In this document: positions 1-64,000 of the stretch, one piece after another
How the letters are laid out: each line of letters opens with the position of its first letter
How positions within the stretch are numbered: the first letter of the stretch is position 1
Source of the DNA: a virus
Lineage: Duplodnaviria > Heunggongvirae > Uroviricota > Caudoviricetes
Strand: one strand, 5' to 3'
IMG/VR virus record: IMGVR_UViG_3300028800_000066
Span: 8,207-72,206 of that record
Length of the DNA stretch: 64,000 bases
Notes under the pieces: generated by a model
Told to the model about the DNA's origin: nothing
Databases searched by the model: none
What the model saw: only the letters and a program-made list of their open reading frames with translations
Program-made: the position numbers and the translations under genes

Positions 1-27
1 AGATGCGATTGCCATTCTTGTCTCCTA

Positions 28-273
28 TTATTTCTTTCCTGTAAGATAAATTAAACATCCCAATGTGTATGCTTCAGATATCAAAACCAAAGCCATGTAA
101 CCAAAAGCGAAATATGCAAAGATAGAAAAGAAATGAAAGATTAAAGCCGTAGTTGCTAACACACTAAGTTTGTTAGTGATTTTCCCACTTCTTATTTTCT
201 CTATGATTTGTTTGAGATTGTATGTGAAAAATAGCGATAGTATTATAGAAAGCGTTGCAATAAGAAAAGTCAT
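28..273 (-). CDS. hypothetical small membrane protein (3 predicted TM helices)
   Basis: Hydrophobic segments visible in the track translation. Function unknown. Confidence 0.45.
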   Translation of the reverse strand: MTFLIATLSIILSLFFTYNLKQIIEKIRSGKITNKLSVLATTALIFHFFSIFAYFAFGYMALVLISEAYTLGCLIYLTGKK

Positions 274-277
274 TTAT

Positions 278-475
278 TTATCCTTTGTTGTTGTTATTTG
301 GGTCGAAAGCACTATCGAAAGAATCTTGGACTAAAGCTATCCTATTCTTTCTCAACTTTTCAACAATCTTCTTACTTTTAAACTCTAACTCTTTTGACTG
401 CCCACCTATATTACTTATAGATGAAAGCAAATCTCCCATACTGTTCGCTGTAGATTCTTTCATGATGTCTCCCAT
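278..475 (-). CDS. hypothetical protein
   Basis: ORF tightly packed between neighbours on the coding strand. Confidence 0.4.
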   Translation of the reverse strand: MGDIMKESTANSMGDLLSSISNIGGQSKELEFKSKKIVEKLRKNRIALVQDSFDSAFDPNNNNKG

Positions 476-1170
476 TATTGAAATAATTTAATTCCAATTA
501 ATTGCGTTACATCGTTCCAAGTGATTATATGCATTCCTAAAAGGATAAGTATCAATAAAATAGTAGCCACTAATAGAACTTTGTATACTCCACTTACTCC
601 GTCAATAACAGTTTTTAGAAAAGTCATAGATTTGGAAAACCAATTCTTATTCTTTTCTGTTTTTATTTGAGTCTCCGAATGAGCCTTGGCTTCCACAATT
701 TTTTCAGCCTTCTCGGCGGCTTTTATTTCTATGTCTCTTACAATTTCTTTCTGTGTTTCTCTTGTCTTCAAATATGAAACATCGCCCTGAATTGCCGTGA
801 TAGCATCCTTAAGTTTGTTCAATGTTTCACTAGCGTCCTCAATTGAACCCTTCTTCATCTCATTCACAACCGCAACAGTGCTTCCCAATGAATCATTAGA
901 AGATATGATTTGTTGTTTATGTATTTCTAATTTACTTGTCAAATCATTGACTGAACGTATTAAATCTTCCAACTTACTTTGTGTTGTCTTTTGGTCCTGA
1001 CTTTGTTTCTTATATAACTCAGTTAAAATAGCAACATTTTCAGAAATCTCGGATAGGATTTCATTGTTTTGAGTACCAACGCTGTCAGTATTATGCAAAG
1101 CCGCTTTAATTGAAGATATTAAATCGATTAGATAATCTACAGTTACAGAACTCTTTGCATCATCGCTCAT
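475..1170 (-). CDS. coiled-coil protein with C-terminal transmembrane anchor
   Basis: Heptad-like Q/E/K/L-rich sequence. C-terminal hydrophobic stretch VLLVATILLILILLGMHII. Confidence 0.55.
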   Translation of the reverse strand: MSDDAKSSVTVDYLIDLISSIKAALHNTDSVGTQNNEILSEISENVAILTELYKKQSQDQKTTQSKLEDLIRSVNDLTSKLEIHKQQIISSNDSLGSTVAVVNEMKKGSIEDASETLNKLKDAITAIQGDVSYLKTRETQKEIVRDIEIKAAEKAEKIVEAKAHSETQIKTEKNKNWFSKSMTFLKTVIDGVSGVYKVLLVATILLILILLGMHIITWNDVTQLIGIKLFQ

Positions 1171-1173
1171 GAA

Positions 1174-1530
1174 TTACTTCTTTCTGGGCTTCGCTTTCTT
1201 AGCTGGAGCCGCAACTGGGATTCTAGATATTTTCTTGGGAGCCTTCTTTGGCTCAGGTTGCTTAACAACAACCTCTTCAGCTTCGGAATCAAGCATGTCT
1301 GGAAGAATTGTTGTTCTTACATTACTCTCTATAACTTCCTCATCCGTCTTCTCGACAGGTTCTTCCACTATCTTTCTCTTTGAACCAGCCAATGCTGGCT
1401 TTCCACCTAACATTACAACAACTTGTGAACCACCAGTATTGTTGTCTATATCTGGGTCATAATGGTCATTATTATTATCAACAACCGCACCACCATTAGT
1501 TTGCTTCACCTTACTCTTATCTATACTCAT
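1174..1530 (-). CDS. Lys/Pro-rich basic protein
   Basis: C-terminal KKAPKKISRIPVAAPAKKAKPRKK. Histone-like or DNA-binding composition. Function is inference. Confidence 0.5.
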   Translation of the reverse strand: MSIDKSKVKQTNGGAVVDNNNDHYDPDIDNNTGGSQVVVMLGGKPALAGSKRKIVEEPVEKTDEEVIESNVRTTILPDMLDSEAEEVVVKQPEPKKAPKKISRIPVAAPAKKAKPRKK

Positions 1531-1541
1531 GATTTTCTCCT

Positions 1542-1859
1542 CTACTTTCCTTTTGGTTTCTTTTTGGGTCTCTCTTCCCCAAGAGCGAATGTTCTTATGC
1601 TACTTGGTGGAGTGTTGTCTTGCCTTGGTCTTGCATTTGGGATTGACTTCTTTGCTGGGACATAAACTGCTACATTATATTTATCAGATTTCATTTGTGA
1701 TTTTCTATTTTCAAAATCTTTTTCCTTATCAACAATATCATCGGCATGTTTCTTTCCGGTGGCTTCTTGAACACCGCCTACACCAGTGATACGATATCTA
1801 TCCCTAATAGCCTCGAAATTTTTTTTAACCCATTCTGGGTCACTTGAATTATTTTCCAC
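1542..1859 (-). CDS. basic hypothetical protein
   Basis: Lys/Arg-rich ORF on the coding strand. Confidence 0.45.
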   Translation of the reverse strand: MENNSSDPEWVKKNFEAIRDRYRITGVGGVQEATGKKHADDIVDKEKDFENRKSQMKSDKYNVAVYVPAKKSIPNARPRQDNTPPSSIRTFALGEERPKKKPKGK

Positions 1860-2061
1860 GGCGCATCCTTCTTGAAGCTTTTTTATAAACTATTTTTGCT
1901 ATACGTATTTTTCTAGATACGAAATGTTTTATGGAACCTCTAATGTAGAAAAAAATAAATAGGACTATTGCCATAATTCCACCGATTATCAGTAGCACAA
2001 ACATCAATGGGACTATTAATTTTTCTAGCGATTTGTATATAAATTCTCGCATGTATGGCAC
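1849..2061 (-). CDS. small membrane protein
   Basis: One strong TM segment (IVPLMFVLLIIGGIMAIVLFIFFYI). Confidence 0.4.
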   Translation of the reverse strand: MPYMREFIYKSLEKLIVPLMFVLLIIGGIMAIVLFIFFYIRGSIKHFVSRKIRIAKIVYKKASRRMRRGK

Positions 2062-2111
2062 CTTAATATAATAAAAAGTTATAAGGTTTTTACAGCTTTA
2101 GAACAAATTAG

Positions 2112-2146
2112 ACAAAAGAAAAGGCCCCTATCTTTCGATAGAGGCC
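2112..2146 (-). terminator. rho-independent terminator downstream of capsid gene
   Basis: Minus-strand RNA: GGCCUCUAUC-GAAA-GAUAGGGGCC (9/10 bp stem) followed by UUUUCUUUUG. Confidence 0.75.
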
Positions 2147-2179
2147 AATTTCTTTTTCTCTTTTTAGTATTTCTACTAA

Positions 2180-3157
2180 TTAGGCAGTGACGGTCAACTT
2201 CGATACGCCGCGTGGGTTTACAACTGCGATACCGATAATTTCGTTAACAACCCAGCCCAACTTCAACTGCTTTGGCTCATCAGCAGGCAATACTTCAATA
2301 TCCTGTCTGATTGGCATTACACCAACGAACTCTGGGTCGGCTGTAGCGTATACTGTGTTAGCAGGAACGACCTTAGAAACGATGATGTCTGCTGTCCAAA
2401 GGTGTCCATAAAGACCAGTCTGAAGAACTTCGCGCTGTGTTACTGGGTCGAAGTCAGTTGGCTGGAATGTACGGAATCCAGAGAATGTCAAGATGTTCAT
2501 GAACAATCTTGATGTTACCAAGTCCCACTTGTCAACCTGTGCTACAAGGTAGTTCAAGCCTGCCTTGGTAAGGGTGCCACCTGAAACTGATGTTGCTACG
2601 TTCTCAAGAGTTGAAGCGAAATCCAAAGCGGCGAAAATGTTGGTATCTTCCTGAGCCTGGATTTCCTGTCTTGCTCTCTGCTGAGCACGGTCAATGACGT
2701 TGAAACGGCGTCTCTTGACTTCGTAAATTCTAACTGTTGGGTTAGATACGATTTCGAATTCTGGAACTGAAATACGGTCTCCCTTGATTCTGCTTTCTGG
2801 AGCGGCACCGTTTGACGATACGACAATGGCTGATACATCAATGTCCTTATCGTAAACTGGTAATGCACCCTGAGGTAGTGGGTCAACGCGAAGAGCCTTA
2901 CGACCTACACCCTGATAGTCAAGGTTTCTACGGATTGGATTTGCCATTGCCTGAGCAAGAGCAACCTTTCCTCTTTCGCTCTGCATTGCTTTGACCAAGA
3001 GGGCTTCTCTTGCGTCATCGTTTACAGAGGCGTTTGTTGAAGGGGCGGCTGTTACACCATTCTGCATTGCCTGAGCGAATGCAACAATCTTGTTGATTGC
3101 ATCGGCTGAGGAAGCGGCGTTAAGCTCTCCCTTGGAGTTAAATAATTCGTTTGCCAT
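2180..3157 (-). CDS. putative major capsid protein (HK97-like fold, inferred)
   Basis: 325 aa. AGGAGA RBS 6 nt upstream of ATG. Last gene of the morphogenesis block. Strong terminator immediately downstream. Fold assignment not tested. Confidence 0.55.
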   Translation of the reverse strand: MANELFNSKGELNAASSADAINKIVAFAQAMQNGVTAAPSTNASVNDDAREALLVKAMQSERGKVALAQAMANPIRRNLDYQGVGRKALRVDPLPQGALPVYDKDIDVSAIVVSSNGAAPESRIKGDRISVPEFEIVSNPTVRIYEVKRRRFNVIDRAQQRARQEIQAQEDTNIFAALDFASTLENVATSVSGGTLTKAGLNYLVAQVDKWDLVTSRLFMNILTFSGFRTFQPTDFDPVTQREVLQTGLYGHLWTADIIVSKVVPANTVYATADPEFVGVMPIRQDIEVLPADEPKQLKLGWVVNEIIGIAVVNPRGVSKLTVTA

Positions 3158-3170
3158 TGTATGATTTCTC

Positions 3171-3386
3171 CTAGGAATTTTGTTTAGAGATGATTTCTCT
3201 ATCTCTTTTAGTTGTTTCTTTTATGCTATTTAACCTAATAGCAAAAGGATGAGTGCAAATTACTTTAGCTTTCTTGGTCTTAATTAATATTCTGGCTTTT
3301 GCTGATGATGTGGAGCACAAAGCCGTCATATCACCGTTATAAACCGGAATTTTTTCTAAAAAAATTGGCATTCTCAGCCACCTCAT
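3171..3386 (-). CDS. hypothetical small basic protein
   Basis: ORF between the putative decoration and capsid genes. Confidence 0.35.
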   Translation of the reverse strand: MRWLRMPIFLEKIPVYNGDMTALCSTSSAKARILIKTKKAKVICTHPFAIRLNSIKETTKRDREIISKQNS

Positions 3387-3402
3387 TATCTGGTGTTATT
3401 CA

Positions 3403-4068
3403 TTAAATTCCCGTCTTGAAGAAGTTTAAGAATGGATTTCCTGCTGTTGGAGCCTTGGTAACGTAAGCTACCTTGTCCTGACCAACGCGAGTTGTCAAAC
3501 GACCCTGCTGACCGTATGTATTATCAGCTACATAAAGGGCTGTACCTACTGTGTATGTGGAAACTAGAACGCCCGTAGACAATTCATATACGTCAGTGGA
3601 ATACTCACCTTCCTGCAACCAGATAGTGCATTTGCCAGAAGCCAATGTAGTATCATCACCAGCTTTACCTGGAATGATGTAGCTATACGAAACAGTGGTT
3701 GTTGTACCAGGAGCAAGTCCTGTAACTGCAATCGTGCCATTGACCTGGGAAGTCAAAGTGACCGTTCCTGATGGAGTAGCCAAGACGGCTGTGTTCGAAG
3801 CGGCAATAATATTAGCGTGAGCTAATGCTGTTGCGCCTGAAGCAACCACTTCGTTAACAGCCGTAGCTGAGAAAGAAGTTGTCTTGTTGTCATCAATGAT
3901 TCCGACTAAACCAGTTGTTCCAGATGTTGCCAACTGTACTTCTGGGTCGCCTGTGGTAGCGTTAGGAGTAATGAAGCCCATCATACCAGCTTCAGCAACT
4001 AATGCCGCACTTACATTGATGTCACCTTGAGGACCGGACAAATTGGTGTACAATAATTTAAATGACAT
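3403..4068 (-). CDS. putative virion structural protein (Thr/Gly/Ala-rich)
   Basis: Very strong RBS (AAAAGGGGGTGAAAAATATAAATG). Compositional bias typical of decoration or fibre proteins. Position just upstream of the capsid gene. Confidence 0.5.
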   Translation of the reverse strand: MSFKLLYTNLSGPQGDINVSAALVAEAGMMGFITPNATTGDPEVQLATSGTTGLVGIIDDNKTTSFSATAVNEVVASGATALAHANIIAASNTAVLATPSGTVTLTSQVNGTIAVTGLAPGTTTTVSYSYIIPGKAGDDTTLASGKCTIWLQEGEYSTDVYELSTGVLVSTYTVGTALYVADNTYGQQGRLTTRVGQDKVAYVTKAPTAGNPFLNFFKTGI

Positions 4069-4175
4069 TTATATTTTTCACCCCCTTTTTTGTATAAGAT
4101 AGCCTCGGCCTAGATGAGGCAAATTGTCCTCGATAACTCAATCAAGAATTACCGAGGATTTTTATAACTTATTTC

Positions 4176-6083
4176 TTAGTTCCAACCCAAGTTGCCAAGG
4201 GAGCTAAAGTCTTCTGAGCCCTCTGTAGCTACTCTTTCGTTCTGACCAACAACTGGAAGCTTCATTGAAGCGGTTACAGTCTTTCTGTCAGATGCTTCGG
4301 TTGCGAAGACTTTCTTTGCTGGCATGGACTCTACTGCTTCCTTGAATGCCATGAAAGCGTTGTCATCGAACTTAGCAATCTTGCTGAACAAATCTAACTT
4401 AGCATTGGCTTCGCAGAATCCCTTTGAAGCGGCAACTTCTGCCAATTCAAAAGCTCTCTTAACGCGGCCTTCTGTCTCAGCAACAGCGGCGGAAACCTTC
4501 TTGTCGTAGCTTGCTGTCAATTCGTCAGCAAACTTCTTTCCTTCTGGTCCCATCTGGTCGTACAACTCGTGGTAATAGCTCTTTGTTGCTTGGTCGGTGC
4601 CCTGACCGTTTTCAGAAGCCTTTGTTACCTTGCCTTTTGCTCCTGCAACTGCGATGGTTGAATTCAATTCGCCTGTTGGCATCTTGTCTGCAACCTTCAA
4701 GTCGTGGTTCTGTTGTTCAATCTGGGTTTCAAATCTGTCACCCTTGTTGTCAACTGGAAGACCAACTGTAAGATTTCCGATATCAGTTCCACCATTTGGA
4801 TGTGCGGAATCAATTTCTCCATTACCATCCTTTGGTGCTCCGTCAGGAATTACTCCATACTTCTGTTCCTCTGCCATTGCCTTCTTCTGCAAGTCGGCTC
4901 TCTTAGCTAAGAAGTTCTTGATTGAGGCAACGCTCAATTCTCCCTCTTCTGGAACAGCTACTTCTACTGCTGAAACTGGTGCTCCACCTTCTACTGGTGC
5001 GCCTTCTGCTCCTGGAACTCCACCCTCTTCTTCTACAACTTGGTCAACTTTGGCAATTGCTTCGGTGGCCTGTTCGATTAAGGATTCTGTGGACTGCAAT
5101 GTAGCATCTGCACCTGGAAGAACTTCATCAGCGGCGGCATCAAAAGCTTCCTGAGCAATTTTCATAATAGCAACCTTAGCTGAAGCGGAAATTGTCTTGT
5201 CGCGTAAACGAGCGGCAATTTCCCTGTTCTCTTCGATTGCACCTTCAATAGCCTCTTCGACTGCCTGAAGCTCACGTCCTGCTTCTGCGGCCTTCTCTGG
5301 AAGTAACTCAATCAATTTGGTCTCTGCCATTTCGATTTCGCCCTTCTTGGCTTCTAATTCTGAAACTGTTGCGTCTGCACGGCCTGCGTCTTCACCAGCG
5401 GCAACTTCTACTGCCTCACCAACTGGAAGCTCTTCCTGATGCATTGCTGGAGCCATTGCCATCTGAGCCTTCTTAACGCTTGCTGTTGCAACTGGAGCTA
5501 CTTCTACGGCTGGAGCGACTACAGGAGTTACTTCTTCAAGTGGCTTGCCTGTAAGCAATTCTGCAACCTTGTTAACTCCCATCTTACGGATACGGGCTAT
5601 AATTTCCTGACCGTATTCCTTCGATGCTGTCATGTTTGCATTCTCTTCATTCAACTCTGGGCCCCAAATCTGGTCCAAGTTTGCCTTCAACACTAATTCC
5701 TTCTTGCCGCTCTTCTTGTCAGTTGCAAAAACTGACCAATGTGAAGACTGTGGCTTTGCTGTGCGAGTAAATGCAACGGACAACTTGGCGTTTGCAACCT
5801 TCTCGTCCATTGGAATTCTCTGCATCTTCTGCTTAAGCTTGAACTCTTCGCCCTGTGGACCCATTACCTTCTTGGTCTCTGCGGCGGCTCCTTCGAACCA
5901 CTTCTGCTCCCAAGGACGCGAATCCTGTCCACCTGGAGCGGTTGTCTCCATTGGCTTGTGAGGATAGGCCATTTCTTTTGGATAGCCCAAAGTCTTTGGG
6001 TTATTGCTGGTGATTTCGCCTTCCTTGGTTGCCTCGTCAGCGCCCTGGAACCACGCTTTCTTTAACTTATCTCTTAGACTCAT
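4176..6083 (-). CDS. Ala/Glu-rich coiled-coil protein (scaffold-like) with N-terminal shared domain
   Basis: Start moved to Met13 (AAGGAGA RBS), which removes the overlap with the HNH gene. Long A/E-rich helical sequence. N-terminal 88-aa domain repeated in ORF 15412..16260. Confidence 0.55.
   Translation of the reverse strand: MSLRDKLKKAWFQGADEATKEGEITSNNPKTLGYPKEMAYPHKPMETTAPGGQDSRPWEQKWFEGAAAETKKVMGPQGEEFKLKQKMQRIPMDEKVANAKLSVAFTRTAKPQSSHWSVFATDKKSGKKELVLKANLDQIWGPELNEENANMTASKEYGQEIIARIRKMGVNKVAELLTGKPLEEVTPVVAPAVEVAPVATASVKKAQMAMAPAMHQEELPVGEAVEVAAGEDAGRADATVSELEAKKGEIEMAETKLIELLPEKAAEAGRELQAVEEAIEGAIEENREIAARLRDKTISASAKVAIMKIAQEAFDAAADEVLPGADATLQSTESLIEQATEAIAKVDQVVEEEGGVPGAEGAPVEGGAPVSAVEVAVPEEGELSVASIKNFLAKRADLQKKAMAEEQKYGVIPDGAPKDGNGEIDSAHPNGGTDIGNLTVGLPVDNKGDRFETQIEQQNHDLKVADKMPTGELNSTIAVAGAKGKVTKASENGQGTDQATKSYYHELYDQMGPEGKKFADELTASYDKKVSAAVAETEGRVKRAFELAEVAASKGFCEANAKLDLFSKIAKFDDNAFMAFKEAVESMPAKKVFATEASDRKTVTASMKLPVVGQNERVATEGSEDFSSLGNLGWN
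5799..6062. repeat. about 260-bp dispersed repeat (copy A), encoding the shared WFQG...PHKPMETTAPGGQDSRPWEQKWFEGAAAE domain
   Basis: Near-identical to 15493..15741, with a 56-bp perfect match cccattaccttcttggtctctgcggcggctccttcgaaccacttctgctcccaagg. The track gives identical spurious plus-strand translations in both places. Confidence 0.8.
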
Positions 6084-6105
6084 TGTTGTTCTCCTTGGGA
6101 TAGTG

Positions 6106-6849
6106 TTATCGAGTAACACGTTTATTTTTATTTTCAGTTATTCTTTTACATATATTTATAAAATCTTTTTCTATAAACTTGTTTTTCATAATGTTAACAG
6201 TTTTATGGACCCACTGAATGTTATCTTTTGTATATCCCTTGGAAGAATCAATTCTATCTAGTGATGCAGTAGTTGTGTTTTGCTCTTTTTGTGTTTTTGA
6301 AAAACTTATATCCATGTCGCTTAAAGCACATTTTCTATTTTGTTTTTCAAAAAGCTCCCAAGCATCTTGAATTGTGATTCTAAATTCCAATTTCCTAATT
6401 TTCGCGCCATGCTTTATAACATTCCAAAAACTTCCAGATATTCCTTCGTAACCGTTCCATTTATGCGAATGAATATTTGGTCCCGTTTTACAAAGACATC
6501 CACAACTTTTCGTTAGCCCCTGTAAAACACTGCCAACTTTTGTTTCAAAAATTTTCCCACAAAAACATTTTATTTGTACTTTTTGTCTTGTGTTTTTAAA
6601 TTCTGAAAGAAGTTTTAATTTTCTATTAGAAAACTTTTTTATAACTTCTTCTTGTTTTAATTTCTGTTTGCATCCACAACTTCTAGTCAAACCAGCGAAG
6701 ATGCTTTGAGGCAGTGTTTCAAATGTGTTACCACAAAAACACTGCACCTTAACTTTTTCTCTAGCTGATTTGTAATCTGACAAAAGTTTAAAATTTCTCT
6801 CAGAAAACCTTTGTTCAACATCGTTTAGAGTAATTGCATTACCATGCAT
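6106..6849 (-). CDS. HNH homing-endonuclease-like protein with duplicated zinc-ribbon
   Basis: Two internal repeats CFCG..F(E)T..(S)CGC. C-terminal SLDRIDSSKGYTKDNIQWV..N motif typical of phage HNH_3 endonucleases. Sits between structural genes with its own promoter. Confidence 0.55.
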   Translation of the reverse strand: MHGNAITLNDVEQRFSERNFKLLSDYKSAREKVKVQCFCGNTFETLPQSIFAGLTRSCGCKQKLKQEEVIKKFSNRKLKLLSEFKNTRQKVQIKCFCGKIFETKVGSVLQGLTKSCGCLCKTGPNIHSHKWNGYEGISGSFWNVIKHGAKIRKLEFRITIQDAWELFEKQNRKCALSDMDISFSKTQKEQNTTTASLDRIDSSKGYTKDNIQWVHKTVNIMKNKFIEKDFINICKRITENKNKRVTR

Positions 6850-7044
6850 CTTAGCTCTCCCTTTAGTAGATTGATATAAGAATTTACATATTTTTAATGT
6901 TTATTCTTACTTATACTAAAGAAAAAAATATAAGATTTTGCATGTTTTTTTCAATTTATTTCGGTGTGGTTAACAGGTTTTTAAGGTTTACAGTTTTTGA
7001 GTTGATACTCAATATTTGATTGACAAATTTGTTTTAACGGCTAT

Positions 7045-7076
7045 ATTATATCAAAAACACTATATTTTATATAGGT
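7045..7076 (-). promoter_or_regulatory. candidate extended -10 promoter (TGaTATAAT) for HNH gene
   Basis: rc reads TATATA-17-TGATATAAT in the 230-bp intergenic region upstream of ORF 6106..6849. Weak -35. Confidence 0.4.
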
Positions 7077-7078
7077 TT

Positions 7079-7504
7079 TTATTCGTAATGTGGCGTATTT
7101 TTTGTAGCAAACTCACCCTTATAATCTTCAATCATAACTTCGTGAGTTCCCTCTCCATTTACACTACTTAATTCATTAGATTCAAAAGGATATTTAATTT
7201 CAAGTTCAGCTTTTAATTTTTCAGCTTCCTCTTGATTGGCAACCGGAAAAGATAATTCCTCATCCCCACCGGATTCCTTAACGGCGATGGCATATCTGTC
7301 ATACCACCATCCACCTTCTTCTGGTCCACCATAACATCTCTCTACCCAATACACAGTTACATGCAAAGGATTCTCGCTGTGTGCATCTCGAAAATCTCGT
7401 GCGTCTTCTTGAGCTAACTGTTCCTCTTCCCAAGCGGCGGCATCATCCTGACCTTCGGTTGGGTCAAAAGCCTCATCATCGAATTGAGAAAATTTTAACT
7501 TCAT
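7079..7504 (-). CDS. acidic hypothetical protein
   Basis: 141-aa ORF on the coding strand. Confidence 0.5.
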   Translation of the reverse strand: MKLKFSQFDDEAFDPTEGQDDAAAWEEEQLAQEDARDFRDAHSENPLHVTVYWVERCYGGPEEGGWWYDRYAIAVKESGGDEELSFPVANQEEAEKLKAELEIKYPFESNELSSVNGEGTHEVMIEDYKGEFATKNTPHYE

Positions 7505-7506
7505 AA

Positions 7507-8949
7507 TTATGCCTTCTTTTGTAAATAATATTTAGTTGCGGCTCTGCTCAATTCCTCTTTAAACTTCAATTCTTTGCTGTTCAATGTTTCATCTTTTTCT
7601 TTCAATCTCTTTCCAAGTGGACCCGCTGGACCTTCCTTGGCACTCTTCTTATAAGCCTCTTCTTCTAAATCTCTTGAGGTCTTACCATCGGTGCCTTGAA
7701 TCTCCAACTTTTCATTTGGATAAATCATTTCCTTATTCTTTTTTCCTTCTTCGAATCTATCATTAATATATCCGGTCATGTTGGGGTCGAATACTTGGTT
7801 GTTCAAATAAGCTGTAGTTGTCTTTCCTTTGTCTGAAGATACAATCAATTCAGTTGTATCAACATTCTTGTTCAACAACTCAGCTACAGCATTCTCAATG
7901 CTTTTAATTCCACCAGCAGAAATCTGGTCTGCGGCGGAATCTTCAAGATTCAAATGCCAAGCCTGTTTATCTTGAGAATATGCTGTCCATTCGTAGTCTT
8001 TCTCGTTTAGAGTTACGCTACCGTTAGCCTTGTAATCTTTCCAGGTCTTACGATATGTTAACTGCTTGATGTCAATTTTAATTCTTAGCATACTTGATAC
8101 CACCTTTACGTTATCATTCTTGCGATTTGCTCTAATGTCAGTTGCACATTCTGTTCCCTTACACTGAGCATCTTCATGCATCTTCAACAAGTTTTCTGGA
8201 ATTAATGAATCGGCTAATTTTGTTTGTCTATCTCCATCAACAGCCTTCTTCAATGAAGCTATTTTCTCAAGAACATTAGCTTCTCTGAAAGCTGGTACAC
8301 CGACCCAAGATAATTCAATAAACTCAAGGTCGTGGTTGACTTCGTGAATGGGCCATGCCCCAAACTTATGTTCGGAATTATTTGTGTACATGCTCATTTT
8401 CATACCCTTGTAACCAGCGATGTGGTCACAATATTCACGGTCTGTTCTTGCGATGTTTCCGCAAACAGAACATTCCGACCAACCAACACGAGTTCCCATT
8501 GAAACGGAATTTACCATTCCAGTTTCAATATCTCGGGCCAACTGTGGATGAGACTTTTTATCTACGGCGATTAAACACTCGACACATCCATCATCTTCGT
8601 TCAAGAAGGCATCAACGACCAATCCTCTGATTGCATTTAAATCATCTGATTTGTGGTCCAGGAAATTACCCTTACCAATAAATGATTGATAGGATGCTCT
8701 TAATTCTTTCATTGGGAATCCATCACCATTCTGGTTTGGTCCCCAATTTTCCAAGCTTCCAATAGCTCTTGTTCTGATATACATAAAATCATGTGAAAGA
8801 GCTAAACTCTTTTTGAACTTAGCTACTTTTGTTTTGAACTGAGCAATAGCAATCTTCGAACCTTCTGAAGAGCCAGTTTGAGATTTTACGGTATCAAAAT
8901 CTTCAGCCTGCTCCAAGAATTGTGCTGTGGCAAATTTAGTAAAAGACAT
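7507..8949 (-). CDS. hypothetical morphogenesis-block protein (480 aa)
   Basis: Large ORF between the scaffold-like and capsid-proximal genes. Function not recognisable. Confidence 0.5.
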   Translation of the reverse strand: MSFTKFATAQFLEQAEDFDTVKSQTGSSEGSKIAIAQFKTKVAKFKKSLALSHDFMYIRTRAIGSLENWGPNQNGDGFPMKELRASYQSFIGKGNFLDHKSDDLNAIRGLVVDAFLNEDDGCVECLIAVDKKSHPQLARDIETGMVNSVSMGTRVGWSECSVCGNIARTDREYCDHIAGYKGMKMSMYTNNSEHKFGAWPIHEVNHDLEFIELSWVGVPAFREANVLEKIASLKKAVDGDRQTKLADSLIPENLLKMHEDAQCKGTECATDIRANRKNDNVKVVSSMLRIKIDIKQLTYRKTWKDYKANGSVTLNEKDYEWTAYSQDKQAWHLNLEDSAADQISAGGIKSIENAVAELLNKNVDTTELIVSSDKGKTTTAYLNNQVFDPNMTGYINDRFEEGKKNKEMIYPNEKLEIQGTDGKTSRDLEEEAYKKSAKEGPAGPLGKRLKEKDETLNSKELKFKEELSRAATKYYLQKKA

Positions 8950-8950
8950 G

Positions 8951-9835
8951 TTATTTCCCCTTTATGCTTTTTAGAGCTTGCAATCTAGATTCTCTCTTCA
9001 TCTTTGTGTTCATGATGAAGGCAGGAACTTTTCCTAAAGGTTTTGGAGTAGCTGGCTGTGGTTTGGTCTTCGAAATGGGTTGTGCGGCCCCTGCTTCCGG
9101 AGTGGCTGGAGAGCCAAGTGCTTCTTCTGCTAAAGCCGTATCATCTGTTTCATCTTTCTTATCCGCCTCATCAGCTTCTTCATGTTGGTCTTCAACCAAA
9201 TTAGGGAGTTCATCTTCTTTTCTTTTCTGATAGGCTTGAAGAGCCGGACTCAACTCATTCTTTTCTACAATAAGATAATCGCGTTCCATTGGAAAACCTT
9301 CTTTCCAAGTTTCCTGCATCTTATCTAAATCTTTTTCGGCTTCAATCTTTGATTTGTATCCACCGATTATATTTTCACCAATGCCTTGTTCTCTGTTCAC
9401 GCCAAACATTGGACCCTGAATTCCGTAAGTCTTTCCAGTCTTGGAATCTGTATATTTAATATAGCTCGACTTGTCATCGGCATCTTCAGGAGAAAGATGT
9501 TGCTCGTTCTGTAGTTTATCTGACATGTCAGTATCCAACTCAACAACGAACTGAGTCCACTCGTCACGAATATCCGCAGGCTGATTGTCTGGAGTAGCTA
9601 GAATGTTTTCAGCATTTTGTTCTTGGTCTGACATATTATCTGGATTGCCCTGACCTGGAGGTGGGGTGTTCACATTTCTGTTTGCCGTGTCTCCACCCAA
9701 ATCTTCTTCTGTTCCATCGCCAGCGGCAAAGTGCTTGATAAAATCATTATAAATTTCTACTTCAGAATTTTCTGGGAGCAAAAATCCTAGAGCATTTTTT
9801 AAGTGTGTATTTTCTCTCTCATAAAAATTAGACAT
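8951..9835 (-). CDS. acidic Pro/Gln/Asp-rich protein (scaffolding-like)
   Basis: Composition and position downstream of the putative portal. Start ATG overlaps the stop of the small Zn-ribbon ORF (ATGTCTAA). Confidence 0.5.
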   Translation of the reverse strand: MSNFYERENTHLKNALGFLLPENSEVEIYNDFIKHFAAGDGTEEDLGGDTANRNVNTPPPGQGNPDNMSDQEQNAENILATPDNQPADIRDEWTQFVVELDTDMSDKLQNEQHLSPEDADDKSSYIKYTDSKTGKTYGIQGPMFGVNREQGIGENIIGGYKSKIEAEKDLDKMQETWKEGFPMERDYLIVEKNELSPALQAYQKRKEDELPNLVEDQHEEADEADKKDETDDTALAEEALGSPATPEAGAAQPISKTKPQPATPKPLGKVPAFIMNTKMKRESRLQALKSIKGK

Positions 9836-10007
9836 TATTGTTCTCCGATATCGAATTTACGTACCCACACTTATGACATTCAATGTCACCATGTCTAGTC
9901 TTAAGCATATTTAATGTGGCCCCGCACTTTTCACATGTTTTATCAACGATGATTTCGACAATCTCGTTCATCTGTATGTTAGAAATTGCCTTTTTATAGA
10001 AAGCCAT
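9828..10007 (-). CDS. small zinc-ribbon protein (59 aa, missing from the 60-aa ORF track)
   Basis: MAFYKKAISN...CEKCG...CHKCG. GAGGA RBS 6 nt upstream. Translationally coupled to the downstream gene. Confidence 0.4.
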   Translation of the reverse strand: MAFYKKAISNIQMNEIVEIIVDKTCEKCGATLNMLKTRHGDIECHKCGYVNSISENNNV

Positions 10008-10049
10008 GTGTGTCCTCTGCTGTAGTAAATTAATATAAAAATTTGGTAT

Positions 10050-10457
10050 TTATTGATTGTAATTAACGTCTCTACCCCATTGTGTAGAGGCGGAACCGCC
10101 ACCTATACTGCCGGATTCATGGGCAGAAGGAACTGAAGTTGAACCTTCGTCAGTATTGAATAATCCAGTAGTTCTTGGAATTTCTCTGTCACCAAAGGCG
10201 TTTCCTTCGGCAAAATCGGCGGTTGAGAACCTAGCTTTACAATCTTGACAAATTGCCAAACCTTTATCCTTATTTATAAACAAATTAACGGATTTACAGC
10301 TAGGACAAAAATAATCATTCATAGGAGCGCCTGTATAAGCCGCCATCTCCTGTGAATTCCAAGGTGCGTCCGGAGTACTTGTATATGGACCACCCGATGG
10401 AACATTGGGTGCTTGACCGATATATCCCACTCTATCTCTAAAAGATAGTTTTATCAT
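10050..10457 (-). CDS. zinc-ribbon protein
   Basis: CPSCKS..CQDCKARF motif. Confidence 0.5.
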   Translation of the reverse strand: MIKLSFRDRVGYIGQAPNVPSGGPYTSTPDAPWNSQEMAAYTGAPMNDYFCPSCKSVNLFINKDKGLAICQDCKARFSTADFAEGNAFGDREIPRTTGLFNTDEGSTSVPSAHESGSIGGGSASTQWGRDVNYNQ

Positions 10458-10458
10458 A

Positions 10459-10908
10459 TTATAATCCGCGAATATCTATAGGCTGATTCTTTTCTTGCTT
10501 CTTGAAATATGGCTTGTTTTCTTTCTTATACTGTTCGAAGTGTTCTGGGAACTGTTGATAAATATCACGAATTTGAGTTCTGATTTTATCAATTTTTTCC
10601 TTATGCTTTGTTCTAATGTCTGCTGGCAAAGCATTCCAAAATCTATCAGAGATTTCTTTCTTCTGATATCTTTGTCCCAAATCCTTAAACAAATCTTCCA
10701 ATGCTAAATCATGAGCGCGTTGTAAGAACTTTAATCTAACCAAACGTTTATCCTCTACGGGTTTAGCGCCTGGACCCTTTTCTCTTAAAATTTGAGTCGG
10801 GGTCTCGTGTTCATACAATTGTTCTTGCTCTGGAGCAAAAACTGGAGCTTCAAAATTTTCAAATGCAGTTACGGTAAATCCTGATTTATCTCTAGATGAA
10901 AGTTTCAT
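10459..10908 (-). CDS. hypothetical protein
   Basis: Start moved to the internal Met preceded by AAGGAAAA. The track start overlapped the portal gene by 59 nt. Confidence 0.5.
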   Translation of the reverse strand: MKLSSRDKSGFTVTAFENFEAPVFAPEQEQLYEHETPTQILREKGPGAKPVEDKRLVRLKFLQRAHDLALEDLFKDLGQRYQKKEISDRFWNALPADIRTKHKEKIDKIRTQIRDIYQQFPEHFEQYKKENKPYFKKQEKNQPIDIRGL

Positions 10909-10924
10909 GATTTTTCCTTTTATA

Positions 10925-12574
10925 TTAAACTGCTGGTGCTTCTCCACCAGGGGCACCAGCGGCTTCGCCACCAATGTCACCAAGGGCGTCTAGACCTGTT
11001 GGTTCTGCGCCTTCAGCGCCTTCACCACCCATGTCTCCACCCATGTCTCCACCCATGTCTCCACCAAAATCTGGGCCACCGCCCTCTTCTGGAGCTTTCT
11101 TTTCTGGACCAGCCTTGCTTTGGTCCTTCTTAACGCTCTCTGAAACATTGATGTTATCAGGGCCAGTGTATGGAAGTTCCTGTTTGTAACCAATTTCCTT
11201 GAATATAGGAATTTCTCTGTTCATCTGGTCAACTTCTTCATCCAATGATAAATCAAGAGTCTTCAACAATGTTCCGACTGAAGCCTTACCTTCCTTGACC
11301 AAGTTTTCAATCGACTGCTGGTATTCACGATTATTCTTAAGATTAATCTTGTCCCAATTTACTTTAGGAATAATTAATTCAGTCTTGCCACCAACAATCT
11401 TTTCAAATCCCTGAAGTTTACAAATGGGTCTGAAAATTTTGATTTCAAGCCACTTCTCAATCAAAGTTCTGAATGATACATATCTCTGTTGTAATACTTC
11501 AAGGGCAACTGATGCATTAGCATAAGTTGGTCCCTCGGAGTGTGTGAAAGCCTTCGATGTGAACAAACCTGTCAACACACGGTCTTCAATTCTGTCCATC
11601 TCGCCGTCAAGAGGCAATATGACGCCTGTTGAGCCAACATATTGAACTTCAAGTCCTGGGTGAGTTACTAAAGTGAAATTTGGGTCATAAGTAGCTTGTT
11701 CTAACATCTCACGGAACGCCACAAGGTCATCGGATGTTGGACGATATGTACCGTCAGCAGTACCGACCTTGAAAATCTTAAGTGGTGTAATGTGGTTATC
11801 CGCGATTGAGAACTGTGCTTCACGGAGCTTGTCACGATACATCAAGTCCTTGAACACACGAGTTAATATAGAAGTACCACGAACATCATAAGGTGAGTTC
11901 TTACGAGCCAAATGCGATACGTATCTCTGACTTAGAGGAATATTCTTGCCAGCATAAACATAAGCAAGAACTTCTGGGTCAATCTGACCTCTAAGAGCTA
12001 CATCATCTGGATTTGTAGATGTGACCAAACGTTTTAATTCATCGTCTGGAATAAGTGAAATCATCGAAGTGGTAAGAACGTTTGATTTGACTTCGATATA
12101 ATCTGGATTCTGAATGATAATCTTTGACCATTCTCCTATGTTCAAATCCAATTCAGCATAAGGGAATACTTCACCGATAATGTTAAATTCTTTACCAATG
12201 TCATAGATTATAGATGAGAAATTCAACCTATCCAACATTTGATTAAAGAATTTTGTAATTGCTGGGTCGGATGACTTAACGCCGAAAGCTGAAAGTGGGT
12301 AAGTTGAGTGAAGGTCGAGAGCGTTACCAACCCAAGGGTCGGTTGCATAGTAATGTCTTGCCCAAGCATTAACTTCACGCCTGTCTCTCGGCAACATTAA
12401 ATTCGACTCTTCATAGAATGGCGAGAAGGGTCTCGGCGTAATTCTTACAACTTGTGAATTAGCCATACGAGTCATTCCACCTGTGGGAATCACTGAATTT
12501 CTATTCATAGAACCATTCTTGCTGATGGACCTTTGAATAGACCTACTGTTATCCATACTTATTCTGTTAAACAT
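10925..12574 (-). CDS. putative portal protein
   Basis: 549 aa, immediately downstream of the terminase region. C-terminal GGDMGGDMGGDMGG repeat tail. Assignment by position and size only. Confidence 0.5.
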   Translation of the reverse strand: MFNRISMDNSRSIQRSISKNGSMNRNSVIPTGGMTRMANSQVVRITPRPFSPFYEESNLMLPRDRREVNAWARHYYATDPWVGNALDLHSTYPLSAFGVKSSDPAITKFFNQMLDRLNFSSIIYDIGKEFNIIGEVFPYAELDLNIGEWSKIIIQNPDYIEVKSNVLTTSMISLIPDDELKRLVTSTNPDDVALRGQIDPEVLAYVYAGKNIPLSQRYVSHLARKNSPYDVRGTSILTRVFKDLMYRDKLREAQFSIADNHITPLKIFKVGTADGTYRPTSDDLVAFREMLEQATYDPNFTLVTHPGLEVQYVGSTGVILPLDGEMDRIEDRVLTGLFTSKAFTHSEGPTYANASVALEVLQQRYVSFRTLIEKWLEIKIFRPICKLQGFEKIVGGKTELIIPKVNWDKINLKNNREYQQSIENLVKEGKASVGTLLKTLDLSLDEEVDQMNREIPIFKEIGYKQELPYTGPDNINVSESVKKDQSKAGPEKKAPEEGGGPDFGGDMGGDMGGDMGGEGAEGAEPTGLDALGDIGGEAAGAPGGEAPAV

Positions 12575-12576
12575 CT

Positions 12577-13374
12577 TTACTCTCCAATCTTATCTATCAT
12601 ACGCAATATCGGGTCTTTACTAAACTCTACTAATAGTTCAGAACTTATAACTCTAAATTTTTCTACTGAGCTAATGCGTGTTTTCAAAGAACTTATTGCG
12701 CTTTTGTCTAGAATTTCTGAAGCTACTTGATATTCTTTAAAGTTTTTAATGTAATCGATGTAATAATTGATATTGGAAGTTGGTTTGGCGATTGATATTT
12801 TAGAGTGAGTCAAATACGTGTCGTAAACTTCCTGGTCATCAATGTTTAGCTTTGAAGCAATCTTCTTATAATCTAACTCACTAATAGAAGAATTGTGTTG
12901 AATCTTAGAGGTAATATCAAGTGCTGTAGAAAGCGTAATCGAATCTGAGTCTCCAGCAATTGAAGTCGTTATAAAATTGGAAACATATACACAATCTTTA
13001 GCAATCTCATTGGCTATGTGTTGTGTTACATTTTCAAGTGGGAGCTTAGCCAGATATGCATAACGTCCATCACAGAAATCCTCTAGTGTGGCGCAAACAT
13101 ATTTTCCACCCTTGGCACTGGAAAATTCGACTTGAAGGCCCTTATCTTTAATGGCCTTCTTCTGTTCAACAACAACTTCAAAACTCTCACCAGATTGGTC
13201 ATTTACTCCAATAGCGTTAGCCTTTCCATCTGTATCGTTTACCATGTTATTGTTGAAAGAATTTTGTTGATTTATACTTTGTTGGTCTTTCATCTGTTGA
13301 ACGAATTGATGCTGAGGAACCATTTCTCCAGCACCAGCCGTCACAAAATCATTTAACCAATTAGGGAGGGTCAT
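12577..13374 (-). CDS. hypothetical protein
   Basis: Start moved to Met22 with a perfect AAGGAG RBS. Removes the overlap with the terminase 3' end. Confidence 0.5.
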   Translation of the reverse strand: MTLPNWLNDFVTAGAGEMVPQHQFVQQMKDQQSINQQNSFNNNMVNDTDGKANAIGVNDQSGESFEVVVEQKKAIKDKGLQVEFSSAKGGKYVCATLEDFCDGRYAYLAKLPLENVTQHIANEIAKDCVYVSNFITTSIAGDSDSITLSTALDITSKIQHNSSISELDYKKIASKLNIDDQEVYDTYLTHSKISIAKPTSNINYYIDYIKNFKEYQVASEILDKSAISSLKTRISSVEKFRVISSELLVEFSKDPILRMIDKIGE

Positions 13375-13387
13375 TACGTACTCCTTA

Positions 13388-15133
13388 TTATCTTCTAAAT
13401 ATATTAGGGAACATTGGAGAATTAGTTGGACCACCAATGCGTGTTGGTTTACCTGAAAAACTTGATGTTACTATTTTTGGCAATCCCAAGTTCATTGATT
13501 GACCACCAAAATTTGGACCAAGGCCAGTTTCACCAAGCTGAACAACTGAGGCGATGTATGCATAATTCAAGCTATGCAAGGCGTCATTAGGTTCTTCATT
13601 TTTAAATTTTTCATAGCTCTTTAATATGTTGCCAGTTCTTTCTGAATACTTTAATTCCATATTACAAATCTGTTTGATGAACCAACTGACTTTTTCAGGT
13701 TCTCTAAATGGAATTATTAAATTACCTCGTTTGATAACTTCGACCAAATCTTCAATGAAAGAATTTCTATCGACGGACAACTGCCAAGTGTCGTTATCAT
13801 ATTTAAGTTTATTTTTAATATTGGTGGAGTAGAAGCAAGATTTTACCTTATTCTGCCAAGTCTTTTGTAGCTTCTGGCACTGTGGTCCACCAAATCCAAT
13901 GTCGGCAACAACTGACGAACAATTATATAATCTAATCATGTCCGATATATACTGAACTTGTTTTTCCCAATCTGGATTCATCAGTCTTTCTGTATTTTCT
14001 AATGTATATTGACCAGTAGCGCGGTCCTTGCTTAGGATGGTCATTACGGTGTAAGCGCCCTTGTCTTTAATATCATTTCTTCCACCCCAGTCAAGACCCA
14101 TGAAGGTTTGTTTTGGTGGCTGAACTGATTTGGAAAGAGACATGTTTCTATAAGGCTCAGCGCAACGATTGGCAACCTCTTCTTCGGTGAGCGGTCTTCC
14201 GGCTCCGGAATAGAATTCTCCGAGCACCTCGTTTTTGAATCTTTCTTCAGAGTATTCAATCTGTCTAAGATTGATTTGCTCTCTAGTGATTCTTGGAGAA
14301 AGAAGCTGAGATACATGGAAGCCCACACGCTCTGTACCAAACTTAGATGGAATCCACTTTCCGTCCTTCATGATAATGCGTTTGTCGCTCATCTTCTTAC
14401 ACTTGGGACATTCGACCATGAATCCAGTCTTAAAGTTATCTAATGTAATCTGAAAATAATGTGAACAAGAAGGACACTTTAAATGGAAATATCTTCTGTC
14501 AGATGACATCCACAAAGTATCAAATTTGGAACCCGCTAACTTTGGTGTACCAAATGAGAAATCAATTTTATAGTCAGAAGCATCAAGACATGAATTGGTG
14601 TTAGCAATAGCGTCTGAAGTCCAGTCCTGGAATTCATCTCTGGAAAGCATGTCGGCTGGAATACCACGCAAGGCGTCAGCCTGTCCCCATGCTGAGTAAA
14701 TATAATAATGATTTTCGTTTGCGAATTCGATGGACGATACCGTATCTGAACCAGTTTTGTTTTTCAACTTCTCAAGTTTCGGTATTCTATCAATTTTTTG
14801 ACTTGTTCTAATCGACTGTTGTAAACGGTCTTTCGAATAACGTGAAGCCTGTTCGCTTCTTGGAAAAGCGTGAAGAACTGTAAAGTCAGAATAATTCTTC
14901 AAGAAATATAATGATATGTTGAGGGCTGTTTCGGTCATTTCAACCTGACGGCCCTTACATATAACAATTGGCTTATGTTCAATCATCGAACCTATGCAAG
15001 CATATCTATACAAATCGACTAAGTATTCTCTGCCAGTACCGATGATTTTAAAATTCTTACCCTTTACTGTTCTATGTGTTTCAATAAAATAGATGGGGTC
15101 CAAATTAAGTGCTGTATCCAGTAAACTTTCCAT
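13388..15133 (-). CDS. terminase large subunit
   Basis: Walker-A-like CKGRQVEMTET. Large size. Adjacent to portal. Start moved to Met16 (GGAAGGG RBS). Confidence 0.7.
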   Translation of the reverse strand: MESLLDTALNLDPIYFIETHRTVKGKNFKIIGTGREYLVDLYRYACIGSMIEHKPIVICKGRQVEMTETALNISLYFLKNYSDFTVLHAFPRSEQASRYSKDRLQQSIRTSQKIDRIPKLEKLKNKTGSDTVSSIEFANENHYYIYSAWGQADALRGIPADMLSRDEFQDWTSDAIANTNSCLDASDYKIDFSFGTPKLAGSKFDTLWMSSDRRYFHLKCPSCSHYFQITLDNFKTGFMVECPKCKKMSDKRIIMKDGKWIPSKFGTERVGFHVSQLLSPRITREQINLRQIEYSEERFKNEVLGEFYSGAGRPLTEEEVANRCAEPYRNMSLSKSVQPPKQTFMGLDWGGRNDIKDKGAYTVMTILSKDRATGQYTLENTERLMNPDWEKQVQYISDMIRLYNCSSVVADIGFGGPQCQKLQKTWQNKVKSCFYSTNIKNKLKYDNDTWQLSVDRNSFIEDLVEVIKRGNLIIPFREPEKVSWFIKQICNMELKYSERTGNILKSYEKFKNEEPNDALHSLNYAYIASVVQLGETGLGPNFGGQSMNLGLPKIVTSSFSGKPTRIGGPTNSPMFPNIFRR

Positions 15134-15411
15134 ATACCCTTCCAAATCTATACTGCGCCACACTATAGTTAGTAGCATGACGCAGTATAATTTATTCTGT
15201 CATACTCATTATAACAAATCAAATGTCAATTTGTTATATTATTTTGACATTAATTATTGATGCTTGTGGAACTGTAAAGCTCTCATTGCGGCATGGGCAT
15301 CACCACAAGAATCGTGATGACTTAAAACCTTTCCGCTATGACTATCTAAAACCACCCATTTTCCGCCGCGATTCTTAATAAATTCAGTCTCGTGGCATGG
15401 ACCATCAGCTT

Positions 15412-16260
15412 TTATTGTTTTTTTTTACCAGCAAGAGCCTTGAGTTCATTTAATCTTCTGGCTGATGCATTAGCTGGCTTCTCGCCCTTTGGAATTCTCT
15501 GCATTTCAACCTTCAATTCAAACTCCTTGCCCTTTGGTCCCATTACCTTCTTGGTCTCTGCGGCGGCTCCTTCGAACCACTTCTGCTCCCAAGGGCGGCT
15601 ATCCTGACCACCTGGGGCGGTTGTCTCCATTGGCTTGTGAGGATAGGCCATTTCTTTTTGATAGCCCAACTTGGATGGGTCATTAGCTGTAATCTCGCCC
15701 TCTTTGGTTGGCTCTGTATTTCCCTGGAACCAAGCCTTCTTGTCGGCCTTAAGAGAAGCTTCCTCTTTCTTCTTCTCTTCGGTCTTGGCTTCGCCATCGC
15801 CTTCCTTCTTCTTGCCCTCTCTCTCTTCCTTCTTCTTATCCAAATAAGCTTTGAATCCTGGATTCATTCCACCAGCAGTCTTGGTCTCGGTAGAAGCGGC
15901 TGTGACACCTTCTGGGCTTTCCTTAACAAGTTTGTGGCCTGGAACTTCCTTATTGCCAGGAATTTCATCGGCTACTGAACAAGTTGAACAAGCTGGAGTT
16001 GCTGGCTCTGCTGTGGCTTTGACCAAAGCTAAAGCGGCGGTTTTGATAACTCCAATTTCGGAAGCGGTAAGACCAGTTCTCTGGCTCAAATCGGCAAGAG
16101 CAGAATCAAGTGATGGGAAATAATCCTCACCAACTGCCTCCAAAACGTCATGTGCATATTCATCGGTCAAGGATGCGGCTAACTTGGTATTGTTTGTTAG
16201 CTCGTTAATCCAAGATTTCTTTGACCATGCTTCCTGATTTTCTGATATAATTTTAGACAT
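15412..16260 (-). CDS. hypothetical protein with C-terminal copy of the shared WFQG/PHKPMETTAPGGQDSRPW domain (terminase-proximal)
   Basis: C-terminal 88 aa nearly identical to the N-terminus of ORF 4176..6083. Lys/Glu-rich linker. Position upstream of TerL would fit a small-terminase or DNA-binding role (inference). Confidence 0.5.
   Translation of the reverse strand: MSKIISENQEAWSKKSWINELTNNTKLAASLTDEYAHDVLEAVGEDYFPSLDSALADLSQRTGLTASEIGVIKTAALALVKATAEPATPACSTCSVADEIPGNKEVPGHKLVKESPEGVTAASTETKTAGGMNPGFKAYLDKKKEEREGKKKEGDGEAKTEEKKKEEASLKADKKAWFQGNTEPTKEGEITANDPSKLGYQKEMAYPHKPMETTAPGGQDSRPWEQKWFEGAAAETKKVMGPKGKEFELKVEMQRIPKGEKPANASARRLNELKALAGKKKQ
15493..15741. repeat. about 250-bp dispersed repeat (copy B)
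   Basis: See 5799..6062. Confidence 0.8.
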
Positions 16261-16738
16261 TGTGTTTCTCCTCTTTATGATTTTGAGCTACTGCTCTTAA
16301 ATTTGGTTCTTCTTGCGTAACTGGTGCTTGTTCGACTTGCGGTTGAGCCGTACCATCCAAGAAATTAAGTGGGTTTGGGTTGGCAACTTGCGTCTTATAC
16401 TTTTCTTCCACTAATTTTCTAGTATTATCATCGTACTGTGTTGCTCCCATGAATTGTCTTAGGTGGTGGAACAATCTAGCCGATATGATATCCTGTTTAA
16501 ATCCCAACTCTAACAGAATTCCTGCAAACATCTTTCTTCTTGGCGATTTCCATGTTTCCTTAATTAAATCAACTAGCGCCATTTCTGCTTCATTTGGGTC
16601 AGTATGTTTCGCCTTAATTTCCTCAATAGCCTTTTGAGCTTTCTTCATTTGATGTTTACTTCTTAAAGCCATTAACAAATAAGGGTCAACACCTAGTTCT
16701 GCTATGTATACTTTTCTAAATTCATAAGGATTAATCAT
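16253..16738 (-). CDS. hypothetical protein
   Basis: ORF, coding strand. Confidence 0.5.
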   Translation of the reverse strand: MINPYEFRKVYIAELGVDPYLLMALRSKHQMKKAQKAIEEIKAKHTDPNEAEMALVDLIKETWKSPRRKMFAGILLELGFKQDIISARLFHHLRQFMGATQYDDNTRKLVEEKYKTQVANPNPLNFLDGTAQPQVEQAPVTQEEPNLRAVAQNHKEEKHNV

Positions 16739-17061
16739 TTATTGTCCTCTTTTATAGCATCAGCGAGACCGTCTAAATCGATTGCATATGATAAAGCGTG
16801 ATGTTTCTTAAAGTGATTTATTATGTCAATTCTTTCAGAGAATGTATCACCCTCAAGCTTATCGATGATAAATAGAGGGTTAAGTTTTTTGTTATCTTTT
16901 CTGAAATAGAAGGTCATTAAAAAATTCTTCTTATCAGTCAAAGAACTTGCATATTCAGGTTTCAAGTATTTATAGCCATCGAAACTCGCTTTTGCTTGTT
17001 CTATATATACAACATATTTCTTCTCAAAATCAGAACTTTCGTTTAAAAAGTCCTTAGACAT
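16735..17061 (-). CDS. hypothetical protein
   Basis: ORF, coding strand. Confidence 0.45.
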   Translation of the reverse strand: MSKDFLNESSDFEKKYVVYIEQAKASFDGYKYLKPEYASSLTDKKNFLMTFYFRKDNKKLNPLFIIDKLEGDTFSERIDIINHFKKHHALSYAIDLDGLADAIKEDNK

Positions 17062-17063
17062 AA

Positions 17064-18752
17064 TTAAATTCCTTGCTGAGTAGGTTCGGCTTCTTCAATT
17101 CCTTCAGGGGATATCGCCTGTTCACTGGAATCGCCAACGCCTTCTTCCACGTTGATTTCTGGATTAGCTATTTCTTCTTCCAATTTTTCTTCTTTCTTCT
17201 CTAGCTTCTCCTTGCCTTTTGTTGCTTCCTTAATTTTGTTCAACTCTCCATCAATCATATTTCTTACCTTATCGTATTTTGCGATTCCATTAAGGTCAAT
17301 CTTGATGTTTGGATTGAAAACAACTGCTTCCAATTCCTTCTTAAGTTGATTATAATATTCCTCTGCTTTGTTGATTGAGAGCATGTTCTGGATTTCCCAC
17401 TGTGGTCCTTCCTTAGCCATTTGCATAAGTTCAGAAGGAGATGGGGTTACTTCTACATTAACCTGTCCAGCATCGCCACCCATGTCATCACCCTCTTCAA
17501 CTGTTAAATCCTCAGCTCCGGCTTCTGGAACTTCTGGTTCTTCAACTGTCAAATCTGGGGCGGGAGCGGCTTCAGCAGGAGCGGCGGCTCCAGCTTCGGC
17601 TGGAAGTGACTCAAGGCCACCAGCATCCTGGGCAGTTCTAATAGATGCCGTGACTGGTCCATGTTGTTCATGCTCAAGTGCTCTGTATTCTGGCATATAT
17701 TTTTGAATCATTGGCTCAAGCTTGTGCCAATCAATGTTTGGAAAATGGTTTCCGCTAATCTTGTGGAAAATGTTTTCCAATGGAACGGAACCGTTATTCT
17801 TTTTATAAGATTCAATTGCCTTCTGTAAAGCCTTCTGTAAGAACGATAATTCTTCCTGGGAAATTCTTGTTCCGAGAGCGGCTGTTACAATTTTGGCAAA
17901 CGAAGCTTCGTGCTTTTGTGGATAAGGAATTCCAGCCAAACCGAAACCTTCCTCCAAGTCAGCAATTTCTTCATCATGTCTCTGGTCTTCGTGTTCATCA
18001 CCAGCATCACCAGTCCAAATAGCGGTCTTCATGCTTGCGCCTACTGGATTCAATCCCTTTGGCTCAACATGGGCTAGTGGAGCGTAATCTGGAATATACT
18101 TTTGGATTAGTGGAGTAATAGCGTTCCAATTTACATTCTCAAATCCGTTTCCGGCAACTTCATGGAAAATTTCTTCAAATGGCTTTTTTGCACCAGACTG
18201 TTCTCTCTGCTTGTAAACTTCTACAGCCTTCTTAAATGCTTTCTGAAAAAAAGTTTCTGGAATATCAAATCCCTCATCAGCACCCAAAGCTGTAATTACA
18301 TTCTGAGCAGTATTCATTGAAGCAATGACTGGCTCAAGTTCTGGATTTACAGAAATAATCTCTTCGTCAGTTGCAAAGGCTCTGAGTTTTTCAACTTGGT
18401 CAAATAATTCAAAATTACTTTGGTCATCGGCAGTTACGGTTCTACCCTTTTGAGAAGCATAATAGTTGGTTCCCTGATTGGTGTCTAAGCCTTCAGTTCC
18501 AATTCCTTCTCCCCATCCATTTGACCAATAATTCTTGAAATCTCCATTCTGAACCATACCAAAATCTTGAAGAACGGACATAACCAAGAAAATATCTTTC
18601 TTATTTAACTCGGCAACTTTAATAGCTTCTCGAACAGCATTTCTCAATGAGATGCCATCCGAAACTACCCTAGTGATAATTTTTGCGGCCAATGCCTCTT
18701 GGAGGCTGGTGTTCCTAGGATAATAAGCTGTTTTGATAAGATTTTTAGACAT
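17064..18752 (-). CDS. hypothetical protein with internal tandem domain duplication
   Basis: Two about 75-aa repeats (FQKAFKKAVEVYKQ...IQKYIPDY vs LQKALQKAIESYKK...IQKYMPEY). Acidic Glu-rich C-terminus. Confidence 0.55.
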   Translation of the reverse strand: MSKNLIKTAYYPRNTSLQEALAAKIITRVVSDGISLRNAVREAIKVAELNKKDIFLVMSVLQDFGMVQNGDFKNYWSNGWGEGIGTEGLDTNQGTNYYASQKGRTVTADDQSNFELFDQVEKLRAFATDEEIISVNPELEPVIASMNTAQNVITALGADEGFDIPETFFQKAFKKAVEVYKQREQSGAKKPFEEIFHEVAGNGFENVNWNAITPLIQKYIPDYAPLAHVEPKGLNPVGASMKTAIWTGDAGDEHEDQRHDEEIADLEEGFGLAGIPYPQKHEASFAKIVTAALGTRISQEELSFLQKALQKAIESYKKNNGSVPLENIFHKISGNHFPNIDWHKLEPMIQKYMPEYRALEHEQHGPVTASIRTAQDAGGLESLPAEAGAAAPAEAAPAPDLTVEEPEVPEAGAEDLTVEEGDDMGGDAGQVNVEVTPSPSELMQMAKEGPQWEIQNMLSINKAEEYYNQLKKELEAVVFNPNIKIDLNGIAKYDKVRNMIDGELNKIKEATKGKEKLEKKEEKLEEEIANPEINVEEGVGDSSEQAISPEGIEEAEPTQQGI

Positions 18753-18763
18753 TTCAAGCTCCT

Positions 18764-19621
18764 TTAATTATTGGGAAGGTTTGGGTCAGGATTGACTTCA
18801 ACTTCCACAATATGTTCTTGCGTATTTTCATTCGTATCATCTCTTACATCAGCTTCCACATCTTCTGGAGTCGGTAGAGATGTTGTTATATTAATTGTTG
18901 TATCAGAACCGTTATTTATTTCAATCTTAAGTCCAGAACTTACGCCAGCACTTACATCAGCTTTGGCGGCTTCCTCTCTCATGATTTCCCAAAATCTTGC
19001 AACCTTGGAAGCATCAATTTCCATCAAAATTCTTTTTATTGCATTCTTAACAATATCACTTTCTTGTTGAGCCTGATTTATATTGATGGTTGTGTTTCCA
19101 ATTGCTTCTTTCTTGGCCCTATCTAGGGAATCTGTATAAGCTTTAATGAATGAATTACTAGCACTTTCGGCACGACCAAGAAGCTTTTCCAACACTTCAT
19201 AATTTCTTGGGATGAAAACTGCTCTTCCCTGGTCATCTACTGTCTGCTCCTTTATAAGCTTGACAGCATTCTCGGTCTCTGTTATAATTTGCTTGAAGGA
19301 GTTCACTACATTATCAACTTCTTCTTTTTGTTTGTTCTTAGCATCTATAAAATCCTTGGCGGCTGTGAAAGTCGTTAGGACATTAGCATCATGAGTTTTA
19401 CCAAGAGCTAGGAATTCATTTCTTTTTTGATTAATAGTAAGTCTATCTAGACCAAGAATGTTCTTTCTATAATACTGCAAAGAAACCTTAGAGGTCTGTT
19501 CTCTCTTGTCTTTTCTAGTTTGTCTTAACCAAGCGGCAACTTCTTCGGCGGTATGTCCATTATTGAACATTTCATCGATTTGCGGCTTTGCTGGATGTGA
19601 AATTACTGACTCGCCTAACAT
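18764..19621 (-). CDS. coiled-coil hypothetical protein
   Basis: ORF, coding strand. Confidence 0.5.
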   Translation of the reverse strand: MLGESVISHPAKPQIDEMFNNGHTAEEVAAWLRQTRKDKREQTSKVSLQYYRKNILGLDRLTINQKRNEFLALGKTHDANVLTTFTAAKDFIDAKNKQKEEVDNVVNSFKQIITETENAVKLIKEQTVDDQGRAVFIPRNYEVLEKLLGRAESASNSFIKAYTDSLDRAKKEAIGNTTININQAQQESDIVKNAIKRILMEIDASKVARFWEIMREEAAKADVSAGVSSGLKIEINNGSDTTINITTSLPTPEDVEADVRDDTNENTQEHIVEVEVNPDPNLPNN

Positions 19622-19636
19622 ATAATTACCTCTTCT

Positions 19637-19897
19637 TTACTTTGGGCCCTGTTCCATCTTTTCAATGACGGTTTTGATAACCTTTTTAGTTTCTGAATCC
19701 ACTGGATAGTTTCTGTCCTTAAACTGAGCGGCAATACCTGATTCATCCTTAAAACCTAATCCATACATTTCTTCTGCCAAATTTGCGGCATTGAAATTGT
19801 TCTGGAAGGTTCTAGAATATTCAGCATTAAAACTTTCTGGGTCATATTTTCCTTCCATGACCTCTTCTGTATCTCTCGATGATAGTTTGATTTTCAT
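19637..19897 (-). CDS. hypothetical protein
   Basis: ORF. Confidence 0.4.
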   Translation of the reverse strand: MKIKLSSRDTEEVMEGKYDPESFNAEYSRTFQNNFNAANLAEEMYGLGFKDESGIAAQFKDRNYPVDSETKKVIKTVIEKMEQGPK

Positions 19898-19908
19898 ATT
19901 ATCCTCTG

Positions 19909-20400
19909 TTATCTTTCTTCTATTTTAAGATGACACTTTTTACATTCTGAAATTGTTCTACCACGTCTGTCTTCATATTGGTCCCAATCGTGCTGGCAAT
20001 GCTGTTGTTCCCAAGTTCTTTCCTGAGGTTCGTCGCCTCTTTGTGGTCCACGATATTTGGGTTTGTAAGATGGTTTGTAGGCTGGCTTAACAATCGGAGC
20101 GGTTTTGTTTAAATCTGCTTCATTTACATAAACCTTTTGGTCTCCATCTAAAACAACCAAGAACAATCTTCCTTTTTCTATTGTTGAATTTCCTTGAGTA
20201 TCTATAACCGTTATATCTTTCGGAAACTTGCTCGGGCCTTCCCAAATCACCTTACCTTTGGTTCCGGCCTTGATTTCAATTCCCTTAGTGATTAGGTCTC
20301 TATTGAATTCAACGATATCGAACTTGTTGATACGGTTGTCTGCACGGATTTCAGCGGATTGTTTGTTGAGAGATGCCAAAATTTTCTTTCTGTAATCCAT
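19909..20400 (-). CDS. hypothetical protein (C-terminal CxxC)
   Basis: ORF. Confidence 0.45.
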   Translation of the reverse strand: MDYRKKILASLNKQSAEIRADNRINKFDIVEFNRDLITKGIEIKAGTKGKVIWEGPSKFPKDITVIDTQGNSTIEKGRLFLVVLDGDQKVYVNEADLNKTAPIVKPAYKPSYKPKYRGPQRGDEPQERTWEQQHCQHDWDQYEDRRGRTISECKKCHLKIEER

Positions 20401-20412
20401 GTTTAACTCCGT

Positions 20413-20679
20413 TTATTTGATTGAGATTCCTATATCATATCTGTCTTTGGAAGTTTGATTTGCTATAGAACTTTTTGCTTTATAAATTTCTCTTCCTTTA
20501 GGGCATTGATACTGATTATCTCCAGTCTTCTGTAATTTAACTCCGGTATGAACTGGACAGTTTGCCGAAATTATATCAACGCCTCCCCAATCAGGGTCAA
20601 GTTGTGGTTGATTACGTTCCAAATCACTTGTGTTGACAAAGAGATTCATAGCGATTTTCTTTCTATAATTAGCCATCAT
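20413..20679 (-). CDS. zinc-ribbon protein
   Basis: Start moved to ATGATG preceded by AAGGAG. CPVHTG...CPKG. Confidence 0.45.
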   Translation of the reverse strand: MMANYRKKIAMNLFVNTSDLERNQPQLDPDWGGVDIISANCPVHTGVKLQKTGDNQYQCPKGREIYKAKSSIANQTSKDRYDIGISIK

Positions 20680-20686
20680 AGGCTCC

Positions 20687-21472
20687 TTATCTCTTTGTTC
20701 TATTTGGGTCAGGACTGATTTCGTTAACTGGCTTGAAACCATCCTTCTCATCTACTGGTTCACCTGAACTATAAGTATCAAAAGCTGAGAATCCAGAGGT
20801 TTGTTCTGAAACAGAACCAATAGCCGATGTGACTTTACCGCACTTTGGGCATCTCCAAACTTCGCTCTCTCTTTCAATCTTCATCGCTCTCTTTTGGTCA
20901 AATCCAAGAAGTTCTTTCCAAACTCCAACACAAGTTGGTTCACCACAATAACGGCCATAAGCGGCATAGTCTTCTTCGATAGAGTAGACTTTGTTTAGTC
21001 TTTTCTCTTTCTGCTCTGCAATCTTTTTGAAGTTCATTTTTGTCTCCATCTTGCCTTGAATTATTTCGTTCATTTCCATCGCTGGATTATTTCTGTGAAC
21101 GACTTTTGTAGGAAATTTAGGTGTTGCATCTGGTGTTTGTAAGTGGTCCCAATTTTCTTGAACTGGATTATACTTTTTAGCATCAGACCTATCAATCATT
21201 TCGCCCTCACCATTCCAAGGAGCCCCACCGCCATCACTTCTATCTCTGCCTGGATAAGGTGAACCTGGAACTTGTGAATTATCCCAAAGAGCCTGTCTTA
21301 TTGGACGTTTATCTCTGGCGCTAAATGGAATCCAACCGCTTCCGGTATCATGATAACTATCCTGAATCTGGTCACTATCGCTTTCTTTTTGAACTCCAAA
21401 ATCATCAGCGAATGGATTCTTTTTGCCCGAACCTTGGTTTGGGCGCGGACTTTGATACTTGTTCTCGTCCAT
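20687..21472 (-). CDS. hypothetical protein (C-terminal zinc ribbon WRCPKCG)
   Basis: ORF with AGAGG RBS. Confidence 0.5.
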   Translation of the reverse strand: MDENKYQSPRPNQGSGKKNPFADDFGVQKESDSDQIQDSYHDTGSGWIPFSARDKRPIRQALWDNSQVPGSPYPGRDRSDGGGAPWNGEGEMIDRSDAKKYNPVQENWDHLQTPDATPKFPTKVVHRNNPAMEMNEIIQGKMETKMNFKKIAEQKEKRLNKVYSIEEDYAAYGRYCGEPTCVGVWKELLGFDQKRAMKIERESEVWRCPKCGKVTSAIGSVSEQTSGFSAFDTYSSGEPVDEKDGFKPVNEISPDPNRTKR

Positions 21473-21833
21473 GTTTGATAACCTCTTTCGCCAAATTAGC
21501 TCTGTGAATTTTTATAGCATTATCAACTACAGCTTTTTGTATTCCGAGGAATTTGGCGACTTGCTCGGCTTTGTCAGCATCTTTTGGATACTTACTTATA
21601 AGTTTTTCCATTCTCGCTTTGTTATCTTCGTCTCTTATTTCGTCTTGAGAAAGTCGCTCAATTTTATTAAAATCTGCTATTATTAAGTTCTGCATATCGG
21701 CAACTATAAGTTTGATGTTCTTAACATTCTTATCATTGCTCTTAAGAGTATGTAAATAATATTTTAAACCATCTACTTGGCTTCTAAGTTTACTTATGCT
21801 CGTGACGAGAGATTTTAGCTCTTGATAATTCAT
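21405..21833 (-). CDS. hypothetical protein
   Basis: ORF. Overlaps the downstream gene by 68 nt in another frame, so one of the two boundaries is uncertain. Confidence 0.4.
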   Translation of the reverse strand: MNYQELKSLVTSISKLRSQVDGLKYYLHTLKSNDKNVKNIKLIVADMQNLIIADFNKIERLSQDEIRDEDNKARMEKLISKYPKDADKAEQVAKFLGIQKAVVDNAIKIHRANLAKEVIKHGREQVSKSAPKPRFGQKESIR

Positions 21834-22266
21834 TTAAGTATGCTCTTCTGAGAATTTTGTTTTTATATGAAGAAGAATTTTTCTTGTTGAATAGCCAAGG
21901 CATCCATCTTCTATACCAGGGGTTTTTCTCCAGTCCAGTTTGAGGTTGTTCCTGTCCGGTCTGTGTTTGCTCTGGTTCTATCGTTTCAGTAGTAGGAGTT
22001 GTTTGAGTTGTCGGAGTCTGTTCTAGTTGCTTTGTTTTACCATAAGGGTCAAACTTACATCTGCAATTTGGATGACTTGTTCTGTATAATGGATTATCAT
22101 ATGTCAGCAATTCATCTATTGAATATATATTTCCATTGAATTGTTCACAAGCTGGGTCAGCCTCTATGTTGGCTACAAACACAACTGTTTCATATCCCAT
22201 TGACTTGAATCTATTCAGGTCATTTTTACTTAAATCGGGTCTAGTGATTCCTGCTGATTTGTTCAT
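21790..22266 (-). CDS. hypothetical Cys-containing protein
   Basis: ORF. Confidence 0.45.
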   Translation of the reverse strand: MNKSAGITRPDLSKNDLNRFKSMGYETVVFVANIEADPACEQFNGNIYSIDELLTYDNPLYRTSHPNCRCKFDPYGKTKQLEQTPTTQTTPTTETIEPEQTQTGQEQPQTGLEKNPWYRRWMPWLFNKKNSSSYKNKILRRAYLNELSRAKISRHEHK

Positions 22267-22285
22267 TATATCATATTCTCCCGAT

Positions 22286-23371
22286 TTATTTATTAAATGG
22301 TTCGTATAACTTTTTTTCCTTTGGTTGTGACTGAGCTTCTTTTTCTTCTCTCTTTTTGAAGAAGTGAGCTATGGCCGTTACAATAGCAGATAATCCCATA
22401 GACTTAACAACCAACATCATTGCATGAGCCTCTCTTAACTTGTCGGCATTGGTTAGATGAGTATAATATCTAGCATTAAAATCCGAAGTTCCTGCGGCAC
22501 CCAGAGCTATCATGAACGAGACAACCCATAAGAAAGCGGCAACGCCACCAATTTTATTGCTCATTTGAGCTGTAGCCGGAGCCATTGGAGGAGTTGGAAA
22601 GTTTGAATCAAAATTAGAAATGAAATCAAAGATGCTTTTTACGGCATCTGAAATGCTATCAAATCCTGAAAGGAAATGATATAAATTGTTAACTTTTTGT
22701 GATGGAGATAAATTGTCTACTTCTTCAACAACCTCTGAAACGTCAGCCGTCTTTGTTAAATCGGCTTTAATGATTCTAGCAATACGCTTTCTCCTATTTA
22801 AAGAAGCTTGCATACCAGGAAGTGGTGGAAGTTGAGCATTCTGTCCCATATTCGGAATCTTAGTTGGGTCAATTCCCAACTTTTTTCCGACTTCTTCAAC
22901 AAGTTGCTGTCTGCGCTTGTTGGATTCTTCTCTATAAATTTTTACAGCAAAAGAAGTTGTGGCCTGTTGTGCAACATTAGGGTCAGCCTTTAAGGTGTTT
23001 ACCATGTAATCTCTAATGGCTGGAATTTGTGTTGTATTCAATTGTTTCATGAGTTGTGGAATCATTGTTATGGCGGCATTGAAGTCAATATTAGCATATG
23101 CCGCAGGAGCAACTGGTGCGCCTGGAGCTACTGGAGCCTGAGGTGCCGCAGGAGCGCCAGCAACAGGCTGTGTTGCACCAACAGGAGCTTGAGCTACTGG
23201 AGCGGGTTGTTGCTGTGCCAATATTAATTTAATCTGTTCAATGGCAGATTTACGTTTCTTTACTCTCTTAGGCAATTTTTTTCCTTTTGGGGTGTGAGCT
23301 TCCCACTCAGCCGCCATTTCTGGCTTATTCGCCCACATCCATGCACGTTGTTTTTGGGATACAAATGGCAT
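22286..23371 (-). CDS. hypothetical protein with Ala/Pro-rich linker and C-terminal TM helices
   Basis: QPAPVAQAPVGATQPVAGAPAAPQAPVAPGAPVAPAAYA linker. Two hydrophobic C-terminal segments. Confidence 0.5.
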   Translation of the reverse strand: MPFVSQKQRAWMWANKPEMAAEWEAHTPKGKKLPKRVKKRKSAIEQIKLILAQQQPAPVAQAPVGATQPVAGAPAAPQAPVAPGAPVAPAAYANIDFNAAITMIPQLMKQLNTTQIPAIRDYMVNTLKADPNVAQQATTSFAVKIYREESNKRRQQLVEEVGKKLGIDPTKIPNMGQNAQLPPLPGMQASLNRRKRIARIIKADLTKTADVSEVVEEVDNLSPSQKVNNLYHFLSGFDSISDAVKSIFDFISNFDSNFPTPPMAPATAQMSNKIGGVAAFLWVVSFMIALGAAGTSDFNARYYTHLTNADKLREAHAMMLVVKSMGLSAIVTAIAHFFKKREEKEAQSQPKEKKLYEPFNK

Positions 23372-23373
23372 AA

Positions 23374-24825
23374 TTAATCCTGAAAACCTACATTGGCATT
23401 AGTGAAGAATCCGTAAACGGACTCCTTCTTTTTTTCAATTGAAGCTTCTCTTACAAATTGAATATAATTATCAGAAGCGGCCTTTAGTGCTCTATCGCCA
23501 AATCTTTCGGAGATGATATCCAAATATGAAGCGGCTTTTGTGAATTTTTCTTCATTGATGCTGGCTCTAATCTCGTCAACAATCTCACCATATGTTGCAT
23601 CGTGCTTTAAGTAAGCCAAGAACGCATCGCTGAATGCCTGTGTTGGGTCCGATGATGTTTCTGGTCTTGTTTCAACATTCTGGCTTGCGAAATAGCTCGA
23701 AACGTTGGTGGGAGTCAAATCTTGCTTAGTGTTATCAGAAGTGAAGAACGCTGGAGCTTCCAATGAATTGTTAGCTATAACAACCGGAATTGTGATGGTC
23801 TTCAATCCATTACGTGTATTCTGAGATGCGTTAAAAGCAAAAACTCCCTCAACCTTTTCGTCAGATGGTTCAATCTCATTACCATCTAACCCCAAAGCTC
23901 CGGAGTAAGAAATCTGAAGATTCACATTCATGGAACCTTGTCCATTAGCATGTTTTACTTTCTTTTCAATTAAGTTTCTAGCTTGTACGATAGCGTTGTT
24001 TATAGCGGTTTCAACATGACCTACATTGGATGTCAAAGAATCATCAAGGGGAACTGAATATGCAAGAGAGATATTGCTATTCTCTGTAACATCCGATGAA
24101 CCTTCTTTAATATCTTGACGTTCAGATATAATTGTACTCTCACCTAAAGCTCCAAATCCAGTGTGTTCAGTTTCGGATGCCTTCAAGACAGGAGAAAAAC
24201 TTGAGGCAAACGTTCTTAACTGTTCGGCTGTAAATGGAAGTCCCTTAGTGTGACCAGTTGCATAGAAAATCTCTGGGCTATTGATGTGTCCGTTAACTAT
24301 ATTAACAGGAACAGAAACGGTAGCTTGACCCTTGCCAGTGTTGAACGCCAAAGTCCACAAAGCTACGCCAGAATTGGCACCAGCTTGTGGTACGTTAACA
24401 TACTGCCCAAAATGATATTGTGGGTTAGTTACATTTCCGGAAGCCACTCTCTTGATGAGATTGAAGGAAGCGTCTTTGATTAATTCTTCCTGTGACTTTG
24501 GTTCGACATCAACGGGAGAGGGTCTAAAATCCTCATCATATCCAGCAACTCTAAATGGAGAACCCTCAGAGAAGCTTGTCTGTTCGTTCTTATCGAACAC
24601 TTCTTCAAGCTTGTCTTTAAAGTCAGACTGTGGATTCAAATTATAAACACTACTCCAAGTCTTCTTGATATCATCAGAGCTTACGATGAGTTCAGGATTC
24701 TTCTCCATCTTCTTCTCGTAAACTTCATGCATGATTCTAGAAACTTGGTCGTATCTGTTCTCTGAAGCTATCACACCTAGTCTTGAGACTAAATCAGAGA
24801 TAGCGAATCTTTTATTGATACTCAT
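23374..24825 (-). CDS. hypothetical protein (483 aa)
   Basis: ORF. Confidence 0.5.
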   Translation of the reverse strand: MSINKRFAISDLVSRLGVIASENRYDQVSRIMHEVYEKKMEKNPELIVSSDDIKKTWSSVYNLNPQSDFKDKLEEVFDKNEQTSFSEGSPFRVAGYDEDFRPSPVDVEPKSQEELIKDASFNLIKRVASGNVTNPQYHFGQYVNVPQAGANSGVALWTLAFNTGKGQATVSVPVNIVNGHINSPEIFYATGHTKGLPFTAEQLRTFASSFSPVLKASETEHTGFGALGESTIISERQDIKEGSSDVTENSNISLAYSVPLDDSLTSNVGHVETAINNAIVQARNLIEKKVKHANGQGSMNVNLQISYSGALGLDGNEIEPSDEKVEGVFAFNASQNTRNGLKTITIPVVIANNSLEAPAFFTSDNTKQDLTPTNVSSYFASQNVETRPETSSDPTQAFSDAFLAYLKHDATYGEIVDEIRASINEEKFTKAASYLDIISERFGDRALKAASDNYIQFVREASIEKKKESVYGFFTNANVGFQD

Positions 24826-24845
24826 TTGTGTTCTCCAATTTTATA

Positions 24846-25181
24846 TTATTCGCTGTCTGCTCTGACGATGTACTCAGAACCATCAGCATCTTTCTGTAAA
24901 AGCCAAACTCCACTCTTGTTAGTGTCAACTGGCTTCCAAACATCGAAGTATGCGTGTCTTAATCCAAAAGAATTAGCCTTAGTGGAAGCAACCTTATTAG
25001 GTATGATTCCCTTTTCAGTAAAATCTTTAGTCTGAACTTCAGCGGGAGACATTTCATCTCTTGCATCTAATTCCAAAGCGGCTTCGATATCTGATAGATT
25101 CATGTTTCCAGAACCATCATCGTGTCTAGATATTCTCATATTCATGTTGGTATTCTCCTGATTTCGGTATTTGTTTTGCAA
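24846..25181 (-). CDS. hypothetical protein
   Basis: ORF. Confidence 0.45.
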   Translation of the reverse strand: MQNKYRNQENTNMNMRISRHDDGSGNMNLSDIEAALELDARDEMSPAEVQTKDFTEKGIIPNKVASTKANSFGLRHAYFDVWKPVDTNKSGVWLLQKDADGSEYIVRADSE

Positions 25182-25213
25182 AAACCATATATTAAGCCTT
25201 TACAAAGATATTA

Positions 25214-25248
25214 GATTTATATTAAATTTTTGCTATTTTTAACAATTT
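25214..25248 (-). promoter_or_regulatory. candidate sigma70-type promoter TTGTTA-17/18-(A)TATAA
   Basis: rc of 25240-45 = TTGTTA, with ATATAA 17 nt downstream, upstream of ORF 24846..25181. Confidence 0.4.
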
Positions 25249-25265
25249 GTGACTGAGCAGTTTTG

Positions 25266-25304
25266 GACAACAAAAAGCCCCAGTCACCGCTAGGCAACTG
25301 AGGC
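25266..25304 (-). terminator. rho-independent terminator
   Basis: Minus-strand RNA CCUCAGUUGCC-UAGC-GGUGACUGGGG (11-bp stem including G-U pairs) followed by CUUUUUGUUG, downstream of ORF 25326..25721. Confidence 0.7.
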
Positions 25305-25325
25305 TGAATTTGTTTAAGTATTTGT

Positions 25326-25721
25326 TTAACTTAGCTTTATTTCTTTCAAAACTTCTTGAATCTTAGGGTCTTTAGCGCAGGCTTTTCGTAATCTTGCGAA
25401 TGCTATGTTCAATCTGGAATGCACAGCTTCTTGAGTTATAGACAAAATCGAACCCATATGTTCTTGTTTTTTGGATATTAAATACAAATCTATAACTTCT
25501 TGTTGTCGTTTTGTAAGGCAAGTATTGAATTTTTCCCTTATCAATCCTAGCAATTTCGCCTGCAACTCATCCAATTTCTTTCTTCTGTCTTCTTCTTCCA
25601 TCGGGTCTTTGGCTGTTTTATTCTTAAAACTATCCTGCATATCTTGAGGTGGCATCAGCTTCACCCTGTAGGTCCATTGCTGATTGTCATGTTCCTCTTT
25701 AGACATTTCTCTTCTTGGCAT
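25326..25721 (-). CDS. sigma-70 region-4-like HTH protein (small sigma or anti-sigma-like regulator)
   Basis: C-terminal LSITQEAVHSRLNIAFARLRKA resembles the sigma70 region 4.2 HTH. Confidence 0.5.
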   Translation of the reverse strand: MPRREMSKEEHDNQQWTYRVKLMPPQDMQDSFKNKTAKDPMEEEDRRKKLDELQAKLLGLIREKFNTCLTKRQQEVIDLYLISKKQEHMGSILSITQEAVHSRLNIAFARLRKACAKDPKIQEVLKEIKLS

Positions 25722-26547
25722 GTTGGTTTACCGCCTTTGGCAAAATTTGTCTTCGTTGTGCTTGTAGTTTTGAATCTTCACTTTGTTCTTTAACAGTCTT
25801 TAGAAATTCTTCCTTTCCATATTTTCTTATAAATTCATCAGGGTCTTTCGCACCCTTGAGTACAATCAAAAAAACCTCAACTTCTTTATTGAGCCTTATA
25901 TTTAGAACATTGTTCTTTTCACCAACAAAGAAGTTGGCGCTTCTTTTATTAAAACTAGCCATCGCTTTCCTACCACCCTCATCGTTATCAAATATTAGAT
26001 ATATTCTTGAGGTATATCTTGAAAGCAAATTGTAGTGTTCTTTTGTAAAAGCTGTTCCCTGGCAACCAACAGTATTTTCTAATCCCACTGTATGGGCAGT
26101 GATTACATCAGCATTTCCCTCATACACATAAGCTTTGTTTAACTCACGAATCATTCTTATGGCAAAATTCAATCCGTAAAGATATCTACCTTTATCATAG
26201 GCAGTATTAAAATACTTCGGTTTGTCATCTGCAAGAGTTCTTCCGGTAACAGCAATTAATTTACCATGAGTGTTCCAGACAGGAAAAATCACTCTGTTAT
26301 AAAGAAAGGTATTTCCCTTCTCATTCATAACACGAGCGTCTAGCAAGTCATCTTTGTCATATCCGCGCTTTAACAAAGCGGCAAACAATTGTGAATTTTT
26401 ACCTTGGGGAAAGAATCCCAGCCGCCATTTAGCAATAATTGTTGAATCCCAACCGCGACTGAGATAATAGTCTTTCGCTGTCTGTGTTAAATTTTTATCA
26501 GTAAATTCTACGACAGCATCAAATACGCTTTTCGTAATTAATGGCAT
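25699..26547 (-). CDS. DNA primase (TOPRIM domain, DnaG-like)
   Basis: EGNADVITAHTVG...IYLIFDNDEGGRKA (TOPRIM E...DxD motifs). Confidence 0.6.
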   Translation of the reverse strand: MPLITKSVFDAVVEFTDKNLTQTAKDYYLSRGWDSTIIAKWRLGFFPQGKNSQLFAALLKRGYDKDDLLDARVMNEKGNTFLYNRVIFPVWNTHGKLIAVTGRTLADDKPKYFNTAYDKGRYLYGLNFAIRMIRELNKAYVYEGNADVITAHTVGLENTVGCQGTAFTKEHYNLLSRYTSRIYLIFDNDEGGRKAMASFNKRSANFFVGEKNNVLNIRLNKEVEVFLIVLKGAKDPDEFIRKYGKEEFLKTVKEQSEDSKLQAQRRQILPKAVNQHAKKRNV

Positions 26548-27128
26548 TACCCTATTTCGATGTGAATGAATGTTGATGGGATAAACTTACAAAAATATTT
26601 GTCGGAATCTTTGTTATAATGGAAGAAGATATTGTTTTTAGAAGCCTTCTCTGCATTCACATAAACAACAACATTTCTGCCACTAGGCAATTTGGAACGA
26701 TTGTCTACCAAGCCAAATTGAACTGCACTAAATTGAAGTCCGCCTTTAGACACATTGAAAAAATCATTTTTATCAATGCATCCAAACAAATCTTTGGGTG
26801 TCTTCTCGATTCTTTCAAAAGATTCTGGAACATTCAGGTTTAAAATGACAGTGTGACCAAACTTCGCCTTGACCTTCATTCCATCGAAATAGAATAAATT
26901 CGCCGCATACTTTTTGGTCACACTAATCAATTCATCTTGAGTAAGCTTAAGCTTAAAGCGTTTATCGATGGACGATAAAACCTTAGTAGTTTCGGCGTAT
27001 CCATCTTGGTCCAGGGTAAGACCAGCAACTTTAGGCTTATGCCTTAATACGAACACCATAAAGCGACAAATGTTTTTGTATTTATCGACTAAGCTCTCTG
27101 TGGTGCCAATCTGTTTATTTTTATCCAC
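26547..27128 (-). CDS. hypothetical protein
   Basis: ORF. Confidence 0.5.
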   Translation of the reverse strand: MDKNKQIGTTESLVDKYKNICRFMVFVLRHKPKVAGLTLDQDGYAETTKVLSSIDKRFKLKLTQDELISVTKKYAANLFYFDGMKVKAKFGHTVILNLNVPESFERIEKTPKDLFGCIDKNDFFNVSKGGLQFSAVQFGLVDNRSKLPSGRNVVVYVNAEKASKNNIFFHYNKDSDKYFCKFIPSTFIHIEIG

Positions 27129-27142
27129 TTGTTATCCTCTTA

Positions 27143-27757
27143 TTATACTGCAACAGAGCTTGCATTCAAATACTTTTCCCAAGACGGATGAACTTTCTTC
27201 TTGGTCATTTTCCTCTTCTGCAAAGAACTGTTTGTCGGAACAACAGGCTTTCTCAAAAGTTTGAAACCAACTTCGGCCAAAGTCTTGTCACCCTTCTTCG
27301 AGTTACACTCGGAACAGGCGGCAACGCAGTTTTCAAAGTTAGTCTTACCACCCAAAGACTGCGGGTGAACGTGGTCGATGGTTATCTTTTTCTTCTTGTT
27401 AACCACAACACCATGCTCGGCCTTGAAGCCGCAATATTGACATGTGTAGTCATCCCTATAAAAGACGTTAATCTTTGAATACTTAACGGCTCTGTGTTTG
27501 GGCATGACGTTAGAATCCAACAAACGGATGATGGCCGGAATCTTCCAGACATACTTTCTGTTTGAGTTAGCGACCTCTCTATCATAAGCGATAGGAGTAA
27601 ATTCTTCCGTATCAGTATGCCATTCGTGCAACATTTCAGCGTCTCCCTCATAAAGATGAGAGATAGCATCCTGCCACTTAAGGATACCAACAACGTGGTA
27701 TGAAGAGTTTAAGACTAGAGTTCTTTCACCGCTCATGATACAATTCCTTTTTGTCAA
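27143..27757 (-). CDS. HNH endonuclease
   Basis: CQYCGF...IDHVHPQSLGGKTNFENCVAACSECNSKKG. Confidence 0.7.
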   Translation of the reverse strand: MTKRNCIMSGERTLVLNSSYHVVGILKWQDAISHLYEGDAEMLHEWHTDTEEFTPIAYDREVANSNRKYVWKIPAIIRLLDSNVMPKHRAVKYSKINVFYRDDYTCQYCGFKAEHGVVVNKKKKITIDHVHPQSLGGKTNFENCVAACSECNSKKGDKTLAEVGFKLLRKPVVPTNSSLQKRKMTKKKVHPSWEKYLNASSVAV

Positions 27758-27782
27758 TCCGTAATGGATTGAATATATCTAC

Positions 27783-27811
27783 ATTATAGCAAATTTCTGG
27801 CAATTTGTCAA
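27783..27811 (-). promoter_or_regulatory. consensus sigma70 promoter P5 (TTGACA-17-TATAAT)
   Basis: rc: GGTTGACAaattgccagaaatttgcTATAATgt, 25 nt upstream of the HNH gene start. Confidence 0.7.
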
Positions 27812-27833
27812 CCTTTTTTCGAAATATTTGCTA

Positions 27834-28613
27834 CTATTTCACCTTACGCAACTTTCTTGTTTTCTTCTTAATAAATTTAAGCTTTGGTTTAACTTGTACA
27901 ACCACCTCACCATCTTCATAGGTAATTGTAGTTTTGTTTCCCTCTATAATCACAGTTCTAATATCTTCACCAAAAATTTGCTTGGCGGCGATGTCTCTAA
28001 ACACAATTCTGCGAGTCAGACCGGATTTCTTAATTTGTTCTTCTTTATCTTTCTGCTCAAGGAATTGTTCCCATTGGTCCTGTAGGTCTTCCTCGGAAAT
28101 ATTTTTAATGAAATTGATGTCTTTTGGGGAGACCTTTACATTAAAACATTCAGAAAGATATATAGCCGCCGCTCTTTTGAGCACGGATTGGGTCAAATCT
28201 TTGTCGGAAACCACGACTTCGACCATATATGGTTTGTAACCAAATTCATTTTTGCTAGCTAACAAATAATGGTCTTGATGAATTTCCGGATTTTCGGGGT
28301 CATCGTAAAGAAATCGGAGAATTGGATTTTTATTTCTCTTGAATGCGGTGAGATTTTTAAATCCACCGAAACTCCAAGATACTTCATCCTTCTTCTCTTG
28401 TTCGTCCCATTCCTGTCTATCGAATAATTCTAGAAGCTCTTTGTAATCTTCTATTACTCTGTCTTTGGTTATGATTGTAGGGCAACGCTTAATAAGCTTG
28501 CCGTGATATCTAAAATAGATTGTGAGGTCAGTCCATTTTACTACTTGATTGTATTTTTTATCCCTGGGGAAAAGAACTGCTATATTATCTGCAAAAATAT
28601 TAACTGGGTGCAT
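27834..28613 (-). CDS. hypothetical protein
   Basis: ORF. Confidence 0.5.
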   Translation of the reverse strand: MHPVNIFADNIAVLFPRDKKYNQVVKWTDLTIYFRYHGKLIKRCPTIITKDRVIEDYKELLELFDRQEWDEQEKKDEVSWSFGGFKNLTAFKRNKNPILRFLYDDPENPEIHQDHYLLASKNEFGYKPYMVEVVVSDKDLTQSVLKRAAAIYLSECFNVKVSPKDINFIKNISEEDLQDQWEQFLEQKDKEEQIKKSGLTRRIVFRDIAAKQIFGEDIRTVIIEGNKTTITYEDGEVVVQVKPKLKFIKKKTRKLRKVK

Positions 28614-28628
28614 GTAGGAAAACCATCC

Positions 28629-29174
28629 TTATTTAGAATTGTATTCGTATTTTGCAACTCCTTCCGGTTTAGTGAGGGAATAATTTCCCTCTCTGGCAAT
28701 CTTTTCCATTATTTCTTTTACTAGGGCCAAAATTGGTGTGTTATCTGCGTTAGATAATCTCGCATTTTCATTTGAAACTAACAGGGTATTCAATTCATTG
28801 TTATAATTTTCTGGAACTACATACGCTAAATCCAAATATTCTTTAATAGTATTGTGGATTGTAAAGCTTCGAGTCACCAATTTTAATGAATGAGCAATGG
28901 AAGCAACCTTTAGTTGCGAAAGAAAGTCGTAACTATTGGCACCCTGGATAGAGTTACTTTCAACTCTAATTGGCATAAATTCAACAGATGATGTGATGGA
29001 AGATGAAATTTCAGTATCTACGCCAGTCATCACTTGGATAGGTAAAATTATCCATTTGCCAACAAATTCGTTATAATGCTTTGGATTTCCAGAGTTTTCA
29101 CATTTGAGTGCTATTTCTGGAGTGACGTATGAACCACCACAGACTTCACATACATATGTTTTTACTTCTTTCAT
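28629..29174 (-). CDS. hypothetical protein (N-terminal CxxC...C)
   Basis: ORF. Confidence 0.5.
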   Translation of the reverse strand: MKEVKTYVCEVCGGSYVTPEIALKCENSGNPKHYNEFVGKWIILPIQVMTGVDTEISSSITSSVEFMPIRVESNSIQGANSYDFLSQLKVASIAHSLKLVTRSFTIHNTIKEYLDLAYVVPENYNNELNTLLVSNENARLSNADNTPILALVKEIMEKIAREGNYSLTKPEGVAKYEYNSK

Positions 29175-29177
29175 AAT

Positions 29178-29369
29178 TTAAGCCTCTGCAACTTTCTTGA
29201 AATTCTTCAAAAAATATTCATACGCGCTCTCATTGACTCTATTTTCACCTTCATAACTCCAGTATACGGTGAAGCTATAGACATCAACTCTTTGAACAAT
29301 AACGTCAGGACGATTAATAATGTTAATTAATCTCCACTTTTGTCCATTCTTAATCTGCGTCTCGTCCAT
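29178..29369 (-). CDS. hypothetical small protein
   Basis: ORF. Confidence 0.35.
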   Translation of the reverse strand: MDETQIKNGQKWRLINIINRPDVIVQRVDVYSFTVYWSYEGENRVNESAYEYFLKNFKKVAEA

Positions 29370-30234
29370 TTACTTTAGCGTCTCGGAAATCATAGCCACC
29401 TTCGCGTCTTAGCTTCAAAAAGGCTCTACGCAACTTCTCAAGCGCCCTCTCTTCAATTTGCCTTACACGTTCAGAAGTAGTCCCAACAACCTCTACAATA
29501 TCCTTCAAGGTCATTAGATTATCTGAATCACTGAAATATCTAAGGACAATAATTTCACGTTCCCTATCATTAAGCTTTTCGTAAATGATTCCCAAAAGTT
29601 GTTCCCGATTTATCTTGTTGATAACAACCTGTTCCGGAGTCGGCTGAGTGTCACGAATGACATTCAACAATAAAGGCTTTCCATCCGACTTGTCACCATT
29701 AGCTTCCTGATGAATGCTGATGACCTTAATTTCAGTCATCACATTGTCGTTATCAATATACTTTCTCTTAAAAGTCTCGCTCTGGAAAAGTTTGTTCTTC
29801 AAGAATTCTGAATTGCTTGATTCGTCATCAAGGTCCAGAATCTCTCTGTATTTCTTATAGGAATAGTTCATGAATTGAACGTTCCTGGGTACAGTCACAA
29901 CAGACCTCTGGCAACCTTCAAAAATGTATTTGTAAACCCAATAGAAAAGATAGGTAGAAAAGGCAGTATCCTTTTCCAAATCAAACCTGTCTAATGCATC
30001 GAAGAATCCAAGAACACCATTCTGAAAGCAATCATCGGGGTCAGTATACATCTTAGAAAATTTCATAGAAATCTTCTTGATATAGCGAATATTGTTAAGG
30101 AAGATTTTCTCCCTTAAAACAAGCTTCTTCTCTTCATCAACTTCAGCCTTGTAAGCTCTGATTAATTCTCTGACTTCATCCTTGGAAATGAAATCTTGAG
30201 AAAGCTGGTCGTGAAGTATTTTGTTTTCTGACAT
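29350..30234 (-). CDS. sigma-70 family RNA polymerase sigma factor
   Basis: Region 2 (DDCFQNGVLGFFDALDRFD...YLFYWV) and region 4 (REREIIVLRYF...LKDIVEVVGTTSERVRQIEERALEKLRR). Start moved to MSENK (GAGGA RBS). Confidence 0.65.
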   Translation of the reverse strand: MSENKILHDQLSQDFISKDEVRELIRAYKAEVDEEKKLVLREKIFLNNIRYIKKISMKFSKMYTDPDDCFQNGVLGFFDALDRFDLEKDTAFSTYLFYWVYKYIFEGCQRSVVTVPRNVQFMNYSYKKYREILDLDDESSNSEFLKNKLFQSETFKRKYIDNDNVMTEIKVISIHQEANGDKSDGKPLLLNVIRDTQPTPEQVVINKINREQLLGIIYEKLNDREREIIVLRYFSDSDNLMTLKDIVEVVGTTSERVRQIEERALEKLRRAFLKLRREGGYDFRDAKVNGRDAD

Positions 30235-30241
30235 TCTATCC

Positions 30242-30661
30242 TCAGAAGGTAGAGTCGTGTCTGTTTGAGAATTTCTTTCCATCTTTATAACCCAGCGCAT
30301 ACATTTGGAGTGTATTCTCGGCTAGTGATTCGAAAATATAATAGTCGTAATCACCATTGCTTGCCAATTCATACGCCTTGTCATAGAATGCCAAAACGGT
30401 AGCATCTACAGCAAGGTCGTTAGTTCCTCTGTATGTATCAATCTTTTCTTTAATCTGTGTGGCGTGATTTTTGATGTCTCTTTGATTTTCTAGCTCAACA
30501 TCTTTTGCGATGGAGTAGATTATCTTATCTTCTCTATACTTAGCATGATTCAATTGGATTTGCATGTATCCCACATATCCAACCAAAAAAGTGAGTAAGA
30601 GTATTGTGGGTGTTATAGTTTTCTTCCATTTCCTGAGCACTAGCTTGAGTCTGTAAAGCAT
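30242..30661 (-). CDS. hypothetical membrane-anchored protein
   Basis: N-terminal TM helix. Confidence 0.4.
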   Translation of the reverse strand: MLYRLKLVLRKWKKTITPTILLLTFLVGYVGYMQIQLNHAKYREDKIIYSIAKDVELENQRDIKNHATQIKEKIDTYRGTNDLAVDATVLAFYDKAYELASNGDYDYYIFESLAENTLQMYALGYKDGKKFSNRHDSTF

Positions 30662-30725
30662 GACAACGTACCGCCTATACTTTATTTTCTTCTATCTTCC
30701 TTAGTCATGCCCCTAGAAGAATTGA

Positions 30726-30995
30726 CTACGCCTTTTTAGAAACCCAATTAATAAATCCAACAACCTTCTCGTGGGTTAACAGTTTTTCTAAGGTGTTATA
30801 ATTTTGAGCTAATTCTTTTTCAGTCATGAAGTCATGAATAGCATCATGGCAATCTCTGCAAATCTCAATTGTTTTAGACTTCATTTCCTTATTAGAATAT
30901 CTTTTCTTGAAGTAACTCTTGCTCCACATTGATTTGCAAATCAAGTGGTGCGTAGTGAGTGCTCTTTCTCTTTTACATAATTGACAAGCTAACAT
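30726..30995 (-). CDS. small HNH/zinc-binding protein
   Basis: C..C...HHLI...CRDCHDAIH pattern. Confidence 0.45.
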   Translation of the reverse strand: MLACQLCKRERALTTHHLICKSMWSKSYFKKRYSNKEMKSKTIEICRDCHDAIHDFMTEKELAQNYNTLEKLLTHEKVVGFINWVSKKA

Positions 30996-31010
30996 TATTT
31001 ACCTTAATTG

Positions 31011-31359
31011 TGGAGGCGGTGGGAATCGAACCCACGTCCAAACAACTTTCCAAATTCAATCTACGTGTGTGTTCGGTTTTGCAGTCCGACAACTGTATTC
31101 GTTTTGTCCGTTTCGTTTTCATCTTAGCAGGGCAGAGTTATAACTGTCAGACTAATAAACTCTTACACTGAGCATCCTAAAGCGGCTCTGAAATTCACAC
31201 CTATAGGAGTCGGTGGTCAGAGTAGTCGCTATTAAGCGGCTAGTAGTTCCATTTCTTCGGCATTTCAATTTGTCTGCAAAGGTTTTTAGAGGGCCTTCAC
31301 GACAACTCCCTCACACGCATGAATGTTGTACTGTTATCTGTCGAAACCAAGTCGCCCCC
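31011..31359 (-). ncRNA. ssrA: tmRNA (SsrA)
   Basis: 5' GGGGGCGACUUGGUUUCGACAG. 3' tRNA-like end GGACGUGGGUUCGAUUCCCACCGCCUCCA. Internal tag reading frame ...GCC GAA GAA AUG GAA CUA CUA GCC GCU UAA UAG (AEEMELLAA). Confidence 0.8.
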
Positions 31360-31387
31360 AAGAGGGTATTACCTTTCTTTCACTTCG

Positions 31388-31461
31388 AGCAAGCGGTGGG
31401 ATTCGAACCCACGAATAACGGTTTTGCAGACCGTCCCCTTAGACCACTTGGGTACGCTTGC
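31388..31461 (-). tRNA. tRNA-Cys (GCA)
   Basis: Cloverleaf with GGTTCGAATCC T-arm (read from rc). Anticodon loop CTGCAAA. Confidence 0.8.
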
Positions 31462-31496
31462 ATTTGGGGGAGTTTCCTCCCCCAAGTATTTCTTTA

Positions 31497-32426
31497 CTAC
31501 TCGTCCTTATCCTCGGCCTTAGCGGCGGCGGGAGCCGCCTTGTGACCGTGGCTGATGAGTGAATCGGTATTAATCAAGATGTTACCAGCCTGACCGCCAG
31601 AAACCATCAGAGGATAAACACCATCCCACTTCTCAACCTTTTTGCTCTCAATCAACTCGCGGGTCAAGGAAGCCGACAACTCGCGGTTAGCCATAGCCTG
31701 AGCCTTAGCGCGAATCAGGACAGCCTGAGCTTCACCGTTAGCAACAGCCACAGCCTTTTCGGCCTCGGCCTTTGACTGAGCAACCTCGTTTTCAATCTGC
31801 TGAGCCTTTTGGACGGCGGCATTCTTAGCATTCAAGGCCGCAGTCACACTCTCGGGCAGACGGAAAGCACCAATCAGAGAAAGGTCATCCACGACAATAC
31901 CTTCGGGGGCAACCTGGGCACGAACATCCTTGGTGACGGCGGTAATAAACTCCACCTTCTTGGGCCCGTAAATCTCGCTGACCTGATACTTAGTAGCTTC
32001 CATGTTCATGGCATTACGGACGAAATTGTGCAACTGCTTATCACGAATCTCATCGTTGCCTTCACGGAATTTCTGGAACAGGTCAGAAATCTTCGCCACA
32101 TCGTAATGATAAGTAATGGCGATATCGCAATTCACGACCTGACCCTCAGCCGTCTGAATATTAAAACTCTCATTCGTAGGGCTACCTTCGCTGGGATTGG
32201 CGGTCCAGCTATAATTCTGCTGGAAAGTGGGGAACGGATAAAGTTCCTCATTCACACCGATGTAATAACGCCCAGGCGTAAGAACCTCATTCGAAACACC
32301 CTTCGAACCGCCAGTCAGATAAACCTTCACACCAACATAACCAGCGGCGACCTTCGTGCAACCAGTGGAAAACGCCATCGACATGACGACGAAAGCCACC
32401 AGCATCAAGCTAGTATATTTACGCAT
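31497..32426 (-). CDS. SPFH/band-7 (HflC/prohibitin-like) lipoprotein
   Basis: Lipobox LAFSTGC. SPFH-like core, Ala-rich coiled coil. GC about 50 percent, far above the rest of the window. Confidence 0.75.
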   Translation of the reverse strand: MRKYTSLMLVAFVVMSMAFSTGCTKVAAGYVGVKVYLTGGSKGVSNEVLTPGRYYIGVNEELYPFPTFQQNYSWTANPSEGSPTNESFNIQTAEGQVVNCDIAITYHYDVAKISDLFQKFREGNDEIRDKQLHNFVRNAMNMEATKYQVSEIYGPKKVEFITAVTKDVRAQVAPEGIVVDDLSLIGAFRLPESVTAALNAKNAAVQKAQQIENEVAQSKAEAEKAVAVANGEAQAVLIRAKAQAMANRELSASLTRELIESKKVEKWDGVYPLMVSGGQAGNILINTDSLISHGHKAAPAAAKAEDKDE

Positions 32427-32452
32427 TTCTTGTACCTGTGAGTGAGAGAGAA

Positions 32453-32686
32453 TTAAACTTTCTTTTCCTGACCGTTCTGATTCTGCGTTTCTTGTTCTTT
32501 CTTATGAGCAACATACAGGCCATTCAACCACAACACGGCCCACAGCAACAGACCAAGGATAATAGCAATACCAACACACACCAAAAGAGTGTCTGCCGCG
32601 CTAATCAACCAAGGAAGCACCACGCCGAAAAGGATGCCCAATCCGACCAAGAGTGCGAACACTTTCACAATCGTAGAATTCTTCAT
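32453..32686 (-). CDS. small integral membrane protein paired with SPFH gene
   Basis: Two TM helices. Also GC-rich. Co-oriented directly downstream of the SPFH gene. Confidence 0.5.
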   Translation of the reverse strand: MKNSTIVKVFALLVGLGILFGVVLPWLISAADTLLVCVGIAIILGLLLWAVLWLNGLYVAHKKEQETQNQNGQEKKV

Positions 32687-32740
32687 CGTACCCTCATGAG
32701 TTATCTAACTGTTGAATTATACCACACTTCGGCTTGTTTG

Positions 32741-33259
32741 TCAAGACCACCAGCTTTGAACCTTTTGTCTCACATCGTGGAACACTTTATCGTAATCCGC
32801 TTTTTCTCGTTCTTCCATCAATTTCAGGATTCTGTCTCTTTCTTTTTCGGCTTTCTTGTTAATGGGTTTCCATTTATTCCCATACTTTTTATCGTATGCA
32901 TCCCATTCCTGTCTACAATAATCGTTGTCATGTTTTAATCTATGTATGGCATCCCTAACTTCTTGAATCTCTTTGGCGTAAATAGGACCAGACAAAGTTT
33001 CATCCGTTTCGCTCACCTGATGATTCGGGTCATTCTGTAAGACGTTCTGTGTTCTAGAAAGTTGATAATCCATAACTTCCAGAACATCAGTGCCCTCCCA
33101 ATCTCTAAGACTCCACAGAGTAGGAATCCAACGAATGATGCTCCATACCTTCTGACATGGAATTTCAACCATATCTTCGAATGGTTCATAAATGAAAGCA
33201 TCTAACCATCCATAGGTTTCTATTCTATATTTCTTATGAGCAATCCATCTTTGGAACAT
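32741..33259 (-). CDS. hypothetical protein
   Basis: ORF. Confidence 0.5.
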   Translation of the reverse strand: MFQRWIAHKKYRIETYGWLDAFIYEPFEDMVEIPCQKVWSIIRWIPTLWSLRDWEGTDVLEVMDYQLSRTQNVLQNDPNHQVSETDETLSGPIYAKEIQEVRDAIHRLKHDNDYCRQEWDAYDKKYGNKWKPINKKAEKERDRILKLMEEREKADYDKVFHDVRQKVQSWWS

Positions 33260-33267
33260 TTATTCCT

Positions 33268-33507
<240 letters not shown>

Positions 33508-33508
33508 T

Positions 33509-33582
33509 TGGAGCTTCCTCTGAGAATCGAACTCAGGCTTCCCATTTACGAGACGGGCGTTCTACCACTGAACTAAGAAAGC
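33509..33582 (-). tRNA. tRNA-Thr (CGT), CCA encoded
   Basis: Anticodon loop CTCGTAA. Full cloverleaf. 3' CCA present. Confidence 0.8.
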
Positions 33583-33767
33583 GATTCATGAACTTTATTT
33601 AATGGAGCACTTTCACTTGTAAATTTACAACCTTCCTCAAAGCAAGAGTGTCTCGTCCAAAAACCAGAACCGTCAAATCTAGCCTGAAAGTATAAATTAC
33701 CATTACCACATATCGGACATTTTTGGTCGCTCATTCCCTCTGTGCTGAATCCTGTATAGGCAACCAT
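33573..33767 (-). CDS. small zinc-ribbon protein
   Basis: CPICGNG...HSCFEEGC. Confidence 0.4.
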   Translation of the reverse strand: MVAYTGFSTEGMSDQKCPICGNGNLYFQARFDGSGFWTRHSCFEEGCKFTSESAPLNKVHESLS

Positions 33768-33970
33768 CAGACTTCCTTTTTCAAAAACTTTCCATTTATA
33801 TCTCTTCCAGGCATAGCTGGCTTTGTAATGGTTCTAATCGTACCACCACGGGCAAGAAACGCTTCAATGGTTTCACCAACATGGACGGTTTGTTTTTCCT
33901 GAGCAATAGCCAGATAACGTCCATCACGTCTTGCATTCAATTCTTTTCTAGCGATAACAGAAGCTTTCAT
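33767..33970 (-). CDS. hypothetical small protein
   Basis: ORF. Confidence 0.4.
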   Translation of the reverse strand: MKASVIARKELNARRDGRYLAIAQEKQTVHVGETIEAFLARGGTIRTITKPAMPGRDINGKFLKKEV

Positions 33971-34230
33971 TCTTTTTCTCTAAAAGCGAGTTCATCAAAA
34001 TCAAATTCTAAATCATCAACCACTATCCTGCAACCTTCACTTACATGGTTTTTTACCCTGATAAGGAAATCTTCAAATTTTATTTCTGTACTATTAGCTG
34101 AATCCACAACTCGTTTATTCTTCCAAGCGATAAAATCAAATCCCTTGTATTGATGGGAATCGGAGAGGATATCTACGAAAACATCGCCTTCTTTTGCAAT
34201 AGATGAAAGCTTCACAATCTCCACAGACAC
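33967..34230 (-). CDS. hypothetical small protein
   Basis: ORF. Confidence 0.4.
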   Translation of the reverse strand: MSVEIVKLSSIAKEGDVFVDILSDSHQYKGFDFIAWKNKRVVDSANSTEIKFEDFLIRVKNHVSEGCRIVVDDLEFDFDELAFREKE

Positions 34231-34238
34231 CTCTCACA

Positions 34239-34517
34239 TTATTCTATTGTATCAAGTTTCGCCTTATTTGTCAAGACAATTTTTTCAGGCTTATCAGCAT
34301 TACCCATTAAATTATCCCAACAATGCCTATGCATGGCACCTTTTGGATTTTTGGAGTTCTTGAAAATAAGTCTGAATGATTCTGCCAGTTTTCTTCCTCT
34401 ATGATAGTTTCCATACGCTTCGTCCGTTAGTTTTACGTTTACGCAATAAACCGCTTCACCAACTGTAAGATTTCTCTTGCAATATATGCATTTTTCTACA
34501 ACCGTTTTATCCGACAT
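34239..34517 (-). CDS. hypothetical Cys/His-containing small protein
   Basis: ORF. Confidence 0.45.
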   Translation of the reverse strand: MSDKTVVEKCIYCKRNLTVGEAVYCVNVKLTDEAYGNYHRGRKLAESFRLIFKNSKNPKGAMHRHCWDNLMGNADKPEKIVLTNKAKLDTIE

Positions 34518-34611
34518 GCAATCCTCTAATACAATACAAATAAATAAAATTTAAGCGTGATTCTAAACAAATTACATTATTATTTAGACGTATTATACAG
34601 AAAATCGTCAC

Positions 34612-35007
34612 TTACAAATCAAAACTCCAGAAATCTGAATTACCATAATCTGGAGAAAATTTGTATTCCTTAATCATCTTTAAAATTGAAGCATTCACGG
34701 GTTCACAAACAAGTTCACCCGATATCTTCCCACTAAATTTATCAGCAAGCAACTCCTTCAATAATCTGTGAGCATATCCTTTGTTTCTATGTTCGGGATG
34801 GGTGATTATACTAAACTCACATTCATCCTCTTCCTTATCTAACCAAAGACAAGCTACAAGTTGTTTTCTATCGAGAATACCAAAATAAGGCTTTTGACCA
34901 TCCCTTATTCTTATATCGTCCTGACTGTCATCAAGTTTAAACAACTGTTCTGTATATTTTAAATTGTTATAAACTCCAGACAATCGAATAACTTTAATCT
35001 TCGGCAT
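34612..35007 (-). CDS. GNAT family N-acetyltransferase
   Basis: HPEHRNKGYAHRLL (motif A-like R/Q-x-x-G-x-A). Confidence 0.6.
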   Translation of the reverse strand: MPKIKVIRLSGVYNNLKYTEQLFKLDDSQDDIRIRDGQKPYFGILDRKQLVACLWLDKEEDECEFSIITHPEHRNKGYAHRLLKELLADKFSGKISGELVCEPVNASILKMIKEYKFSPDYGNSDFWSFDL

Positions 35008-36307
35008 CTTTTTTCTTTCTGCTTTCTAAAATTTTAATCGAATCTCTAACCTTGATGCAGGCTTCAAAGTCTCGCTTCTCAATCAAACCATTAAGCTTTC
35101 TGGTCAATTTATCTATTGCACGGTCCTTTGATTTTCTCCTAGGCAAGCTCGGGTCAAAATCAAAAAGTTCGAAGCTCCCTAGATTTCTATAAGTGGTCTT
35201 TCCAGACACGACCCACCACATGTTGTTGATGTTATGATAGGCGTATCCGCAACTTAATCTATAGTCAGGTCCAGCATAGTAATATTTCAAGTCACCATTC
35301 TTTAATTCTTTCTTATTCTTATCTTTGTTATTATATTCTGCCACCTTATCATTTGTAGTTTTAATGGCATTAACTTTTTCTTCCTTGGTCTTATATGCAT
35401 CCAACTCTGGCTGACCGTGGCAATCAATCTTATTAACAATCTTTTCTTTGATATCTAAGGAATTAAGATAGTCAGTGATTATTTTAAGTGCAAGCTGGCA
35501 TCTTATCCGAAGAAGATATGGCATGTTCTTTAATTTATTAAAACCATATTTCCCTTCACCAATTTTTCTTCCATCGAAAGCCACAACGTTCTGAAAGAAT
35601 TCGAATTCAATTCTAGCAGGATGATATTCTGCATTAAATTCCAGCGTCTTCCAAATTCCATAACGGTGAGAACGACTTAATGACTTATAGTTTTTCTCAA
35701 CATCTTGGTCATGAGTGACATTAAACCCATGTTTCTTAAGAATAGTTATGATGTTTAAGAATAACCTACGGTTGCCCCACGGTTCCTTTGTCCAGATGTA
35801 AATAGAAGAATCATTGATACCCCAATAACCTTCTTTTTTAGCTTTCGTAGGTGATGGGTATTCGTCTTTATTGTTGTCTCTTTTTTCTAATTTTTCTTGC
35901 TTTTTAGTTTCAAAAGCGATTTCTTTTTCAGTGTATTCTGTGCCATCAACCTTAAGTGGTACGGTCTTGGTTTCTGAACAGTTTGGACAAATATAATAAT
36001 TTTTCTTCAAGCCTTTTAACCATCCACGCTCATGGTCCCATGCGTCCCAGGTATATTTCTTTTCGAATGCATGTTTGCCCAACGAACAAGGCATCATACT
36101 GGATGAAAATATAAATGGTTCTTCATCTCCATCGGCGTGAGCTTCCACCATAAAATCTTTTTCACAGTGAGGACACTTATATTTTTCCTCAACATCATTG
36201 TTGCCAAAGTCACCACCAGCGTCCTCAATCTCTTCATCGCAGTACGGGCACATTAGAGTTTCAGTGTCGCTATACCCATTGTTAATTTTATGAGGTTTGG
36301 TTTTCAT
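34994..36307 (-). CDS. hypothetical protein with N-terminal zinc ribbons
   Basis: CPYCDEE...CPHCEKDF...CPNCSE. Confidence 0.5.
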   Translation of the reverse strand: MKTKPHKINNGYSDTETLMCPYCDEEIEDAGGDFGNNDVEEKYKCPHCEKDFMVEAHADGDEEPFIFSSSMMPCSLGKHAFEKKYTWDAWDHERGWLKGLKKNYYICPNCSETKTVPLKVDGTEYTEKEIAFETKKQEKLEKRDNNKDEYPSPTKAKKEGYWGINDSSIYIWTKEPWGNRRLFLNIITILKKHGFNVTHDQDVEKNYKSLSRSHRYGIWKTLEFNAEYHPARIEFEFFQNVVAFDGRKIGEGKYGFNKLKNMPYLLRIRCQLALKIITDYLNSLDIKEKIVNKIDCHGQPELDAYKTKEEKVNAIKTTNDKVAEYNNKDKNKKELKNGDLKYYYAGPDYRLSCGYAYHNINNMWWVVSGKTTYRNLGSFELFDFDPSLPRRKSKDRAIDKLTRKLNGLIEKRDFEACIKVRDSIKILESRKKKDAED

Positions 36308-36768
36308 CCCAGCTCCGACTTGATAGTTTTAATCATGTCTTCGAATGTGTGAACAAGAGTGATTCCGTACTTATCACAAACAAATTCAACATTGCCTTTA
36401 CGCCAGAATCCTTCGGGGCAACAAACAATCAAACCTTCATGGTCATGAAACAATCCCAACTCCATCAAAGTGATTGGAGCCTTTGTGTTAGGGTCGAAAT
36501 ACATAAGGATATAATCAGCATCCTCTTGACCCTTTAATTCCCAGTCAACCTGTTCAACGAACTTGGGACTATCCATAGTTTGTTTCCAACTTGCATCCCA
36601 AGCATCACGGCGAGGATTTAGAAGAACAATATTATATTCTTCTAGTTCTTTGGCGACTCTAGTTTGCCATTTCTCGGCTGTGTCCATTTCAATTGAACCA
36701 GCCAGGAAAACCCTAGGCATGTCTTCTGGAAACCACTTATAATCTTTCGGCGGTTTAATTTCATTCAT
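36304..36768 (-). CDS. nucleoside 2-deoxyribosyltransferase-like (Rcl/DNPH1-like) protein
   Basis: N-terminal VFLAGSI and ITLMELG motifs, characteristic of the NDT-like fold. Confidence 0.5.
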   Translation of the reverse strand: MNEIKPPKDYKWFPEDMPRVFLAGSIEMDTAEKWQTRVAKELEEYNIVLLNPRRDAWDASWKQTMDSPKFVEQVDWELKGQEDADYILMYFDPNTKAPITLMELGLFHDHEGLIVCCPEGFWRKGNVEFVCDKYGITLVHTFEDMIKTIKSELG

Positions 36769-37397
36769 TATTTTTCCATAAGTGCATGGTGTTTCCAGAA
36801 CTCTACAGCATTTAAATACTCTTTAACATTCAAAGGCTGACCATTGCCGCCAAACCTGATACCCATCTGGTTATTAATCATTGTGGTAGGAGAAATAGGG
36901 GAACGCTTCTCCAACTCAACGTTGATACAGACAATGCCCCAATCAGACTCAATCGGAGTTCCCTCTTTCTTAAGCTGTTCTTTGTTATAAAGGATGACAT
37001 CGACGTGGTGTGATTTCACGCCTTTAACGGGAGCGCCCTTGGGAAACCAACGCTTCAAATAAGGGATTTCATCTTTGGTTCTGGCAACGTAATCAGTCTT
37101 AAGATACTTTTCATTCTTAGAAGTAATCTTAACAATACGACATTCAAGCTGATTGTAAGGTTTGTTGTGCAATGGAACAATTCGACTGAAAGGGTACATG
37201 CCCTTGGGACAATCCTTGGGATATAAATTAAGGATTGCCGTAGCACCCTCCACAATTTCAGGGAGCAAATCAACAATCCTTCCGCCAATCTGAGTCTTTA
37301 CAAACTCAGTAGCTTCGATAGTTTGAATAGGTTTGTGTCTTTTAGTTTTGCGGGCTTTATCGAAAAAAGCCTCCAAGTCTTTACGCCAGTCTTTCAT
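36768..37397 (-). CDS. hypothetical protein
   Basis: ORF. Confidence 0.5.
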   Translation of the reverse strand: MKDWRKDLEAFFDKARKTKRHKPIQTIEATEFVKTQIGGRIVDLLPEIVEGATAILNLYPKDCPKGMYPFSRIVPLHNKPYNQLECRIVKITSKNEKYLKTDYVARTKDEIPYLKRWFPKGAPVKGVKSHHVDVILYNKEQLKKEGTPIESDWGIVCINVELEKRSPISPTTMINNQMGIRFGGNGQPLNVKEYLNAVEFWKHHALMEK

Positions 37398-37420
37398 TTA
37401 TCACCAGAAGAATGTTGTGT

Positions 37421-37493
37421 GCCGTGGGCGGGACTTGAACCCGCAAATTATGCATTCTGAGTGCATTGCCTATGCCATTCGGCTACCACGGCA
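37421..37493 (-). tRNA. tRNA with anticodon CAG (Leu codon CUG) but type-I short variable arm
   Basis: Clean cloverleaf gccgtgg|ta|gcc-gaatggcata-ggc|a|atgca-CTCAGAA-tgcat|aattt|gcggg-ttcaagt-cccgc|ccacggc|a. A73 discriminator. Confidence 0.6.
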
Positions 37494-37757
37494 TTACTTC
37501 AATTCAAAAATCAAAGGTGAACCACCAACAACTTCGTCCACCTTCTGCTTAACACTTTGCGTGTTTTTTACCTTGATACCATAAATCCTGTCGATATGTA
37601 TAAACAAGAAGTATGCATGAACATGAATCACAATATCTTGCAACGATTCGTCATAATGCACATCTTCAACCCAAACTTCACTAGGTTTCTCTTTATAAAC
37701 AGTGGCACCATAGCTAACGGAAGCCAGAACCAAAAGTCCAATAAGTAATTTAATCAT
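37494..37757 (-). CDS. small secreted/periplasmic protein
   Basis: N-terminal signal-like hydrophobic segment. Confidence 0.4.
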   Translation of the reverse strand: MIKLLIGLLVLASVSYGATVYKEKPSEVWVEDVHYDESLQDIVIHVHAYFLFIHIDRIYGIKVKNTQSVKQKVDEVVGGSPLIFELK

Positions 37758-37957
37758 TGCTTCTTTTTAAGTATAAAGTGTCCATCACCAATCGTGTCTT
37801 GTTGCACCTCAAACCCCATATCTTGACTTCTGGAAACAAAATCATCATATGAGAATTTCCAATTGTACATAACCCAATAGTAGCGAGAAATTACAGGCAT
37901 CTTTCGGTTGCCAATGTATTGGACAACTTCATCCAGTTCGTGCGGCATATCACTCAT
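37754..37957 (-). CDS. hypothetical small protein
   Basis: ORF. Confidence 0.4.
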   Translation of the reverse strand: MSDMPHELDEVVQYIGNRKMPVISRYYWVMYNWKFSYDDFVSRSQDMGFEVQQDTIGDGHFILKKKQ

Positions 37958-37968
37958 GTTTCCTCCAA

Positions 37969-38055
37969 TGGTGGGGACGGAGAGACTCGAACTCTCAAGC
38001 CCTTTCGGGCACTGGCTTCTAAGACCAGCGTGTATACCAATTTCACCACGTCCCC
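37969..38055 (-). tRNA. tRNA-Leu (TAG), type II, CCA encoded
   Basis: Loop CTTAGAA. Long variable arm tgcccgaaagggct. Confidence 0.8.
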
Positions 38056-38059
38056 AATA

Positions 38060-38347
38060 TTATAAATACTTAGTAAAATCTAATCTTCCTTGATACAATT
38101 CTGCTACAGTTTGCTTCCAAGGTTGGTCGATATCGCCAAGGTATTGTTCTAAAAGTCCAGACACTTCCGCCCACAATCCATTGTTCATTGTTAAATTCTC
38201 AACATTACATTGAGATTCAATCTTACGCAACTCGATTAAGAATTTATCCTTATTAGGAAATTCTTGTGTTCGGGATACGTTACGAATCGCTTCGATTGTC
38301 AGATTCAACGGGCGCATGTTTCTTTTCCATTTCTTCAAAGATTGCAT
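38060..38347 (-). CDS. hypothetical protein (overlaps next ORF)
   Basis: ORF. Conflicts with 38280..38579 over 68 nt. Confidence 0.35.
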   Translation of the reverse strand: MQSLKKWKRNMRPLNLTIEAIRNVSRTQEFPNKDKFLIELRKIESQCNVENLTMNNGLWAEVSGLLEQYLGDIDQPWKQTVAELYQGRLDFTKYL

Positions 38348-38579
38348 AGTCTAATACTGGCTTGCTTACAGCTTCTAACATTTTTTCAATATCATACTTT
38401 AAATCAGAAACCTCTTCTCCCGTCATTTCTACAGAGTTTTCAGAGATTCCGTTGGGATTTCCATCCTTATCATACCATACTGTGTGAATGGCAAAATAAG
38501 TATAACCATCAGGATAAATCTTGTTTAATGATTCAGCGACGGGTTTGTTACGCTTGATTAGTCTGTAATTCCATCCCAT
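38280..38579 (-). CDS. hypothetical protein
   Basis: ORF. Confidence 0.35.
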   Translation of the reverse strand: MGWNYRLIKRNKPVAESLNKIYPDGYTYFAIHTVWYDKDGNPNGISENSVEMTGEEVSDLKYDIEKMLEAVSKPVLDYAIFEEMEKKHAPVESDNRSDS

Positions 38580-39687
38580 TTTTTCCTCGTTTGAAATTAC
38601 CGACCTTATAGGCCAATTGTAATTTCCGAACTTCTTCCTGTTCCTCTTTGCTGAAACTCAATCCAGCTTTCACAGCGTAACGTAATTGATTGTTGAAAAG
38701 ATTTCCGCACGTACTTTCTGAAATGCTTAAAGTTTTTGCGATTTCAGGATAACTGAATCCCTTTAGAATCATTTCTCTAGCTGAGCGAATAATCTCAATC
38801 GAGAATTTTTGTTGAGCCTTAGAAAGATTATCCAAATTCGTGTCACTAATCCTTCTCTTAGCAAGAGAAATGTTGGCTCTTGCTTCTTCCGAGAAAACGC
38901 GGCCATTATTGTTTCTTCCATTACAAGACAAGTTCTCATCCAGATTTTCTGTGTGCATGAGAATACGCAATCTACGGAAAGCTATAAAAGTGATTTGACG
39001 AGCACGTTCAGTTGTCAATCCCATCACAACAGCCATTTGCTTATAGGTTTTGTGATTAAAATAGTATTCTCGGATTGCCATGCGTTCCTTGATGGTTAAC
39101 TTATTGTTGATTACCTTGATAAGCTTCGTCCGTAAATCTTTATCATCTAACTCTTCTGCCAAGTTATCTTCAATCTCAACAGTCTCATTATCCGGAATCA
39201 CATCGTTATAAGAACGATTAGTCCCATCATCAGAAAGCAAGGGAGCGTTTAGATAAATCAACCTATCATTCATGTGAGCCCTGGCTTCTTCCTTATGATT
39301 CTCATAATCACCAGTAGGAATTTTCAGGATGTGATTAGCTCTCATGCAATGTTGCATCTTCTGATTAATCCAGTATGCGGAATAAGTCAAGAATTTAAAC
39401 TTACGATTAACTTTAAACTTTTCAAGACTATGCATAAATCCGATAACGCCAGCATTAAAGAAATCATCAACTTCGATACTGGGATTAATCCGGTGAAAAC
39501 GATGTGCTTGTTTACGAATAAAACGAATATGATTCTGGAAAATTAATTCTCTGAATCTATATTTGTCATCTTCGTTCTTAGCACTTTTATATTGTTTAAT
39601 CAATTTAAGAATCTCTGGATACTTTAAAACCTTCTGCTTAAGCAGAAAAATCATTTCAGGAGATTCTTTACTGGTATCAAACGACAT
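38548..39687 (-). CDS. sigma-70 family sigma factor with extra C-terminal HTH
   Basis: Region 2-like FNAGVIGFMHSLEKF...YSAYWINQ. Region 4-like ERMAIREYYF...MAVVMGLTTERARQI. Additional SYPEIAKTLSISESTC HTH. Confidence 0.6.
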   Translation of the reverse strand: MSFDTSKESPEMIFLLKQKVLKYPEILKLIKQYKSAKNEDDKYRFRELIFQNHIRFIRKQAHRFHRINPSIEVDDFFNAGVIGFMHSLEKFKVNRKFKFLTYSAYWINQKMQHCMRANHILKIPTGDYENHKEEARAHMNDRLIYLNAPLLSDDGTNRSYNDVIPDNETVEIEDNLAEELDDKDLRTKLIKVINNKLTIKERMAIREYYFNHKTYKQMAVVMGLTTERARQITFIAFRRLRILMHTENLDENLSCNGRNNNGRVFSEEARANISLAKRRISDTNLDNLSKAQQKFSIEIIRSAREMILKGFSYPEIAKTLSISESTCGNLFNNQLRYAVKAGLSFSKEEQEEVRKLQLAYKVGNFKRGKNGMELQTNQA

Positions 39688-39802
39688 TTTTCACCAAAGA
39701 AAACTTTATCATCTACACATAAGTCATTATACCACATAAAGGTAAAAAAGTCAAGCCCTCTAACGGATTGTTAGAAGGCTTAACAGTTTTCCAACACTCT
39801 TG

Positions 39803-39875
39803 AGCTGGCGGAGGGAATCGAACCCACGACATCCTCATTACAAGTGAGGTGCTCTACCAACTGAGCTACGCCAGC
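39803..39875 (-). tRNA. tRNA-Thr (TGT)
   Basis: Loop CTTGTAA. Standard cloverleaf. Confidence 0.8.
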
Positions 39876-39889
39876 ATTGAAAATTTCTG

Positions 39890-39969
39890 AGCTATCTGAG
39901 AGAATCGAACTCTCGCTGGTTTCCCGCCCGATTACAAATCGGGTGCCATTCCACTCGGCTCAAGATAGC
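39890..39969 (-). tRNA. type-II (long variable arm) tRNA with anticodon loop TTTGTAA (TGT by canonical numbering), identity uncertain
   Basis: gctatct|tg|agcc..ggca|cccga-TTTGTAA-tcggg|cgggaaaccagc|gagag-ttcgatt-ctctc|agatagc|t. Confidence 0.5.
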
Positions 39970-39986
39970 ATTTCTTACTATGAAAC

Positions 39987-40060
39987 TGGAGCGGGGTGCG
40001 GGAATTGAACCCGCGCATCATCCTTGGCAAGGACGTAGGCTACCATTACATCAACCCCGC
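39987..40060 (-). tRNA. tRNA-Gly (GCC), CCA encoded
   Basis: Loop TTGCCAA. Confidence 0.75.
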
Positions 40061-40061
40061 A

Positions 40062-40259
40062 TTATTGTTTCTTAAACTTTTTATTGAACTCTTTGATAAC
40101 ATCTTTCATTACTATTTCAGAACTTTTTTGAAATAAAACAGATATCAAACTAATTCTTCCAACGTTATAATCGTGTATCTTTAAAAATCTTCTAGTTTTG
40201 GTTTCATAGATGGATGTATAAGCAACCGCCTTAACCATTTGTTCATATGAGATTTCCAT
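40062..40259 (-). CDS. hypothetical small protein
   Basis: ORF. Confidence 0.35.
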   Translation of the reverse strand: MEISYEQMVKAVAYTSIYETKTRRFLKIHDYNVGRISLISVLFQKSSEIVMKDVIKEFNKKFKKQ

Positions 40260-40354
40260 AAATACCTCTGAGCACCTTTGGGAAATCTAACGTCTTCTGT
40301 ATTTTCTTCCATGACCTTTGTTTAAACTTCCGAAGGAATGCAATTTGTTATCGG

Positions 40355-40425
40355 AGCTTGGTAGGAGAATTGAACTCCTGAATGTTCAATACCAATGAAC
40401 TATGATACCACTTCATCAACCAAGC
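40355..40425 (-). tRNA. tRNA-Thr (GGT)
   Basis: Loop TTGGTAT. Confidence 0.75.
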
Positions 40426-40459
40426 AAGACCGTGTAATGCCACTATACTAAGGGTGCAT

Positions 40460-40666
40460 TTAAATTCTGTTCGCGTTAAACTTTCCTTGAACATAACTTG
40501 CTAAAAATTTACCTTTTGACGCACTTCTTTCGAAAGCTGTGACTAAATGTTCTGGTACACCATTATAAATATAAGTTGCACCGTTATTGTATTGAACGAA
40601 CAAATCTCCAGATTCGTATTTATATTTCAACACGCTAGAAGAACCGTGAACTGCTTTCCATTCCAT
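40460..40666 (-). CDS. hypothetical small protein
   Basis: ORF. Confidence 0.4.
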   Translation of the reverse strand: MEWKAVHGSSSVLKYKYESGDLFVQYNNGATYIYNGVPEHLVTAFERSASKGKFLASYVQGKFNANRI

Positions 40667-40854
40667 TATCTCGTCTTCCCAGGTTCGTGATAGTAGTAGC
40701 TAAAACCGCCATCTTCATCCTTTGGTGCAACTGCGTGAATCACTCGCATACCATTGGAGTCATAGGTCGCAACGCAACCAGTTTGACTAACCGCAAGAAG
40801 GAACAAACCTAGGAGAAGGAACAGCTTTATCTTTTTCATATATTTTGCTCTCAT
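40666..40854 (-). CDS. small lipoprotein
   Basis: LLAVSQTGC lipobox. Confidence 0.4.
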   Translation of the reverse strand: MRAKYMKKIKLFLLLGLFLLAVSQTGCVATYDSNGMRVIHAVAPKDEDGGFSYYYHEPGKTR

Positions 40855-41110
40855 AATAATCTGGATGCCAGCATTTCTTGTTAACTCGCCTTCCTTTTTT
40901 ATCTATATAAGATATAATGTCGGGACAAGTTCCGTGTCCAGCCTGTTTTACTTTACCTTGAAGATTTAACTTCGCAAGTGCTTTCAAAACCAAAGGTTCT
41001 TTGGTCTTAAACTTTTTTGTGAGAAATTCTTTCCTCACACTTGAATTATTGCGAAGTTCTTTTTCAATTTTTTCACAAAGAACTTCAACTGGGTCAAGTT
41101 TCTTTTTCAT
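40787..41110 (-). CDS. hypothetical basic protein
   Basis: ORF. Overlaps the downstream ORF. Confidence 0.4.
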   Translation of the reverse strand: MKKKLDPVEVLCEKIEKELRNNSSVRKEFLTKKFKTKEPLVLKALAKLNLQGKVKQAGHGTCPDIISYIDKKGRRVNKKCWHPDYYESKIYEKDKAVPSPRFVPSCG

Positions 41111-41112
41111 AG

Positions 41113-41183
41113 AGCGAGATGAGGGAATCGAACCCTCGCATTCTGCTTGGAAGGCAGACAGGCTACCATTACATCAATCTCGC
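41113..41183 (-). tRNA. tRNA-Gly (TCC)
   Basis: Loop CTTCCAA. Confidence 0.75.
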
Positions 41184-41296
41184 ATTGCGGCCAAACGCTT
41201 CCTTTTCGGAAGTAAGGGTTCCCCTCTGGATTATTCGCGGAAACCCTCGTGGTATTCCAGCACCACATTTCATTCGGCATAAAGTATTTCGCTGGA

Positions 41297-41370
41297 TGGA
41301 GCGGGATGCGAGAATCGAACTCGCGTATCAAGTTTGGAAAACTCGTGTTCTGCCACTGAACTAATCCCGC
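41297..41370 (-). tRNA. tRNA-Gly (TCC), second copy, CCA encoded
   Basis: Loop TTTCCAA. Body sequence differs from the first copy. Confidence 0.75.
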
Positions 41371-41470
41371 ATTACCCATTTTCTTCCAACAGTATGGGTG
41401 ACTGGTTATAGAACCAAACTGGGCTTAAGGAGTTAACAGCTTCTCAATTATTCCAAGTCTGGTGGGAAGA

Positions 41471-42325
41471 TTATTCAAGATGTTCAACTACACTTCTCAA
41501 GATTTTAGCGGTGGTCTGTCTCAAAGTTCTGTGATGTTTAACCACGCCATAACCATGATACTCTTTATTCATTTCAATCAAAAGCTTGTGAGCGGCTTCC
41601 CTATCTGGACCATGAGGAAGTTGAGTCTTTGTATAAAGTTCATCACAAAGAGCTTCGAGCCTTTTTGCTTCTTCTAGAAAACGTTCCTTGCTCCATTCAC
41701 CCTTTTTGACGGTTAGAACAAGCTGGTTTTCTTTTAGAGGAAGCGTGATTTTGCCAGTTGACAAAAGCTCATTAGCCTCAAGATACAATCTAAGAGCGTG
41801 AGAAGCCATCTTAGTATCATATCCAAACTTCTGAATCAATTCTTGTCTTCCACTTCCATTATCTTCGCCACGCTGTAGTCTCTGGACCTGAGTGTGGCTA
41901 TAACCTTTAAAGCTGTGATAGCTTTTCTTGGACAAGAAGATTTCTTTGTTATCAAAAAGCTTCTGCCCTAGAGGATGTACGTATAACCTGCAATTCTCCG
42001 GAACAAATAATGTTTCTAAAGTATTCGGATTGTTATTTAGAAGCAATTCCATAAACTTTGGAAGTGCATACAATGTGCAATCCATATCAGCGGAAGTATT
42101 CTTCTTTCCAGAACCCGTATCGTTGGTTCTGAATTCTACCTGTTCGATGTTCTTCAATCCCAAAAGATACTCTTCGTCAGGCATGAATACACCAACAAAG
42201 TCCTGGTCGCTCTTGCCTGGGATATTGGTTCCATACATGACCGACCCAACACGTAGGAATAGCAAGCAGTTTTCGACTGCCATCTTCCTCTCGACTGTGT
42301 TTTGTAGAAGTTCTGTATGTTTCAT
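41471..42325 (-). CDS. Pol-beta superfamily nucleotidyltransferase
   Basis: GSVMYGTNIPGKSDQDFVGVF (GS...[DE]xD nucleotidyltransferase signature). Driven by consensus promoter P1. Confidence 0.55.
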   Translation of the reverse strand: MKHTELLQNTVERKMAVENCLLFLRVGSVMYGTNIPGKSDQDFVGVFMPDEEYLLGLKNIEQVEFRTNDTGSGKKNTSADMDCTLYALPKFMELLLNNNPNTLETLFVPENCRLYVHPLGQKLFDNKEIFLSKKSYHSFKGYSHTQVQRLQRGEDNGSGRQELIQKFGYDTKMASHALRLYLEANELLSTGKITLPLKENQLVLTVKKGEWSKERFLEEAKRLEALCDELYTKTQLPHGPDREAAHKLLIEMNKEYHGYGVVKHHRTLRQTTAKILRSVVEHLE

Positions 42326-42354
42326 TGTTACACCAAAAACATGATTGTAAAGCT

Positions 42355-42383
42355 ATTATATCACAAATCTAAAAATTTGTCAA
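42355..42383 (-). promoter_or_regulatory. consensus sigma70 promoter P1 (TTGACA-17-TGaTATAAT)
   Basis: rc: gcTTGACAaatttttagatttgTGaTATAATagc. Confidence 0.75.
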
Positions 42384-42398
42384 GCTTATTCTTAGCAT

Positions 42399-42800
42399 CT
42401 AAGCCTCAACAGTTTCAAGTCTGCCACGAACCATTAGAGCTACTTTGTTAAGTTTTTCTAGTTGTTTAATTTCTTTTTCATTAATCAAACCCAAAGAAAG
42501 GTTCGCGCCACCCTTACGGAATGTGAATGTTCCAGTAAAGACGCCTTTCTCTATAAGCAATTCCTTTATAATGTTAAGCATTTCGGAAGCGCGAACTTCA
42601 TATTGTGTTCCATTGGTCTGTGAAACAACATGAAAACCAGCCGCACTTCTTCCTCTGTAAACTCCCTCAACCTTTAAAGTATCTTCGAAAAAGAAATTGT
42701 CTCTTTCAGTTCTGTTATTATAACTATCCCATCGTTGCATGTTTCCGTCATCACCAAACGGGATTTTGTATGTGGTCTTGTTGGGAGCGATGATTTTCAT
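42399..42800 (-). CDS. hypothetical protein
   Basis: ORF. Confidence 0.5.
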   Translation of the reverse strand: MKIIAPNKTTYKIPFGDDGNMQRWDSYNNRTERDNFFFEDTLKVEGVYRGRSAAGFHVVSQTNGTQYEVRASEMLNIIKELLIEKGVFTGTFTFRKGGANLSLGLINEKEIKQLEKLNKVALMVRGRLETVEA

Positions 42801-42907
42801 ATTGTGTTTTGCTTCCGTAAGTCAATGTTTGTGTGTGACAGTTGGGACACAGAATTCTTAAATTTTCTTTTCTGTGGTCATCATGTTTTCCATTTATTCA
42901 ATTTCGG

Positions 42908-42979
42908 CAGGAGCGGTAGGAATCGAACCCACGTATTTCCTTTTGGAGAGGAATATAATAGCCGCTATATGACGCTCCT
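42908..42979 (-). tRNA. tRNA-Trp (CCA)
   Basis: Loop CTCCAAA. AT-rich D-arm. Confidence 0.7.
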
Positions 42980-43081
42980 ATTTATATAATAACATAACTC
43001 CTAAAACTGGTAATAATTTTGGATTAATTTTATTAATTCCTTTAGTTGCTAACCCTTACAATATACCCCTATACTAACGGT

Positions 43082-43267
43082 TTATCTATATTCCATTTCT
43101 TCTGGAGGAACAGTTAAAAGAACATCACCATAAACCAAAACATATTGCTGTGTTGCTCCTATATATCCATCTACTAGCCAGGAGTGGTCATATACGGCAT
43201 ACTTATCTTTAATCCAGACATAATCGCCAGTTTTAAATTCTGGTCTGCCGTATATGACTATTCCCAT
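43082..43267 (-). CDS. hypothetical small protein
   Basis: ORF. Confidence 0.35.
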   Translation of the reverse strand: MGIVIYGRPEFKTGDYVWIKDKYAVYDHSWLVDGYIGATQQYVLVYGDVLLTVPPEEMEYR

Positions 43268-43270
43268 ATT

Positions 43271-43567
43271 TTATCTCTTCGGACAATCACACCATTCTGT
43301 GTTGATGCTGTCATAATCCCATCTTGAAATTACCTTTCCATCGCCACGCATGTCGCAAACGGTATAATATTTTACACCACTATGGTCTTCTACACTCATA
43401 ATCCACCAGGGCTTAATGTGACCATGTTTCACAGCCCACATATATAAACACTGTGTCTTACCTTTGCTCGTTCTTGTCAACGCTCCACTTGCACAACCAA
43501 AACCATCGTCGGCATGTAGAAACGTTGTGGCTAACATCAGCCCAATTACCATCATTATTTTTTTCAT
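43271..43567 (-). CDS. small secreted Cys-rich protein
   Basis: Signal peptide MKKIMMVIGLMLATTFLHA. Confidence 0.45.
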   Translation of the reverse strand: MKKIMMVIGLMLATTFLHADDGFGCASGALTRTSKGKTQCLYMWAVKHGHIKPWWIMSVEDHSGVKYYTVCDMRGDGKVISRWDYDSINTEWCDCPKR

Positions 43568-43717
43568 CTTGAACCTCTTTAGTAGGATTTCCAGACAATA
43601 CTGGATGACTACGTAAGAGCAAGATTTGTGCCAATCTTAACTATGTGACTAATGGACTTTCACAATCGATACATTGCAAAATCCATTGCGATTACAAAAG
43701 TGTATGTTAATTTGCAG

Positions 43718-43802
43718 TGGGGAGAGAGGGACTTGAACCCTCACGAAGCTTGCGCCTCAACAGATTTTAAGTCTGGTGTGTCTGCCATTCCACCATCCCC
43801 CC
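43718..43802 (-). tRNA. tRNA-Leu (TAA), type II
   Basis: Loop CTTAAAA. Variable arm tgaggcgcaagcttcgt. Confidence 0.7.
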
Positions 43803-43807
43803 CAAAA

Positions 43808-44107
43808 CTATCCGTTTATTGTCTGCATCCTTACTCTATCATCGACTTCTTTTATTCTGTCGATTTCATATTCACTGGGCTGATTAAAATATGCCGTACC
43901 ATCTTCCAAAAATCTCAATTGAATATAACCTGTTCCATTTGAATATCCAATTGAATATTCGCTAACTTTTGGGGTATTAAAAATAATCCTCTCCTGCCAT
44001 CCAGCCTTTAACATAAGGCGGCGAACAATATCCATGTTTGGCATCAGTTCATCAATTCCATCCCACATCTTTGGGAGTGCATTGATTTTATCGAGTAATT
44101 CTTTCAC
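43808..44107 (-). CDS. hypothetical protein
   Basis: ORF. Confidence 0.45.
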   Translation of the reverse strand: MKELLDKINALPKMWDGIDELMPNMDIVRRLMLKAGWQERIIFNTPKVSEYSIGYSNGTGYIQLRFLEDGTAYFNQPSEYEIDRIKEVDDRVRMQTING

Positions 44108-44276
44108 GATTTCCCCAACTTAAGAGCGGACTCAATCCTCTTTCTTGTCATCCTTGATTCCCATTCGCCCTTGCTAAACATTTCAATTGTTTCTAATCTT
44201 TGATGAGCATATTTTAAAGCTGTATCTTTTTCTCGAACAGCGTTTTCCAACAAAGCGATTCTTTCTTTGTCATCCA

Positions 44277-44687
44277 TTAGCTGACATCCTGCAATCTACT
44301 AGTCTTGGATTCAAGAGTCTTTTCCAATTTCTTCTTTCCTACTTCTGAATTAATTCCCTTAAGCTTGTCAATTTCGGCTTGAAGTCTAGCCACATCACCA
44401 AGCTTACGCTTTAATTCTTTTTCCTTAGCCTTCTCTTCTTTAATTCGAAGAGCATCTAAATACTCTTGATACTTTCTGAGTCTTTCATTAAACTCTGCGT
44501 CTGTCTCTGGTCTATCAACAACTACTTCAACTCTTCCATATCCATCGTGTGAAAAAGTCAAGTCATCTAGACCACGCACGTTGGCGGCAGTTATTGCTTC
44601 CATTACATCAATAACCCTTCTTCCATTGATGCCTGGAAAAGCAACTATAACTTGTCTTACTCTATTCTTCTTCTTTGGTTCCTTCAT
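44277..44687 (-). CDS. hypothetical coiled-coil protein
   Basis: ORF. Confidence 0.5.
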   Translation of the reverse strand: MKEPKKKNRVRQVIVAFPGINGRRVIDVMEAITAANVRGLDDLTFSHDGYGRVEVVVDRPETDAEFNERLRKYQEYLDALRIKEEKAKEKELKRKLGDVARLQAEIDKLKGINSEVGKKKLEKTLESKTSRLQDVS

Positions 44688-44700
44688 GATTACCTCTCGG

Positions 44701-44788
44701 TAGTCGTGTAGGGAATCGAACCCTAGTTAGGCTGTCATCTACAGCTAGGAGTTTATAAGGCTCCCTCGGTGCCACACCTCGCACGACC
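44701..44788 (-). tRNA. 88-nt type-II tRNA with anticodon loop CTTATAA (TAT, Ile AUA, by canonical fold), identity uncertain
   Basis: Good acceptor and T arms. 22-nt variable arm with gctgt/acagc stem. AC stem has a C-A mismatch. A73. Confidence 0.5.
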
Positions 44789-44792
44789 ATGA

Positions 44793-45869
44793 TTACTGTT
44801 CTCGTTCTCTTTGTCTTTCAATGAAATTAAAAATATCTGTATTCTCTCTAAACGCTGGATTACTTCCTATCATCTCACGAAATTCCTGTTCACTTCCCAT
44901 GAACGTATATTCACATTCCATATCTTCCGACATTTCAAAGTTATGCATATTGTATAGCATTTTACTGTATTCTAATCCACCATCATCCCAACGACCCTCT
45001 CTATCCCAACCTCCCCTAGGTATGATTGAGACACAAATAAATTCATCAAAGTCTTCTCTATATTGTTCCTCATTGTCTCTGGCTCTTGCCCAATAATATC
45101 TGTGTTCTGGAGTATAACCTTCTGAAGCTATACTTGTTCCATATAATTCGGCAAGATATCTTGTAAAGCCACCACTTGAATCAAATAAAGGATGAGCGTT
45201 GAGAAGTCTTTCAGCTTCTTCTCTTGAAGCTGTTGTATAAAATTCGTGGTCCCCATCTTGTGCAAAACCAAGTTCTTGCAAAGCATTTCTTAGTGTTTGC
45301 CCAATTTCTGCATATGTTCTATAATTCATGTCATTAGTATAGCGCGTATCTATATAACCAGTTGTTTCAAATACGTTCTTCTCAGCAAATGCAAAATAAG
45401 ATACATTTGTACCATCATTCAAACGTTCTTGCGAAGCGTTTTCATCATACGTAAACAAATATCTAGCCGTAGCCTTTGAAGACCTTAGAGCGGCATTGGC
45501 TGTAGCTACTTTGCTATGAACTATAACCGCTTTTTCCCAATCAGGATATTTTGCTTTCAAGTCTTCCACTTCTTTACAAACACCAGTGGAATGTAATTCT
45601 TTAATCTTTTCAGCTAACTCTTTACCGATTCCCTTTATGGAAGTCAGTTTATCGTTCTTCAAAAACTCTTCCAAAGAAACCGTAAGAACAATTTCAGCGG
45701 CAGTTTTAACAGCCTTGATTCTGAAATGGTTAGACTTATCTAGTTTCAATAGCTTAGCAAAATCTAAAAAGGTTGCATGAGCTAGGGTGCTTAGACCAGT
45801 GCTAACTTCGTCTAAGGCGATATCATTTAATCTGCCACGTTGAACTGGAACTTTTTCTACTTTAGCCAT
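44793..45869 (-). CDS. hypothetical protein with N-terminal helix-hairpin-helix
   Basis: LTSIKGIGKELAEKI HhH motif. Rest unknown. Confidence 0.5.
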   Translation of the reverse strand: MAKVEKVPVQRGRLNDIALDEVSTGLSTLAHATFLDFAKLLKLDKSNHFRIKAVKTAAEIVLTVSLEEFLKNDKLTSIKGIGKELAEKIKELHSTGVCKEVEDLKAKYPDWEKAVIVHSKVATANAALRSSKATARYLFTYDENASQERLNDGTNVSYFAFAEKNVFETTGYIDTRYTNDMNYRTYAEIGQTLRNALQELGFAQDGDHEFYTTASREEAERLLNAHPLFDSSGGFTRYLAELYGTSIASEGYTPEHRYYWARARDNEEQYREDFDEFICVSIIPRGGWDREGRWDDGGLEYSKMLYNMHNFEMSEDMECEYTFMGSEQEFREMIGSNPAFRENTDIFNFIERQREREQ

Positions 45870-45870
45870 G

Positions 45871-45942
45871 TGCCCCTGCCAGGAGTTGAACCCGAAACTT
45901 CTCTTTAGGAAAAAGACGTGATATCCGTTTCACCACAAGGAC
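45871..45942 (-). tRNA. tRNA-Arg (CCT)
   Basis: Loop TTCCTAA. Paralog of the 46181 gene. Confidence 0.65.
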
Positions 45943-45972
45943 ATTCGGGCTTCTCGTCCCGAAGGAATTAAT

Positions 45973-46130
45973 TATCTGGAAACCGTAACTTCTGCCTTAG
46001 CATCTTCTTCCATTTGTCTCAAAGTTGCGTGAGCATTCTTAATCAACTCAGCATCCTTTGCTTCATGCTTGTGGCTGTGGGCCTTGCCACTCACTAACTC
46101 TGCCTGTAACTGTCTTGCATCTAGACACAT
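45973..46130 (-). CDS. small ORF (52 aa) between the two Arg tRNAs
   Basis: GGAG RBS 8 nt upstream of ATG. MCLDARQLQAELVSGKAHSHKHEAKDAELIKNAHATLRQMEEDAKAEVTVSR. Below the track cutoff. Confidence 0.35.
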
Positions 46131-46180
46131 ACTTTACTCCCCGATTACGCAAATTACACCAAACGAAATGTTCAGTGTTG

Positions 46181-46252
46181 TGCCTCTACTAGGAATCGAA
46201 CCTAGAACTTCTTTTTAGAAGAAAGATGTGATTTTCCGTTTCACCATAGAGA
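46181..46252 (-). tRNA. tRNA-Arg (TCT)
   Basis: Loop CTTCTAA. Confidence 0.7.
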
Positions 46253-46361
46253 CTTTTCGAAATTGCATTTTCATAGCAAAATTCTATTTTAATACCTAGA
46301 GTTCGAAATCTAATTATTAGGAGATTACAGCATGAAATGCATAAAAAGAGCAGTAACTAAG

Positions 46362-46444
46362 TGGGTTAGGAGAGACTCGAACTCTCAAGCCCTTTCGGGC
46401 ACTAGCTTCTTAGACTAGCGTGTATGCCATTCCACCACTAACCC
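46362..46444 (-). tRNA. tRNA-Leu-like type II with anticodon loop CTAAGAA (AAG)
   Basis: Paralog of tRNA-Leu(TAG) at 37969 (same D, variable and T arms). Position 34 is A instead of T. Confidence 0.55.
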
Positions 46445-46457
46445 ATATTTAAATCTG

Positions 46458-46541
46458 TGGCCCAAGTGGGACTCGAACCCACACTCCCCGAAAGGAACCA
46501 GATTTTAAGTCTAGCGCGTCTACCAATTACGCCATCGGGCC
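46458..46541 (-). tRNA. tRNA-Leu (TAA), second copy
   Basis: Loop CTTAAAA. Variable arm ttcctttcggggagt. Confidence 0.7.
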
Positions 46542-46554
46542 ATTTATAAACTTG

Positions 46555-46642
46555 TGACCAAGGAGAGATTCGAACTCTCACGCCCATTACAGGCAACGGT
46601 ATCTAAAGCCGTCATGTCTACCTATTTTTTCATCACTCGGCC
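46555..46642 (-). tRNA. type-II tRNA, probable Leu (TAG) with oversized D-loop
   Basis: Acceptor ggccgag/cttggtc (2 G-U). AC stem acggc/accgt with loop TTTAGAT. Variable arm tgcctgtaatgggcgt. Fold less certain than the others. Confidence 0.45.
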
Positions 46643-46664
46643 ATGCTTGTTGCTTTTTATATTG

Positions 46665-46748
46665 TGGGCCAGGAGGGACTTGAACCCCCACTCCCCGAAG
46701 GGAACCACATTTTGAGTGTGGCGTGTCTGCCAGTTCCACCACTAGCCC
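46665..46748 (-). tRNA. tRNA-Leu (CAA), type II
   Basis: Loop CTCAAAA. Variable arm ttcccttcggggagt. Confidence 0.75.
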
Positions 46749-46761
46749 GTTATTACTTTCG

Positions 46762-46837
46762 TGACCTCCCTCGGATTCGAACCGAGACGTAAACTAGGTT
46801 TGAGCTAGTTCCCTCTACCAAATTGGGGTAGGAGGCC
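46762..46837 (-). tRNA. tRNA with anticodon CAA (Leu UUG) but type-I short variable arm
   Basis: ggcctcc|ta|ccc..ggg|a|actag-CTCAAAC-ctagt|ttacgt|ctcgg-ttcgaat-ccgag|ggaggtc|a. A73. Confidence 0.55.
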
Positions 46838-47359
46838 GTTAACGGTTTAATCCGGTTACATCACCGTAAGTTTTATAAATCACCGGAACTTATCCCAGTC
46901 ATTAATTCGTCCACTCGTCAGACTGGGAATTGAGAGTGAGACTATTCGGCTTAGTATTTTCGTCTAATTAAATACAAATTAATTGACGAACTAGCCAAAC
47001 TTTTTATCTTTTTTATACTGCCACCCACGGTCTGCGCCTTACGGAACTATCCTTTCGGACGTTTCGCAAACTACGTGGGTTAATTAATCGGCGGGATTTG
47101 GTTATCTCTGGTAGTGGAATACGGTCCACTAAGCACAGTTATCGGTCCTGCCCCTTGCGGGTTCTCGCCAAACTTAAATCCAAGTGTGGTGCGAACCTGT
47201 CTGCCATATCCGCTCACCTATTTTCGGGTTCTATCCCTTACCGCAGACTCGACTTGGATTTAATGCGCTTTCAGCCTTGCAGTTTTGTCTCTCGACAATA
47301 CCTCGGTCCATTCCATTTCGTAGATGAAATGAGGTTTCGACTTAGTGCTGAAACTTTAA
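46838..47359 (-). ncRNA. about 520-nt non-coding, highly structured element embedded in a tRNA operon (candidate large ncRNA)
   Basis: No ORF of 60 aa or more on either strand. Flanked directly by tRNAs. Long-range complements, e.g. UUAAAUCCAAGU...ACUUGGAUUUAA, GUCUGC...GCAGAC, GGUAAGGG, and two AGAACCCG motifs. Confidence 0.45.
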
Positions 47360-47436
47360 TGGTGGTTCCGGAGGGATTCGAACCCCCTACCCTTCGGGTA
47401 GAAACCGAATGCTCTATCCAGATGAGCTACGGAACC
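47360..47436 (-). tRNA. tRNA-Arg (TCT), second copy, CCA encoded
   Basis: Loop TTTCTAC. Confidence 0.7.
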
Positions 47437-47533
47437 ATATTTTTATCTAGGTCACATTGACTTGTGTTAACCTTGGAAAAGATGGAAGCCCAACCCTATC
47501 GACAATCGGTAACTTCTCCAAGACCTAGATTCG

Positions 47534-47562
47534 ATTACTTAGGTATTATATCACATTCCCAT
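47534..47562 (-). promoter_or_regulatory. consensus sigma70 promoter P2 (TTGACA-17-TGaTATAAT) for tRNA/ncRNA array
   Basis: rc: ggcTTGACAaatttatgggaatgTGaTATAATacc. First genes downstream are tRNA-Arg 47436 and the 520-nt element. Confidence 0.75.
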
Positions 47563-47595
47563 AAATTTGTCAAGCCCTTTTATCGTTTCATAATG

Positions 47596-47669
47596 TGAAC
47601 CAGATGGGACTCGAACCCATATAACTCCCTTACGTTATCCCGCTTCGGAGGCGAGAACGGTACTGGTCC
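47596..47669 (-). pseudogene. tRNA-like element (74 nt) without a D-arm; possible tRNA pseudogene or tRNA mimic
   Basis: Good acceptor ggaccag/ctggttc and T-arm atggg-ttcgagt-cccat. The internal region folds as ctcgc-CTCCGAA-gcggg (anticodon-like CCG) enclosed by cgtt/aacg, so there is no room for a D-arm. Confidence 0.35.
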
Positions 47670-47670
47670 A

Positions 47671-47826
47671 TCACTTTTTCTTTCTAGCTTCTTTCAATCT
47701 CTTTTTTCTATCTTCGATTGCTTCTTGTAATTTCTTAGCGAATTCATCATTTCTTGGTCTGTTTCTGGATTCTGGTCTTACATTGATTTCACTTGGAATT
47801 GGTTTAATTGGCTCAATTTTATCCAT
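47671..47826 (-). CDS. small Lys/Arg-rich ORF (51 aa)
   Basis: MDKIEPIKPIPSEINVRPESRNRPRNDEFAKKLQEAIEDRKKRLKEARKKK. Immediately downstream of the kinase gene. Confidence 0.35.
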   Translation of the reverse strand: MDKIEPIKPIPSEINVRPESRNRPRNDEFAKKLQEAIEDRKKRLKEARKKK

Positions 47827-48420
47827 TTAATTAGTACCAGTCCTTAAATTATTTAGCCACTCTTGTAGCTTTTTATCAATCACTTCTTCATCGCCATCAT
47901 TAACTAGGACAAGATTGCAACGACTAATCTCTTCATGAGTTATAAAAACGGAATCAACCTGGGCTTCTGCAACTTCTCTTGATATATTTCTTCCATGAAT
48001 CAGTCTTTCTAACCTAACTTCTCTAGGTGCAGTCACTAGAAGGATGTTATCAAACAACTTCTCAGCACCAGATTCGAACAATACAGGTATATCAAAGAAT
48101 AACATTTTATTTTCGACTGCCTTATGTCGTTCAATTACTTTTCTGATTTCATCCAAAATTCCAGGGAACATCAGGTCGTTAAGTTTCTTCAATTCCGTTC
48201 TGTTATTAAAAACTAAGATAGCTAACTTTTTCGTATCAAGACCGCCATCTTCTTTAAGATATTCTTTCCCAAACAAGTCAATAATTCTGGAAACAAACTT
48301 ATGTCGAATATTTCTAGCCAAATCATCTACATCATAAACACAATAACCATTTTGTCTTAAGCTTTGTGATATTTTAGATTTTCCAGAACCACTAGGTCCA
48401 GTAATCCCGATGACTTTCAT
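47827..48420 (-). CDS. coaE: P-loop kinase, dephospho-CoA kinase (CoaE)-like
   Basis: MKVIGITGPSGSGKS Walker A. DVD and LN..HP motifs align with CoaE. Could equally be a polynucleotide or nucleotide kinase of the same fold. Confidence 0.6.
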   Translation of the reverse strand: MKVIGITGPSGSGKSKISQSLRQNGYCVYDVDDLARNIRHKFVSRIIDLFGKEYLKEDGGLDTKKLAILVFNNRTELKKLNDLMFPGILDEIRKVIERHKAVENKMLFFDIPVLFESGAEKLFDNILLVTAPREVRLERLIHGRNISREVAEAQVDSVFITHEEISRCNLVLVNDGDEEVIDKKLQEWLNNLRTGTN

Positions 48421-48460
48421 TTTGTTCTCTTAGAAAATTTTTATTAACAATATTTTATTG

Positions 48461-48534
48461 TGTCACCAGAGGGAGTCGAACCCACAACCTTCGGTTTCGT
48501 AGACCGACACTCTATCCAGTTGAGCTATGATGAC
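48461..48534 (-). tRNA. tRNA-Arg (ACG)
   Basis: Loop CTACGAA. Confidence 0.8.
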
Positions 48535-48539
48535 ATGTA

Positions 48540-48923
48540 TTAATAATTGCTTTTATTTGTTTTTATTTTTGCACTCTCCGGAATCTCATAATTTCCAGAT
48601 TTTAATTCTTCATCTGACAACCAAGTATCAAAAGAAGTTGTTGTGTTTTCTTTCTTTTCTCTATCAAATTTCAGCAACATAACAGCATATTTTTTCTTTC
48701 CCACGTTAGCTTTCTTTTCTTTCTCATCATTAATCGTGTCTTCTATAAATTTTTCAACATCTTCTGCATATTTTTTACCAGCTATTAGCATTTGAAGAAA
48801 TTCGTTCATTTCTTTCATTAACCAATCTTTATATTCTTTTTCCAAAGTCTTGTCAAACTTATAAGACCTCATTAATTCTTTAAATTCGTTTACGTGTTTT
48901 TGGAGTTCTTCTGACGTTTTCAT
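48540..48923 (-). CDS. hypothetical protein
   Basis: Start moved to MKTSEEL. The track ORF ran through the tRNA-Arg gene. Confidence 0.5.
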   Translation of the reverse strand: MKTSEELQKHVNEFKELMRSYKFDKTLEKEYKDWLMKEMNEFLQMLIAGKKYAEDVEKFIEDTINDEKEKKANVGKKKYAVMLLKFDREKKENTTTSFDTWLSDEELKSGNYEIPESAKIKTNKSNY

Positions 48924-48939
48924 TATATTCCATAGTTTG

Positions 48940-49015
48940 TGGGACTGAGAGGACTCGAACCTCCAACTGCTCGACTTCGTAGGTCGGCTCTCTATTCCAA
49001 TTGAGTTACAGTCCC
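48940..49015 (-). tRNA. tRNA-Arg (ACG), second copy
   Basis: Loop CTACGAA. Different body. Confidence 0.7.
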
Positions 49016-49209
49016 ATTTTGTGAAACAATGCAAAAAGTACTGGTACGATTACAAATGTTGCTAAAGCTTTAAGTCCAGGCAGGAATACGAAGAAGAATC
49101 CACCAATCAGCAAAGTAGGAAAAGTATAGATAAACATTTCCAAGAGATGTTTCTTAAATGTTTTCTTTTCCTGTGCCGGAATTACGACTTCTGGTTTCTT
49201 CTTAGGCAT
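49006..49209 (-). CDS. small membrane protein
   Basis: Two TM helices. Confidence 0.35.
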   Translation of the reverse strand: MPKKKPEVVIPAQEKKTFKKHLLEMFIYTFPTLLIGGFFFVFLPGLKALATFVIVPVLFALFHKMGL

Positions 49210-49444
49210 TCATTACCTCAAGTCTGTGAAACCCTTCGTTCTTTAAGGCGTCAATAAACAAATCTGACGGTTTATCAGTTGATTTCCAAGTAATCCAGGG
49301 TGCTTCATCGGAATCAATATCTTTATATCTCATCGTCCAATCTTCTTTTTCTTTTACACTTGGAAACGGCATATAAGTACCCTTCGGAGCATATTCAGGG
49401 AAACAAATCCAACAAGGATTTCCAACACATCCATGCGCGGCCAT
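49202..49444 (-). CDS. hypothetical Cys-containing small protein
   Basis: ORF. Confidence 0.4.
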   Translation of the reverse strand: MAAHGCVGNPCWICFPEYAPKGTYMPFPSVKEKEDWTMRYKDIDSDEAPWITWKSTDKPSDLFIDALKNEGFHRLEVMNA

Positions 49445-49783
49445 TTATTCTCCCTGTGATTCCTTTAAATCTTGAGCCATATCTTGCAAAGCTTTAATGT
49501 TTCTCTGCAATCTATTCAACATTTCTTTTTCTGCCCAAGCTTTGGCTTCCACCAACTTTATCTTACAATATTCTTCTGTCTTAAACTTAAAGACTCTTGA
49601 AATTTTTTTTCCACGTTGCTTATCTTCAATCCAAGCTTCAATTCGATTATCATCATAACGAGGAATTCCAACGTGTGCGACAAGCATATCATCAAACAAT
49701 CTGTAGATGAAATACCCTTCCTTGGGTCGCCATGCCCCGTAATTTCCAGAACAATCTCGCCATCTAAGATGGTAACTCGCCAT
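49445..49783 (-). CDS. hypothetical protein
   Basis: ORF. Confidence 0.45.
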   Translation of the reverse strand: MASYHLRWRDCSGNYGAWRPKEGYFIYRLFDDMLVAHVGIPRYDDNRIEAWIEDKQRGKKISRVFKFKTEEYCKIKLVEAKAWAEKEMLNRLQRNIKALQDMAQDLKESQGE

Positions 49784-50136
49784 TATACTCCCTCGGGGAT
49801 TACAAATCCAGTCGTAGCATGAACAGTCTTGGGTTGATTGGCTTCAAGCATATCATTGACCAATTTCTCTTCTGCCGCTCTGGCCTTGACTTCTTTTCCA
49901 GTCTCACGCCAAATCTCCGTGATTGACTGACCTTCTTTGTTGTAATTCCAGCCCTTCTCGCTGACTTCCATACCAGCCTTTTTCATACCCTCTTCGGCCA
50001 GAATCACGGGAACGAACAACGCCGCTCCAAGAGCGAATTTCATAGTCTCCTTGATATTCATCGTATCCTCTGAGTTATTTGTGTCTCTTAACAAGTTTTT
50101 GGAGCTTTGCATTTGCCAGGAGTTTCCTGGCTTCAT
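49783..50136 (-). CDS. hypothetical protein
   Basis: ORF. Confidence 0.45.
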   Translation of the reverse strand: MKPGNSWQMQSSKNLLRDTNNSEDTMNIKETMKFALGAALFVPVILAEEGMKKAGMEVSEKGWNYNKEGQSITEIWRETGKEVKARAAEEKLVNDMLEANQPKTVHATTGFVIPEGV

Positions 50137-50169
50137 TTAACTTGGATTTTTTTTCTTTTACTTTTTTCA

Positions 50170-50556
50170 TTACCAATCCAATGTTCCAGCATTAACACAG
50201 GCTACACCAAAAACAGCGCCAACAGCTACATCCAATAACTCTGCCTTGAAATGAGTTTTGTCGTTTTTATGTAAAGCTTCCATCATTTCACGATGTTCTT
50301 CATCTACTACACCAGCGATTTCGTGAGTTGAAGCAAATGTTCCATAACCTTTTTGTTTAAGTCTACGATTAAGTTCTAATCTGAATTCCATAACAGCTTG
50401 TTCAATTTGTTCTTGCGTAATTTCCAGTCTAGCATTAGCCATTTGTTCTCCACGCGCAGGAACTTCCATGTCCGAATCCAGTCCCGCCATAAGGGCATCA
50501 ATTTCGCTCTGACTTAATATATCGTCCACTCTATGCTCTGAGAAGATTTCGCTCAA
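50170..50556 (-). CDS. MazG-like all-alpha NTP pyrophosphohydrolase (putative)
   Basis: ASTHEIAGVVDEEHREMMEAL...ELLDVAVGAVF acidic helix pattern. Confidence 0.45.
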   Translation of the reverse strand: MSEIFSEHRVDDILSQSEIDALMAGLDSDMEVPARGEQMANARLEITQEQIEQAVMEFRLELNRRLKQKGYGTFASTHEIAGVVDEEHREMMEALHKNDKTHFKAELLDVAVGAVFGVACVNAGTLDW

Positions 50557-51550
50557 CGGCTTGACCGTGCATCCAATGTTTCACGGTCTGGATGTGATTC
50601 TTTCTCACATATTTAGCCGCAGACTTTCTAAAATCACCGTATGAAAACTTGTCAGCAATTCTGATTACATATCCTTCTTTGCTCTGCCAATTTTCTTTGT
50701 TGTACAAAGCTTTAATTTTTGTCTCATCATAGATTCCATCATACAAAACTGGAACGCTTTGGATGTTCAAAAGATTAAACCAAGAAGCCGTATCATCCCA
50801 ATCCAGGCATTCGTTCTTTTCATTCCAAACCGAGAATCCCATGAAATAGGTGGGGAGATTATCGTAGCCAATTGAGTGTTTGGCCCAAAGATTCTCACCG
50901 CAGACTCTCCAACCTTCGGGGATATCGTTAGCGATTGCCGCCCAAAAGTTCTTTACCCAATTTCTAGAAACATGAGTGTCACTGTTTATACTTCTTGCAT
51001 GGATGTGGTCACGATACATTGTCGTGTTTTCTCCATCCATTTTTTCTGTAACAATAACTCTTTTACCTTCAAAACTTTTCATGTTCTCAATCATGCGGTC
51101 ATCATCGTTCATGTTTTCCGACCAAGGAACATGGTATGTTCTAGGATATTTTACATAACTGGTAAACTGTCCGAGAACATCAGCTAAAATCTTTTGGACG
51201 CTCAAATCGTAAAACAACTCACCTTTAAGTCTTTGACCATTGGGAAGAATAATGTTTCCCCATTTATCGTAAGTCTGGTCGTGATAGAAATGTTCTGGAA
51301 GAACTGGTTTAGTAATTCCGCACTTCTCACGAACTTGTTCCACAGAAATATTGGTCTTTTCACATTCAATGTGATGTTCTTCGCAAACCGAAGCGCCATT
51401 GTTTAGAAAATAACCGCCATTTCCCCAAATCCTACGTTCAATTATATGGTGTGCATCTGCCGCTGGTTCTCCACAAAATACGCACTTATGACCATCTCTT
51501 TTGAAGACGCCCTCACGGAATTCATCACGAGTGAGCAATTTGGATTCCAT
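50531..51550 (-). CDS. HNH nuclease fused to ATP-dependent RNA ligase-like nucleotidyltransferase
   Basis: N-terminal CVFCGEPAADAHHII...CEEHH. Ligase motif I TEKMDGEN (KxDGxN), motif IV EGYVIR, motif V AAKYVRK. Confidence 0.55.
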   Translation of the reverse strand: MESKLLTRDEFREGVFKRDGHKCVFCGEPAADAHHIIERRIWGNGGYFLNNGASVCEEHHIECEKTNISVEQVREKCGITKPVLPEHFYHDQTYDKWGNIILPNGQRLKGELFYDLSVQKILADVLGQFTSYVKYPRTYHVPWSENMNDDDRMIENMKSFEGKRVIVTEKMDGENTTMYRDHIHARSINSDTHVSRNWVKNFWAAIANDIPEGWRVCGENLWAKHSIGYDNLPTYFMGFSVWNEKNECLDWDDTASWFNLLNIQSVPVLYDGIYDETKIKALYNKENWQSKEGYVIRIADKFSYGDFRKSAAKYVRKNHIQTVKHWMHGQAVERNLLRA

Positions 51551-51553
51551 GAT

Positions 51554-52024
51554 TTAATCCACACTATCAAGATTTGACTTAGGAGCTAATGCTATCTGTT
51601 GGGCGACAGGCTCGACCATTGTTTGTTTTCCGGCCACATTGTCTCTAACCACTCTGCTAGCACTACGCTTCTGTTGAAAATATTGAACATCTGGTACACT
51701 TTTTTCCAATATGTTCTTGAGATAAATAATCCAATAACCTTTTCTGTAAACATTATAATGAGTTTTAGAGTTAAGTTCATTATCTCTATATCTGTTATAG
51801 ACTCGAATATTTTCCGTCCCAGTCTTTACGAAGATTTCGTAATTATAATCATCGTTGTCTTTATGTTCAAAATCAACAATTATATAAGCATCTTCGTAAG
51901 TTAAATTTGTTCCTCTTGGAGATGAATTGACGTTCAAAAGATTTAAGATATCATCCTTAATGCTTTCCGGTCCTACGAGAAAGACCCTGAATTTTGTCAA
52001 CAAATTCCTAAACCAATTCAACAT
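51554..52024 (-). CDS. hypothetical protein adjacent to RNA ligase
   Basis: ORF. Confidence 0.45.
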   Translation of the reverse strand: MLNWFRNLLTKFRVFLVGPESIKDDILNLLNVNSSPRGTNLTYEDAYIIVDFEHKDNDDYNYEIFVKTGTENIRVYNRYRDNELNSKTHYNVYRKGYWIIYLKNILEKSVPDVQYFQQKRSASRVVRDNVAGKQTMVEPVAQQIALAPKSNLDSVD

Positions 52025-52026
52025 CT

Positions 52027-52308
52027 TTAATCCAGAGAATCAAGTGACTTTCTCTTGCCCCAGTTGCTACTGACAAATGTTCGATATTCTGGTGTTTCTT
52101 CTATAATTTGAAATTCTGTATGATTGATGGAGACTATTCTGGCCGAGCCGCCAATTACAGCATTTATTTCTTTTAGACTTAGCGCGTGTCCGAAACCAGC
52201 TTGGACTAATCTTGCGGCCTGAGCGTGATTGCCCGCTTCATACAATTCTCTGGCTGTATTTGTTATAAATTCGCCAGAGATTGAAAAACCCATTGTGAGT
52301 TTTTGCAC
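52027..52308 (-). CDS. hypothetical protein
   Basis: ORF. Confidence 0.4.
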   Translation of the reverse strand: MQKLTMGFSISGEFITNTARELYEAGNHAQAARLVQAGFGHALSLKEINAVIGGSARIVSINHTEFQIIEETPEYRTFVSSNWGKRKSLDSLD

Positions 52309-52321
52309 ACTTACCTCGGAT

Positions 52322-52396
52322 TGGCTCCGAAACTAGGACTCGAACCTAGAACCTCGGTGTTAACAGCACCTTGCTCCACCATTGAGCTATTTCGGA
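52322..52396 (-). tRNA. tRNA-Asn (GTT), CCA encoded
   Basis: Loop CTGTTAA. Confidence 0.8.
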
Positions 52397-52403
52397 ATGC
52401 AAC

Positions 52404-52763
52404 TTACCTAATGCGCTTACCCGTATTCTTTTCAACTCTTACTGCTCTATCATCCCACAATTCAATTAAACCGTGGTCTTTTATATTAGTCACTTCCAAT
52501 TTCTGACCAATATGTTTCTCGCACCAATCTTCAATTCTCTTTCTAATTTCAGAAATACTTTCTTCGTTTCTAGCTGGTTCGGCAACTCTAGCCGTAAAAA
52601 TCTTTACGGTTTTTCCAGAAGCCAGCCAAAGTTTAACTCGTCTCACCATAGCTGGAATTGGCTCACCAATTTCTTTTTTATAACCTTCATAGTAAGCGAG
52701 TGTCCCGTCTAAATCAACACCATACCAACCTTGTTTACGCTCTACCATTATCAAATCCCTCAT
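52404..52763 (-). CDS. HAD-family phosphatase (polynucleotide 3'-phosphatase-like)
   Basis: GVDLDGTLA (DxDGT motif I). KIFTAR (motif II region). 119 aa. Confidence 0.55.
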   Translation of the reverse strand: MRDLIMVERKQGWYGVDLDGTLAYYEGYKKEIGEPIPAMVRRVKLWLASGKTVKIFTARVAEPARNEESISEIRKRIEDWCEKHIGQKLEVTNIKDHGLIELWDDRAVRVEKNTGKRIR

Positions 52764-52935
52764 ATATACAGTCGTAATTATTTTCTATATAACTTTTAGT
52801 TACTTTAATATTGTCTAACATTGTGTCGCCGTGATAAATCATAACTTGAGCTTCATCGCCACAATCTTCAATCACAGTCAATATGCATTTTTCAAATGTT
52901 CTGCTTTTCCATTTAGCATTGAATCCGAAACGCAT
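52735..52935 (-). CDS. hypothetical small protein
   Basis: ORF overlapping the phosphatase 5' end. Confidence 0.3.
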   Translation of the reverse strand: MRFGFNAKWKSRTFEKCILTVIEDCGDEAQVMIYHGDTMLDNIKVTKSYIENNYDCIYEGFDNGRA

Positions 52936-52957
52936 TTCTATCCTTGAGTTAAATTTG

Positions 52958-53029
52958 CTGGCTCTCTAAGAATCGAACTTAGACTCATTCGGGTAACAAC
53001 CGAAGGTTTTACCATTAAACTAAGAGCCA
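52958..53029 (-). tRNA. tRNA-Asn (GTT), second copy
   Basis: Loop TTGTTAC. Confidence 0.7.
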
Positions 53030-53143
53030 ATGATGCCGACTTTCATATCTTAGACGGCAAGCCAGCATTATAACTCAGTAAGCCTACGCTCACATTGTAT
53101 CTGGTCTTTAATTTTTAAAGATTGTACTGTATTATGAAACTGT

Positions 53144-53217
53144 TGGCTCCCGACCAAGGAATCGAACCTCAATTCTGGCATTAACAGTGCCGCGTCCTAC
53201 CATTGAACGAGTCGGAA
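53144..53217 (-). tRNA. tRNA-Asn (GTT), third copy, CCA encoded
   Basis: Loop CTGTTAA. Body differs from copies 1 and 2. Confidence 0.65.
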
Positions 53218-53244
53218 ATGCTTACTACTTCTACATTACAACTG

Positions 53245-53273
53245 ATTATATCACATTTCGCTCTATTTGTCAA
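53245..53273 (-). promoter_or_regulatory. consensus sigma70 promoter P3 (TTGACA-17-TGaTATAAT) for Asn tRNA array
   Basis: rc: ggcTTGACAaatagagcgaaatgTGaTATAATcag. Confidence 0.75.
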
Positions 53274-53281
53274 GCCAAAAG

Positions 53282-53318
53282 AAAACCCCTCCGAACTTTT
53301 TTTAAGGTCCGGAGGGGT
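53282..53318 (-). terminator. rho-independent terminator abutting promoter P3
   Basis: CCCCUCCG-GACCUUAAAAAAAGUU-CGGAGGGG followed by UUUUCUUUUGG. The U-tail overlaps the -35 of P3. Confidence 0.7.
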
Positions 53319-53492
53319 TAATTTAGTGGTTGATGATTGCAGTTTAAACCATTAAACTAGACCCTCTTAGACAATAGATTTCTATTACCCAACCAGAGGT
53401 TAGATATTGTTCGTCCATTGGTTAAAGAGGTTAAAGTCTTCATGATTAAACCTTCCGTCTATTTGTGTAGACAAAGTAGTGCATCTACTTCA
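53319..53492 (-). ncRNA. candidate about 200-nt small transcript between ext -10 promoter and terminator (sRNA or 32-aa micro-ORF)
   Basis: Bounded by the TGaTATAAT element (53498-53506) and the terminator 53282-53318. Contains hairpins GUAG-AUGCA-CUAC and AGGUUUAA...UUUAACCU. Also a possible 32-aa ORF with GGAAGG RBS. Confidence 0.35.
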
Positions 53493-53497
53493 TTACT

Positions 53498-53526
53498 ATT
53501 ATATCAAAAATTATAAAATTTTACCA
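53498..53526 (-). promoter_or_regulatory. candidate extended -10 promoter (TGaTATAAT)
   Basis: rc: TGGTAA-17-TGaTATAAT downstream of ORF 53544..53927. Weak -35. Confidence 0.4.
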
Positions 53527-53543
53527 CTTTTTAATACAAATTT

Positions 53544-53927
53544 TTATTCAAAATCTGACAATGGCATATTGAATTTTGACGAGCAAAAGCTGTTTGCGGC
53601 CTGGACTGAATTATTATATTCCAACAGTAAATCAGGTGGTTGAATGTCTTTTAATTCAGAAACAACGCGCTTATAAATATCTGAAGCTAGTCTATCTCTT
53701 TCCGCAAGTATTCCGCGTAACATTGTAGCTTCGCCACGAAGATTATCGAACTCTGGATAATATTTTTCTTTAACAATTCTCAAATTATCAGAGTGTTCAT
53801 CTTCCAATTTTTTCCTAGCATCTACATAAACTTCGATAATTTTCTCTTTTTCCTGTTCATAAAGCTTGTCAGCTTCCTTTTGTTTCTTATCTAATTCCTG
53901 AAGCTTTTTAGAAGTCGGAAACATCAT
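53544..53927 (-). CDS. hypothetical coiled-coil protein
   Basis: ORF. Confidence 0.45.
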   Translation of the reverse strand: MMFPTSKKLQELDKKQKEADKLYEQEKEKIIEVYVDARKKLEDEHSDNLRIVKEKYYPEFDNLRGEATMLRGILAERDRLASDIYKRVVSELKDIQPPDLLLEYNNSVQAANSFCSSKFNMPLSDFE

Positions 53928-54017
53928 TTTTTATCCTAAGAAAAGAAAACAACCTATTCAAGTTTTCAGTTGTTTGAGTGGCACTGCGAAGCTTACGTCT
54001 TGAACCACTGACTTATA

Positions 54018-55721
54018 TTAACCCTTGATGAAGTCACTCATCACGGCTGGGGCAGATGAATCGAATCCTACCACGTCTAACATTCCAGCATCGTTAGGGT
54101 CTGCAATCGTGAAATCATTCGTAACCATACCAACCACAACTGACTTGGCATTGTTACTAGACTGCTTGCGATATTCTGCAAGAGCCTGATGTGGGTGAAT
54201 TCTTCCAGCATAAGTCTCGTTATCGGTGTAGACAAAGAAAGCATCTACATCTAACTTATTCTGCTTTGCATAAACCATCGGCAAAGAGCAATCAGTTCCA
54301 CGGAAAGGAAGATTATTGATGACTGAGATTACATCATCCAATCTCTTCTTTCCAGAAATGTTCAAGTCAATGAACTCTGTCGAGAATCCCTTGATATAGA
54401 CGTTCTTCTCAACCTTTGCAGTAACCATTGCCATAGCCGCGCTTACCACTCTTGGCGTAAGACCTGGAATACCAGAAATTGAACCGCCGTCCATTGAACC
54501 AGACACGTCCAAGGCCAACATGATGTTCTTTCCAGTTGGCTCAACATTATCAAATGCTGTGTAGAAAGCAGAATCCAATGCGTCCACAACTGTCTGGACC
54601 GGAGTCCAGGAATTTCCACCACGCTCACCGTGACCCTGCTGATAAACCTTCAAGGCCGACAATAACTGAATCGGATGCACTCTCGCCTTCTTCAAAGCCT
54701 CTACATTAGCAAGCTTTTCAGCGACAAGCTTTGAACCCTGTGAAAGCGGTGCAATCAATCCAACTCTTGTCATTGTTGCAATATTACGAATCATTGCAGT
54801 CAATGGCATGTGCGGAAGTAATGCATCCCACACTTCAATGGTGTTAAGTAACTCTGTAGGAACAGCTTCACGAGGAAGTTCGTGTTCTCTAATCAATCCA
54901 ACAATTTCAGAAGCAGTCGTTGCCCTCTGAGCCTGTTCGAAAGCATTAATCATCGGGTGGATATTGACGATAAGCTTTCCTTCATTGTCATAGTGCGACT
55001 TTACCCATGACTGAATCTGCTCGTGCTTCTCGGAATACTTCACCTTTGCCGAATCGTTCTTGGCAGAGACAGGGGCATCCTTACCAGCCTTATACTTATT
55101 CCACGCAACCCACTGATAGATATCATTACGTGCGGCATCAGCGGTCTTCAAGTGAGCAAGACGCAACGCATCACGATGTTCAAAACCTTCACGATTACGA
55201 TACTTAATAACCTGTAATGCAAGGCCATCCAAGTTCTTCTCGTTATACCAACGCTGAACTGCCTTACGCAATCCAGTACCAGTTCCCTTGCCAATGGTGT
55301 CCGCAATCGACAAGAACTGGAACAAATGTGTGGCGATTCTGCATACCTTTGAAAGGTTCTGATATGCATACGCACGAGTAGCCGCATCACCATGCTTTAC
55401 GACAAGCGCAAGAGCAAACACAGCGGGGTCATTCTTTGGAGCGCGACCATTGTGAGAAATTTCCACAATAGTATCAACAGTCTTGCGACCATTTTCCTTC
55501 ACGCACTCCAAGATGCACTTCGCACTGTCCTGTGTCATCTTGTGCTCGGATGCATAATACGAGCCACCCTCGTTTCCAAGAATCAAGAAACGGTTTAAAC
55601 GGGTCCAGTTGTCTACCTTGAATGTAAAGCCACCCGCGCTGTTTGGAACCTGATTGCTTCCGAATACCTTCTCGGACTGGGGTGTAACCTTAGTTGAAAC
55701 GTGCGAAGCATAGTTTGACAT
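54018..55721 (-). CDS. vWA-domain protein with Ro60/TROVE-like architecture (Rsr-like, inferred)
   Basis: C-terminal vWA MIDAS LALDVSGSMDG...T...D. About 400-aa helical N-terminal module. 567 aa matches the Ro60 size and domain order. GGAAGAGGAG RBS. Own consensus promoter. Confidence 0.5.
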   Translation of the reverse strand: MSNYASHVSTKVTPQSEKVFGSNQVPNSAGGFTFKVDNWTRLNRFLILGNEGGSYYASEHKMTQDSAKCILECVKENGRKTVDTIVEISHNGRAPKNDPAVFALALVVKHGDAATRAYAYQNLSKVCRIATHLFQFLSIADTIGKGTGTGLRKAVQRWYNEKNLDGLALQVIKYRNREGFEHRDALRLAHLKTADAARNDIYQWVAWNKYKAGKDAPVSAKNDSAKVKYSEKHEQIQSWVKSHYDNEGKLIVNIHPMINAFEQAQRATTASEIVGLIREHELPREAVPTELLNTIEVWDALLPHMPLTAMIRNIATMTRVGLIAPLSQGSKLVAEKLANVEALKKARVHPIQLLSALKVYQQGHGERGGNSWTPVQTVVDALDSAFYTAFDNVEPTGKNIMLALDVSGSMDGGSISGIPGLTPRVVSAAMAMVTAKVEKNVYIKGFSTEFIDLNISGKKRLDDVISVINNLPFRGTDCSLPMVYAKQNKLDVDAFFVYTDNETYAGRIHPHQALAEYRKQSSNNAKSVVVGMVTNDFTIADPNDAGMLDVVGFDSSAPAVMSDFIKG

Positions 55722-55788
55722 GGTGTTCTCCTCTTCCCTTTACGGGGGTTATAAGATTAATGCAAGTCGTCCCACAACGACTAAGAGC

Positions 55789-55817
55789 ATTATATCCTTT
55801 TTAATCTAATTTATCAA
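55789..55817 (-). promoter_or_regulatory. sigma70 promoter P6 (TTGATA-17-TATAAT) for the Ro60-like gene
   Basis: rc: TTGATAaattagattaaaaaggaTATAAT. A 5'-UTR hairpin GUCGU-UGUGGG-ACGAC follows. Confidence 0.65.
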
Positions 55818-56502
55818 GAACTTTTTGCGATTTGTTTTCAATTACTGGTTCTGTTAATTCATTTGATTTTACATCATTTTTAATTTCTGTAACGGGGTCT
55901 CCAATTGGTTCTGGAACAGTTGGAGTTTGCGTCACGATACTTATTCCAGATACGCTTGTACTAGCACTATCTCTTCTGATTCTTGCTAAAAACTCTTGAT
56001 ATGTTTCTGACAGTGATTCTGATGGTCTTACAGCAGAAACTACTGGACCAGGAGGCGGCGGTGGAGGTGTAGGTTCTGGAACTCTTAGCAACCTATTTAA
56101 TCTTTCTCGCGCTCTCTCTTCGTCCCTAGTTAAAACATTTCTAGCTTCTCTAACTTTTTGCTGATATTCTCTAATAACTTCTTGATATCTAGTTTCTAAT
56201 TGATTCAACAATTCGGTATCAGTAAGTCTTCTATATCTGATTTTGAATGTGTCATTAGAAATCTCATCGCTATTGCGGCTAGAATCTGTATAATCAAGAA
56301 TATCACCACCATACGTTCTTCCAGGTATATGGTCTGAAATATTCTGAATTTGTTCTACCGTTCTAACTCTAGGTCCGTCATAATTAACAGGATTTTTTAC
56401 TACTCTACAATATTCGAAACGATTATTTACATTATAAAACCAACGACCAATCTTTGGCTTATTACTATTTCTAGTTAAGAAGTTCCACAATCCCATATTC
56501 AA
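55801..56502 (-). CDS. hypothetical protein with poly-Pro segment
   Basis: EPTPPPPPPGPV. Confidence 0.5.
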   Translation of the reverse strand: MNMGLWNFLTRNSNKPKIGRWFYNVNNRFEYCRVVKNPVNYDGPRVRTVEQIQNISDHIPGRTYGGDILDYTDSSRNSDEISNDTFKIRYRRLTDTELLNQLETRYQEVIREYQQKVREARNVLTRDEERARERLNRLLRVPEPTPPPPPPGPVVSAVRPSESLSETYQEFLARIRRDSASTSVSGISIVTQTPTVPEPIGDPVTEIKNDVKSNELTEPVIENKSQKVLDKLD

Positions 56503-56519
56503 ACCTGAGAATTATTTTG

Positions 56520-56591
56520 TCGGGATAGCTGGATTTGAACCAGCGGCCCCCTGCTCCCAAAGCAGGTGCGCTACCCCTGCGCCATATCCCG
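56520..56591 (-). tRNA. tRNA-Pro (TGG)
   Basis: Loop TTTGGGA. Confidence 0.8.
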
Positions 56592-56610
56592 ATAGGTAAT
56601 TTAATTTTTG

Positions 56611-56683
56611 TGGAGCAGAGGGGAGTCGAACCCCTGACCCCTTACATGCCATGCAAGTGCTCTGCCAACTGAGCTACTGCCCC
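56611..56683 (-). tRNA. tRNA-Ala (GGC)
   Basis: Loop ATGGCAT. G3:U70 wobble in the acceptor stem (Ala identity element). Confidence 0.8.
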
Positions 56684-56845
56684 ATTATATCTACTGATAT
56701 TTCGTAAACCTTCCAAACATCTTTGCCATGTTGCTTATTTAAATCTTCACATTTATTTTTAGCTTCATCTATATCAAAAAACATTTTATCATCGTATGAC
56801 TTTGTTAACTTTGGTTTGTTGGCAACTATCCAAGCCTGAAACACA

Positions 56846-57043
56846 TTAGCCTCTATTGTTTATATAATCTTTAAATGCTTGTATGCCTAAAATGACAATA
56901 ACCAACATTACAGAACCACTAATCGTGAGTAGAAACCAATTCCCAAGACTTAAAAATAACAAAACTTTAGGTAATGATACAATATATAAAATCATTCCAA
57001 GAGCTACAAAAAATCCAATCAATCGAACAATATCATTTTTCAT
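56846..57043 (-). CDS. small membrane protein
   Basis: Two TM helices. Confidence 0.4.
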   Translation of the reverse strand: MKNDIVRLIGFFVALGMILYIVSLPKVLLFLSLGNWFLLTISGSVMLVIVILGIQAFKDYINNRG

Positions 57044-57182
57044 AAATCATCCGAGATGAATTCCGTTTTTTTATCCATAAAATCATGGAAGGGGCAAAAT
57101 TACGTCTAAACCCACTTTTAAGGAATAAGCTGACCAGTCATTTAAAGTTTAAAGCGGAACTGAACGACTAAAATAAACGCTG

Positions 57183-57255
57183 TGGAGCTTCGGGGATTCG
57201 AACCCCGCACATCTACCTTGCAAAGGTAGCACTCTACCAAATGAGTTAAAGCCCC
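57183..57255 (-). tRNA. tRNA-Ala (TGC)
   Basis: Loop TTTGCAA. G3:U70 present. Confidence 0.8.
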
Positions 57256-57256
57256 A

Positions 57257-57760
57257 TTATTTCTTTGAATCGTTTTCTCTTATCTGTTCAATCGTAAAAC
57301 CATTGTTTATATAAACAACAAAATCAATCTTATATGTATCTGAAACTCTATTCAAAATACCTTCAACAACATTCCAATTTCCTCCAGCTAATCCGCATCC
57401 AATCAATGGAAGAGCAAGAGTCTTTAGGCTCTTTGAAAGCATATCAAGACAAACACCTGACAGGCTTTTTTCTAAAGCTCCGTAATCTAAATCCATTCTT
57501 CCAACATTTCTTCCCCTATAATCAAACTGGGAATAAATATTGTATCCAAATTTTCCATCAGGCAATTGCAAGTAAGTATAAGCGCCCAATTTCTGCTGTG
57601 GAGTAAATGGACTTTTACAATCCGCAATTTCATACATCGCAGGCCATTTAGCTCTTACCGCTTTCGCAACACCACTACCCATTGTAGATTGGCAATTACA
57701 CCCGTGACCGAATGCATCTTCTGTGAAAGCAAGTAAATCACCAGTCTTATAAGTAATCAT
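57257..57760 (-). CDS. macro-domain protein (ADP-ribose binding/hydrolase-like)
   Basis: GDLLAFTEDAFGHGCNCQSTMGSGVAKAV and later IGCGLAGG resemble MacroD-type motifs (GD..x..DA..N..x..G.GV.. / G.G..G). Confidence 0.55.
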   Translation of the reverse strand: MITYKTGDLLAFTEDAFGHGCNCQSTMGSGVAKAVRAKWPAMYEIADCKSPFTPQQKLGAYTYLQLPDGKFGYNIYSQFDYRGRNVGRMDLDYGALEKSLSGVCLDMLSKSLKTLALPLIGCGLAGGNWNVVEGILNRVSDTYKIDFVVYINNGFTIEQIRENDSKK

Positions 57761-57966
57761 CTTAATCCGGAAGGGTGTTGTCCGTTTTTATTCTTTGCAT
57801 TCACAAAAGCAGACATCTTACGAAGCATTTGAGCGTGTTCATCCAGTTCTTTGTTGGCTCTAGCAATAAAAGCTTTCTTAACCTTTGGGTCTTGGATTTC
57901 TTTTGCTTGAGCGTCAACCTTTTTCTTTTCTGCTTTTAGGTCAAATGGCGATGCGTATTCTGTCAT
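57757..57966 (-). CDS. hypothetical small protein
   Basis: ORF. Confidence 0.4.
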   Translation of the reverse strand: MTEYASPFDLKAEKKKVDAQAKEIQDPKVKKAFIARANKELDEHAQMLRKMSAFVNAKNKNGQHPSGLR

Positions 57967-58295
57967 GACTTACTCGCAATTACGGCATCCATTAAATCTT
58001 TAAATCTTGCTTCACCCTGGGCTCCAACAATCATTTCAAACTGCTTTCCATCTTTGAAAGCAATCAAAGTAGGAATCGACATAACTTCGTATTTTTCTGC
58101 AAGACCATTGTTGTTATCAATGTTGACTTTAACAATCTTAATCTTGCCTTCGTATTCTTTTTGAAGTTTGTCTAAGATAGGGGCGACCATTCTGCAAGGT
58201 CCGCACCACTCTGCCCAAAAATCAACTAAAACAGGTAATGATGAATCTAAAACCGTTGTCTTAAAATTTTCTTCATTAACATTTACCAAATCCAT
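57963..58295 (-). CDS. trxA: thioredoxin
   Basis: WAEWCGPCR active site. 110 aa. Confidence 0.85.
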   Translation of the reverse strand: MDLVNVNEENFKTTVLDSSLPVLVDFWAEWCGPCRMVAPILDKLQKEYEGKIKIVKVNIDNNNGLAEKYEVMSIPTLIAFKDGKQFEMIVGAQGEARFKDLMDAVIASKS

Positions 58296-58337
58296 TTTAT
58301 ACCATCCTTTGATTGTTCTGGCCCCGCACCCATCGTT

Positions 58338-58604
58338 CTAATCTACACTCTCAAGTGTTTTTGATTTATTCTCTGGCACTTGTGGAGTTTTAGTTTTTCT
58401 ATATTTTTCCTCTATTTCTAAACTTATTCCCTCGTCTCTTAGTGAACAATTTTCTGGAGGACGAGTATATGCCTCATTCGGTAATCTTATTTCGTCCGAT
58501 TTACCAAGATATTTCTGTAATGAACAGAAGAAATAATCTTGGGGTATTTGTCTTTTCTTGAACGGACACTCGTTACAATACCTGATTGTCTCAAGTGCTA
58601 TCAT
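58338..58604 (-). CDS. hypothetical Cys-containing small protein
   Basis: ORF. Confidence 0.4.
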   Translation of the reverse strand: MIALETIRYCNECPFKKRQIPQDYFFCSLQKYLGKSDEIRLPNEAYTRPPENCSLRDEGISLEIEEKYRKTKTPQVPENKSKTLESVD

Positions 58605-58629
58605 GCTTTATCCATTATATCAAATTGAA

Positions 58630-58884
58630 TTAATTTTCTGAAATCTTTTTATATCGCATACGGACTGGAACATCAATTCCTAGTCCATATATCTTGATGG
58701 AACGGTGAGCAACTTCGATAAATTTGTTAACATCGTCAGGTTTGATGAATTCCAAATGGACATTGTAATGACCATCAACCTTTTTACGACTGTAGATAAT
58801 CTTGGAGTAGGGGAATTCTTGGCTTAAGATTTCCCCAATTTTTTTCATACTCTCCTTGACATTATTATCGATATTGCTCACCAT
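58630..58884 (-). CDS. hypothetical protein
   Basis: Start moved to MVSNID. The track ORF ran through the tRNA-Asp gene. Confidence 0.4.
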   Translation of the reverse strand: MVSNIDNNVKESMKKIGEILSQEFPYSKIIYSRKKVDGHYNVHLEFIKPDDVNKFIEVAHRSIKIYGLGIDVPVRMRYKKISEN

Positions 58885-58905
58885 GACTAGTTCCACTTTC
58901 TTCCT

Positions 58906-58979
58906 CGTATTTTTATTTGCTACTGCGGAATTGATGGGATTTGAACCCACGGTCTCCTCAGTGACAGTGAGGCGCATTA
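58906..58979 (-). tRNA. tRNA-Asp (GTC)
   Basis: Loop CTGTCAC. G73. Confidence 0.8.
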
Positions 58980-58996
58980 GGCCGCTATGCTACAAC

Positions 58997-59068
58997 TCCA
59001 TGCCTTCTTTCTTTCGCCCCTCCAGCGAGACTCGAACTCGCTCTTACGCATAGACAGTGCGGTTTGCT
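58997..59068 (-). tRNA. tRNA-Asp-like (GTC), second, less canonical copy
   Basis: Loop CTGTCTA (pyrimidine at position 37). G-U pairs in the acceptor. G73. Confidence 0.5.
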
Positions 59069-59105
59069 AACCCTTACAACATGGAGAGATATTTTAATTA
59101 TTTCG

Positions 59106-59176
59106 TGGCCCCAAGGGGAATCGGACCCCTGCCCTTACATTGAGAATGTATTGTCCTGCCACTAGACTATGGGGCC
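59106..59176 (-). tRNA. tRNA-Glu (CTC), alternative anticodon reading possible
   Basis: With a 4-bp AC stem plus A-A, the 7-nt loop is TTCTCAA (CTC). A 6-bp stem/5-nt loop alternative exists. T-loop is TCCGATT. Confidence 0.55.
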
Positions 59177-59739
59177 ATTCTTGCTAAACGTTTTTTTAGT
59201 AACTCTCGACTTCTAGTAATTCGACTTCTGGCAGTAGTTTCTGAAACTCCCAAAATTTCCGCCGCATCCCGATAAGACCTGAAACCATCTTCTTCCATGA
59301 AAGCGTAAAAACATTTTCTATGTTTAGATGGAAGATTTTCAATTTCAGTCTTAACAAGCACCAACATATCTTGACTACTCAAACGTTTATCTATATCAAA
59401 TTTTCTGTCGTGAAGAAATTCTTGTGCGGTAAATCCGCTTTCTGCTCTGTCTTCATAAACCGCACCGCCATCAAGAGAAATTGTAAATCCTTTTCTCTTG
59501 AAAGATTGTTCTGCTCTAAAAAAGTTTGAGCAAGCGTTCTTGGTGATTGAATAAAGCCAAGTTTCCAGCTTGCTATCGTTTCTAAAAGTGTCTAGGCTTT
59601 TGTAGAAATTTAAAAATATATCATGAGCTAATTCTTCGGATTGCTCACGACTTGTATATCTTCTACAGTAACCCTTCACAAACTTTAATTTTCTCTTATA
59701 CATGTCGTTAAAGAGTTCTTCTTTTTCCATTTGTTCCAT
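59167..59739 (-). CDS. ECF-type (sigma-70 family) sigma factor
   Basis: Region 2 AHDIFLNFYKSLDTF...ETWLYSITKN. Region 4 YRDAAEILGVSETTARSRITRSRELLKKRL. Confidence 0.65.
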   Translation of the reverse strand: MEQMEKEELFNDMYKRKLKFVKGYCRRYTSREQSEELAHDIFLNFYKSLDTFRNDSKLETWLYSITKNACSNFFRAEQSFKRKGFTISLDGGAVYEDRAESGFTAQEFLHDRKFDIDKRLSSQDMLVLVKTEIENLPSKHRKCFYAFMEEDGFRSYRDAAEILGVSETTARSRITRSRELLKKRLARMAP

Positions 59740-59740
59740 G

Positions 59741-60253
59741 TCAACTCTTTTTACGATTTATGTTATTCCTAATATATTTAAGTGCTCTGGAAGATTTCTG
59801 TCTCACATTATCGTTAGAACACTTTAAGATTTTAGAAATCTCAACCAAAGTCTTATCTTCTACAAATCTCAAGGTCATTATCTTGATGCTTTCTTTGTCA
59901 AGATTTTTAATTATCGCAAAAATCTTATCTGTCTGTTTTTTTATTTCCAATTCTTCTTCCGAAGCCACTCTGTTTTTGAAATAGAATTCTGGCTCTTCAA
60001 TGAGAACCGTTGTCTGATTATATTTAGAACGAAGAAAGTCCAGACAGTGATTCCTTGCTATCGAGCAAATCCAGGTCTTAATCGAACTTTCTTCCGCTCT
60101 AAACCTAGAGATATTGATAAAAGCCTTTATAAAAACTTCCTGCGTTAAATCTTCCAAATCTCTTGAACGTGGTCCAACAAATCTGGCGCAGAAAGATTTT
60201 ACTAACCGATAATTCTGAGTGTATACTATTTCAAATTTCTCTTGCGTATACAA
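59741..60253 (-). CDS. ECF-type sigma factor (second, adjacent)
   Basis: LTQEVFIKAFINISRF...KTWICSIARN. KTLVEISKILKCSNDNVRQKSSRALKYIR. Confidence 0.65.
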   Translation of the reverse strand: MYTQEKFEIVYTQNYRLVKSFCARFVGPRSRDLEDLTQEVFIKAFINISRFRAEESSIKTWICSIARNHCLDFLRSKYNQTTVLIEEPEFYFKNRVASEEELEIKKQTDKIFAIIKNLDKESIKIMTLRFVEDKTLVEISKILKCSNDNVRQKSSRALKYIRNNINRKKS

Positions 60254-60272
60254 ATAAAACCTATGGTTAAGT

Positions 60273-60347
60273 TGGAGGCCCTGGAGGGAATCGAACCCTC
60301 TTTCCCTGATTGAAAGCCAGATGAACTAGCCAATGTTCGACAGGGCC
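60273..60347 (-). tRNA. tRNA-Glu (TTC), CCA encoded
   Basis: Loop CTTTCAA. Confidence 0.75.
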
Positions 60348-60729
60348 AAAGTATTCAGCCAGTTCCTCGGATGCGCTAACATCGTCACCGTCCCTGGCCG
60401 TGCTGATTTAGTTAATTAGCGTCAGTTGATGCGATAACCAGCAATAAAACGCATCTTCCCTAGCCGCTTCTGCCTACTTCCACACAAAAACCAACGTAGA
60501 GGCGGCACCGTCAGTCTTTTAGCATTGTGTGAAAAAGCTCTCCATAATCAATTACATGGTGATTCTTGGTGGTGCAAGAATCTTTTTAGAATGCTGGACT
60601 TATTACTAGAGGTCCACAATCTAGTTCCGGTCAAGCCTCGCACTTGACTTCTCTCTGGCTCTGCCAGCCGCTTTGATTTAATAAGCTACGGATTCACTCT
60701 ATTATCTTACCACAGACCACGTAATCTTG
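60348..60729 (-). other. GC-rich about 380-nt non-coding structured region (candidate large ncRNA, 3' part)
   Basis: No ORF. GC visibly higher than flanking genes. Many local hairpins (GAUUCUUG-CACCACC-AAGAAUC, CUAG-AUUGUGGACCU-CUAG, UGCGCUAA...UUAGCGUCA). Confidence 0.4.
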
Positions 60730-60802
60730 TAGTGCCTAGGGGAATCGAACCCCTGTATGCGCCTTGAAAGGGCGCTGTCCTGGACCGCTAGACGAAGGCA
60801 CC
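60730..60802 (-). tRNA. tRNA-Glu (TTC), enterobacterial-like sequence
   Basis: Loop CTTTCAA. About 85 percent identical by eye to the E. coli tRNA-Glu body as recalled from memory (cttcgtctag.ggcccaggaca.cgccctttca.ggcg.taacaggggttcgaatcccctagg); recall-based, not checked against a database. Confidence 0.7.
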
Positions 60803-61072
60803 ATGCATCCTTATCTTAGTCTTAGGATGTTTATTTCATTGGCGCACCAGACGTTTTATTAGTCGCTTATTAAATAGACTTTCGTCTATACGGTTCACGA
60901 GGCCGCTTTTCGTCAACTAATAAAATCTTAAGACCAAATATATATTCAATGCATCACTTCATGGGGGCGTTTCATGTCCCCTACCTACACACTGGACTTT
61001 GCCAGTTTTCAGTCCTTTCGGGTACGTTCCATCCGTACTGCTCTTCTATGATGATTGAATAGCTCTTACAAT
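60803..61072 (-). other. about 270-nt non-coding structured region between cspA and tRNA-Glu (candidate ncRNA 5' part or cspA 3' UTR)
   Basis: No ORF. Hairpins GUACG-GAUGGAA-CGUAC and GGACU-(13 nt)-AGUCC. No canonical terminator. Confidence 0.35.
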
Positions 61073-61354
61073 TTACTTAACGTTTGCGGCTTGGTCGCCC
61101 TTCTGACCCGCGACAATCTCAAACGTAACTTCCTGACCCTCTTTCAAGGTCTTAAAACCACTCGCCTGGATGGCAGAGAAGTGAACGAATACATCAGCCC
61201 TACCCTCACACTCGATAAAGCCGAAACCCTTCTTATCGTTGAACCACTTCACCTTGCCATTGTGTACATTAGCCATTACACTTACTCCTTCTTTTCTAGT
61301 AAAAATCTTTTTAGCGAAATGCCAAAAAGAAGTTGTTGCAGATTTTTCCTTCAC
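61073..61354 (-). CDS. cspA: cold-shock protein CspA family
   Basis: [30 protein letters not shown] (RNP1/RNP2 motifs). Confidence 0.9.
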
Positions 61355-61376
61355 TTAATACCGCCTTTATTCCTTG

Positions 61377-61451
61377 TGTCCTCGGTGGGAGTCGAACCCA
61401 CAACCCTCCGATTAAGAGTCGGATGCTCTAAACCAGTTGAGCTACGAAGAC
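61377..61451 (-). tRNA. tRNA-Lys (CTT)
   Basis: Loop CTCTTAA. Confidence 0.75.
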
Positions 61452-61554
61452 ATAAAACTTTAATGGTAATGGTCGATTCTGGTAGGCCCATTACATCTAC
61501 CTTCCCCGACCTCCAAATGGTCGGCGTCCTAAGGGATTTTAGACGAAAAATCGG

Positions 61555-61630
61555 TGGGAATGGTGGGATTCGAACCCGACACCGAACTGGTTAAGAGCCA
61601 GCCATGCTATACCGTTAACACTACATTCCC
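61555..61630 (-). tRNA. tRNA-Lys-like (CTT), irregular D and T stems (possible pseudogene)
   Basis: Acceptor gggaatg/cattccc perfect. AC arm gctgg-CTCTTAA-ccagt. T-stem has only 3 clean pairs. Confidence 0.4.
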
Positions 61631-61635
61631 ATATC

Positions 61636-61941
61636 TTAAATGTAACTCCATCCTGCTGGAAGTTTAGTTGCTCTAATCATATCTAGATTACTAAACTCAA
61701 GAACACCAATTGGATTCGGTAACAACTCTTGAATTCTGTGATTCTCAAAACTGTAATGGTCCCAACTTATTGTCACCGAACTTTCTTGGACCGACAAAAT
61801 AATTCCAAGACATCCATTCGGAACATTTACAGTTCTTGTTTCTATATTTCTTCCAGACAAAGTTGCCGTTATTCCTTCTCTATCAGCCCACACAGCCGCA
61901 TGTGTTCTTTGTGATAAAATGTCAAACTCTTGTCTGGTCAT
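61636..61941 (-). CDS. hypothetical protein
   Basis: ORF. Confidence 0.45.
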   Translation of the reverse strand: MTRQEFDILSQRTHAAVWADREGITATLSGRNIETRTVNVPNGCLGIILSVQESSVTISWDHYSFENHRIQELLPNPIGVLEFSNLDMIRATKLPAGWSYI

Positions 61942-61961
61942 TTAATTTCAACACTTTCTTG

Positions 61962-62033
61962 TGCCCTCGGAGGGATTCGAACCCCCAACTCTGTGATTAA
62001 AAGTCACTTACGCTACCATTGCGTCACGAAGGC
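61962..62033 (-). tRNA. tRNA-Lys (TTT)
   Basis: Loop CTTTTAA. Confidence 0.75.
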
Positions 62034-62047
62034 GTTTTGTTTCTTCG

Positions 62048-62119
62048 TGGTCCCGTAGGGTATCGAACCCTCTTCTACGGCTTAAAAGGCCGTGGCTCAT
62101 CCACTAAAGCTTCGGGACC
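62048..62119 (-). tRNA. tRNA-Lys (TTT), second copy
   Basis: Loop CTTTTAA. Different body. A8 instead of U8. Confidence 0.65.
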
Positions 62120-62219
62120 ATGTGAGTCCGTCAGCTTAAAATGAATTAAGCCGCAGACTCCAATCGTTTAAGAGGTTTTCGAAACATGTTCATGTCAATC
62201 TCCAATTGATTACTTAGGT

Positions 62220-62248
62220 ATTATACCACATCCCAAGATGTTTGTCAA
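62220..62248 (-). promoter_or_regulatory. consensus sigma70 promoter P4 (TTGACA-17-TATAAT) for Lys tRNA array
   Basis: rc: gcTTGACAaacatcttgggatgtggTATAATacc. Confidence 0.7.
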
Positions 62249-62258
62249 GCACTTTTTG

Positions 62259-62344
62259 CGGAAGATAGAGGAATCGAACCCCTGCGCCAAGTTAATGTGC
62301 GACTGTTTTCGAAACAGCTCAGCCTGCCAACAGCAAAATCTTCC
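62259..62344 (-). tRNA. type-II tRNA, probable Ser (CGA), irregular D region
   Basis: Acceptor ggaagat/atcttcc. AC gctgt-TTCGAAA-acagt. Long variable arm. T-arm agggg-ttcgatt-cctct. Confidence 0.5.
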
Positions 62345-62354
62345 ATTTGTCCAA

Positions 62355-62990
62355 TTACGCTTTTTCCTCGAACTTTGTGTAAATATCCTGTAATTCCCTA
62401 GACATTTGTGTATAATGTTTACCGATTAAACCTTTCTTTCTTAACCATTTCAAATCGTTTGAAAGATAGGCATTCATTTCATCAATCAATTGTTTCTTGG
62501 AATAACCCTTCTTTATCAAGAAGGCGCTTAATTCTTTAACGTCTTTATCTTTAAAATAATTCTTAATTACTTTTCTATATTCAGGAACCATTGAAAAAGA
62601 AGCGTGTGTTACTTCATGATTGATTGTTTCTTTTTCAGTTCTATCTCTCATGAATGTTCCGATAATGTAAAATTCTCCCTTTACATTACGAAACAAATCC
62701 AAGAACTGTTGTTCTTTATTGCTAAGAGGATTGAACTTTCCTTCATAGAATGGTTTTAAATCTTTTGAAGGAACATTATATCCAGTCCAATCTTCATAGT
62801 ACGTGAATCTCTTTTTGTTTTGAGTCTTCATATACCATTTCTTAAATTGCGCTAACGTAAAAACTTTACCTGAAAATTCTGGTGATTCAAAATATTCTTC
62901 GAACCTCAACAAAGTGGAAGTCAAATCGTATCTTGTCTCAAATCTGACATGATACACGTAAGAGTTGATTTTGGTGAGTTCAATTTTCAT
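62355..62990 (-). CDS. hypothetical protein (partner of small RNA-ligase-like gene)
   Basis: ORF translationally coupled to the upstream ligase-like gene. Confidence 0.5.
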   Translation of the reverse strand: MKIELTKINSYVYHVRFETRYDLTSTLLRFEEYFESPEFSGKVFTLAQFKKWYMKTQNKKRFTYYEDWTGYNVPSKDLKPFYEGKFNPLSNKEQQFLDLFRNVKGEFYIIGTFMRDRTEKETINHEVTHASFSMVPEYRKVIKNYFKDKDVKELSAFLIKKGYSKKQLIDEMNAYLSNDLKWLRKKGLIGKHYTQMSRELQDIYTKFEEKA

Positions 62991-63610
62991 GCTAATTGTT
63001 CGAAGAGTTTCTCGTCACCTTTGCATAGCGTTTTTAATTTCTGCATCCAAGCTTCACTCTTTATCTTGAACATTATGGTTTGGCGGTGTTTATCTAACTC
63101 GTTGGACTTGCAAACTACACCTTCAAAAGTTACGCCGATAGCAGTTCCATCCTTTACAGATGAAATAAATTCATGATTCAAGTTTCCTTGATAAATAAAA
63201 TTAGAGATATCAAGATGTCCAGCAATCCTTAAAAACTCTCTCGGACCAATCACGCCCTTTTTGAAAACATCAATATCAAAAAGTTTTACATCGTGTGTCT
63301 CGTTCTTTTCGTGTCTACCAGCGAAAGAACTAGGTCCATAATATTCAAAGAACGCAGTTGCTCTTTCAAATCTTTCTCTTCTAAATATGTCACTAAGTTG
63401 TTGCTCATACTTGGCTTTAATCAATTGGATTGATTCACCAAGTAATTCATCCGTATGGTCTATAAGATGATGTCTGCTTCCGAACTTAGAAAGACCATTC
63501 TTCCTATCCCACTCCGCTCTTATATTGGAACCATCTAATTTATCAAAAGCGTAGATATAAATATTTTGTGTCTGCTTTGATATTGTAGGATATTGTTTCA
63601 TGACCTTCAC
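62987..63610 (-). CDS. small nucleotidyltransferase, RNA/DNA ligase-like (KxDG family)
   Basis: Motif I FDKLDGSN. Motif IV FEGVVCK. Motif V MFKIKSE. Second ligase-like gene in the window. Confidence 0.5.
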   Translation of the reverse strand: MKVMKQYPTISKQTQNIYIYAFDKLDGSNIRAEWDRKNGLSKFGSRHHLIDHTDELLGESIQLIKAKYEQQLSDIFRRERFERATAFFEYYGPSSFAGRHEKNETHDVKLFDIDVFKKGVIGPREFLRIAGHLDISNFIYQGNLNHEFISSVKDGTAIGVTFEGVVCKSNELDKHRQTIMFKIKSEAWMQKLKTLCKGDEKLFEQLA

Positions 63611-63876
63611 TAAGTTTTTGACTGAATCTTTTTTATCAATCCATCAATTGCATCATCCAAATCTTCTGACTCACAACTTATTCCAGAAATTTTATCTGTT
63701 ACTCTATAACCATCTGACCAAGTTTCATAATTATGGTATGGTCTTGTGTTAAATAATTCAAATCCATTCAACAATTCAATTGTGACTCTTACACTTGGCG
63801 TGTCCATCCCGACAGGAAAAGCACGTCTTAATTTCTGGTCTAAAACATTTAAAGAATCAAATGACTTATTAGACAT
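63610..63876 (-). CDS. hypothetical small protein
   Basis: ORF. Confidence 0.4.
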   Translation of the reverse strand: MSNKSFDSLNVLDQKLRRAFPVGMDTPSVRVTIELLNGFELFNTRPYHNYETWSDGYRVTDKISGISCESEDLDDAIDGLIKKIQSKT

Positions 63877-63897
63877 TTTATTCCTAGAGTTATGATG

Positions 63898-63985
63898 CGG
63901 AGGGTGAGAGACTCGAACTCTCGAAGCCCTTTAACAGGCTTTCCGACTTTCCAGGTCGGTGCAGTAGCCACTGTGCCAACCCTCC
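63898..63985 (-). tRNA. tRNA-Ser (GGA), type II
   Basis: Loop CTGGAAA. Variable arm aaagcctgttaaagggcttc. Confidence 0.75.
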
Positions 63986-64000
63986 ATGACCAGATTACTC

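Follow-up and report, generated by a model that had tools for sequence, protein, structure and literature searches.

A long-arm tRNA gene within a phage tRNA array

We analysed a 64-kb stretch of a phage genome fragment from a metagenome assembly; this whole stretch is referred to below as the window. It carries portal and large terminase genes and also codes for a protease-like protein, several sigma factors and a Ro60/TROVE protein (Table 1). ARAGORN predicted 41 tRNA genes in the window, all on the minus strand and spread from 31.4 to 64 kb, and an Rfam scan confirmed 39 tRNAs and identified one tmRNA. Genes for an RNA ligase, Ro60 and a kinase-like protein are interspersed in this array, which is consistent with an arms race over tRNA. 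Some further tRNAs in the same array look degenerate. No aminoacyl-tRNA synthetase was found when all eight ORFs of the window above 400 aa were scanned. Close DNA relatives of the window were absent from 50,697 GenBank phage records, which returned generic tRNA matches only, and no relatives of the sigma factor encoded at 38548-39687 were found in IMG/VR. In ENA and JGI samples, contigs that reach 110 kb encode proteins identical to this sigma factor.

The long-arm gene is the middle member of a Gly/Thr/Thr cluster and would be transcribed together with tRNA-Gly(GCC) and a canonical tRNA-Thr(UGU). A terminator-like hairpin closes the cluster, and a predicted promoter for the sigma-factor gene comes after it. 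The initial annotation had placed a type-I tRNA-Thr(TGT) 15 nt downstream; the canonical copy is present there, at a spacing of 14 nt. This canonical gene has a U50.U64 mismatch in the window and G50.U64 in five sister contigs.

Table 1 Coordinates of the features of the window and of the parts of the long-arm tRNA
Feature	Position	Strand	Basis
Portal gene	10925-12574		
Large terminase gene	13388-15178		
Sigma-factor gene	38548-39687		
Predicted sigma-70 promoter for the sigma-factor gene	39726-39754		11/12 consensus match, consensus only
Terminator-like hairpin and T run closing the Gly/Thr/Thr cluster	39750-39784	minus	consensus match only
Canonical class-I tRNA-Thr(UGU), 73 nt, paralogue	39803-39875	minus	Rfam, 73.1 bits
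tRNA-Thr(UGU) with long variable arm, 80 nt to discriminator U at 39890	39890-39969	minus	ARAGORN, Rfam RF00005, covariance model R1
Acceptor stem, 5' strand GCUAUCU, 7 bp with AGAUAGC at 39891-39897	39963-39969	minus	sequence
Three-base connector before the D stem: U8, G9, extra A (canonical: two bases)	39960-39962	minus	sequence
D arm: stem GCCG/UGGC (one G.U), loop AGUGGAA, then A26	39944-39959	minus	ARAGORN drawing
Anticodon arm: CCCGA/UCGGG, 5 bp, 7-nt loop UUUGUAA	39927-39943	minus	ARAGORN, Rfam alignment
Variable region, 12 nt, CGGGAAACCAGC	39915-39926	minus	sequence
T arm: GAGAG-UUCGAUU-CUCUC	39898-39914	minus	ARAGORN, Rfam alignment
tRNA-Gly(GCC), first gene of the Gly/Thr/Thr cluster	39990-40060	minus	ARAGORN, Rfam

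ARAGORN called a tRNA-Thr(tgt) of 81 nt on the minus strand (39889-39969) and placed its anticodon at position 34. The Rfam tRNA model (RF00005) matched 39890-39969 with 51.8 bits, above its gathering score of 29 (E = 2.5e-9 when 5 kb were searched); the match covers the full model with two insertions and identifies the gene as a tRNA. Read from the sequence, the 5' part is laid out as GCUAUCU-UGA-GCCG-AGUGGAA-UGGC-A-CCCGA-UUUGUAA-UCGGG and the 3' part as CGGGAAACCAGC-GAGAG-UUCGAUU-CUCUC-AGAUAGC-U. Every position of the four stems is paired, and CCA is not encoded. The D arm, with its 4-bp stem and 7-nt loop, has class-I-like geometry. The extra connector base in front of it appears as a one-base insertion in both the Rfam alignment and that of the covariance model R1 described below. 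A single-sequence minimum free energy fold gave a non-cloverleaf structure of -29.1 kcal/mol (z = -2.5), which we regard as uninformative in the case of a tRNA.

ARAGORN and Rfam both confirm the 7-nt anticodon loop TTTGTAA with TGT that had been noticed initially. The anticodon UGU lies at 39934-39936 (positions 34-36), flanked by U33 and A37. The loop had alternatively been read as an 8-nt one with a Tyr-like GTA; it is closed by A31-U39 on a 5-bp stem and has 7 nt, not the 8 nt of a frameshift tRNA, and neither ARAGORN nor Rfam refolded the gene as the standard Tyr(GTA) tRNA that would have overturned the first description. A shifted register or expanded loop that reads Tyr codons through GUA, or a quadruplet, is therefore extremely unlikely. 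Such a reading draws on the substring GUA at positions 35-37, which is not special because every UGU tRNA with A37 contains it, and the closed 7-nt loop with U33 and A37 in place is that of every tRNA-Thr(UGU). We rejected GUA as the anticodon, since it leaves a single base 3' of it inside the closed 5-bp stem.

The 12-nt variable region exceeds the 10 nt that delimit class II tRNAs and forms a mini-hairpin of two G-C pairs capped by the GNRA tetraloop GAAA. This length combined with the Thr anticodon UGU makes the tRNA non-canonical, as had been proposed at the outset. Class II arms are also defined by a helix of 3-7 bp (quoted in PMC11245113), and the arm in the window has two Watson-Crick pairs.

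Threonine identity and the meaning of ACA codons

The bacterial threonine identity set consists of G1-C72, C2-G71, (G4-C69, G5-C68), G35 and U36, without a strong part for position 73 (PMC9976931, Table 1). The acceptor stem of the long-arm gene begins with G1-C72, C2-G71 and U3-A70 and ends on discriminator U73, and UGU in the 7-nt loop supplies G35 and U36. In place of G4-C69 and G5-C68 it has A4-U69 and U5-A68 (C5-G68 in the related contig L007); G4-C69 is also absent from the phage's own Thr(CGU) and Thr(GGU) genes. All four Thr genes of the phage start with GCU and carry U as discriminator, so that G1-C72, C2-G71, U3-A70 and U73 are common to them. Within the window, the best pairwise matches of the long-arm gene are the phage Thr(CGU) and Thr(UGU) genes.

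The initial annotation had assigned the gene a type II body of the Leu, Ser or Tyr kind. The bacterial determinants are A73, G34 and U35 for Tyr, A73 with tertiary elements for Leu, and G73, G2-C71, C11-G24 and the large arm for Ser, and C2-G71 is an antideterminant against SerRS (PMC9976931). Neither A73 (Leu/Tyr) nor G73 with G2-C71 (Ser) is present, U73 and C2-G71 being found instead, and UGU is not an anticodon of these three isotypes. The class-I-like D arm and the Thr-type acceptor stem with U73 thus contradict that assignment. From G1-C72, C2-G71, G35, U36, U73, the class-I-like D arm and the 2-bp arm, the gene resembles a Thr tRNA to which a hairpin has been added, and not a Leu/Ser/Tyr body with a mutated anticodon.

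The codon ACA makes up 34% of the Thr codons in 64 ORFs of the phage. We compared its ten occurrences in Ro60 with 106 homologues (about 50% identity), where they align with Thr in 57% of the cells, about equal to the ACT columns (53% Thr). Four of these ten columns have at least 94% Thr and a fifth has 77%, with no excess of Ser, Tyr or Leu at the ACA columns of the 106 homologues. ACA columns of Ro60 are conserved Thr, which indicates that the phage expects Thr at ACA; the alignment shows ACA to have its standard Thr meaning in the phage.

These results bear on whether the gene is a recoding device similar to allo-tRNAs or nev-tRNAs, that is, a class II body charged with Ser, Tyr or Leu, by synthetases that depend on the long arm or disregard the anticodon, that inserts this residue at ACA. 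Precedents for mischarging are known (PMC7609411), the variable region is longer than 10 nt, and the wider family described below resembles phage tRNA-Tyr bodies, with A73 in most IMG/VR members. The window's copy itself, however, has U73, C2-G71, a 2-bp arm and a class-I D arm without any Ser, Leu or Tyr determinant, acceptor-stem features follow the anticodon across the shared body of the family, and the ACA columns are conserved Thr. Misreading would also be costly, as 287 of the 15,398 codons counted are ACA. We consider this explanation highly improbable. Misincorporation by the long-arm tRNA is unlikely in view of its Thr-type determinants and canonical 7-nt loop, and its most likely role is faithful decoding rather than recoding.

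We regard the gene as real and conserved, and it is probably functional as a tRNA-Thr. Its transcript would be matured and would then receive a CCA tail from the CCA-adding enzyme. We infer that host ThrRS would charge it with threonine through G1-C72, C2-G71, G35 and U36, and the charged tRNA would decode ACA, plus ACG through wobble. [quoted passage not shown]

The wider family and probable selection on the arm

Five contigs with an identical sigma factor carry an identical copy of the long-arm gene and are uninformative for selection. A more distant relative is L007 (Logan ERR14790938), whose sigma factor shares 69% identity with that of the window and whose long-arm gene is identical at 78/80 bases (97.5%). 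A single compensatory change, which turns U5-A68 into C5-G68, accounts for both differences. Between the window and L007, tRNA-Gly(GCC) is 78% and tRNA-Leu(UAG) 82% identical. The immediate clade has only two alleles, so the local compensatory evidence amounts to a single event. The canonical Thr(UGU) gene of L007 has decayed (uncalled by ARAGORN, 18.3 bits with Rfam). Another contig, L008 from JGI, has the same allele as L007, here with CCA encoded and with other genes around it. The extra connector base is kept in L007 and L008 and missing in 47 other aligned family members.

L007 also has a second long-arm gene, a Thr(CGU) with the arm AAGGGAAACCUAGA on a class-I-type D arm. It is syntenic with the ordinary, arm-less Thr(CGU) of the window, which indicates gain or loss of arms among close relatives.

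A decaying duplicate, a pseudogene of the adjoining tRNA-Thr(UGU) with insertions, would fit the canonical copy 14 nt away, the extra base at the 8/10 junction, the second-lowest Rfam score among the nearby Gly and Thr genes and the presence of other degenerate-looking tRNAs in the array. We judge it very unlikely, because all stems are perfectly paired and the gene is 97.5% conserved with a compensatory change beside neighbours that are 78-82% identical. Decay in L007 has affected the canonical copy instead, and all 7/7 acceptor pairs are kept in the 58 related sequences described next.

A pattern scan of IMG/VR (TNGTAA-N6,7-GGGAAACC-N8,9-TTCGA) returned 59 loci, and 57 of them have an ARAGORN tRNA-Thr(UGU) of 80-86 nt. 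The C-GG-GAAA-CC-NNC arm of the window was seen again in these relatives; exact IMG/VR scans for the window's anticodon/variable segment and for its D arm gave no matches. The arm pattern matched 42 times in 596 Gb of bacterial and archaeal sequence (185,579 species, one genome each). Only three of these matches are tRNAs, all on short MAG contigs with 3-5 tRNAs. The family is restricted to phage-type contigs.

The commonest long-arm Thr(UGU) relatives in IMG/VR have a D arm identical to that of phage tRNA-Tyr(GUA). A second IMG/VR scan with this majority D arm (TCGCATAGYGGCNATTGCA) found at least 120 loci, whose arms are not limited to GGGAAACC. Among the matches listed, the D arm occurs in 80 tRNA-Tyr(GUA) and 60 Thr(UGU) calls and also in a few Trp, Lys, Ser and Asp genes. 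Again among the matches listed, Thr members of this shared body have G1-C72 in 100% and C2-G71 in at least 95%, with G4-C69 in 37/40 (93%) and G5-C68 in 24/40; the Tyr set has G2-C71 in 75% and A73 in 97%; and the Trp set has G73 throughout, with A1-U72 and G2-C71 in 2/3. By these counts, the acceptor stem tracks the anticodon within the shared body.

The matches listed include 58 distinct long-arm Thr(UGU) sequences, from 72 viral contigs and a few other loci, and all 58 have 7/7 acceptor pairs. We aligned 50 family members (49 with UGU and a single one with CGU). U33, G35, U36, A37 and A38 are invariant in 50/50, C2-G71 is likewise found in 50/50, and position 34 is U in 49 and C in the CGU member. 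In this alignment 99.5% of the stem cells are paired and 21/23 pairs show double changes, with shuffled and slid controls far below the observed pairing and covariation. The extra arm takes part in this: 3/3 pairs of its helix covary, with G-C, A-U, C-G and U-A all occurring. The helix is 2-4 bp long in the relatives, and the loop remains GNRA (GAAA, GCAA or GUAA) across the family.

We built a covariance model (R1) from 44 members, leaving out the window's clade. Its top match in the window is the long-arm gene with 68.4 bits, ahead of the canonical Thr (59.3) and Ser(GGA) (57.6). The window's copy has the YUUGUAA loop, C2-G71 and the 12-14-nt arm C-(N)GG-GNRA-CC(N)-NNC of the family (CGGGAAACCAGC in the window, CGGGAAACCUAC in the family). 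Instead of the majority Tyr-type D arm TCGCATAGYGGCNATTGCA it has UGA-GCCG-AGUGGAA-UGGC-A. As this D arm and the extra base differ from the majority, we classify the window's copy as a structural member of the family, its common descent with the majority being unproven. The covariation comes mostly from members with the different, Tyr-like D arm, which may be analogues of the window's copy and not direct homologues. Pairwise identities of family members to many phage tRNA isotypes are 0.65-0.76 and uninformative on ancestry.

These data leave room for a functional Thr-tRNA whose arm is a neutral relic, either of remolding from a class II (tRNA-Tyr-type) body or of a tolerated insertion. The main IMG/VR family has exactly the phage tRNA-Tyr(GUA) D arm, and the same body carries Trp, Lys, Asp and Ser anticodons, a pattern suggestive of gene duplication and a switch of identity. 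In some members the 12-nt region (of the ACACAAAC type) lacks structure. No partner protein was found near the long-arm Thr genes either: the best ORF cluster occurs at 17/72 of these loci versus 16/94 control loci. Yet the arm helix covaries around a loop that stays GNRA, which argues that the hairpin is under selection. The arm is found in combination with class-I-type D arms too (in the window's copy and the L007 Thr(CGU)), the arm-less Thr(CGU) at the syntenic position of the sister phage points to gain or loss on short time scales, and in L007 the long-arm copy is kept when the canonical copy decays. We consider a neutral relic rather unlikely. On the combined evidence of conservation, covariation and identity elements, the gene is likely to be a functional Thr-tRNA(UGU) with a conserved and selected extra arm, belonging to a widespread phage family.

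Possible nuclease evasion and comparison with known tRNAs

Nuclease evasion is the leading hypothesis for the purpose of the arm. P2-OLD kills through degradation of the host tRNA-Thr(UGU), from which a phage tRNA-Thr(UGU) rescues the cell (PMC12445682). In PARIS, the AriB targets are Lys(UUU), Thr(UGU) and Asn(GUU), with cleavage between positions 40 and 41 and a second subunit touching D-loop bases 16 and 17 (PMC12409363). The arm would protrude between the 3' strand of the anticodon stem and the D loop, and this exit point makes steric protection plausible. It would make the tRNA a poor substrate for defence nucleases directed against tRNA-Thr(UGU), and the phage would go on decoding ACA once the host tRNA-Thr(UGU) had been destroyed. 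The anticodon stem retains a CNG/CNG (CCG/CGG) and a UAAUC motif that resemble OLD and AriB recognition features, so the arm itself would have to confer any resistance. Protection from host nucleases that attack tRNA-Thr(UGU) is the reason we tentatively prefer for the arm.

The same motifs, kept beside a canonical copy, would also suit a non-decoding tRNA-like RNA, either a decoy that titrates a nuclease or toxin directed at tRNA-Thr or a processing or priming element, and phages are known to counter tRNA-targeting systems. Such a role is nevertheless very improbable. Nearby Thr(UGU) genes other than the long-arm one are almost always missing at the 72 viral loci (a short copy is present too at one), and the elements of aminoacylation and decoding are conserved, including U33, A37, the T loop, G18 G19 and the acceptor determinants.

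GAAA-capped arms also occur in related phages found via Ro60, on Asn(GUU), Lys(UUU) and Lys(CUU) tRNAs whose discriminators suit the isotype. We counted arms in tRNAs from viral loci, with tRNA-Thr and the Leu, Ser and Tyr isotypes set aside. Of the U36 (ANN-reading) tRNAs, 35/346 have an arm of 10 nt or more, versus 22/734 of other isotypes, an excess (odds ratio 3.6, p = 3e-6) that comes from a biased locus sample. It is possible, though on present evidence doubtful, that phages have repeatedly "armoured" class-I-identity tRNAs with a GNRA-capped arm, foremost Thr(UGU) and also Lys(UUU/CUU), Asn(GUU) and Ile(UAU). If so, the arm would be a steric obstacle to nucleases docking between anticodon stem and D loop and leave aminoacylation and decoding intact, which would constitute a new structural tRNA class and a new counter-defence principle. 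Several of these tRNA species are targets of Toprim-type nucleases such as PARIS AriB and P2-OLD.

tRNA-Thr(UGU) is a prime target of P2-OLD and PARIS, and the family thus offers a testable hypothesis of escape from tRNA-targeting immunity. Its members are also natural scaffolds on which to study how ThrRS, as a class II synthetase, EF-Tu and the ribosome tolerate an added arm. We found no description of a long-arm tRNA-Thr in phages in the full-text literature searched, the coverage of which is incomplete, so that an earlier description may exist.

One member of the family belongs to a cultured phage with a genome of 349 kb, Vibrio phage 2.275.O._10N.286.54.E11 (MG592671, 185237-185316), as a tRNA-Thr (TGT). 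This gene has the arm CGGGAAACCTTC, a GCU... acceptor stem and A73-CCA, and is 79.5% identical to the family consensus query. Unlike the window's copy, it lacks the extra base and has a Tyr-like D arm (TCGCATAGTGGCAATTGCA). When the window's gene was compared with the phage collection by BLAST, the only matches were 21 bases long, and MG592671 was not among them. The Vibrio phage gene is annotated plainly as tRNA-Thr, and the long arm is in practice overlooked in genes that bear this label.

Canonical bacterial and phage tRNA-Thr(UGU) share with the long-arm gene the YUUGUAA loop, G1-C72, C2-G71, the 7/5 architecture and the location in a phage tRNA cluster. They differ from it in a 5-nt variable region, where the long-arm gene has a hairpin-forming one of 12 nt, and in G4-C69 and G5-C68, where it has A4-U69 and U5-A68 along with the extra base before the D stem. 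Phage tRNA-Thr(UGU) genes are documented to replace host tRNA destroyed by defence nucleases, and the published resistant phage tRNAs escape through substitutions in the anticodon stem and D loop (PMC12445682, PMC12409363). The word "variable" is absent from the P2-OLD paper (PMC12445682), and no long-arm Thr tRNA is described in the cited passages of the P2-OLD and AriB (PMC12409363) work.

Class II tRNA-Tyr, -Ser and -Leu resemble the long-arm gene in having a stem-loop variable region of more than 10 nt. The variable arm of bacterial tRNA-Tyr has 13 nt, close to the 12-14 nt of the IMG/VR relatives. The window's copy differs from class II tRNAs by its Thr anticodon, U73, C2-G71, 4-bp D stem and 7-nt D loop; the determinants A73, G73, G2-C71 and G34-U35 are absent from it, and its arm has two pairs.

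Nematode nev-tRNAs combine long arms with anticodons outside Leu, Ser and Tyr. The same combination is found in allo-tRNAs (Mukai et al. 2017, reviewed in PMC7609411), which have a 12-bp acceptor domain arranged as 8/4 or 9/3 acceptor/T stems. Both groups keep Ser or Leu identity, with mistranslation as the result, whereas the gene in the window has a 7/5 arrangement, unlike that of allo-tRNAs, and an identity that follows its anticodon. Faithful Thr decoding would therefore be expected of it. By textbook account, long variable arms are limited to Leu, Ser and bacterial Tyr tRNAs, plus tRNA-Sec. A conserved, covarying and phage-restricted family that carries such an arm on an all-threonine identity would be a new structural class of tRNA.

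Long variable arms on other isotypes

The phage tRNA-Tyr-type D arm (TCGCATAGYGGCNATTGCA), common to the majority of the long-arm tRNA-Thr(UGU) family, was also found together with a long arm in tRNAs bearing Trp(CCA), Lys(CUU) and Asp(GUC) anticodons (IMG/VR loci L126, L134, L145, L164, L121, L205 and L198). The acceptor ends of these tRNAs suit Trp, Lys and Asp. This suggests that a single class II scaffold switched identity repeatedly.

In phages related through Ro60 (71-80% identity), long variable arms occur on tRNA-Asn(GUU), tRNA-Lys(CUU) and tRNA-Lys(UUU). GAAA closes the arms of the Asn(GUU) tRNA and of Lys(CUU) in one of these relatives, L220. Discriminators fit the isotype, with G73 in Asn and A73 in three Lys genes; a long-arm Lys(CUU) gene in another relative, L222, has U73 and an A1.A72 mismatch.

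In the window's "tRNA-Ile(UAU)", the variable region is ~21 nt long, the acceptor stem has G1.U72 and the anticodon stem contains a C.A mismatch; L220 carries a gene of the same description. The IMG/VR loci retrieved for this analysis hold 26 distinct Ile(UAU) sequences, and in 12 of them, which are similar genes, the variable region is 24-27 nt long. Ile(UAU) genes with long variable regions thus look like a second long-arm family.

Genes accompanying the tRNAs

RNA-surveillance and repair-type genes are interspersed with the window's tRNAs, all on the minus strand. A search with Rfam at its gathering threshold found no Y RNA. Directly upstream of the tRNA array lies a phage-encoded tmRNA, which was found by Rfam and is absent from the ARAGORN list.

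L222 also encodes a release-factor-like protein and a possible quadruplet or expanded-loop tRNA. In L008, a contig with a near-identical copy of the window's long-arm tRNA-Thr, a GC-rich spacer separates that gene from two tRNA-Gln genes. By eye the spacer looks structured, and it had no Rfam match; a TilS-like ORF (PP-loop, SGGVDS motif) lies downstream of it.

Features of the window and its relatives
Feature	Location	Strand	Details
Long-arm tRNAs, Asn(GUU)/Lys(CUU)/Lys(UUU)	L219 12673-12757; L220 2118-2200; L222 4797-4882, 5818-5900		
"tRNA-Ile(UAU)"	window 44699-44788	-	90 nt; below Rfam gathering score
"tRNA-Ile(UAU)"	L220 19620-19710		
tmRNA	window 31008-31359	-	RF00023, 116.7 bits, full length
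RlaP nucleotidyltransferase	window 41471-42325	-	
CoaE/AAA_18 kinase-like ORF	window 47827-48420	-	
RNA ligase	window 50531-51550	-	
Ro60/TROVE	window 54018-55721	-	with vWA domain
Macro domain	window 57257-57760	-	
Second RNA-ligase-like ORF	window 62987-63610	-	weak
Class-I release-factor-like protein	L222 2488-3471		PCRF and RF-1 domains
tRNA, four-base anticodon (tggg)	L222 8120-8200		ARAGORN
GC-rich spacer	L008 150-480		~330 nt
Canonical tRNA-Thr(UGU)	window 39803-39875	-	
"tRNA-Arg(CCG)"	window 47595-47680	-	86 nt; Rfam 32.2 bits
tRNA-like gene	window 46555-46642	-	88 nt; passes Rfam, 37.1 bits; no ARAGORN call
tRNA-Leu(CAG)	window 37419-37492	-	A73
tRNA-Leu(CAA)	window 46761-46837	-	A73; below Rfam gathering score

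Other unusual tRNAs in the window

The T stem of the canonical tRNA-Thr(UGU) contains a U50.U64 mismatch, whereas five sister contigs have G50.U64, the sole difference between them and the window across a 301-nt alignment. [quoted passage not shown] Two Leu-anticodon tRNAs (CAG and CAA) have short variable loops of class I length and lack the long arm, which is the converse of the anomaly in the long-arm tRNA-Thr.

Follow-up and report, generated by a model that had tools for sequence, protein, structure and literature searches.

Introduction

In bacteria a long variable arm is normally the property of the leucine, serine, tyrosine and selenocysteine tRNAs. In these canonical class II tRNAs an extra stem-loop lies between the anticodon and T arms, and it is separated from the T stem by fewer unpaired nucleotides than in the tRNAs described below. 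The reading of AUA, for its part, is taken to need lysidine, or else an IleRS and a ribosome that have co-adapted.

The dedicated minor AUA decoder of bacteria and phages is tRNA-Ile2, a class I tRNA whose CAU anticodon is converted to the lysidine form by TilS and which phages supply when they use ATA more than their host does (PMC10688831). A second solution is found in Mycoplasma mobile (tRNAIle2-UAU), in a Bacillus subtilis tilS-bypass mutant and in Lactobacillus, where a tRNAIle-UAU decodes AUA without lysidine (PMC3575796; PMC13602947). The E. coli IleRS charges a UAU tRNA ~360-fold less well than the lysidine-modified (LAU) form, and on E. coli ribosomes an unmodified UAU anticodon reads AUG as well (PMC3575796). 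Isoleucine identity depends strongly on A73 and the anticodon, with t6A37 as a determinant for bacterial IleRS (PMC9976931).

Two described groups join the UAU anticodon to a long variable arm. The nematode nev-tRNA-Ile(UAU) breaks the rule that such arms belong to Leu, Ser and Tyr tRNAs (PMC3333845); it is eukaryotic, derived from tRNA-Leu, charged with leucine and weakly expressed. The allo-tRNA(UAU) species of Mukai et al. (2017) are bacterial (Acidobacteria and others) and combine a long variable arm with a compact D arm like that of tRNA-Sec; UAU is the most abundant allo-tRNA anticodon, and the genes lie in mobile or toxin-antitoxin loci (PMC5389517). The UAU species showed no activity when assayed for suppression in E. 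coli (PMC5389517), for which the anticodon was changed to CUA, a change that would also abolish any anticodon-dependent charging with isoleucine.

Here we describe a tRNA(UAU) gene in a 64,000-nt stretch of phage DNA (the window), together with its relatives in phages and bacteria. Like the bacterial UAU tRNA-Ile species it combines UAU with A37, and the role that we propose for it, that of a TilS-independent AUA decoder, is the same. Unlike those class I tRNAs with their short variable loops, however, the variable arm of the family described here is a hairpin of 4-6 bp whose loop is conserved, and whereas M. mobile relies on a co-adapted IleRS (Arg865) and ribosome, the family sits on mobile elements of hosts such as E. 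coli, whose IleRS is averse to UAU. With tRNA-Ile2 it would share the part of a dedicated minor AUA decoder, but its U34 is encoded. The window tRNA is thus likely to resemble the M. mobile UAU tRNA-Ile and the phage tRNA-Ile2 in function while being built differently, on a class-II-like plan.

Compared with the canonical class II tRNAs, the family has the same extra stem-loop, and one of its subfamilies (A) also has the Leu/Tyr-like D arm, with a 3-bp stem and a large loop; it differs in its anticodon, in the 4-6 unpaired nucleotides between the variable arm and the T stem and in the conserved sequence of the arm loop. The hallmarks of nev-tRNAs (a nematode nuclear genome, derivation from tRNA-Leu, an A/B box, charging with leucine) do not fit the family: the context is phage or bacterial, the codon evidence is Ile-like, the D arms are heterogeneous and the arm loop is conserved. 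The published description also sets the allo-tRNAs apart, with their 8/4 or 9/3 acceptor/T arrangement and G73 or U73, from the window tRNA, which is 7/5 with A73; an eighth acceptor pair would have to join C8 to A, which are not complementary, so the 8/4 arrangement is not formed. Acidobacterial members of the family may nevertheless overlap with the allo-tRNA(UAU) of Mukai et al.

Results

Position and structure of the gene

The initial annotation placed an 88-nt type-II tRNA with anticodon loop CTTATAA and anticodon TAT at 44701-44788. These coordinates hold (Table 1); the strand, unnamed there although the loop was quoted in the minus-strand sense, is the minus strand. The type-II description was likewise borne out, its features being kept in more than 200 relatives, as were the good acceptor and T arms, which are read from the sequence as helices of 7 and 5 bp. 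The variable-arm helix had been given as 5 bp: four of these pairs (GCUG/CAGC) stand, and the fifth, U-A, is only possible.

Table 1. Features of the tRNA(UAU) gene and of its immediate surroundings in the window.
Feature	Position	Strand	Basis
tRNA gene, G1 (44788) to discriminator A73 (44701), 88 nt, class-II-like, anticodon UAU	44701..44788	-	ARAGORN; family covariance model; sequence
CC 3' of the discriminator, partial CCA	44699..44700	-	sequence
Acceptor stem, 7 bp, 5' strand GGUCGUG	44782..44788	-	pairs with 44702-44708 (CACGACU)
Compact D arm GGUG-UGG-CACC, 4-bp stem and 3-nt loop, preceded by C8-G-A	44768..44778	-	minimum-energy fold
Anticodon arm, stem GGAG/CUCC, 7-nt loop CUUAUAA (44759-44753)	44748..44764	-	four stem pairs covary in relatives
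Anticodon UAU, complementary to AUA	44755..44757	-	triplet constant in every family set
Variable-arm hairpin GCUG-UAGAUGA-CAGC	44731..44745	-	loop fits family motif Y-A-G-A-U-N-A; stem covaries
Linker CUAAC, 5 nt, variable arm to T stem	44726..44730	-	linker 4-6 nt in nearly all 166 members analysed
T arm UAGGG-UUCGAUU-CCCUA, 5-bp stem	44709..44725	-	sequence; stem covaries
Upstream gene, 358 aa, helix-hairpin-helix domain	44793..45869	-	stop codon 4 nt before tRNA 5' end
Downstream gene, 136 aa	44277..44687	-	GAGAGG ribosome-binding site begins directly after tRNA CC

ARAGORN calls the gene as tRNA-Ile(tat) at 44699-44788 (-). From 44788 to 44699 the RNA reads GGUCGUG CGA GGUG UGG CACC GAG GGAG C CUUAUAA A CUCC UA GCUG UAGAUGA CAGC CUAAC UAGGG UUCGAUU CCCUA CACGACU A CC. 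Besides its two good helices it shows the other marks of a cloverleaf, namely an GTTCGANTC T loop, a 7-nt anticodon loop with U33 and a purine at 37, and a discriminator followed by a site to which CCA can be added; since the base after CC is G, the terminal A would need post-transcriptional addition. The acceptor stem has a G1·U72 wobble and C4-G69, and positions 31 and 39 form a C31·A39 mismatch (44760, 44752).

The gene occupies a 105-nt gap between two ORFs of the same strand, from the stop codon of the 358-aa gene to the ribosome-binding site of the 136-aa gene. A 42-aa ORF that reads through the tRNA (44662-44790) was treated as a chance ORF, because the tRNA explains the region. A database search with the 358-aa protein matched only itself. 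All 41 tRNA genes that ARAGORN finds in the window lie on the minus strand, tRNA(UAU) being flanked by Leu(UAA) and Arg(CCU)/Arg(UCU) tRNAs; a 9-nt direct repeat around the gene, considered as a target-site duplication, was dismissed as only marginal once 41 tRNAs are tested. Megablast with the 3-kb neighbourhood and sensitive blastn with the tRNA against cultured phages gave a tRNA-Leu in S-PM2 as the sole match, and the loci of the nearest tRNA relatives (L071 and L114) have no genes in common with the window.

Performance of generic tRNA models

Taken alone, the window sequence leaves room for doubt. The tRNA(UAU) does not reach the Rfam tRNA gathering score, as the other tRNAs of the window and a tmRNA do, and its best match in a relaxed search of the clan is tRNA-Sec, at 23.1 bits (gathering score 47). 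Its minimum-energy fold has a 9-nt anticodon loop, since the energy model does not allow C31·A39 to pair, and a fold z-score of only -1.67; with introns allowed, ARAGORN proposes Tyr(AUA) with a 2-nt intron. The same program fails to call the copies in phages PhiM1 and ESCO41, and standard tools often miss members of the family.

A large family of relatives

Sequence-pattern scans recovered at least 146 distinct viral relatives and at least 82 distinct relatives in bacterial genomes. The 18-nt anticodon arm has exact matches in 7 IMG/VR contigs, each time within a tRNA-like gene that is long-armed and differs in its acceptor stem, and a looser pattern of anticodon loop plus T loop yielded at least 86 unique sequences, at least 70 of them with at least 6/7 acceptor pairs as expected. 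This pattern presets the loop sequence, and two further searches free of it were run, one keyed to the D-arm sequence of the largest subfamily and the other to the variable-arm loop, the T loop and ACCA. The latter gave, among the matches listed, 106 that were acceptor-paired, and 90 of these have the family anticodon loop, all with U33-UAU and five with G37; the remaining 16, which do not, seem to be ordinary tRNAs, with the motif lying in the anticodon loop or in a variable region that is unpaired.

When 53 relatives were folded together with RNAalifold, the window sequence excluded, the acceptor, anticodon, variable-arm and T stems were all recovered, with compensatory double changes at 17 of the 19 consensus pairs. 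The acceptor pairs show many such changes (G1·U72 is present in about half of the family), and the D-arm stem covaries in the nearest subfamilies (GUGU/ACAC, CGGU/ACCG, CACC/GGUG, CCUC/GAGG). A covariance model built from the same 53 relatives, again with the window sequence left out, scored the window gene at 70.8 bits (E ~1.6e-18) and the next tRNAs of the window, all tRNA-Leu, at 47.5 bits or less; by this model the window holds a single copy of the family. The window tRNA is a divergent member, with at most 67% identity to any relative among the matches listed. The gene is confirmed as real and intact, with a covarying cloverleaf, and as part of a large family. Full-text searches, whose coverage leaves many subscription journals outside, found no account of a tRNA(UAU) family of this kind or of its conserved arm loop, so that the family is apparently undescribed in the literature, with individual genes already annotated as tRNA-Ile in GenBank.

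Register of the anticodon loop

Homologues found through the D arm have anticodon arms such as GCAGA-G CUUAUAC C-UCUGU, in which 31-39 is G-C and the loop has 7 nt, while others have A·A, A·C, A-U or U·G at this position. Among the viral members listed from the search that leaves the anticodon loop free, 46/64 (72%) have a Watson-Crick or G·U pair at 31·39 and 18/64 a mismatch, and the loops are CUUAUAC (24), CUUAUAA (16), UUUAUAU (9) and others, including CUUAUAU. In relatives with a paired 31-39 only U33-UAU-R37 is constant in the loop, and many contain no UAA triplet. Watson-Crick pairing at 31-39 in the relatives therefore fixes a 7-nt loop register with UAU as the anticodon, and the same homologues rule out the readings as a 9-nt loop, as TAA or TTA and as Tyr(AUA) with a 2-nt intron. 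The initial annotation had itself set a 9-nt loop with a TAA anticodon against its own reading; that alternative is not conserved. Mismatches at 31·39 as a class occur in 28-39% of members in the family sets analysed. A search presetting CCTTATAAA had suggested C·A at this position as a family hallmark, an idea that was rejected when unbiased searches gave C·A in 1/64.

Family signature

In an analysis of 166 family sequences, both hairpin loops stayed constant, as did the discriminator and the T loop. A73 is essentially invariant (79/80 in one set, 64/64 in another), a full CCA is encoded in 71/80 viral relatives, and about two thirds of members have U at position 72. The variable arm consists of a covarying stem of 4-6 bp and a 7-nt loop, Y-A-G-A-U-N-A, whose successive positions in 80 viral members are C/U in 79, A in 70, G in 76, A in 77, U in 75, any base at the sixth (A 50, U 18, G 10, C 2) and A in 75. 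The sole alternative arm loop is GGACG, in 4 members. In the decoding loop, positions 37 and 38 differ between members and are less conserved than the matching positions of the arm loop.

The D arms vary by subfamily, being Leu/Tyr-like (3 bp with a large loop), of the ordinary 4-bp class I kind or compact and Sec-like. The small D arm of the window tRNA is common to the closest subfamilies and, as CCUC-CGG-GAGG, to the acidobacterial version, with covarying stems. Where a Leu/Ser-like body had been noted initially, the type-II shape given by the variable arm stands and the D arm does not, not being Leu/Ser-like. The window tRNA carries all the family features: U33-UAU-R37, A73, the arm loop UAGAUGA and the linker CUAAC. 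The breadth of the family and the conserved arm loop (YAGAUNA) both go beyond the initial annotation.

Distribution

Carriers among cultured phages include Pectobacterium PhiM1, Escherichia ESCO41 and ETEP102, Klebsiella KP13-26, Xanthomonas Xoo-sp13 and the Vibrio phages WD615, River4 and Pylo. The family is thus found in phages of E. coli, Klebsiella and Pectobacterium despite the aversion of the E. coli IleRS to UAU. In PhiM1 the gene is annotated as tRNA-Ile and lies between the capsid gene and that of tail tubular protein A, with no other tRNA annotated or found in the 5-kb stretch examined; in ESCO41 it lies 4 nt from a tRNA-Arg(UCU), the sole other tRNA found in the 5-kb stretch examined, and the ESCO41 version is absent from complete E. 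coli genomes. The gene is often unannotated in phages. On phage contigs, the tRNAs that most often lie within 400 nt of it are Leu(UAA), Arg(UCU) and Met(CAU), and the gene's neighbours are tRNAs for rare codons that end in A or U.

The bacterial matches listed come from Acidobacteriota, Rhodobacteraceae, Xanthomonadales, Aggregatibacter, Planctomycetota, Verrucomicrobiota, Saccharibacteria and others. Many of these copies stand in long tRNA arrays, typically, in Acidobacteriota, in the order Asn-Met(CAU)-[UAU]-Val-Ile(GAU)-Lys-Lys-Arg. Isolated bacterial copies adjoin ORFans, a CI-like S24 peptidase, a DNA methylase and an SNF2 helicase, surroundings that are, to judge from this gene content, prophage-like.

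Use and meaning of AUA

At a G+C content of 39%, the window uses ATA 13.2 times per 1000 codons, or for 21% of its Ile codons, which agrees with the earlier remark that an AUA decoder would be useful here. ORFs and tRNAs take up 80% of the window under the standard code, a density that therefore gives no sign of stop-codon recoding.

The meaning of ATA was read from protein alignments. In the terminase large subunit, aligned with 100 homologues of less than 60% identity each, the 11 ATA columns contain I, V and L at 27, 19 and 11 %, as against 31/14/14 for ATT and 38/15/12 for ATC; in the controls, Leu columns hold L at 39 % and Tyr columns Y at 49 %. An all-against-all comparison of ORFs from 219 carrier phage loci (1.94 Mb; 2,642 alignments at 25-65% identity) supplied 5,489 aligned ATA positions, at which I, V and L occur at 36.5, 18.5 and 15.0 %. 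ATT (41.3/19.1/13.9) and ATC (42.6/19.4/13.2) nearly match this profile, whereas Leu codons give L 49-50 and I 11, and ATA is also unlike Val, Met, Tyr and Ser codons. With ATA-ATA pairs removed, the top partner codons are ATT (20%) and ATC (10%). By these profiles, which tell the meaning of ATA and not which tRNA reads it, ATA is an isoleucine codon in the carrier phages, and this argues against a reassignment of the nev-tRNA kind.

Discussion

The reading that we favour, with a probability of about 0.65, is that the window tRNA is an AUA decoder charged with isoleucine without any need of lysidine. A large phage would in this way supply an elongator tRNA that reads the isoleucine codon AUA through an unmodified-type UAU anticodon, and since UAU is encoded, the tRNA would be independent of the host lysidine pathway, in which TilS acts on tRNA-Ile2 (CAU). 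It is probably co-transcribed with the flanking genes and then excised by RNase P together with 3' processing, after which a CCA-adding enzyme would complete its 3' end; the host IleRS would then probably charge it with isoleucine through A73 and A35-U36-A37-A38, and it would supplement a scarce host AUA decoder in a genome where ATA makes up a fifth of the Ile codons.

The charging identity, called unclear in the initial annotation, is narrowed by these results and not closed: ATA is an Ile codon in the carriers, and A73 with A35-U36-A37-A38 fits IleRS. All five of these bases are present in the window tRNA, and position 34 is U instead of G or lysidine. Of the minor E. coli determinants, it has C4-G69 and U12-A23, with A29-U41 at the place of C29-G41; none of the three pairs is conserved across the family. 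Counting against an isoleucine decoder are C8, the 3-nt D loop, the C31·A39 mismatch, the score below the Rfam tRNA threshold and the inactivity of the related allo-tRNA(UAU) species in E. coli suppression (PMC5389517), and the variation at positions 37 and 38 of the decoding loop (five members have G37) is unexpected if IleRS reads that loop. Simple recognition of the anticodon may also be insufficient in enterobacterial hosts, given the ~360-fold bias against UAU and the reading of AUG.

The strongest rival, which we consider unlikely, is a tRNA-like RNA without a role in translation, serving as a decoy or resistant substitute against host anticodon nucleases, or having a regulatory or mobile-element function, as the inactive allo-tRNA(UAU) species may. 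Genes for RNA repair abound in the window (two RNA ligase-like proteins, Tpt1/KptA, RlaP, Ro60 and a macro domain; no Y RNA with an Rfam match was found beside Ro60), the frequent 31·39 mismatch widens the loop, a second window tRNA (46555-46642) also has C31·A39, the conserved arm loop implies a specific binding partner, and Mukai et al. suggest that most allo-tRNA(UAU) are unused in translation (PMC5389517). However, the decoding loop has the canonical U33 and a purine at 37, conservation of the T loop, A73 and CCA is strong, the gene holds the position of the AUA decoder in otherwise complete tRNA arrays and is paired with Arg(UCU) in a small E. coli phage, and ATA is heavily used by the carriers. 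This rival partly merges with the isoleucine decoder, because a nuclease-resistant substitute tRNA would still decode. An improbable alternative is that a synthetase that ignores the anticodon (LeuRS, or SerRS or TyrRS) charges the tRNA through its class-II shape and so inserts a non-cognate amino acid at AUA. The long variable arm and A73, a Leu/Tyr-type discriminator, would suit such an enzyme, but by its anticodon the tRNA is none of the Leu, Ser or Tyr species. Tyrosine identity is determined by G34 and U35, and is unlikely since both are absent; serine identity is unlikely since the typical G73 of tRNA-Ser is absent. LeuRS has more in its favour, namely that the next-best matches to the family model in the window are tRNA-Leu genes and that the class-II UAU tRNAs of nematodes are charged only with Leu (PMC3333845). 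Leucine identity is nevertheless unlikely because of C8, the tiny D loop, the heterogeneous D arms and the codon evidence: beside its A73 the window tRNA carries C8 and a D loop of three nucleotides (UGG), too small for A14, in place of U8-A14 and of G18G19 in a large D loop, D arms differ wholly between subfamilies, and the ATA profile of the carriers, with which the terminase agrees, is far from the ~50 % L of Leu codons. For Aquifex aeolicus LeuRS, core tertiary pairs, U8-A14 included, are described as critical (PMC2377443).

Two further alternatives concern the integrity of the gene itself. A genuine 9-nt anticodon loop (CCUUAUAAA), read as a non-triplet or by frameshifting, or as UAA (Leu), UUA (an ochre suppressor) or, after removal of a 2-nt 'intron', AUA, would account for the minimum-energy fold and the Tyr(AUA) proposal of ARAGORN, and the exact 18-mer arm does recur in 7 viral contigs. 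We regard it as very improbable: 31-39 is paired in 72% of the loop-independent homologues listed, with 7-nt loops such as CUUAUAC, CUUAUAU and UUUAUAU, where the UAA and UUA triplets are missing, and the dense standard-code ORFs bear no sign of stop-codon recoding. Least probable of all is a decayed duplicate of the neighbouring tRNA-Leu(UAA), or a chance cloverleaf. The low Rfam score, the fold z-score and the location between Leu(UAA) and Arg tRNAs might suggest decay or chance, but every stem is intact, a model trained on other genomes gives 70.8 bits, the family-specific arm loop UAGAUGA is present, and the gene fits exactly into its intergenic gap.

Whatever the amino acid, the conserved variable-arm hairpin (YAGAUNA) must, it would seem, be read by a universal host factor. 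Our preferred reading, doubtful though we consider it, is that the arm is a second, non-decoding 'anticodon arm', shaped like the loop of tRNA-Ile(GAU) and offered to IleRS as a surrogate or auxiliary handle. G3-A4-U5 and A7 of the arm loop match G34-A35-U36 and A38 of that tRNA, so that IleRS might read the arm hairpin while the ribosome reads the UAU hairpin, the two perhaps swapping places on the D stem; as an auxiliary handle, the arm would compensate for poor recognition of U34 by an ordinary bacterial IleRS. Consistent with this, the hairpin has the size of an anticodon arm and is followed by a linker of variable-loop size, and the arm-loop positions are more conserved than 37 and 38 of the decoding loop. 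The variant GGACG is still anticodon-like: its GAC is the anticodon of Val, whose identity likewise involves A73 and A35. Against it, position 2 of the arm loop is A and not the equivalent of U33, the equivalent of position 37 varies, and the geometry is only predicted; a comparison with the Ile(GAU) anticodon arms of the same arrays found no sequence identity beyond the loop.

A competing reading is that A4-U5-N6 of the arm loop mimics an AUN codon and may mask the anticodon within the same molecule. A4-U5-N6 (with A7) is complementary to U36-A35-U34 (with U33), the variable base falling at the wobble position, but the invariance of G3 would go unexplained and the GGACG variants would not pair. 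Covariation cannot separate the two readings of the arm, because the anticodon never varies within the family. Among the other long tRNAs (Arg, Thr) of the window and the acidobacterial arrays, no arm loop matches the tRNA's own anticodon or codon. A surrogate identity arm, if real, would explain why one design recurs in phages, in prophage-like regions and in the tRNA arrays of several bacterial phyla, and would make the tRNA a portable AUA decoder that works without TilS and without a UAU-adapted IleRS. Such an arm would moreover introduce a new principle of tRNA recognition and offer a compact part for engineering the reassignment of AUA.

With or without such a role for the arm, this family joins, on mobile elements, a UAU anticodon to an extra hairpin of conserved sequence. 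For the cultured phages of E. coli, Pectobacterium and Klebsiella it poses the concrete question of how U34 is charged by an IleRS with a ~360-fold aversion to it and how misreading of AUG is avoided. Since standard tools often miss the family, phage tRNA counts and analyses of codon supply may undercount the AUA decoder.

The tRNA block and its associated genes

The window carries at least 42 tRNA genes, all of them on a single strand and in an order that is mostly clustered by amino acid, with groups for Ser, Lys (four genes), Glu (three), Asp (two), Ala (two), Pro, Asn (three), Arg, Leu, Gly, Thr and Cys. No tRNAs for Ile(GAU), Met, Val, Phe, Tyr, His or Gln were found within the window; these types may be located past the end of the source contig (64,677 bp). 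A phage-encoded tmRNA, absent from the ARAGORN list for the window, is found at the end of the block, and three genes for sigma-70-family factors, all within 30 kb, are interspersed with it. Genes for RNA repair, coding for Tpt1/KptA, RlaP, an RNA ligase, Ro60/TROVE, a macro domain protein and a second RNA ligase-like protein, are distributed among the tRNA genes on the same strand. Rfam identified no Y RNA near the Ro60 gene. A gap of 325 nt is present at 53218-53543.

Features of the tRNA block and its surroundings (window coordinates)
Feature	Position	Strand	Rfam score (bits)
tRNA block	31387-63985	-	
Tpt1/KptA 2'-phosphotransferase	26547-27128	-	
Sigma-70-family factor	29350-30300	-	
tmRNA	31008-31359	-	116.7
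Band7	31497-32426	-	
Sigma-70-family factor	38548-39687	-	
RlaP nucleotidyltransferase	41471-42325	-	
9-nt direct repeat, downstream copy	44685-44693	-	
tRNA(UAU)	44701-44788	-	
9-nt direct repeat, upstream copy	44788-44796	-	
Class-II tRNA	46555-46642	-	37
'tRNA-Arg(CCG)', 86 nt	47595-47680	-	32
RNA ligase	50531-51550	-	
Ro60/TROVE with vWA domain	54018-55721	-	
Macro domain protein	57257-57760	-	
Sigma-70-family factor	59167-59739	-	
RNA ligase-like protein, second	62987-63610	-	

Context of the tRNA(UAU) gene

The tRNA(UAU) gene is flanked by a direct repeat, GTAATCATG; the preceding gene's stop codon falls within the upstream copy and the next gene's start codon within the downstream copy. 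With the tRNA gene and one copy removed, the two flanking genes would meet at an ordinary, tight junction. None of the 41 tRNAs compared has a longer flanking repeat than this one; its statistical support is marginal only, as 17 of 2,000 random intervals were equally good.

The share of ATA among Ile codons is very uneven between genes of the window: the codon is absent from Ro60 (0/31), Band7 (0/16) and RlaP (0/7), and accounts for 11 of the 43 Ile codons of the terminase. This pattern could result from recent gain from an ATA-poor host, or from differences in expression class.

Unusual tRNAs in the window and at other loci

The class-II tRNA at 46555-46642, for which ARAGORN made no call, has an anticodon stem (GACGG/CCGUU) that encloses CUUUAGAUA, and from its sequence we read it as tRNA-Leu(UAG). 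It has the C31·A39 mismatch in common with tRNA(UAU), and a widened anticodon loop may be something that recurs among the tRNAs of this phage. In the 'tRNA-Arg(CCG)', the acceptor stem has two mismatches, the anticodon stem is 6 bp long and the variable arm forms a hairpin; the status of this gene is doubtful.

Elsewhere, the tRNA-Ile(GAU) genes adjoining members of the tRNA(UAU) family, in bacterial tRNA arrays and one viral contig (loci L223, L232, L257, L319 and L064), have anticodon loops UCGAUAA or CCGAUAA, and thus carry C at position 33 in place of the normally invariant U33. Two class I phage tRNAs of 73 nt from IMG/VR (loci L352 and L386) have the anticodon loops UAGAUAA and CAGAUAA, in which A33 precedes GAU; these loops are identical to the variable-arm loop of the tRNA(UAU) family. 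In Klebsiella phage KP13-26, the tRNA cluster that holds its family member also contains a tRNA annotated as 'tRNA-Pyl' (locus L218, 4544-4618), with the anticodon CUA, of the amber-suppressor type.

Follow-up and report, generated by a model that had tools for sequence, protein, structure and literature searches.

The gene at positions 46762-46837 (- strand) of the window, the 64,000-nucleotide stretch of viral DNA analysed here, raises the question of whether a tRNA that carries a leucine anticodon on a short (type I) body is a genuine tRNA-Leu, and of why a phage should carry such a gene next to a long-armed (type II) tRNA-Leu with the same anticodon. On the basis of sequence comparisons, we consider it very probable that the candidate is a functional short-arm tRNA-Leu, and we infer that it is transcribed, processed and leucylated by the host LeuRS.

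Structure of the candidate tRNA and its surroundings

The window comes from an uncultured phage; all of its ORFs lie on the - strand and its GC content is about 39%. It contains a gpA-type large terminase gene (13388-15178) and, between 31 kb and 64 kb, a tRNA array of very large size, in which ARAGORN detected 41 tRNAs and to which Rfam added one tRNA (46555-46642) and a tmRNA (31008-31359). For this tmRNA, the tag called by ARAGORN at lowered stringency looks wrong; the tag as read ends in ELLAA, which is not diagnostic of the host. The features considered below are the following:

46762..46837, - strand: candidate type I tRNA-Leu(CAA), tRNA positions 1-73 (ARAGORN, Rfam, covariance model R1, orthologue in the related locus L373)
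46800-46802, - strand: anticodon CAA of the candidate (the + strand reads TTG)
46811-46828, - strand: D arm of the candidate
46787-46792, - strand: variable loop of the candidate, UUACGU, 6 nt, stemless
46762, - strand: A73 of the candidate
46749..46761, - strand: spacer between the two CAA tRNAs, 13 nt, first base C74, CCA not encoded (read from the sequence)
46664..46748, - strand: type II tRNA-Leu(CAA) with a 15-nt variable arm (ARAGORN; Rfam, 52.6 bits; orthologue at L373 576-660)
46555..46642, - strand: type II tRNA-Leu-like gene, loop UUUAGAU (UAG), with a C31·A39 mismatch (only Rfam, 37.1 bits; not ARAGORN)
46457..46541, - strand: type II tRNA-Leu(UAA), D arm GCGU-AAUUGGUAGA-CGC, with the loop in the same register as in the candidate (ARAGORN, Rfam)
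46361..46444, - strand: type II tRNA-Leu(AAG) (ARAGORN; type I counterpart in L373)
37419..37492, - strand: second short-arm tRNA-Leu, anticodon CAG (ARAGORN, Rfam, R1)

The candidate, a tRNA of 76 nt with the anticodon CAA and a variable loop of 6 nt, was called by ARAGORN as tRNA-Leu(caa) at 46761-46837 on the - strand. From the 5′ to the 3′ end, its RNA reads GGCCUCC UA CCCC AAUUUGGUAG A GGG A ACUAG CUCAAAC CUAGU UUACGU CUCGG UUCGAAU CCGAG GGAGGUC A. The cloverleaf drawn by ARAGORN was characterized by a 7-bp acceptor stem with a G2·U71 pair, a 3-bp D stem, an anticodon stem of 5 bp (optionally 6 bp), a T stem of 5 bp and A73, and a variable stem was absent. When the region was searched alone, the Rfam tRNA model (RF00005) matched the candidate over its full length (model positions 1-71 of 71) with 44.3 bits (E = 4e-8). 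Because this score is well over the curated gathering score of the family (29 bits), the absence of the candidate from the Rfam gathering run on 34 kb is interpreted as a loss at the speed filter. Minimum free energy folding recovered the acceptor, anticodon and T helices (z = -2.2). C74 is present in all of the 41 tRNAs of the window (41/41), and CCA is encoded by eight of them. A promoter and terminator scan of 46300-47500 found none on the - strand.

An earlier note on this DNA had described a short-loop tRNA with a leucine anticodon (CAA) at 46762-46837, which is borne out by the ARAGORN call, the Rfam score and the loop length, and had proposed that two structurally different tRNAs for one codon stand back to back, which also holds, as the type II CAA gene at 46664-46748 adjoins the candidate. 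Two details of this arrangement had to be corrected: the gap measures 13 nt and not 14 nt, from A73 of the short tRNA (46762) to G1 of the long tRNA (46748), and the short gene, placed downstream of the long one in the note, is upstream of it in the direction of transcription, since both are on the - strand. The companion short tRNA-Leu that had been reported at 37421..37493 is real and corresponds to the tRNA-Leu(CAG) at 37419-37492.

Doubled anticodons and conservation of the CAA pair in a related phage

The presence of two genes for one anticodon was not special to the CAA pair. In the array, 12 anticodons were served by two or three genes each, divergent in sequence (51-81% identity), and spacers of 12-16 nt separated the genes of four pairs (Thr UGU, Leu CAA, Asp GUC and Lys UUU). 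The CAA pair is one instance of this array-wide doubling. UUG was the commonest Leu codon of the window ORFs (341 of the 1,074 Leu codons, 32%). The array also comprises, together with the tmRNA, genes for a Ro60-like protein, an RNA ligase and an RlaP nucleotidyltransferase, a set which may be involved in RNA damage control.

To follow the pair in a relative, we used the locus L373, which was found via the RlaP nucleotidyltransferase gene located 4.4 kb from the candidate (82% identity at the protein level) and which is about 80% identical to the phage studied here. L373 and L131, a relative identified by its RNA ligase, come from one sample and lie next to each other, and are accordingly parts of a single related phage. 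The end of L131 falls within the Arg(UCU) gene, which places it about 520 nt upstream of where the candidate stands in the window. In L373, the order is Arg(UCU), a short Leu(CAA) gene (at about 128-204), a long Leu(CAA) gene (576-660) and further Leu genes, among them a Leu(tag) gene (1656-1747) that matches the window gene at 46555..46642 with 77% identity; the local order is the same as in the window.

The short CAA genes of the window and of L373 were 89.7% identical, with seven mismatches and one gap. In the acceptor stem, the 4:69 pair was changed from C-G to U-A and the 5:68 pair from U-A to C-G, all four substitutions being compensated. The other changes were located in the D loop, which has one U fewer in L373, and in the variable loop (three changes); the anticodon arm, the T arm, G2·U71 and A73 were unchanged. 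The long CAA genes likewise exhibited only compensated changes, in the acceptor stem, the anticodon stem and the variable arm. Moreover, L373 carries a short Leu(AAG) gene, whereas the only AAG gene of the window is long, as well as an additional short Leu(UAA) gene. Short and long forms thus substitute for one another in the lineage, which argues for their functional equivalence.

The same phage was also present in seven other contigs (99.9% identity), in which the tRNA was identical wherever covered; these are uninformative on selection. Cultured phages gave no match to the region at the DNA level or to a 562-aa ORF by tblastn, and the neighbouring HHH_8 protein had no relative in IMG/VR and matched only itself among 5.8 billion proteins. 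No syntenic Leu cluster was found at the loci of the RNA-ligase relatives L133 and L134 or at 32 IMG/VR loci, and a metagenome scan with the D arm of the candidate returned only L136, an unrelated array.

As to why both forms are kept, one explanation is that the candidate is a spare copy, the short body of which would escape a host factor acting on type II tRNA-Leu (a nuclease or a tRNA-directed toxin) or would suit hosts with differing LeuRS preference. The occurrence of 12 anticodons as divergent genes, four of them in closely spaced pairs, the retention of both CAA genes in L373, the interchange of short and long forms between relatives and the putative RNA damage control set of the array are all in line with such a role. 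However, the nuclease or toxin it posits is hypothetical, the pair is accounted for just as well by simple dosage, UUG being the Leu codon used most, and the short CAA gene stands alone in most other arrays. We regard this explanation as unlikely; it would add a selective reason to the main explanation and not a different mechanism.

A second explanation is that the candidate is a decaying copy, the remnant of a tRNA whose long arm or original anticodon disappeared and which persists as a passenger in the array. Its Rfam score is below that of most window tRNAs, it has a G2·U71 pair, one additional base in the D loop and a variable loop of 6 nt, and the type II CAA gene beside it makes it redundant. 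Nevertheless, its four stems are intact, its conserved tertiary nucleotides are all present, and we found none of the usual marks of a tRNA pseudogene, i.e., broken stems, lost invariant nucleotides or anticodon drift. The combination of its loops, UUAYGU in the variable region and CUCAAAC in the anticodon region, recurs at other phage loci (UUACGU in L248 and UUAUGU in L023, with a 7-nt variant in L175), and the family to which it belongs displays covariation and a restriction to Leu anticodons, as described below. The earlier note had proposed to check whether relatives keep both copies, a different anticodon at the homologous position being the sign of a drifting pseudogene. In L373, a single and moderately divergent orthologue, both copies are kept in the same order and the anticodon is still CAA; stems with compensated changes and a conserved anticodon are the opposite of a drifting pseudogene. 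We therefore consider decay to be highly improbable.

Leucine-type features of the short body

The reading of the candidate as a functional short-arm tRNA-Leu was examined against the features of its body, which had been described as mismatched with its leucine anticodon. This description did not stand up, as the body combines A73, the A15-U48 pair, a 3-bp D stem, an unpaired 13·22 position and a D loop in the Leu register. The candidate has U8, A14, A15, G18G19, U33, A37, U48, U54U55C56, A58 and A73, and thus contains all of the nucleotides from which the bacterial Leu identity set would be formed, namely A73, U8-A14, A15-U48, G18G19 with U55C56, and U54-A58 (PMC6614811, PMC2377443). Among these, the A15-U48 Levitt pair is an identity element of E. 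coli tRNA-Leu (PMC6614811).

The D arm of the candidate consists of CCC-C13 / A22-GGG, with a 3-bp stem, an unpaired C13·A22 and the loop AAUUUGGUAG. Its D loop AAUUUGGUAGA is in the same register as the loop AAUUGGUAGA of the long tRNA-Leu(UAA) of the window, with G18G19 followed by three loop bases, which is the Leu type, and with one extra U before G18. All five long tRNA-Leu of the window have A73, U8, a 3-bp D stem, an unpaired 13·22 and the D loop AAUUGGUAGA or AAUGGCAKA; the candidate shares this D-arm architecture and loop, plus one U. In the short tRNA-Leu(CAG), the D arm is GCC-G-AAUGGCAUA-GGC, the loop of which is the same as in the long Leu(AAG).

Compared with canonical type II tRNA-Leu, the candidate is thus similar in A73, the 3-bp D stem, the unpaired 13·22, the D-loop register, A15-U48 and the Leu anticodon. 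It differs by the lack of the variable stem-loop of 10-17 nt: its variable region is 6 nt long, versus 15-17 nt in the five long tRNA-Leu of the window, so that it falls outside the canonical type II class (a stem-containing variable arm longer than 10 nt) and within type I tRNA-Leu (Leu anticodon and a stemless variable region of 7 nt or less). Moreover, the D stem of the candidate is C-rich on its 5′ side (CCC/GGG, with U8 A9), whereas the long tRNA-Leu of the window exhibit GYG/CRC and U8 G9.

To evaluate how specific the D arm is, we surveyed 1,251 tRNAs parsed from phage loci, 1,010 of which were type I. The Leu-type D arm was observed in 34 of the 40 long Leu tRNAs and in 32 of the 58 short tRNAs with Leu anticodons that lay outside the selection made by our search pattern. 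By comparison, only 11 other type I tRNAs of the 1,010 parsed, with Asn, Glu, Gln or Phe anticodons, exhibited it, and 859 did not. The D-arm architecture of the candidate thus appears to be Leu-specific, in the sense of being enriched in Leu tRNAs. Crude per-isotype sequence-HMMs, built from the cores of phage tRNAs, assigned the candidate to no clear isotype (best score with Pro, 13 bits), the acceptor-stem sequence dominating these scores; only 39 of 98 short Leu tRNAs scored best on the long-Leu HMM.

A family of short-arm leucine tRNAs in phage arrays

A pattern restricted to three fixed loops, those of the D arm, the anticodon arm (CUCAAA) and the T arm, at type I spacing, with no pairing demanded, matched at least 120 viral loci in IMG/VR. 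ARAGORN called all 120 of those listed as short tRNA-Leu(CAA), and the same loci hold further short tRNAs with the anticodons UAG, UAA, GAG, AAG and CAG. Among the 101 unique sequences of the family, A73 was present in 88, A15 in 93 and U48 in 87. The 13·22 position was C·A, G·A or A·A in 98 sequences and a Watson-Crick pair in only two, and the variable loop measured 5 nt in 74 sequences and 6 nt in 24. U73 was recorded in 12 of the 101 sequences, mostly where the parse had shifted the T loop by one base, and is attributed to a parsing artefact. The candidate departs slightly from the family norm by its extra D-loop U (common to 3 of the 101 members), its 6-nt variable loop and its G2·U71 pair.

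In an alignment of 55 sequences including the candidate, 97.2% of the cells were paired in a cloverleaf with a 3-bp D stem, a value which is somewhat inflated because the set had been pre-filtered by a tRNA finder. The covariation score was 1.09, versus 0.23 for shuffled and at most 0.20 for slid controls, and two-sided changes were observed in 19 of the 20 pairs. We also built a covariance model, R1, on 46 short tRNA-Leu sequences not belonging to the window (38 taken from phage loci and 8 cellular ones). Among the 41 tRNA matches on the - strand of the window, R1 ranked the candidate second with 67.5 bits, after the short tRNA-Leu(CAG), matched at 37420-37492 with 71.5 bits; the margin was small, the next match, Lys(CUU), scoring 64.7 bits, about 3 bits below the candidate. 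Relative to the generic Rfam model, the candidate gained 23 bits with R1, the largest gain among the tRNAs compared, whereas typical type I tRNAs lost score.

A scan in which the body alone was fixed (CCCAATTGGTAGAGG ... T33 ... T loop) and the anticodon left free returned 149 copies among the matches listed, 147 of which have Leu anticodons, of all six kinds and from both boxes:

CAA: 75 of the 149 matches listed
UAG: 55 of the 149 matches listed
UAA: 11 of the 149 matches listed
AAG: 2 of the 149 matches listed
GAG: 2 of the 149 matches listed
CAG: 2 of the 149 matches listed
GUG with C73: 2 of the 149 matches listed

The two GUG copies with C73 are probably real tRNA-His. A body that roams both Leu boxes and is found almost nowhere else is what one expects if the synthetase ignores the anticodon and the code is intact.

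The arrays themselves are consistent with this. L026 and L108 each contain 25 tRNAs covering all 20 amino acids, in which every Leu tRNA (CAA, AAG and UAG) is short, Ser and Tyr tRNAs being long-armed, and similar arrays were observed at L014, L039, L067 and L113. In mixed arrays, a short CAA gene was accompanied by long UAA and UAG genes, and a long CAA gene was found in none within the stretch examined. Among cultured phages, short tRNA-Leu genes are annotated in Felix O1 (AF320576), which has three, 78-79 nt long and serving CUA, UUG and UUA; several are present in Microbacterium phage Big4 (ON637770). These genes share with the candidate the short-arm body, the location in a phage tRNA cluster and 78-80% identity over most of the candidate's length (blastn), but belong to other phage lineages and hosts. 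In the 5-kb region of Felix O1 that was inspected, all three annotated tRNA-Leu are short and none has a long partner with the same anticodon. Our search of the literature found no description of short-arm tRNA-Leu in phages.

These data leave almost no room for the proposal that a type I tRNA of another identity (e.g., Phe or Trp) took on the anticodon CAA and places its own amino acid at UUG codons: AAUUGGUAGA does occur in the D loop of 24 of 71 tRNA-Trp from phage arrays and CAA differs from the Phe anticodon GAA only at position 34, but in Trp and other type I tRNAs the GGUAGA motif lies one base nearer the anticodon stem (4-bp D stem), whereas the candidate has the Leu register with its 3-bp stem and unpaired 13·22, the same body carries all six Leu anticodons, including those of the CUN box, which are far from the Phe and Trp anticodons, and complete arrays contain no other Leu tRNA. 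The marks of other identities were also lacking, the candidate having C3-G70 and not the G3·U70 of Ala, no long arm as in Ser, and A73, which is unfit for Trp (the tRNA-Trp of the window has G73). A tRNA derived specifically from tRNA-Trp was ruled out by the D-arm register and the discriminator base. An initiator tRNA for UUG starts was considered as well. Initiator tRNAs are characterized by C1·A72 and by three consecutive G-C pairs in the anticodon stem; the candidate has G1-C72 and an anticodon stem without a run of three G-C pairs, and this possibility was rejected.

Cellular counterparts and charging by LeuRS

When applied to a collection of species-level genomes, the CAA pattern matched at least 120 loci. 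Among the matches listed, 106 of the 120 loci had no tRNA other than the short one within 8 kb, and 69 of the 80 titles viewed corresponded to Bifidobacteriaceae (Bifidobacterium, Gardnerella, Alloscardovia, Aeriscardovia and others), the remaining ones being mostly Mobiluncus, Senegalimassilia, Streptosporangiaceae and other Actinomycetes; matches on cyanobacterial and proteobacterial MAG contigs were tRNA arrays. Short tRNA-Leu(CAA) is thus a singleton chromosomal gene in at least 100 genomes of Bifidobacteriaceae and other actinobacteria. These genes share with the candidate U8 A9, a D arm of the form NCC-C13 ... A22-GGN with the loop AAUUGGUAGA, the anticodon loop CUCAAAA/C, U48 at the end of a short variable loop, and A73. 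They differ by their location as chromosomal singletons, a loop of 5 nt (GCAGU) and mispaired C31·U39, whereas the candidate lies in a phage array and has G31-C39, an extra D-loop U and a 6-nt loop.

The best-described case is that of Streptomyces coelicolor, in which a natural type I tRNA-Leu(CAA) exists beside four type II isoacceptors and a single LeuRS charges both types (Fan et al. 2019, PMC6614811). In that study, a bacterial type I tRNA-Leu was regarded as a rarity (PMC6614811). Compared by description and not by alignment, both this tRNA and the candidate are bacterial-type CAA tRNAs with a short, stemless variable loop. The Streptomyces tRNA has a 5-nt loop, ACAGC, with C48, versus the 6-nt UUACGU with U48 of the phage-encoded candidate, and is the sole CAA isoacceptor of its genome, whereas the phage has both forms. 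Animal mitochondrial type I tRNA-Leu are likewise short in the variable loop and carry A73 (PMC6614811), a likeness of features and not of sequence, but are charged by a dedicated mitochondrial LeuRS and often have degenerate cores.

With regard to charging, the anticodon of type II tRNA-Leu is not recognised by LeuRS (PMC2377443). In Aquifex aeolicus, the anticodon is no determinant of aminoacylation, deletion of the variable arm mainly lowers affinity and deletion of U48 abolishes charging (PMC2377443). U8-A14 serves as a common identity element, charging is sensitive to how long the variable loop is, and acceptance of the type I form was decided by the leucine-specific domain of LeuRS (PMC6614811). 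Human mitochondrial LeuRS also charges the type I tRNA-Leu(CAA) of S. coelicolor, whereas E. coli LeuRS does not charge the Streptomyces tRNA in vitro (PMC6614811), which indicates that charging depends on the host enzyme.

Overall, the mechanism we favour for the short-arm tRNA-Leu is that the bacterial LeuRS would ignore the anticodon and read A73 together with the tertiary core (U8-A14, A15-U48, G18G19/U55C56 and the Leu-type D arm), the long arm mainly adding binding energy. A tRNA that has lost the arm but keeps A73 and the core could therefore still be leucylated. With its CAA anticodon, the candidate would read UUG, the commonest Leu codon of the phage, and would belong to a set of tRNA-Leu genes, some short and some long, that can stand in for each other in an array where two divergent genes exist for most anticodons. 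Short-arm tRNA-Leu, known from Streptomyces (PMC6614811), Felix O1, phage arrays and the chromosomes of Bifidobacteriaceae, is an established and widespread kind forming a large family; the candidate is not an anomaly, and the apparent conflict between body and anticodon disappears.

It is conceivable, but doubtful, that phage arrays adopt armless tRNA-Leu systematically, which would make Leu decoding independent of, or resistant to, host factors acting on type II tRNAs. If so, the short and long CAA genes that are kept together would be two functionally distinct tRNAs and not a simple matter of dosage. In E. coli, the LeuRS of which reportedly does not charge a type I tRNA-Leu and which is infected by Felix O1-like phages carrying three short Leu tRNAs, either the phage tRNAs would have evolved to be accepted or another charging route would exist.

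Annotation and host of the phage

The gene can be annotated as tRNA-Leu(CAA), and not as a pseudogene or a recoding tRNA, and gives no reason to question the genetic code of the phage. Short-arm tRNA-Leu appears to be common, both in phage arrays, with all six Leu anticodons, and as the chromosomal CAA tRNA of Bifidobacteriaceae and other Actinobacteria, and it offers many natural variants for asking which LeuRS accept an armless tRNA-Leu.

The short CAA body also hints, weakly, at which host this uncultured phage infects, as it is of the actinobacterial chromosomal type. Among cultured phages, Ro60-like proteins resembling the product of 54018-55721 are found almost only in actinobacteriophages, and one close homologue of the RNA ligase is labelled Candidatus Nanopelagicales. 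The terminase, in contrast, resembles those of Firmicutes phages (32% identity), which points away from an actinobacterium. Taken as weak hints, the first three features suggest that the host might be an actinobacterium.

Turnover of tRNA-Leu genes and surroundings of the short CAA gene

The window and L373, a contig of a relative that is about 80% identical, differ by turnover of short and long tRNA-Leu genes. Two short genes of L373 are concerned:

L373 2102-2176, short tRNA-Leu(AAG)
L373 3742-3816, extra short tRNA-Leu(UAA)

The tRNA-Leu(AAG) was short in L373 but long in the window, where the gene at 46361-46444 is the only one with this anticodon; the short tRNA-Leu(UAA) of L373 was present in addition to a long one.

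Upstream of the short CAA gene lies a gap of about 520 nt (46838-47359), whereas the equivalent gap in L373 spans only about 93 nt. No ORF of at least 120 aa was found on the minus strand of this gap, Rfam gave no convincing match on 46838-47000, and no promoter-like sites turned up on the minus strand when 46300-47500 was scanned. A further gene, flanked by Leu(UAA) and Leu(CAA), was detected by Rfam only, with no ARAGORN call:

46555-46642, minus strand, type II tRNA-Leu-like gene, anticodon UAG (Rfam 37.1 bits)

Its anticodon loop is UUUAGAU and its D loop is enlarged; it also exhibited a C31·A39 mismatch and a G2·U71 pair, the last in common with the short CAA tRNA.

tRNAs with unusual bodies or anticodons

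Unusual bodies were observed in the following genes.

tRNA genes with unusual bodies in the window, L373 and two other viral loci (L134 and L009)
Window 44699-44788, minus strand, anticodon UAU (Ile), long variable arm
L373 3157-3249, anticodon UAU (Ile), long variable arm
L134 139-231, anticodon UAU (Ile), long variable arm
L009 4203-4294, anticodon UAU (Ile), long variable arm
Window 47595-47680, minus strand, Arg(CCG), 86 nt (Rfam 32.2 bits)
Window 39889-39969, minus strand, Thr(UGU), 81 nt, variable region of 12 nt
L373 2320-2410, Arg(UCU), 91 nt

The four UAU (Ile) tRNAs, 90-93 nt in length with a variable arm of about 22 nt, represent a type I isotype on a type II body, the mirror image of the short-arm tRNA-Leu, and occur repeatedly in phage arrays, both related and unrelated. 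The Arg(CCG) tRNA has a variable arm of 18 nt and two acceptor mismatches.

A related phage contig (L374) carries a tRNA gene with an unusual anticodon:

L374 11333-11405, tRNA with anticodon UCA (reads UGA), 73 nt

Its body and U73 are as in the window tRNA-Cys(GCA) at 31387-31461 (81.8% identity), and it may be a UGA-to-Cys suppressor. Two IMG/VR loci (L293 and L296) each contain one tRNA combining the short-Leu D arm (CCCC AAUUGGUAGA GGG) with anticodon GUG and C73. These were the sole non-Leu anticodons among the 149 body matches listed, and are presumably tRNA-His genes sharing this D arm.

Short-arm tRNA-Leu in Bifidobacteriaceae

According to Fan et al. 2019 (PMC6614811), tRNA-Leu in bacteria is nearly always of type II. 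Among the matches listed from genome contigs (L169-L288), Bifidobacteriaceae carry a chromosomal tRNA-Leu(CAA) of the short-arm type, with a conserved C31·U39 mismatch; our literature search did not find a description of this chromosomal tRNA.

Organization of the array and associated RNA-related genes

Between 31387 and 62119 of the window, 12 anticodons each have more than one gene (two or three copies, divergent at 51-81% identity). Four same-anticodon pairs are separated by spacers of 12-16 nt. The array looks like two interleaved tRNA sets. C74 directly follows all 41 ARAGORN tRNA genes, with the full CCA encoded by only 8 of the 41; C74 is reported to be a strong determinant for Streptomyces LeuRS (PMC6614811).

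Scattered among the tRNA genes were:

31008-31359, minus strand, tmRNA (Rfam 116.7 bits)
41471-42325, minus strand, RlaP nucleotidyltransferase
47827-48420, minus strand, dephospho-CoA kinase
50531-51550, minus strand, RNA ligase
54018-55721, minus strand, Ro60/TROVE protein

No Y RNA was called by Rfam near the Ro60 gene of the window. The combination of Ro60, RNA ligase and tRNAs was also found in L131, which belongs to the same related phage as L373, and, according to its gene table, in the 59-kb contig with the L134 RNA ligase.
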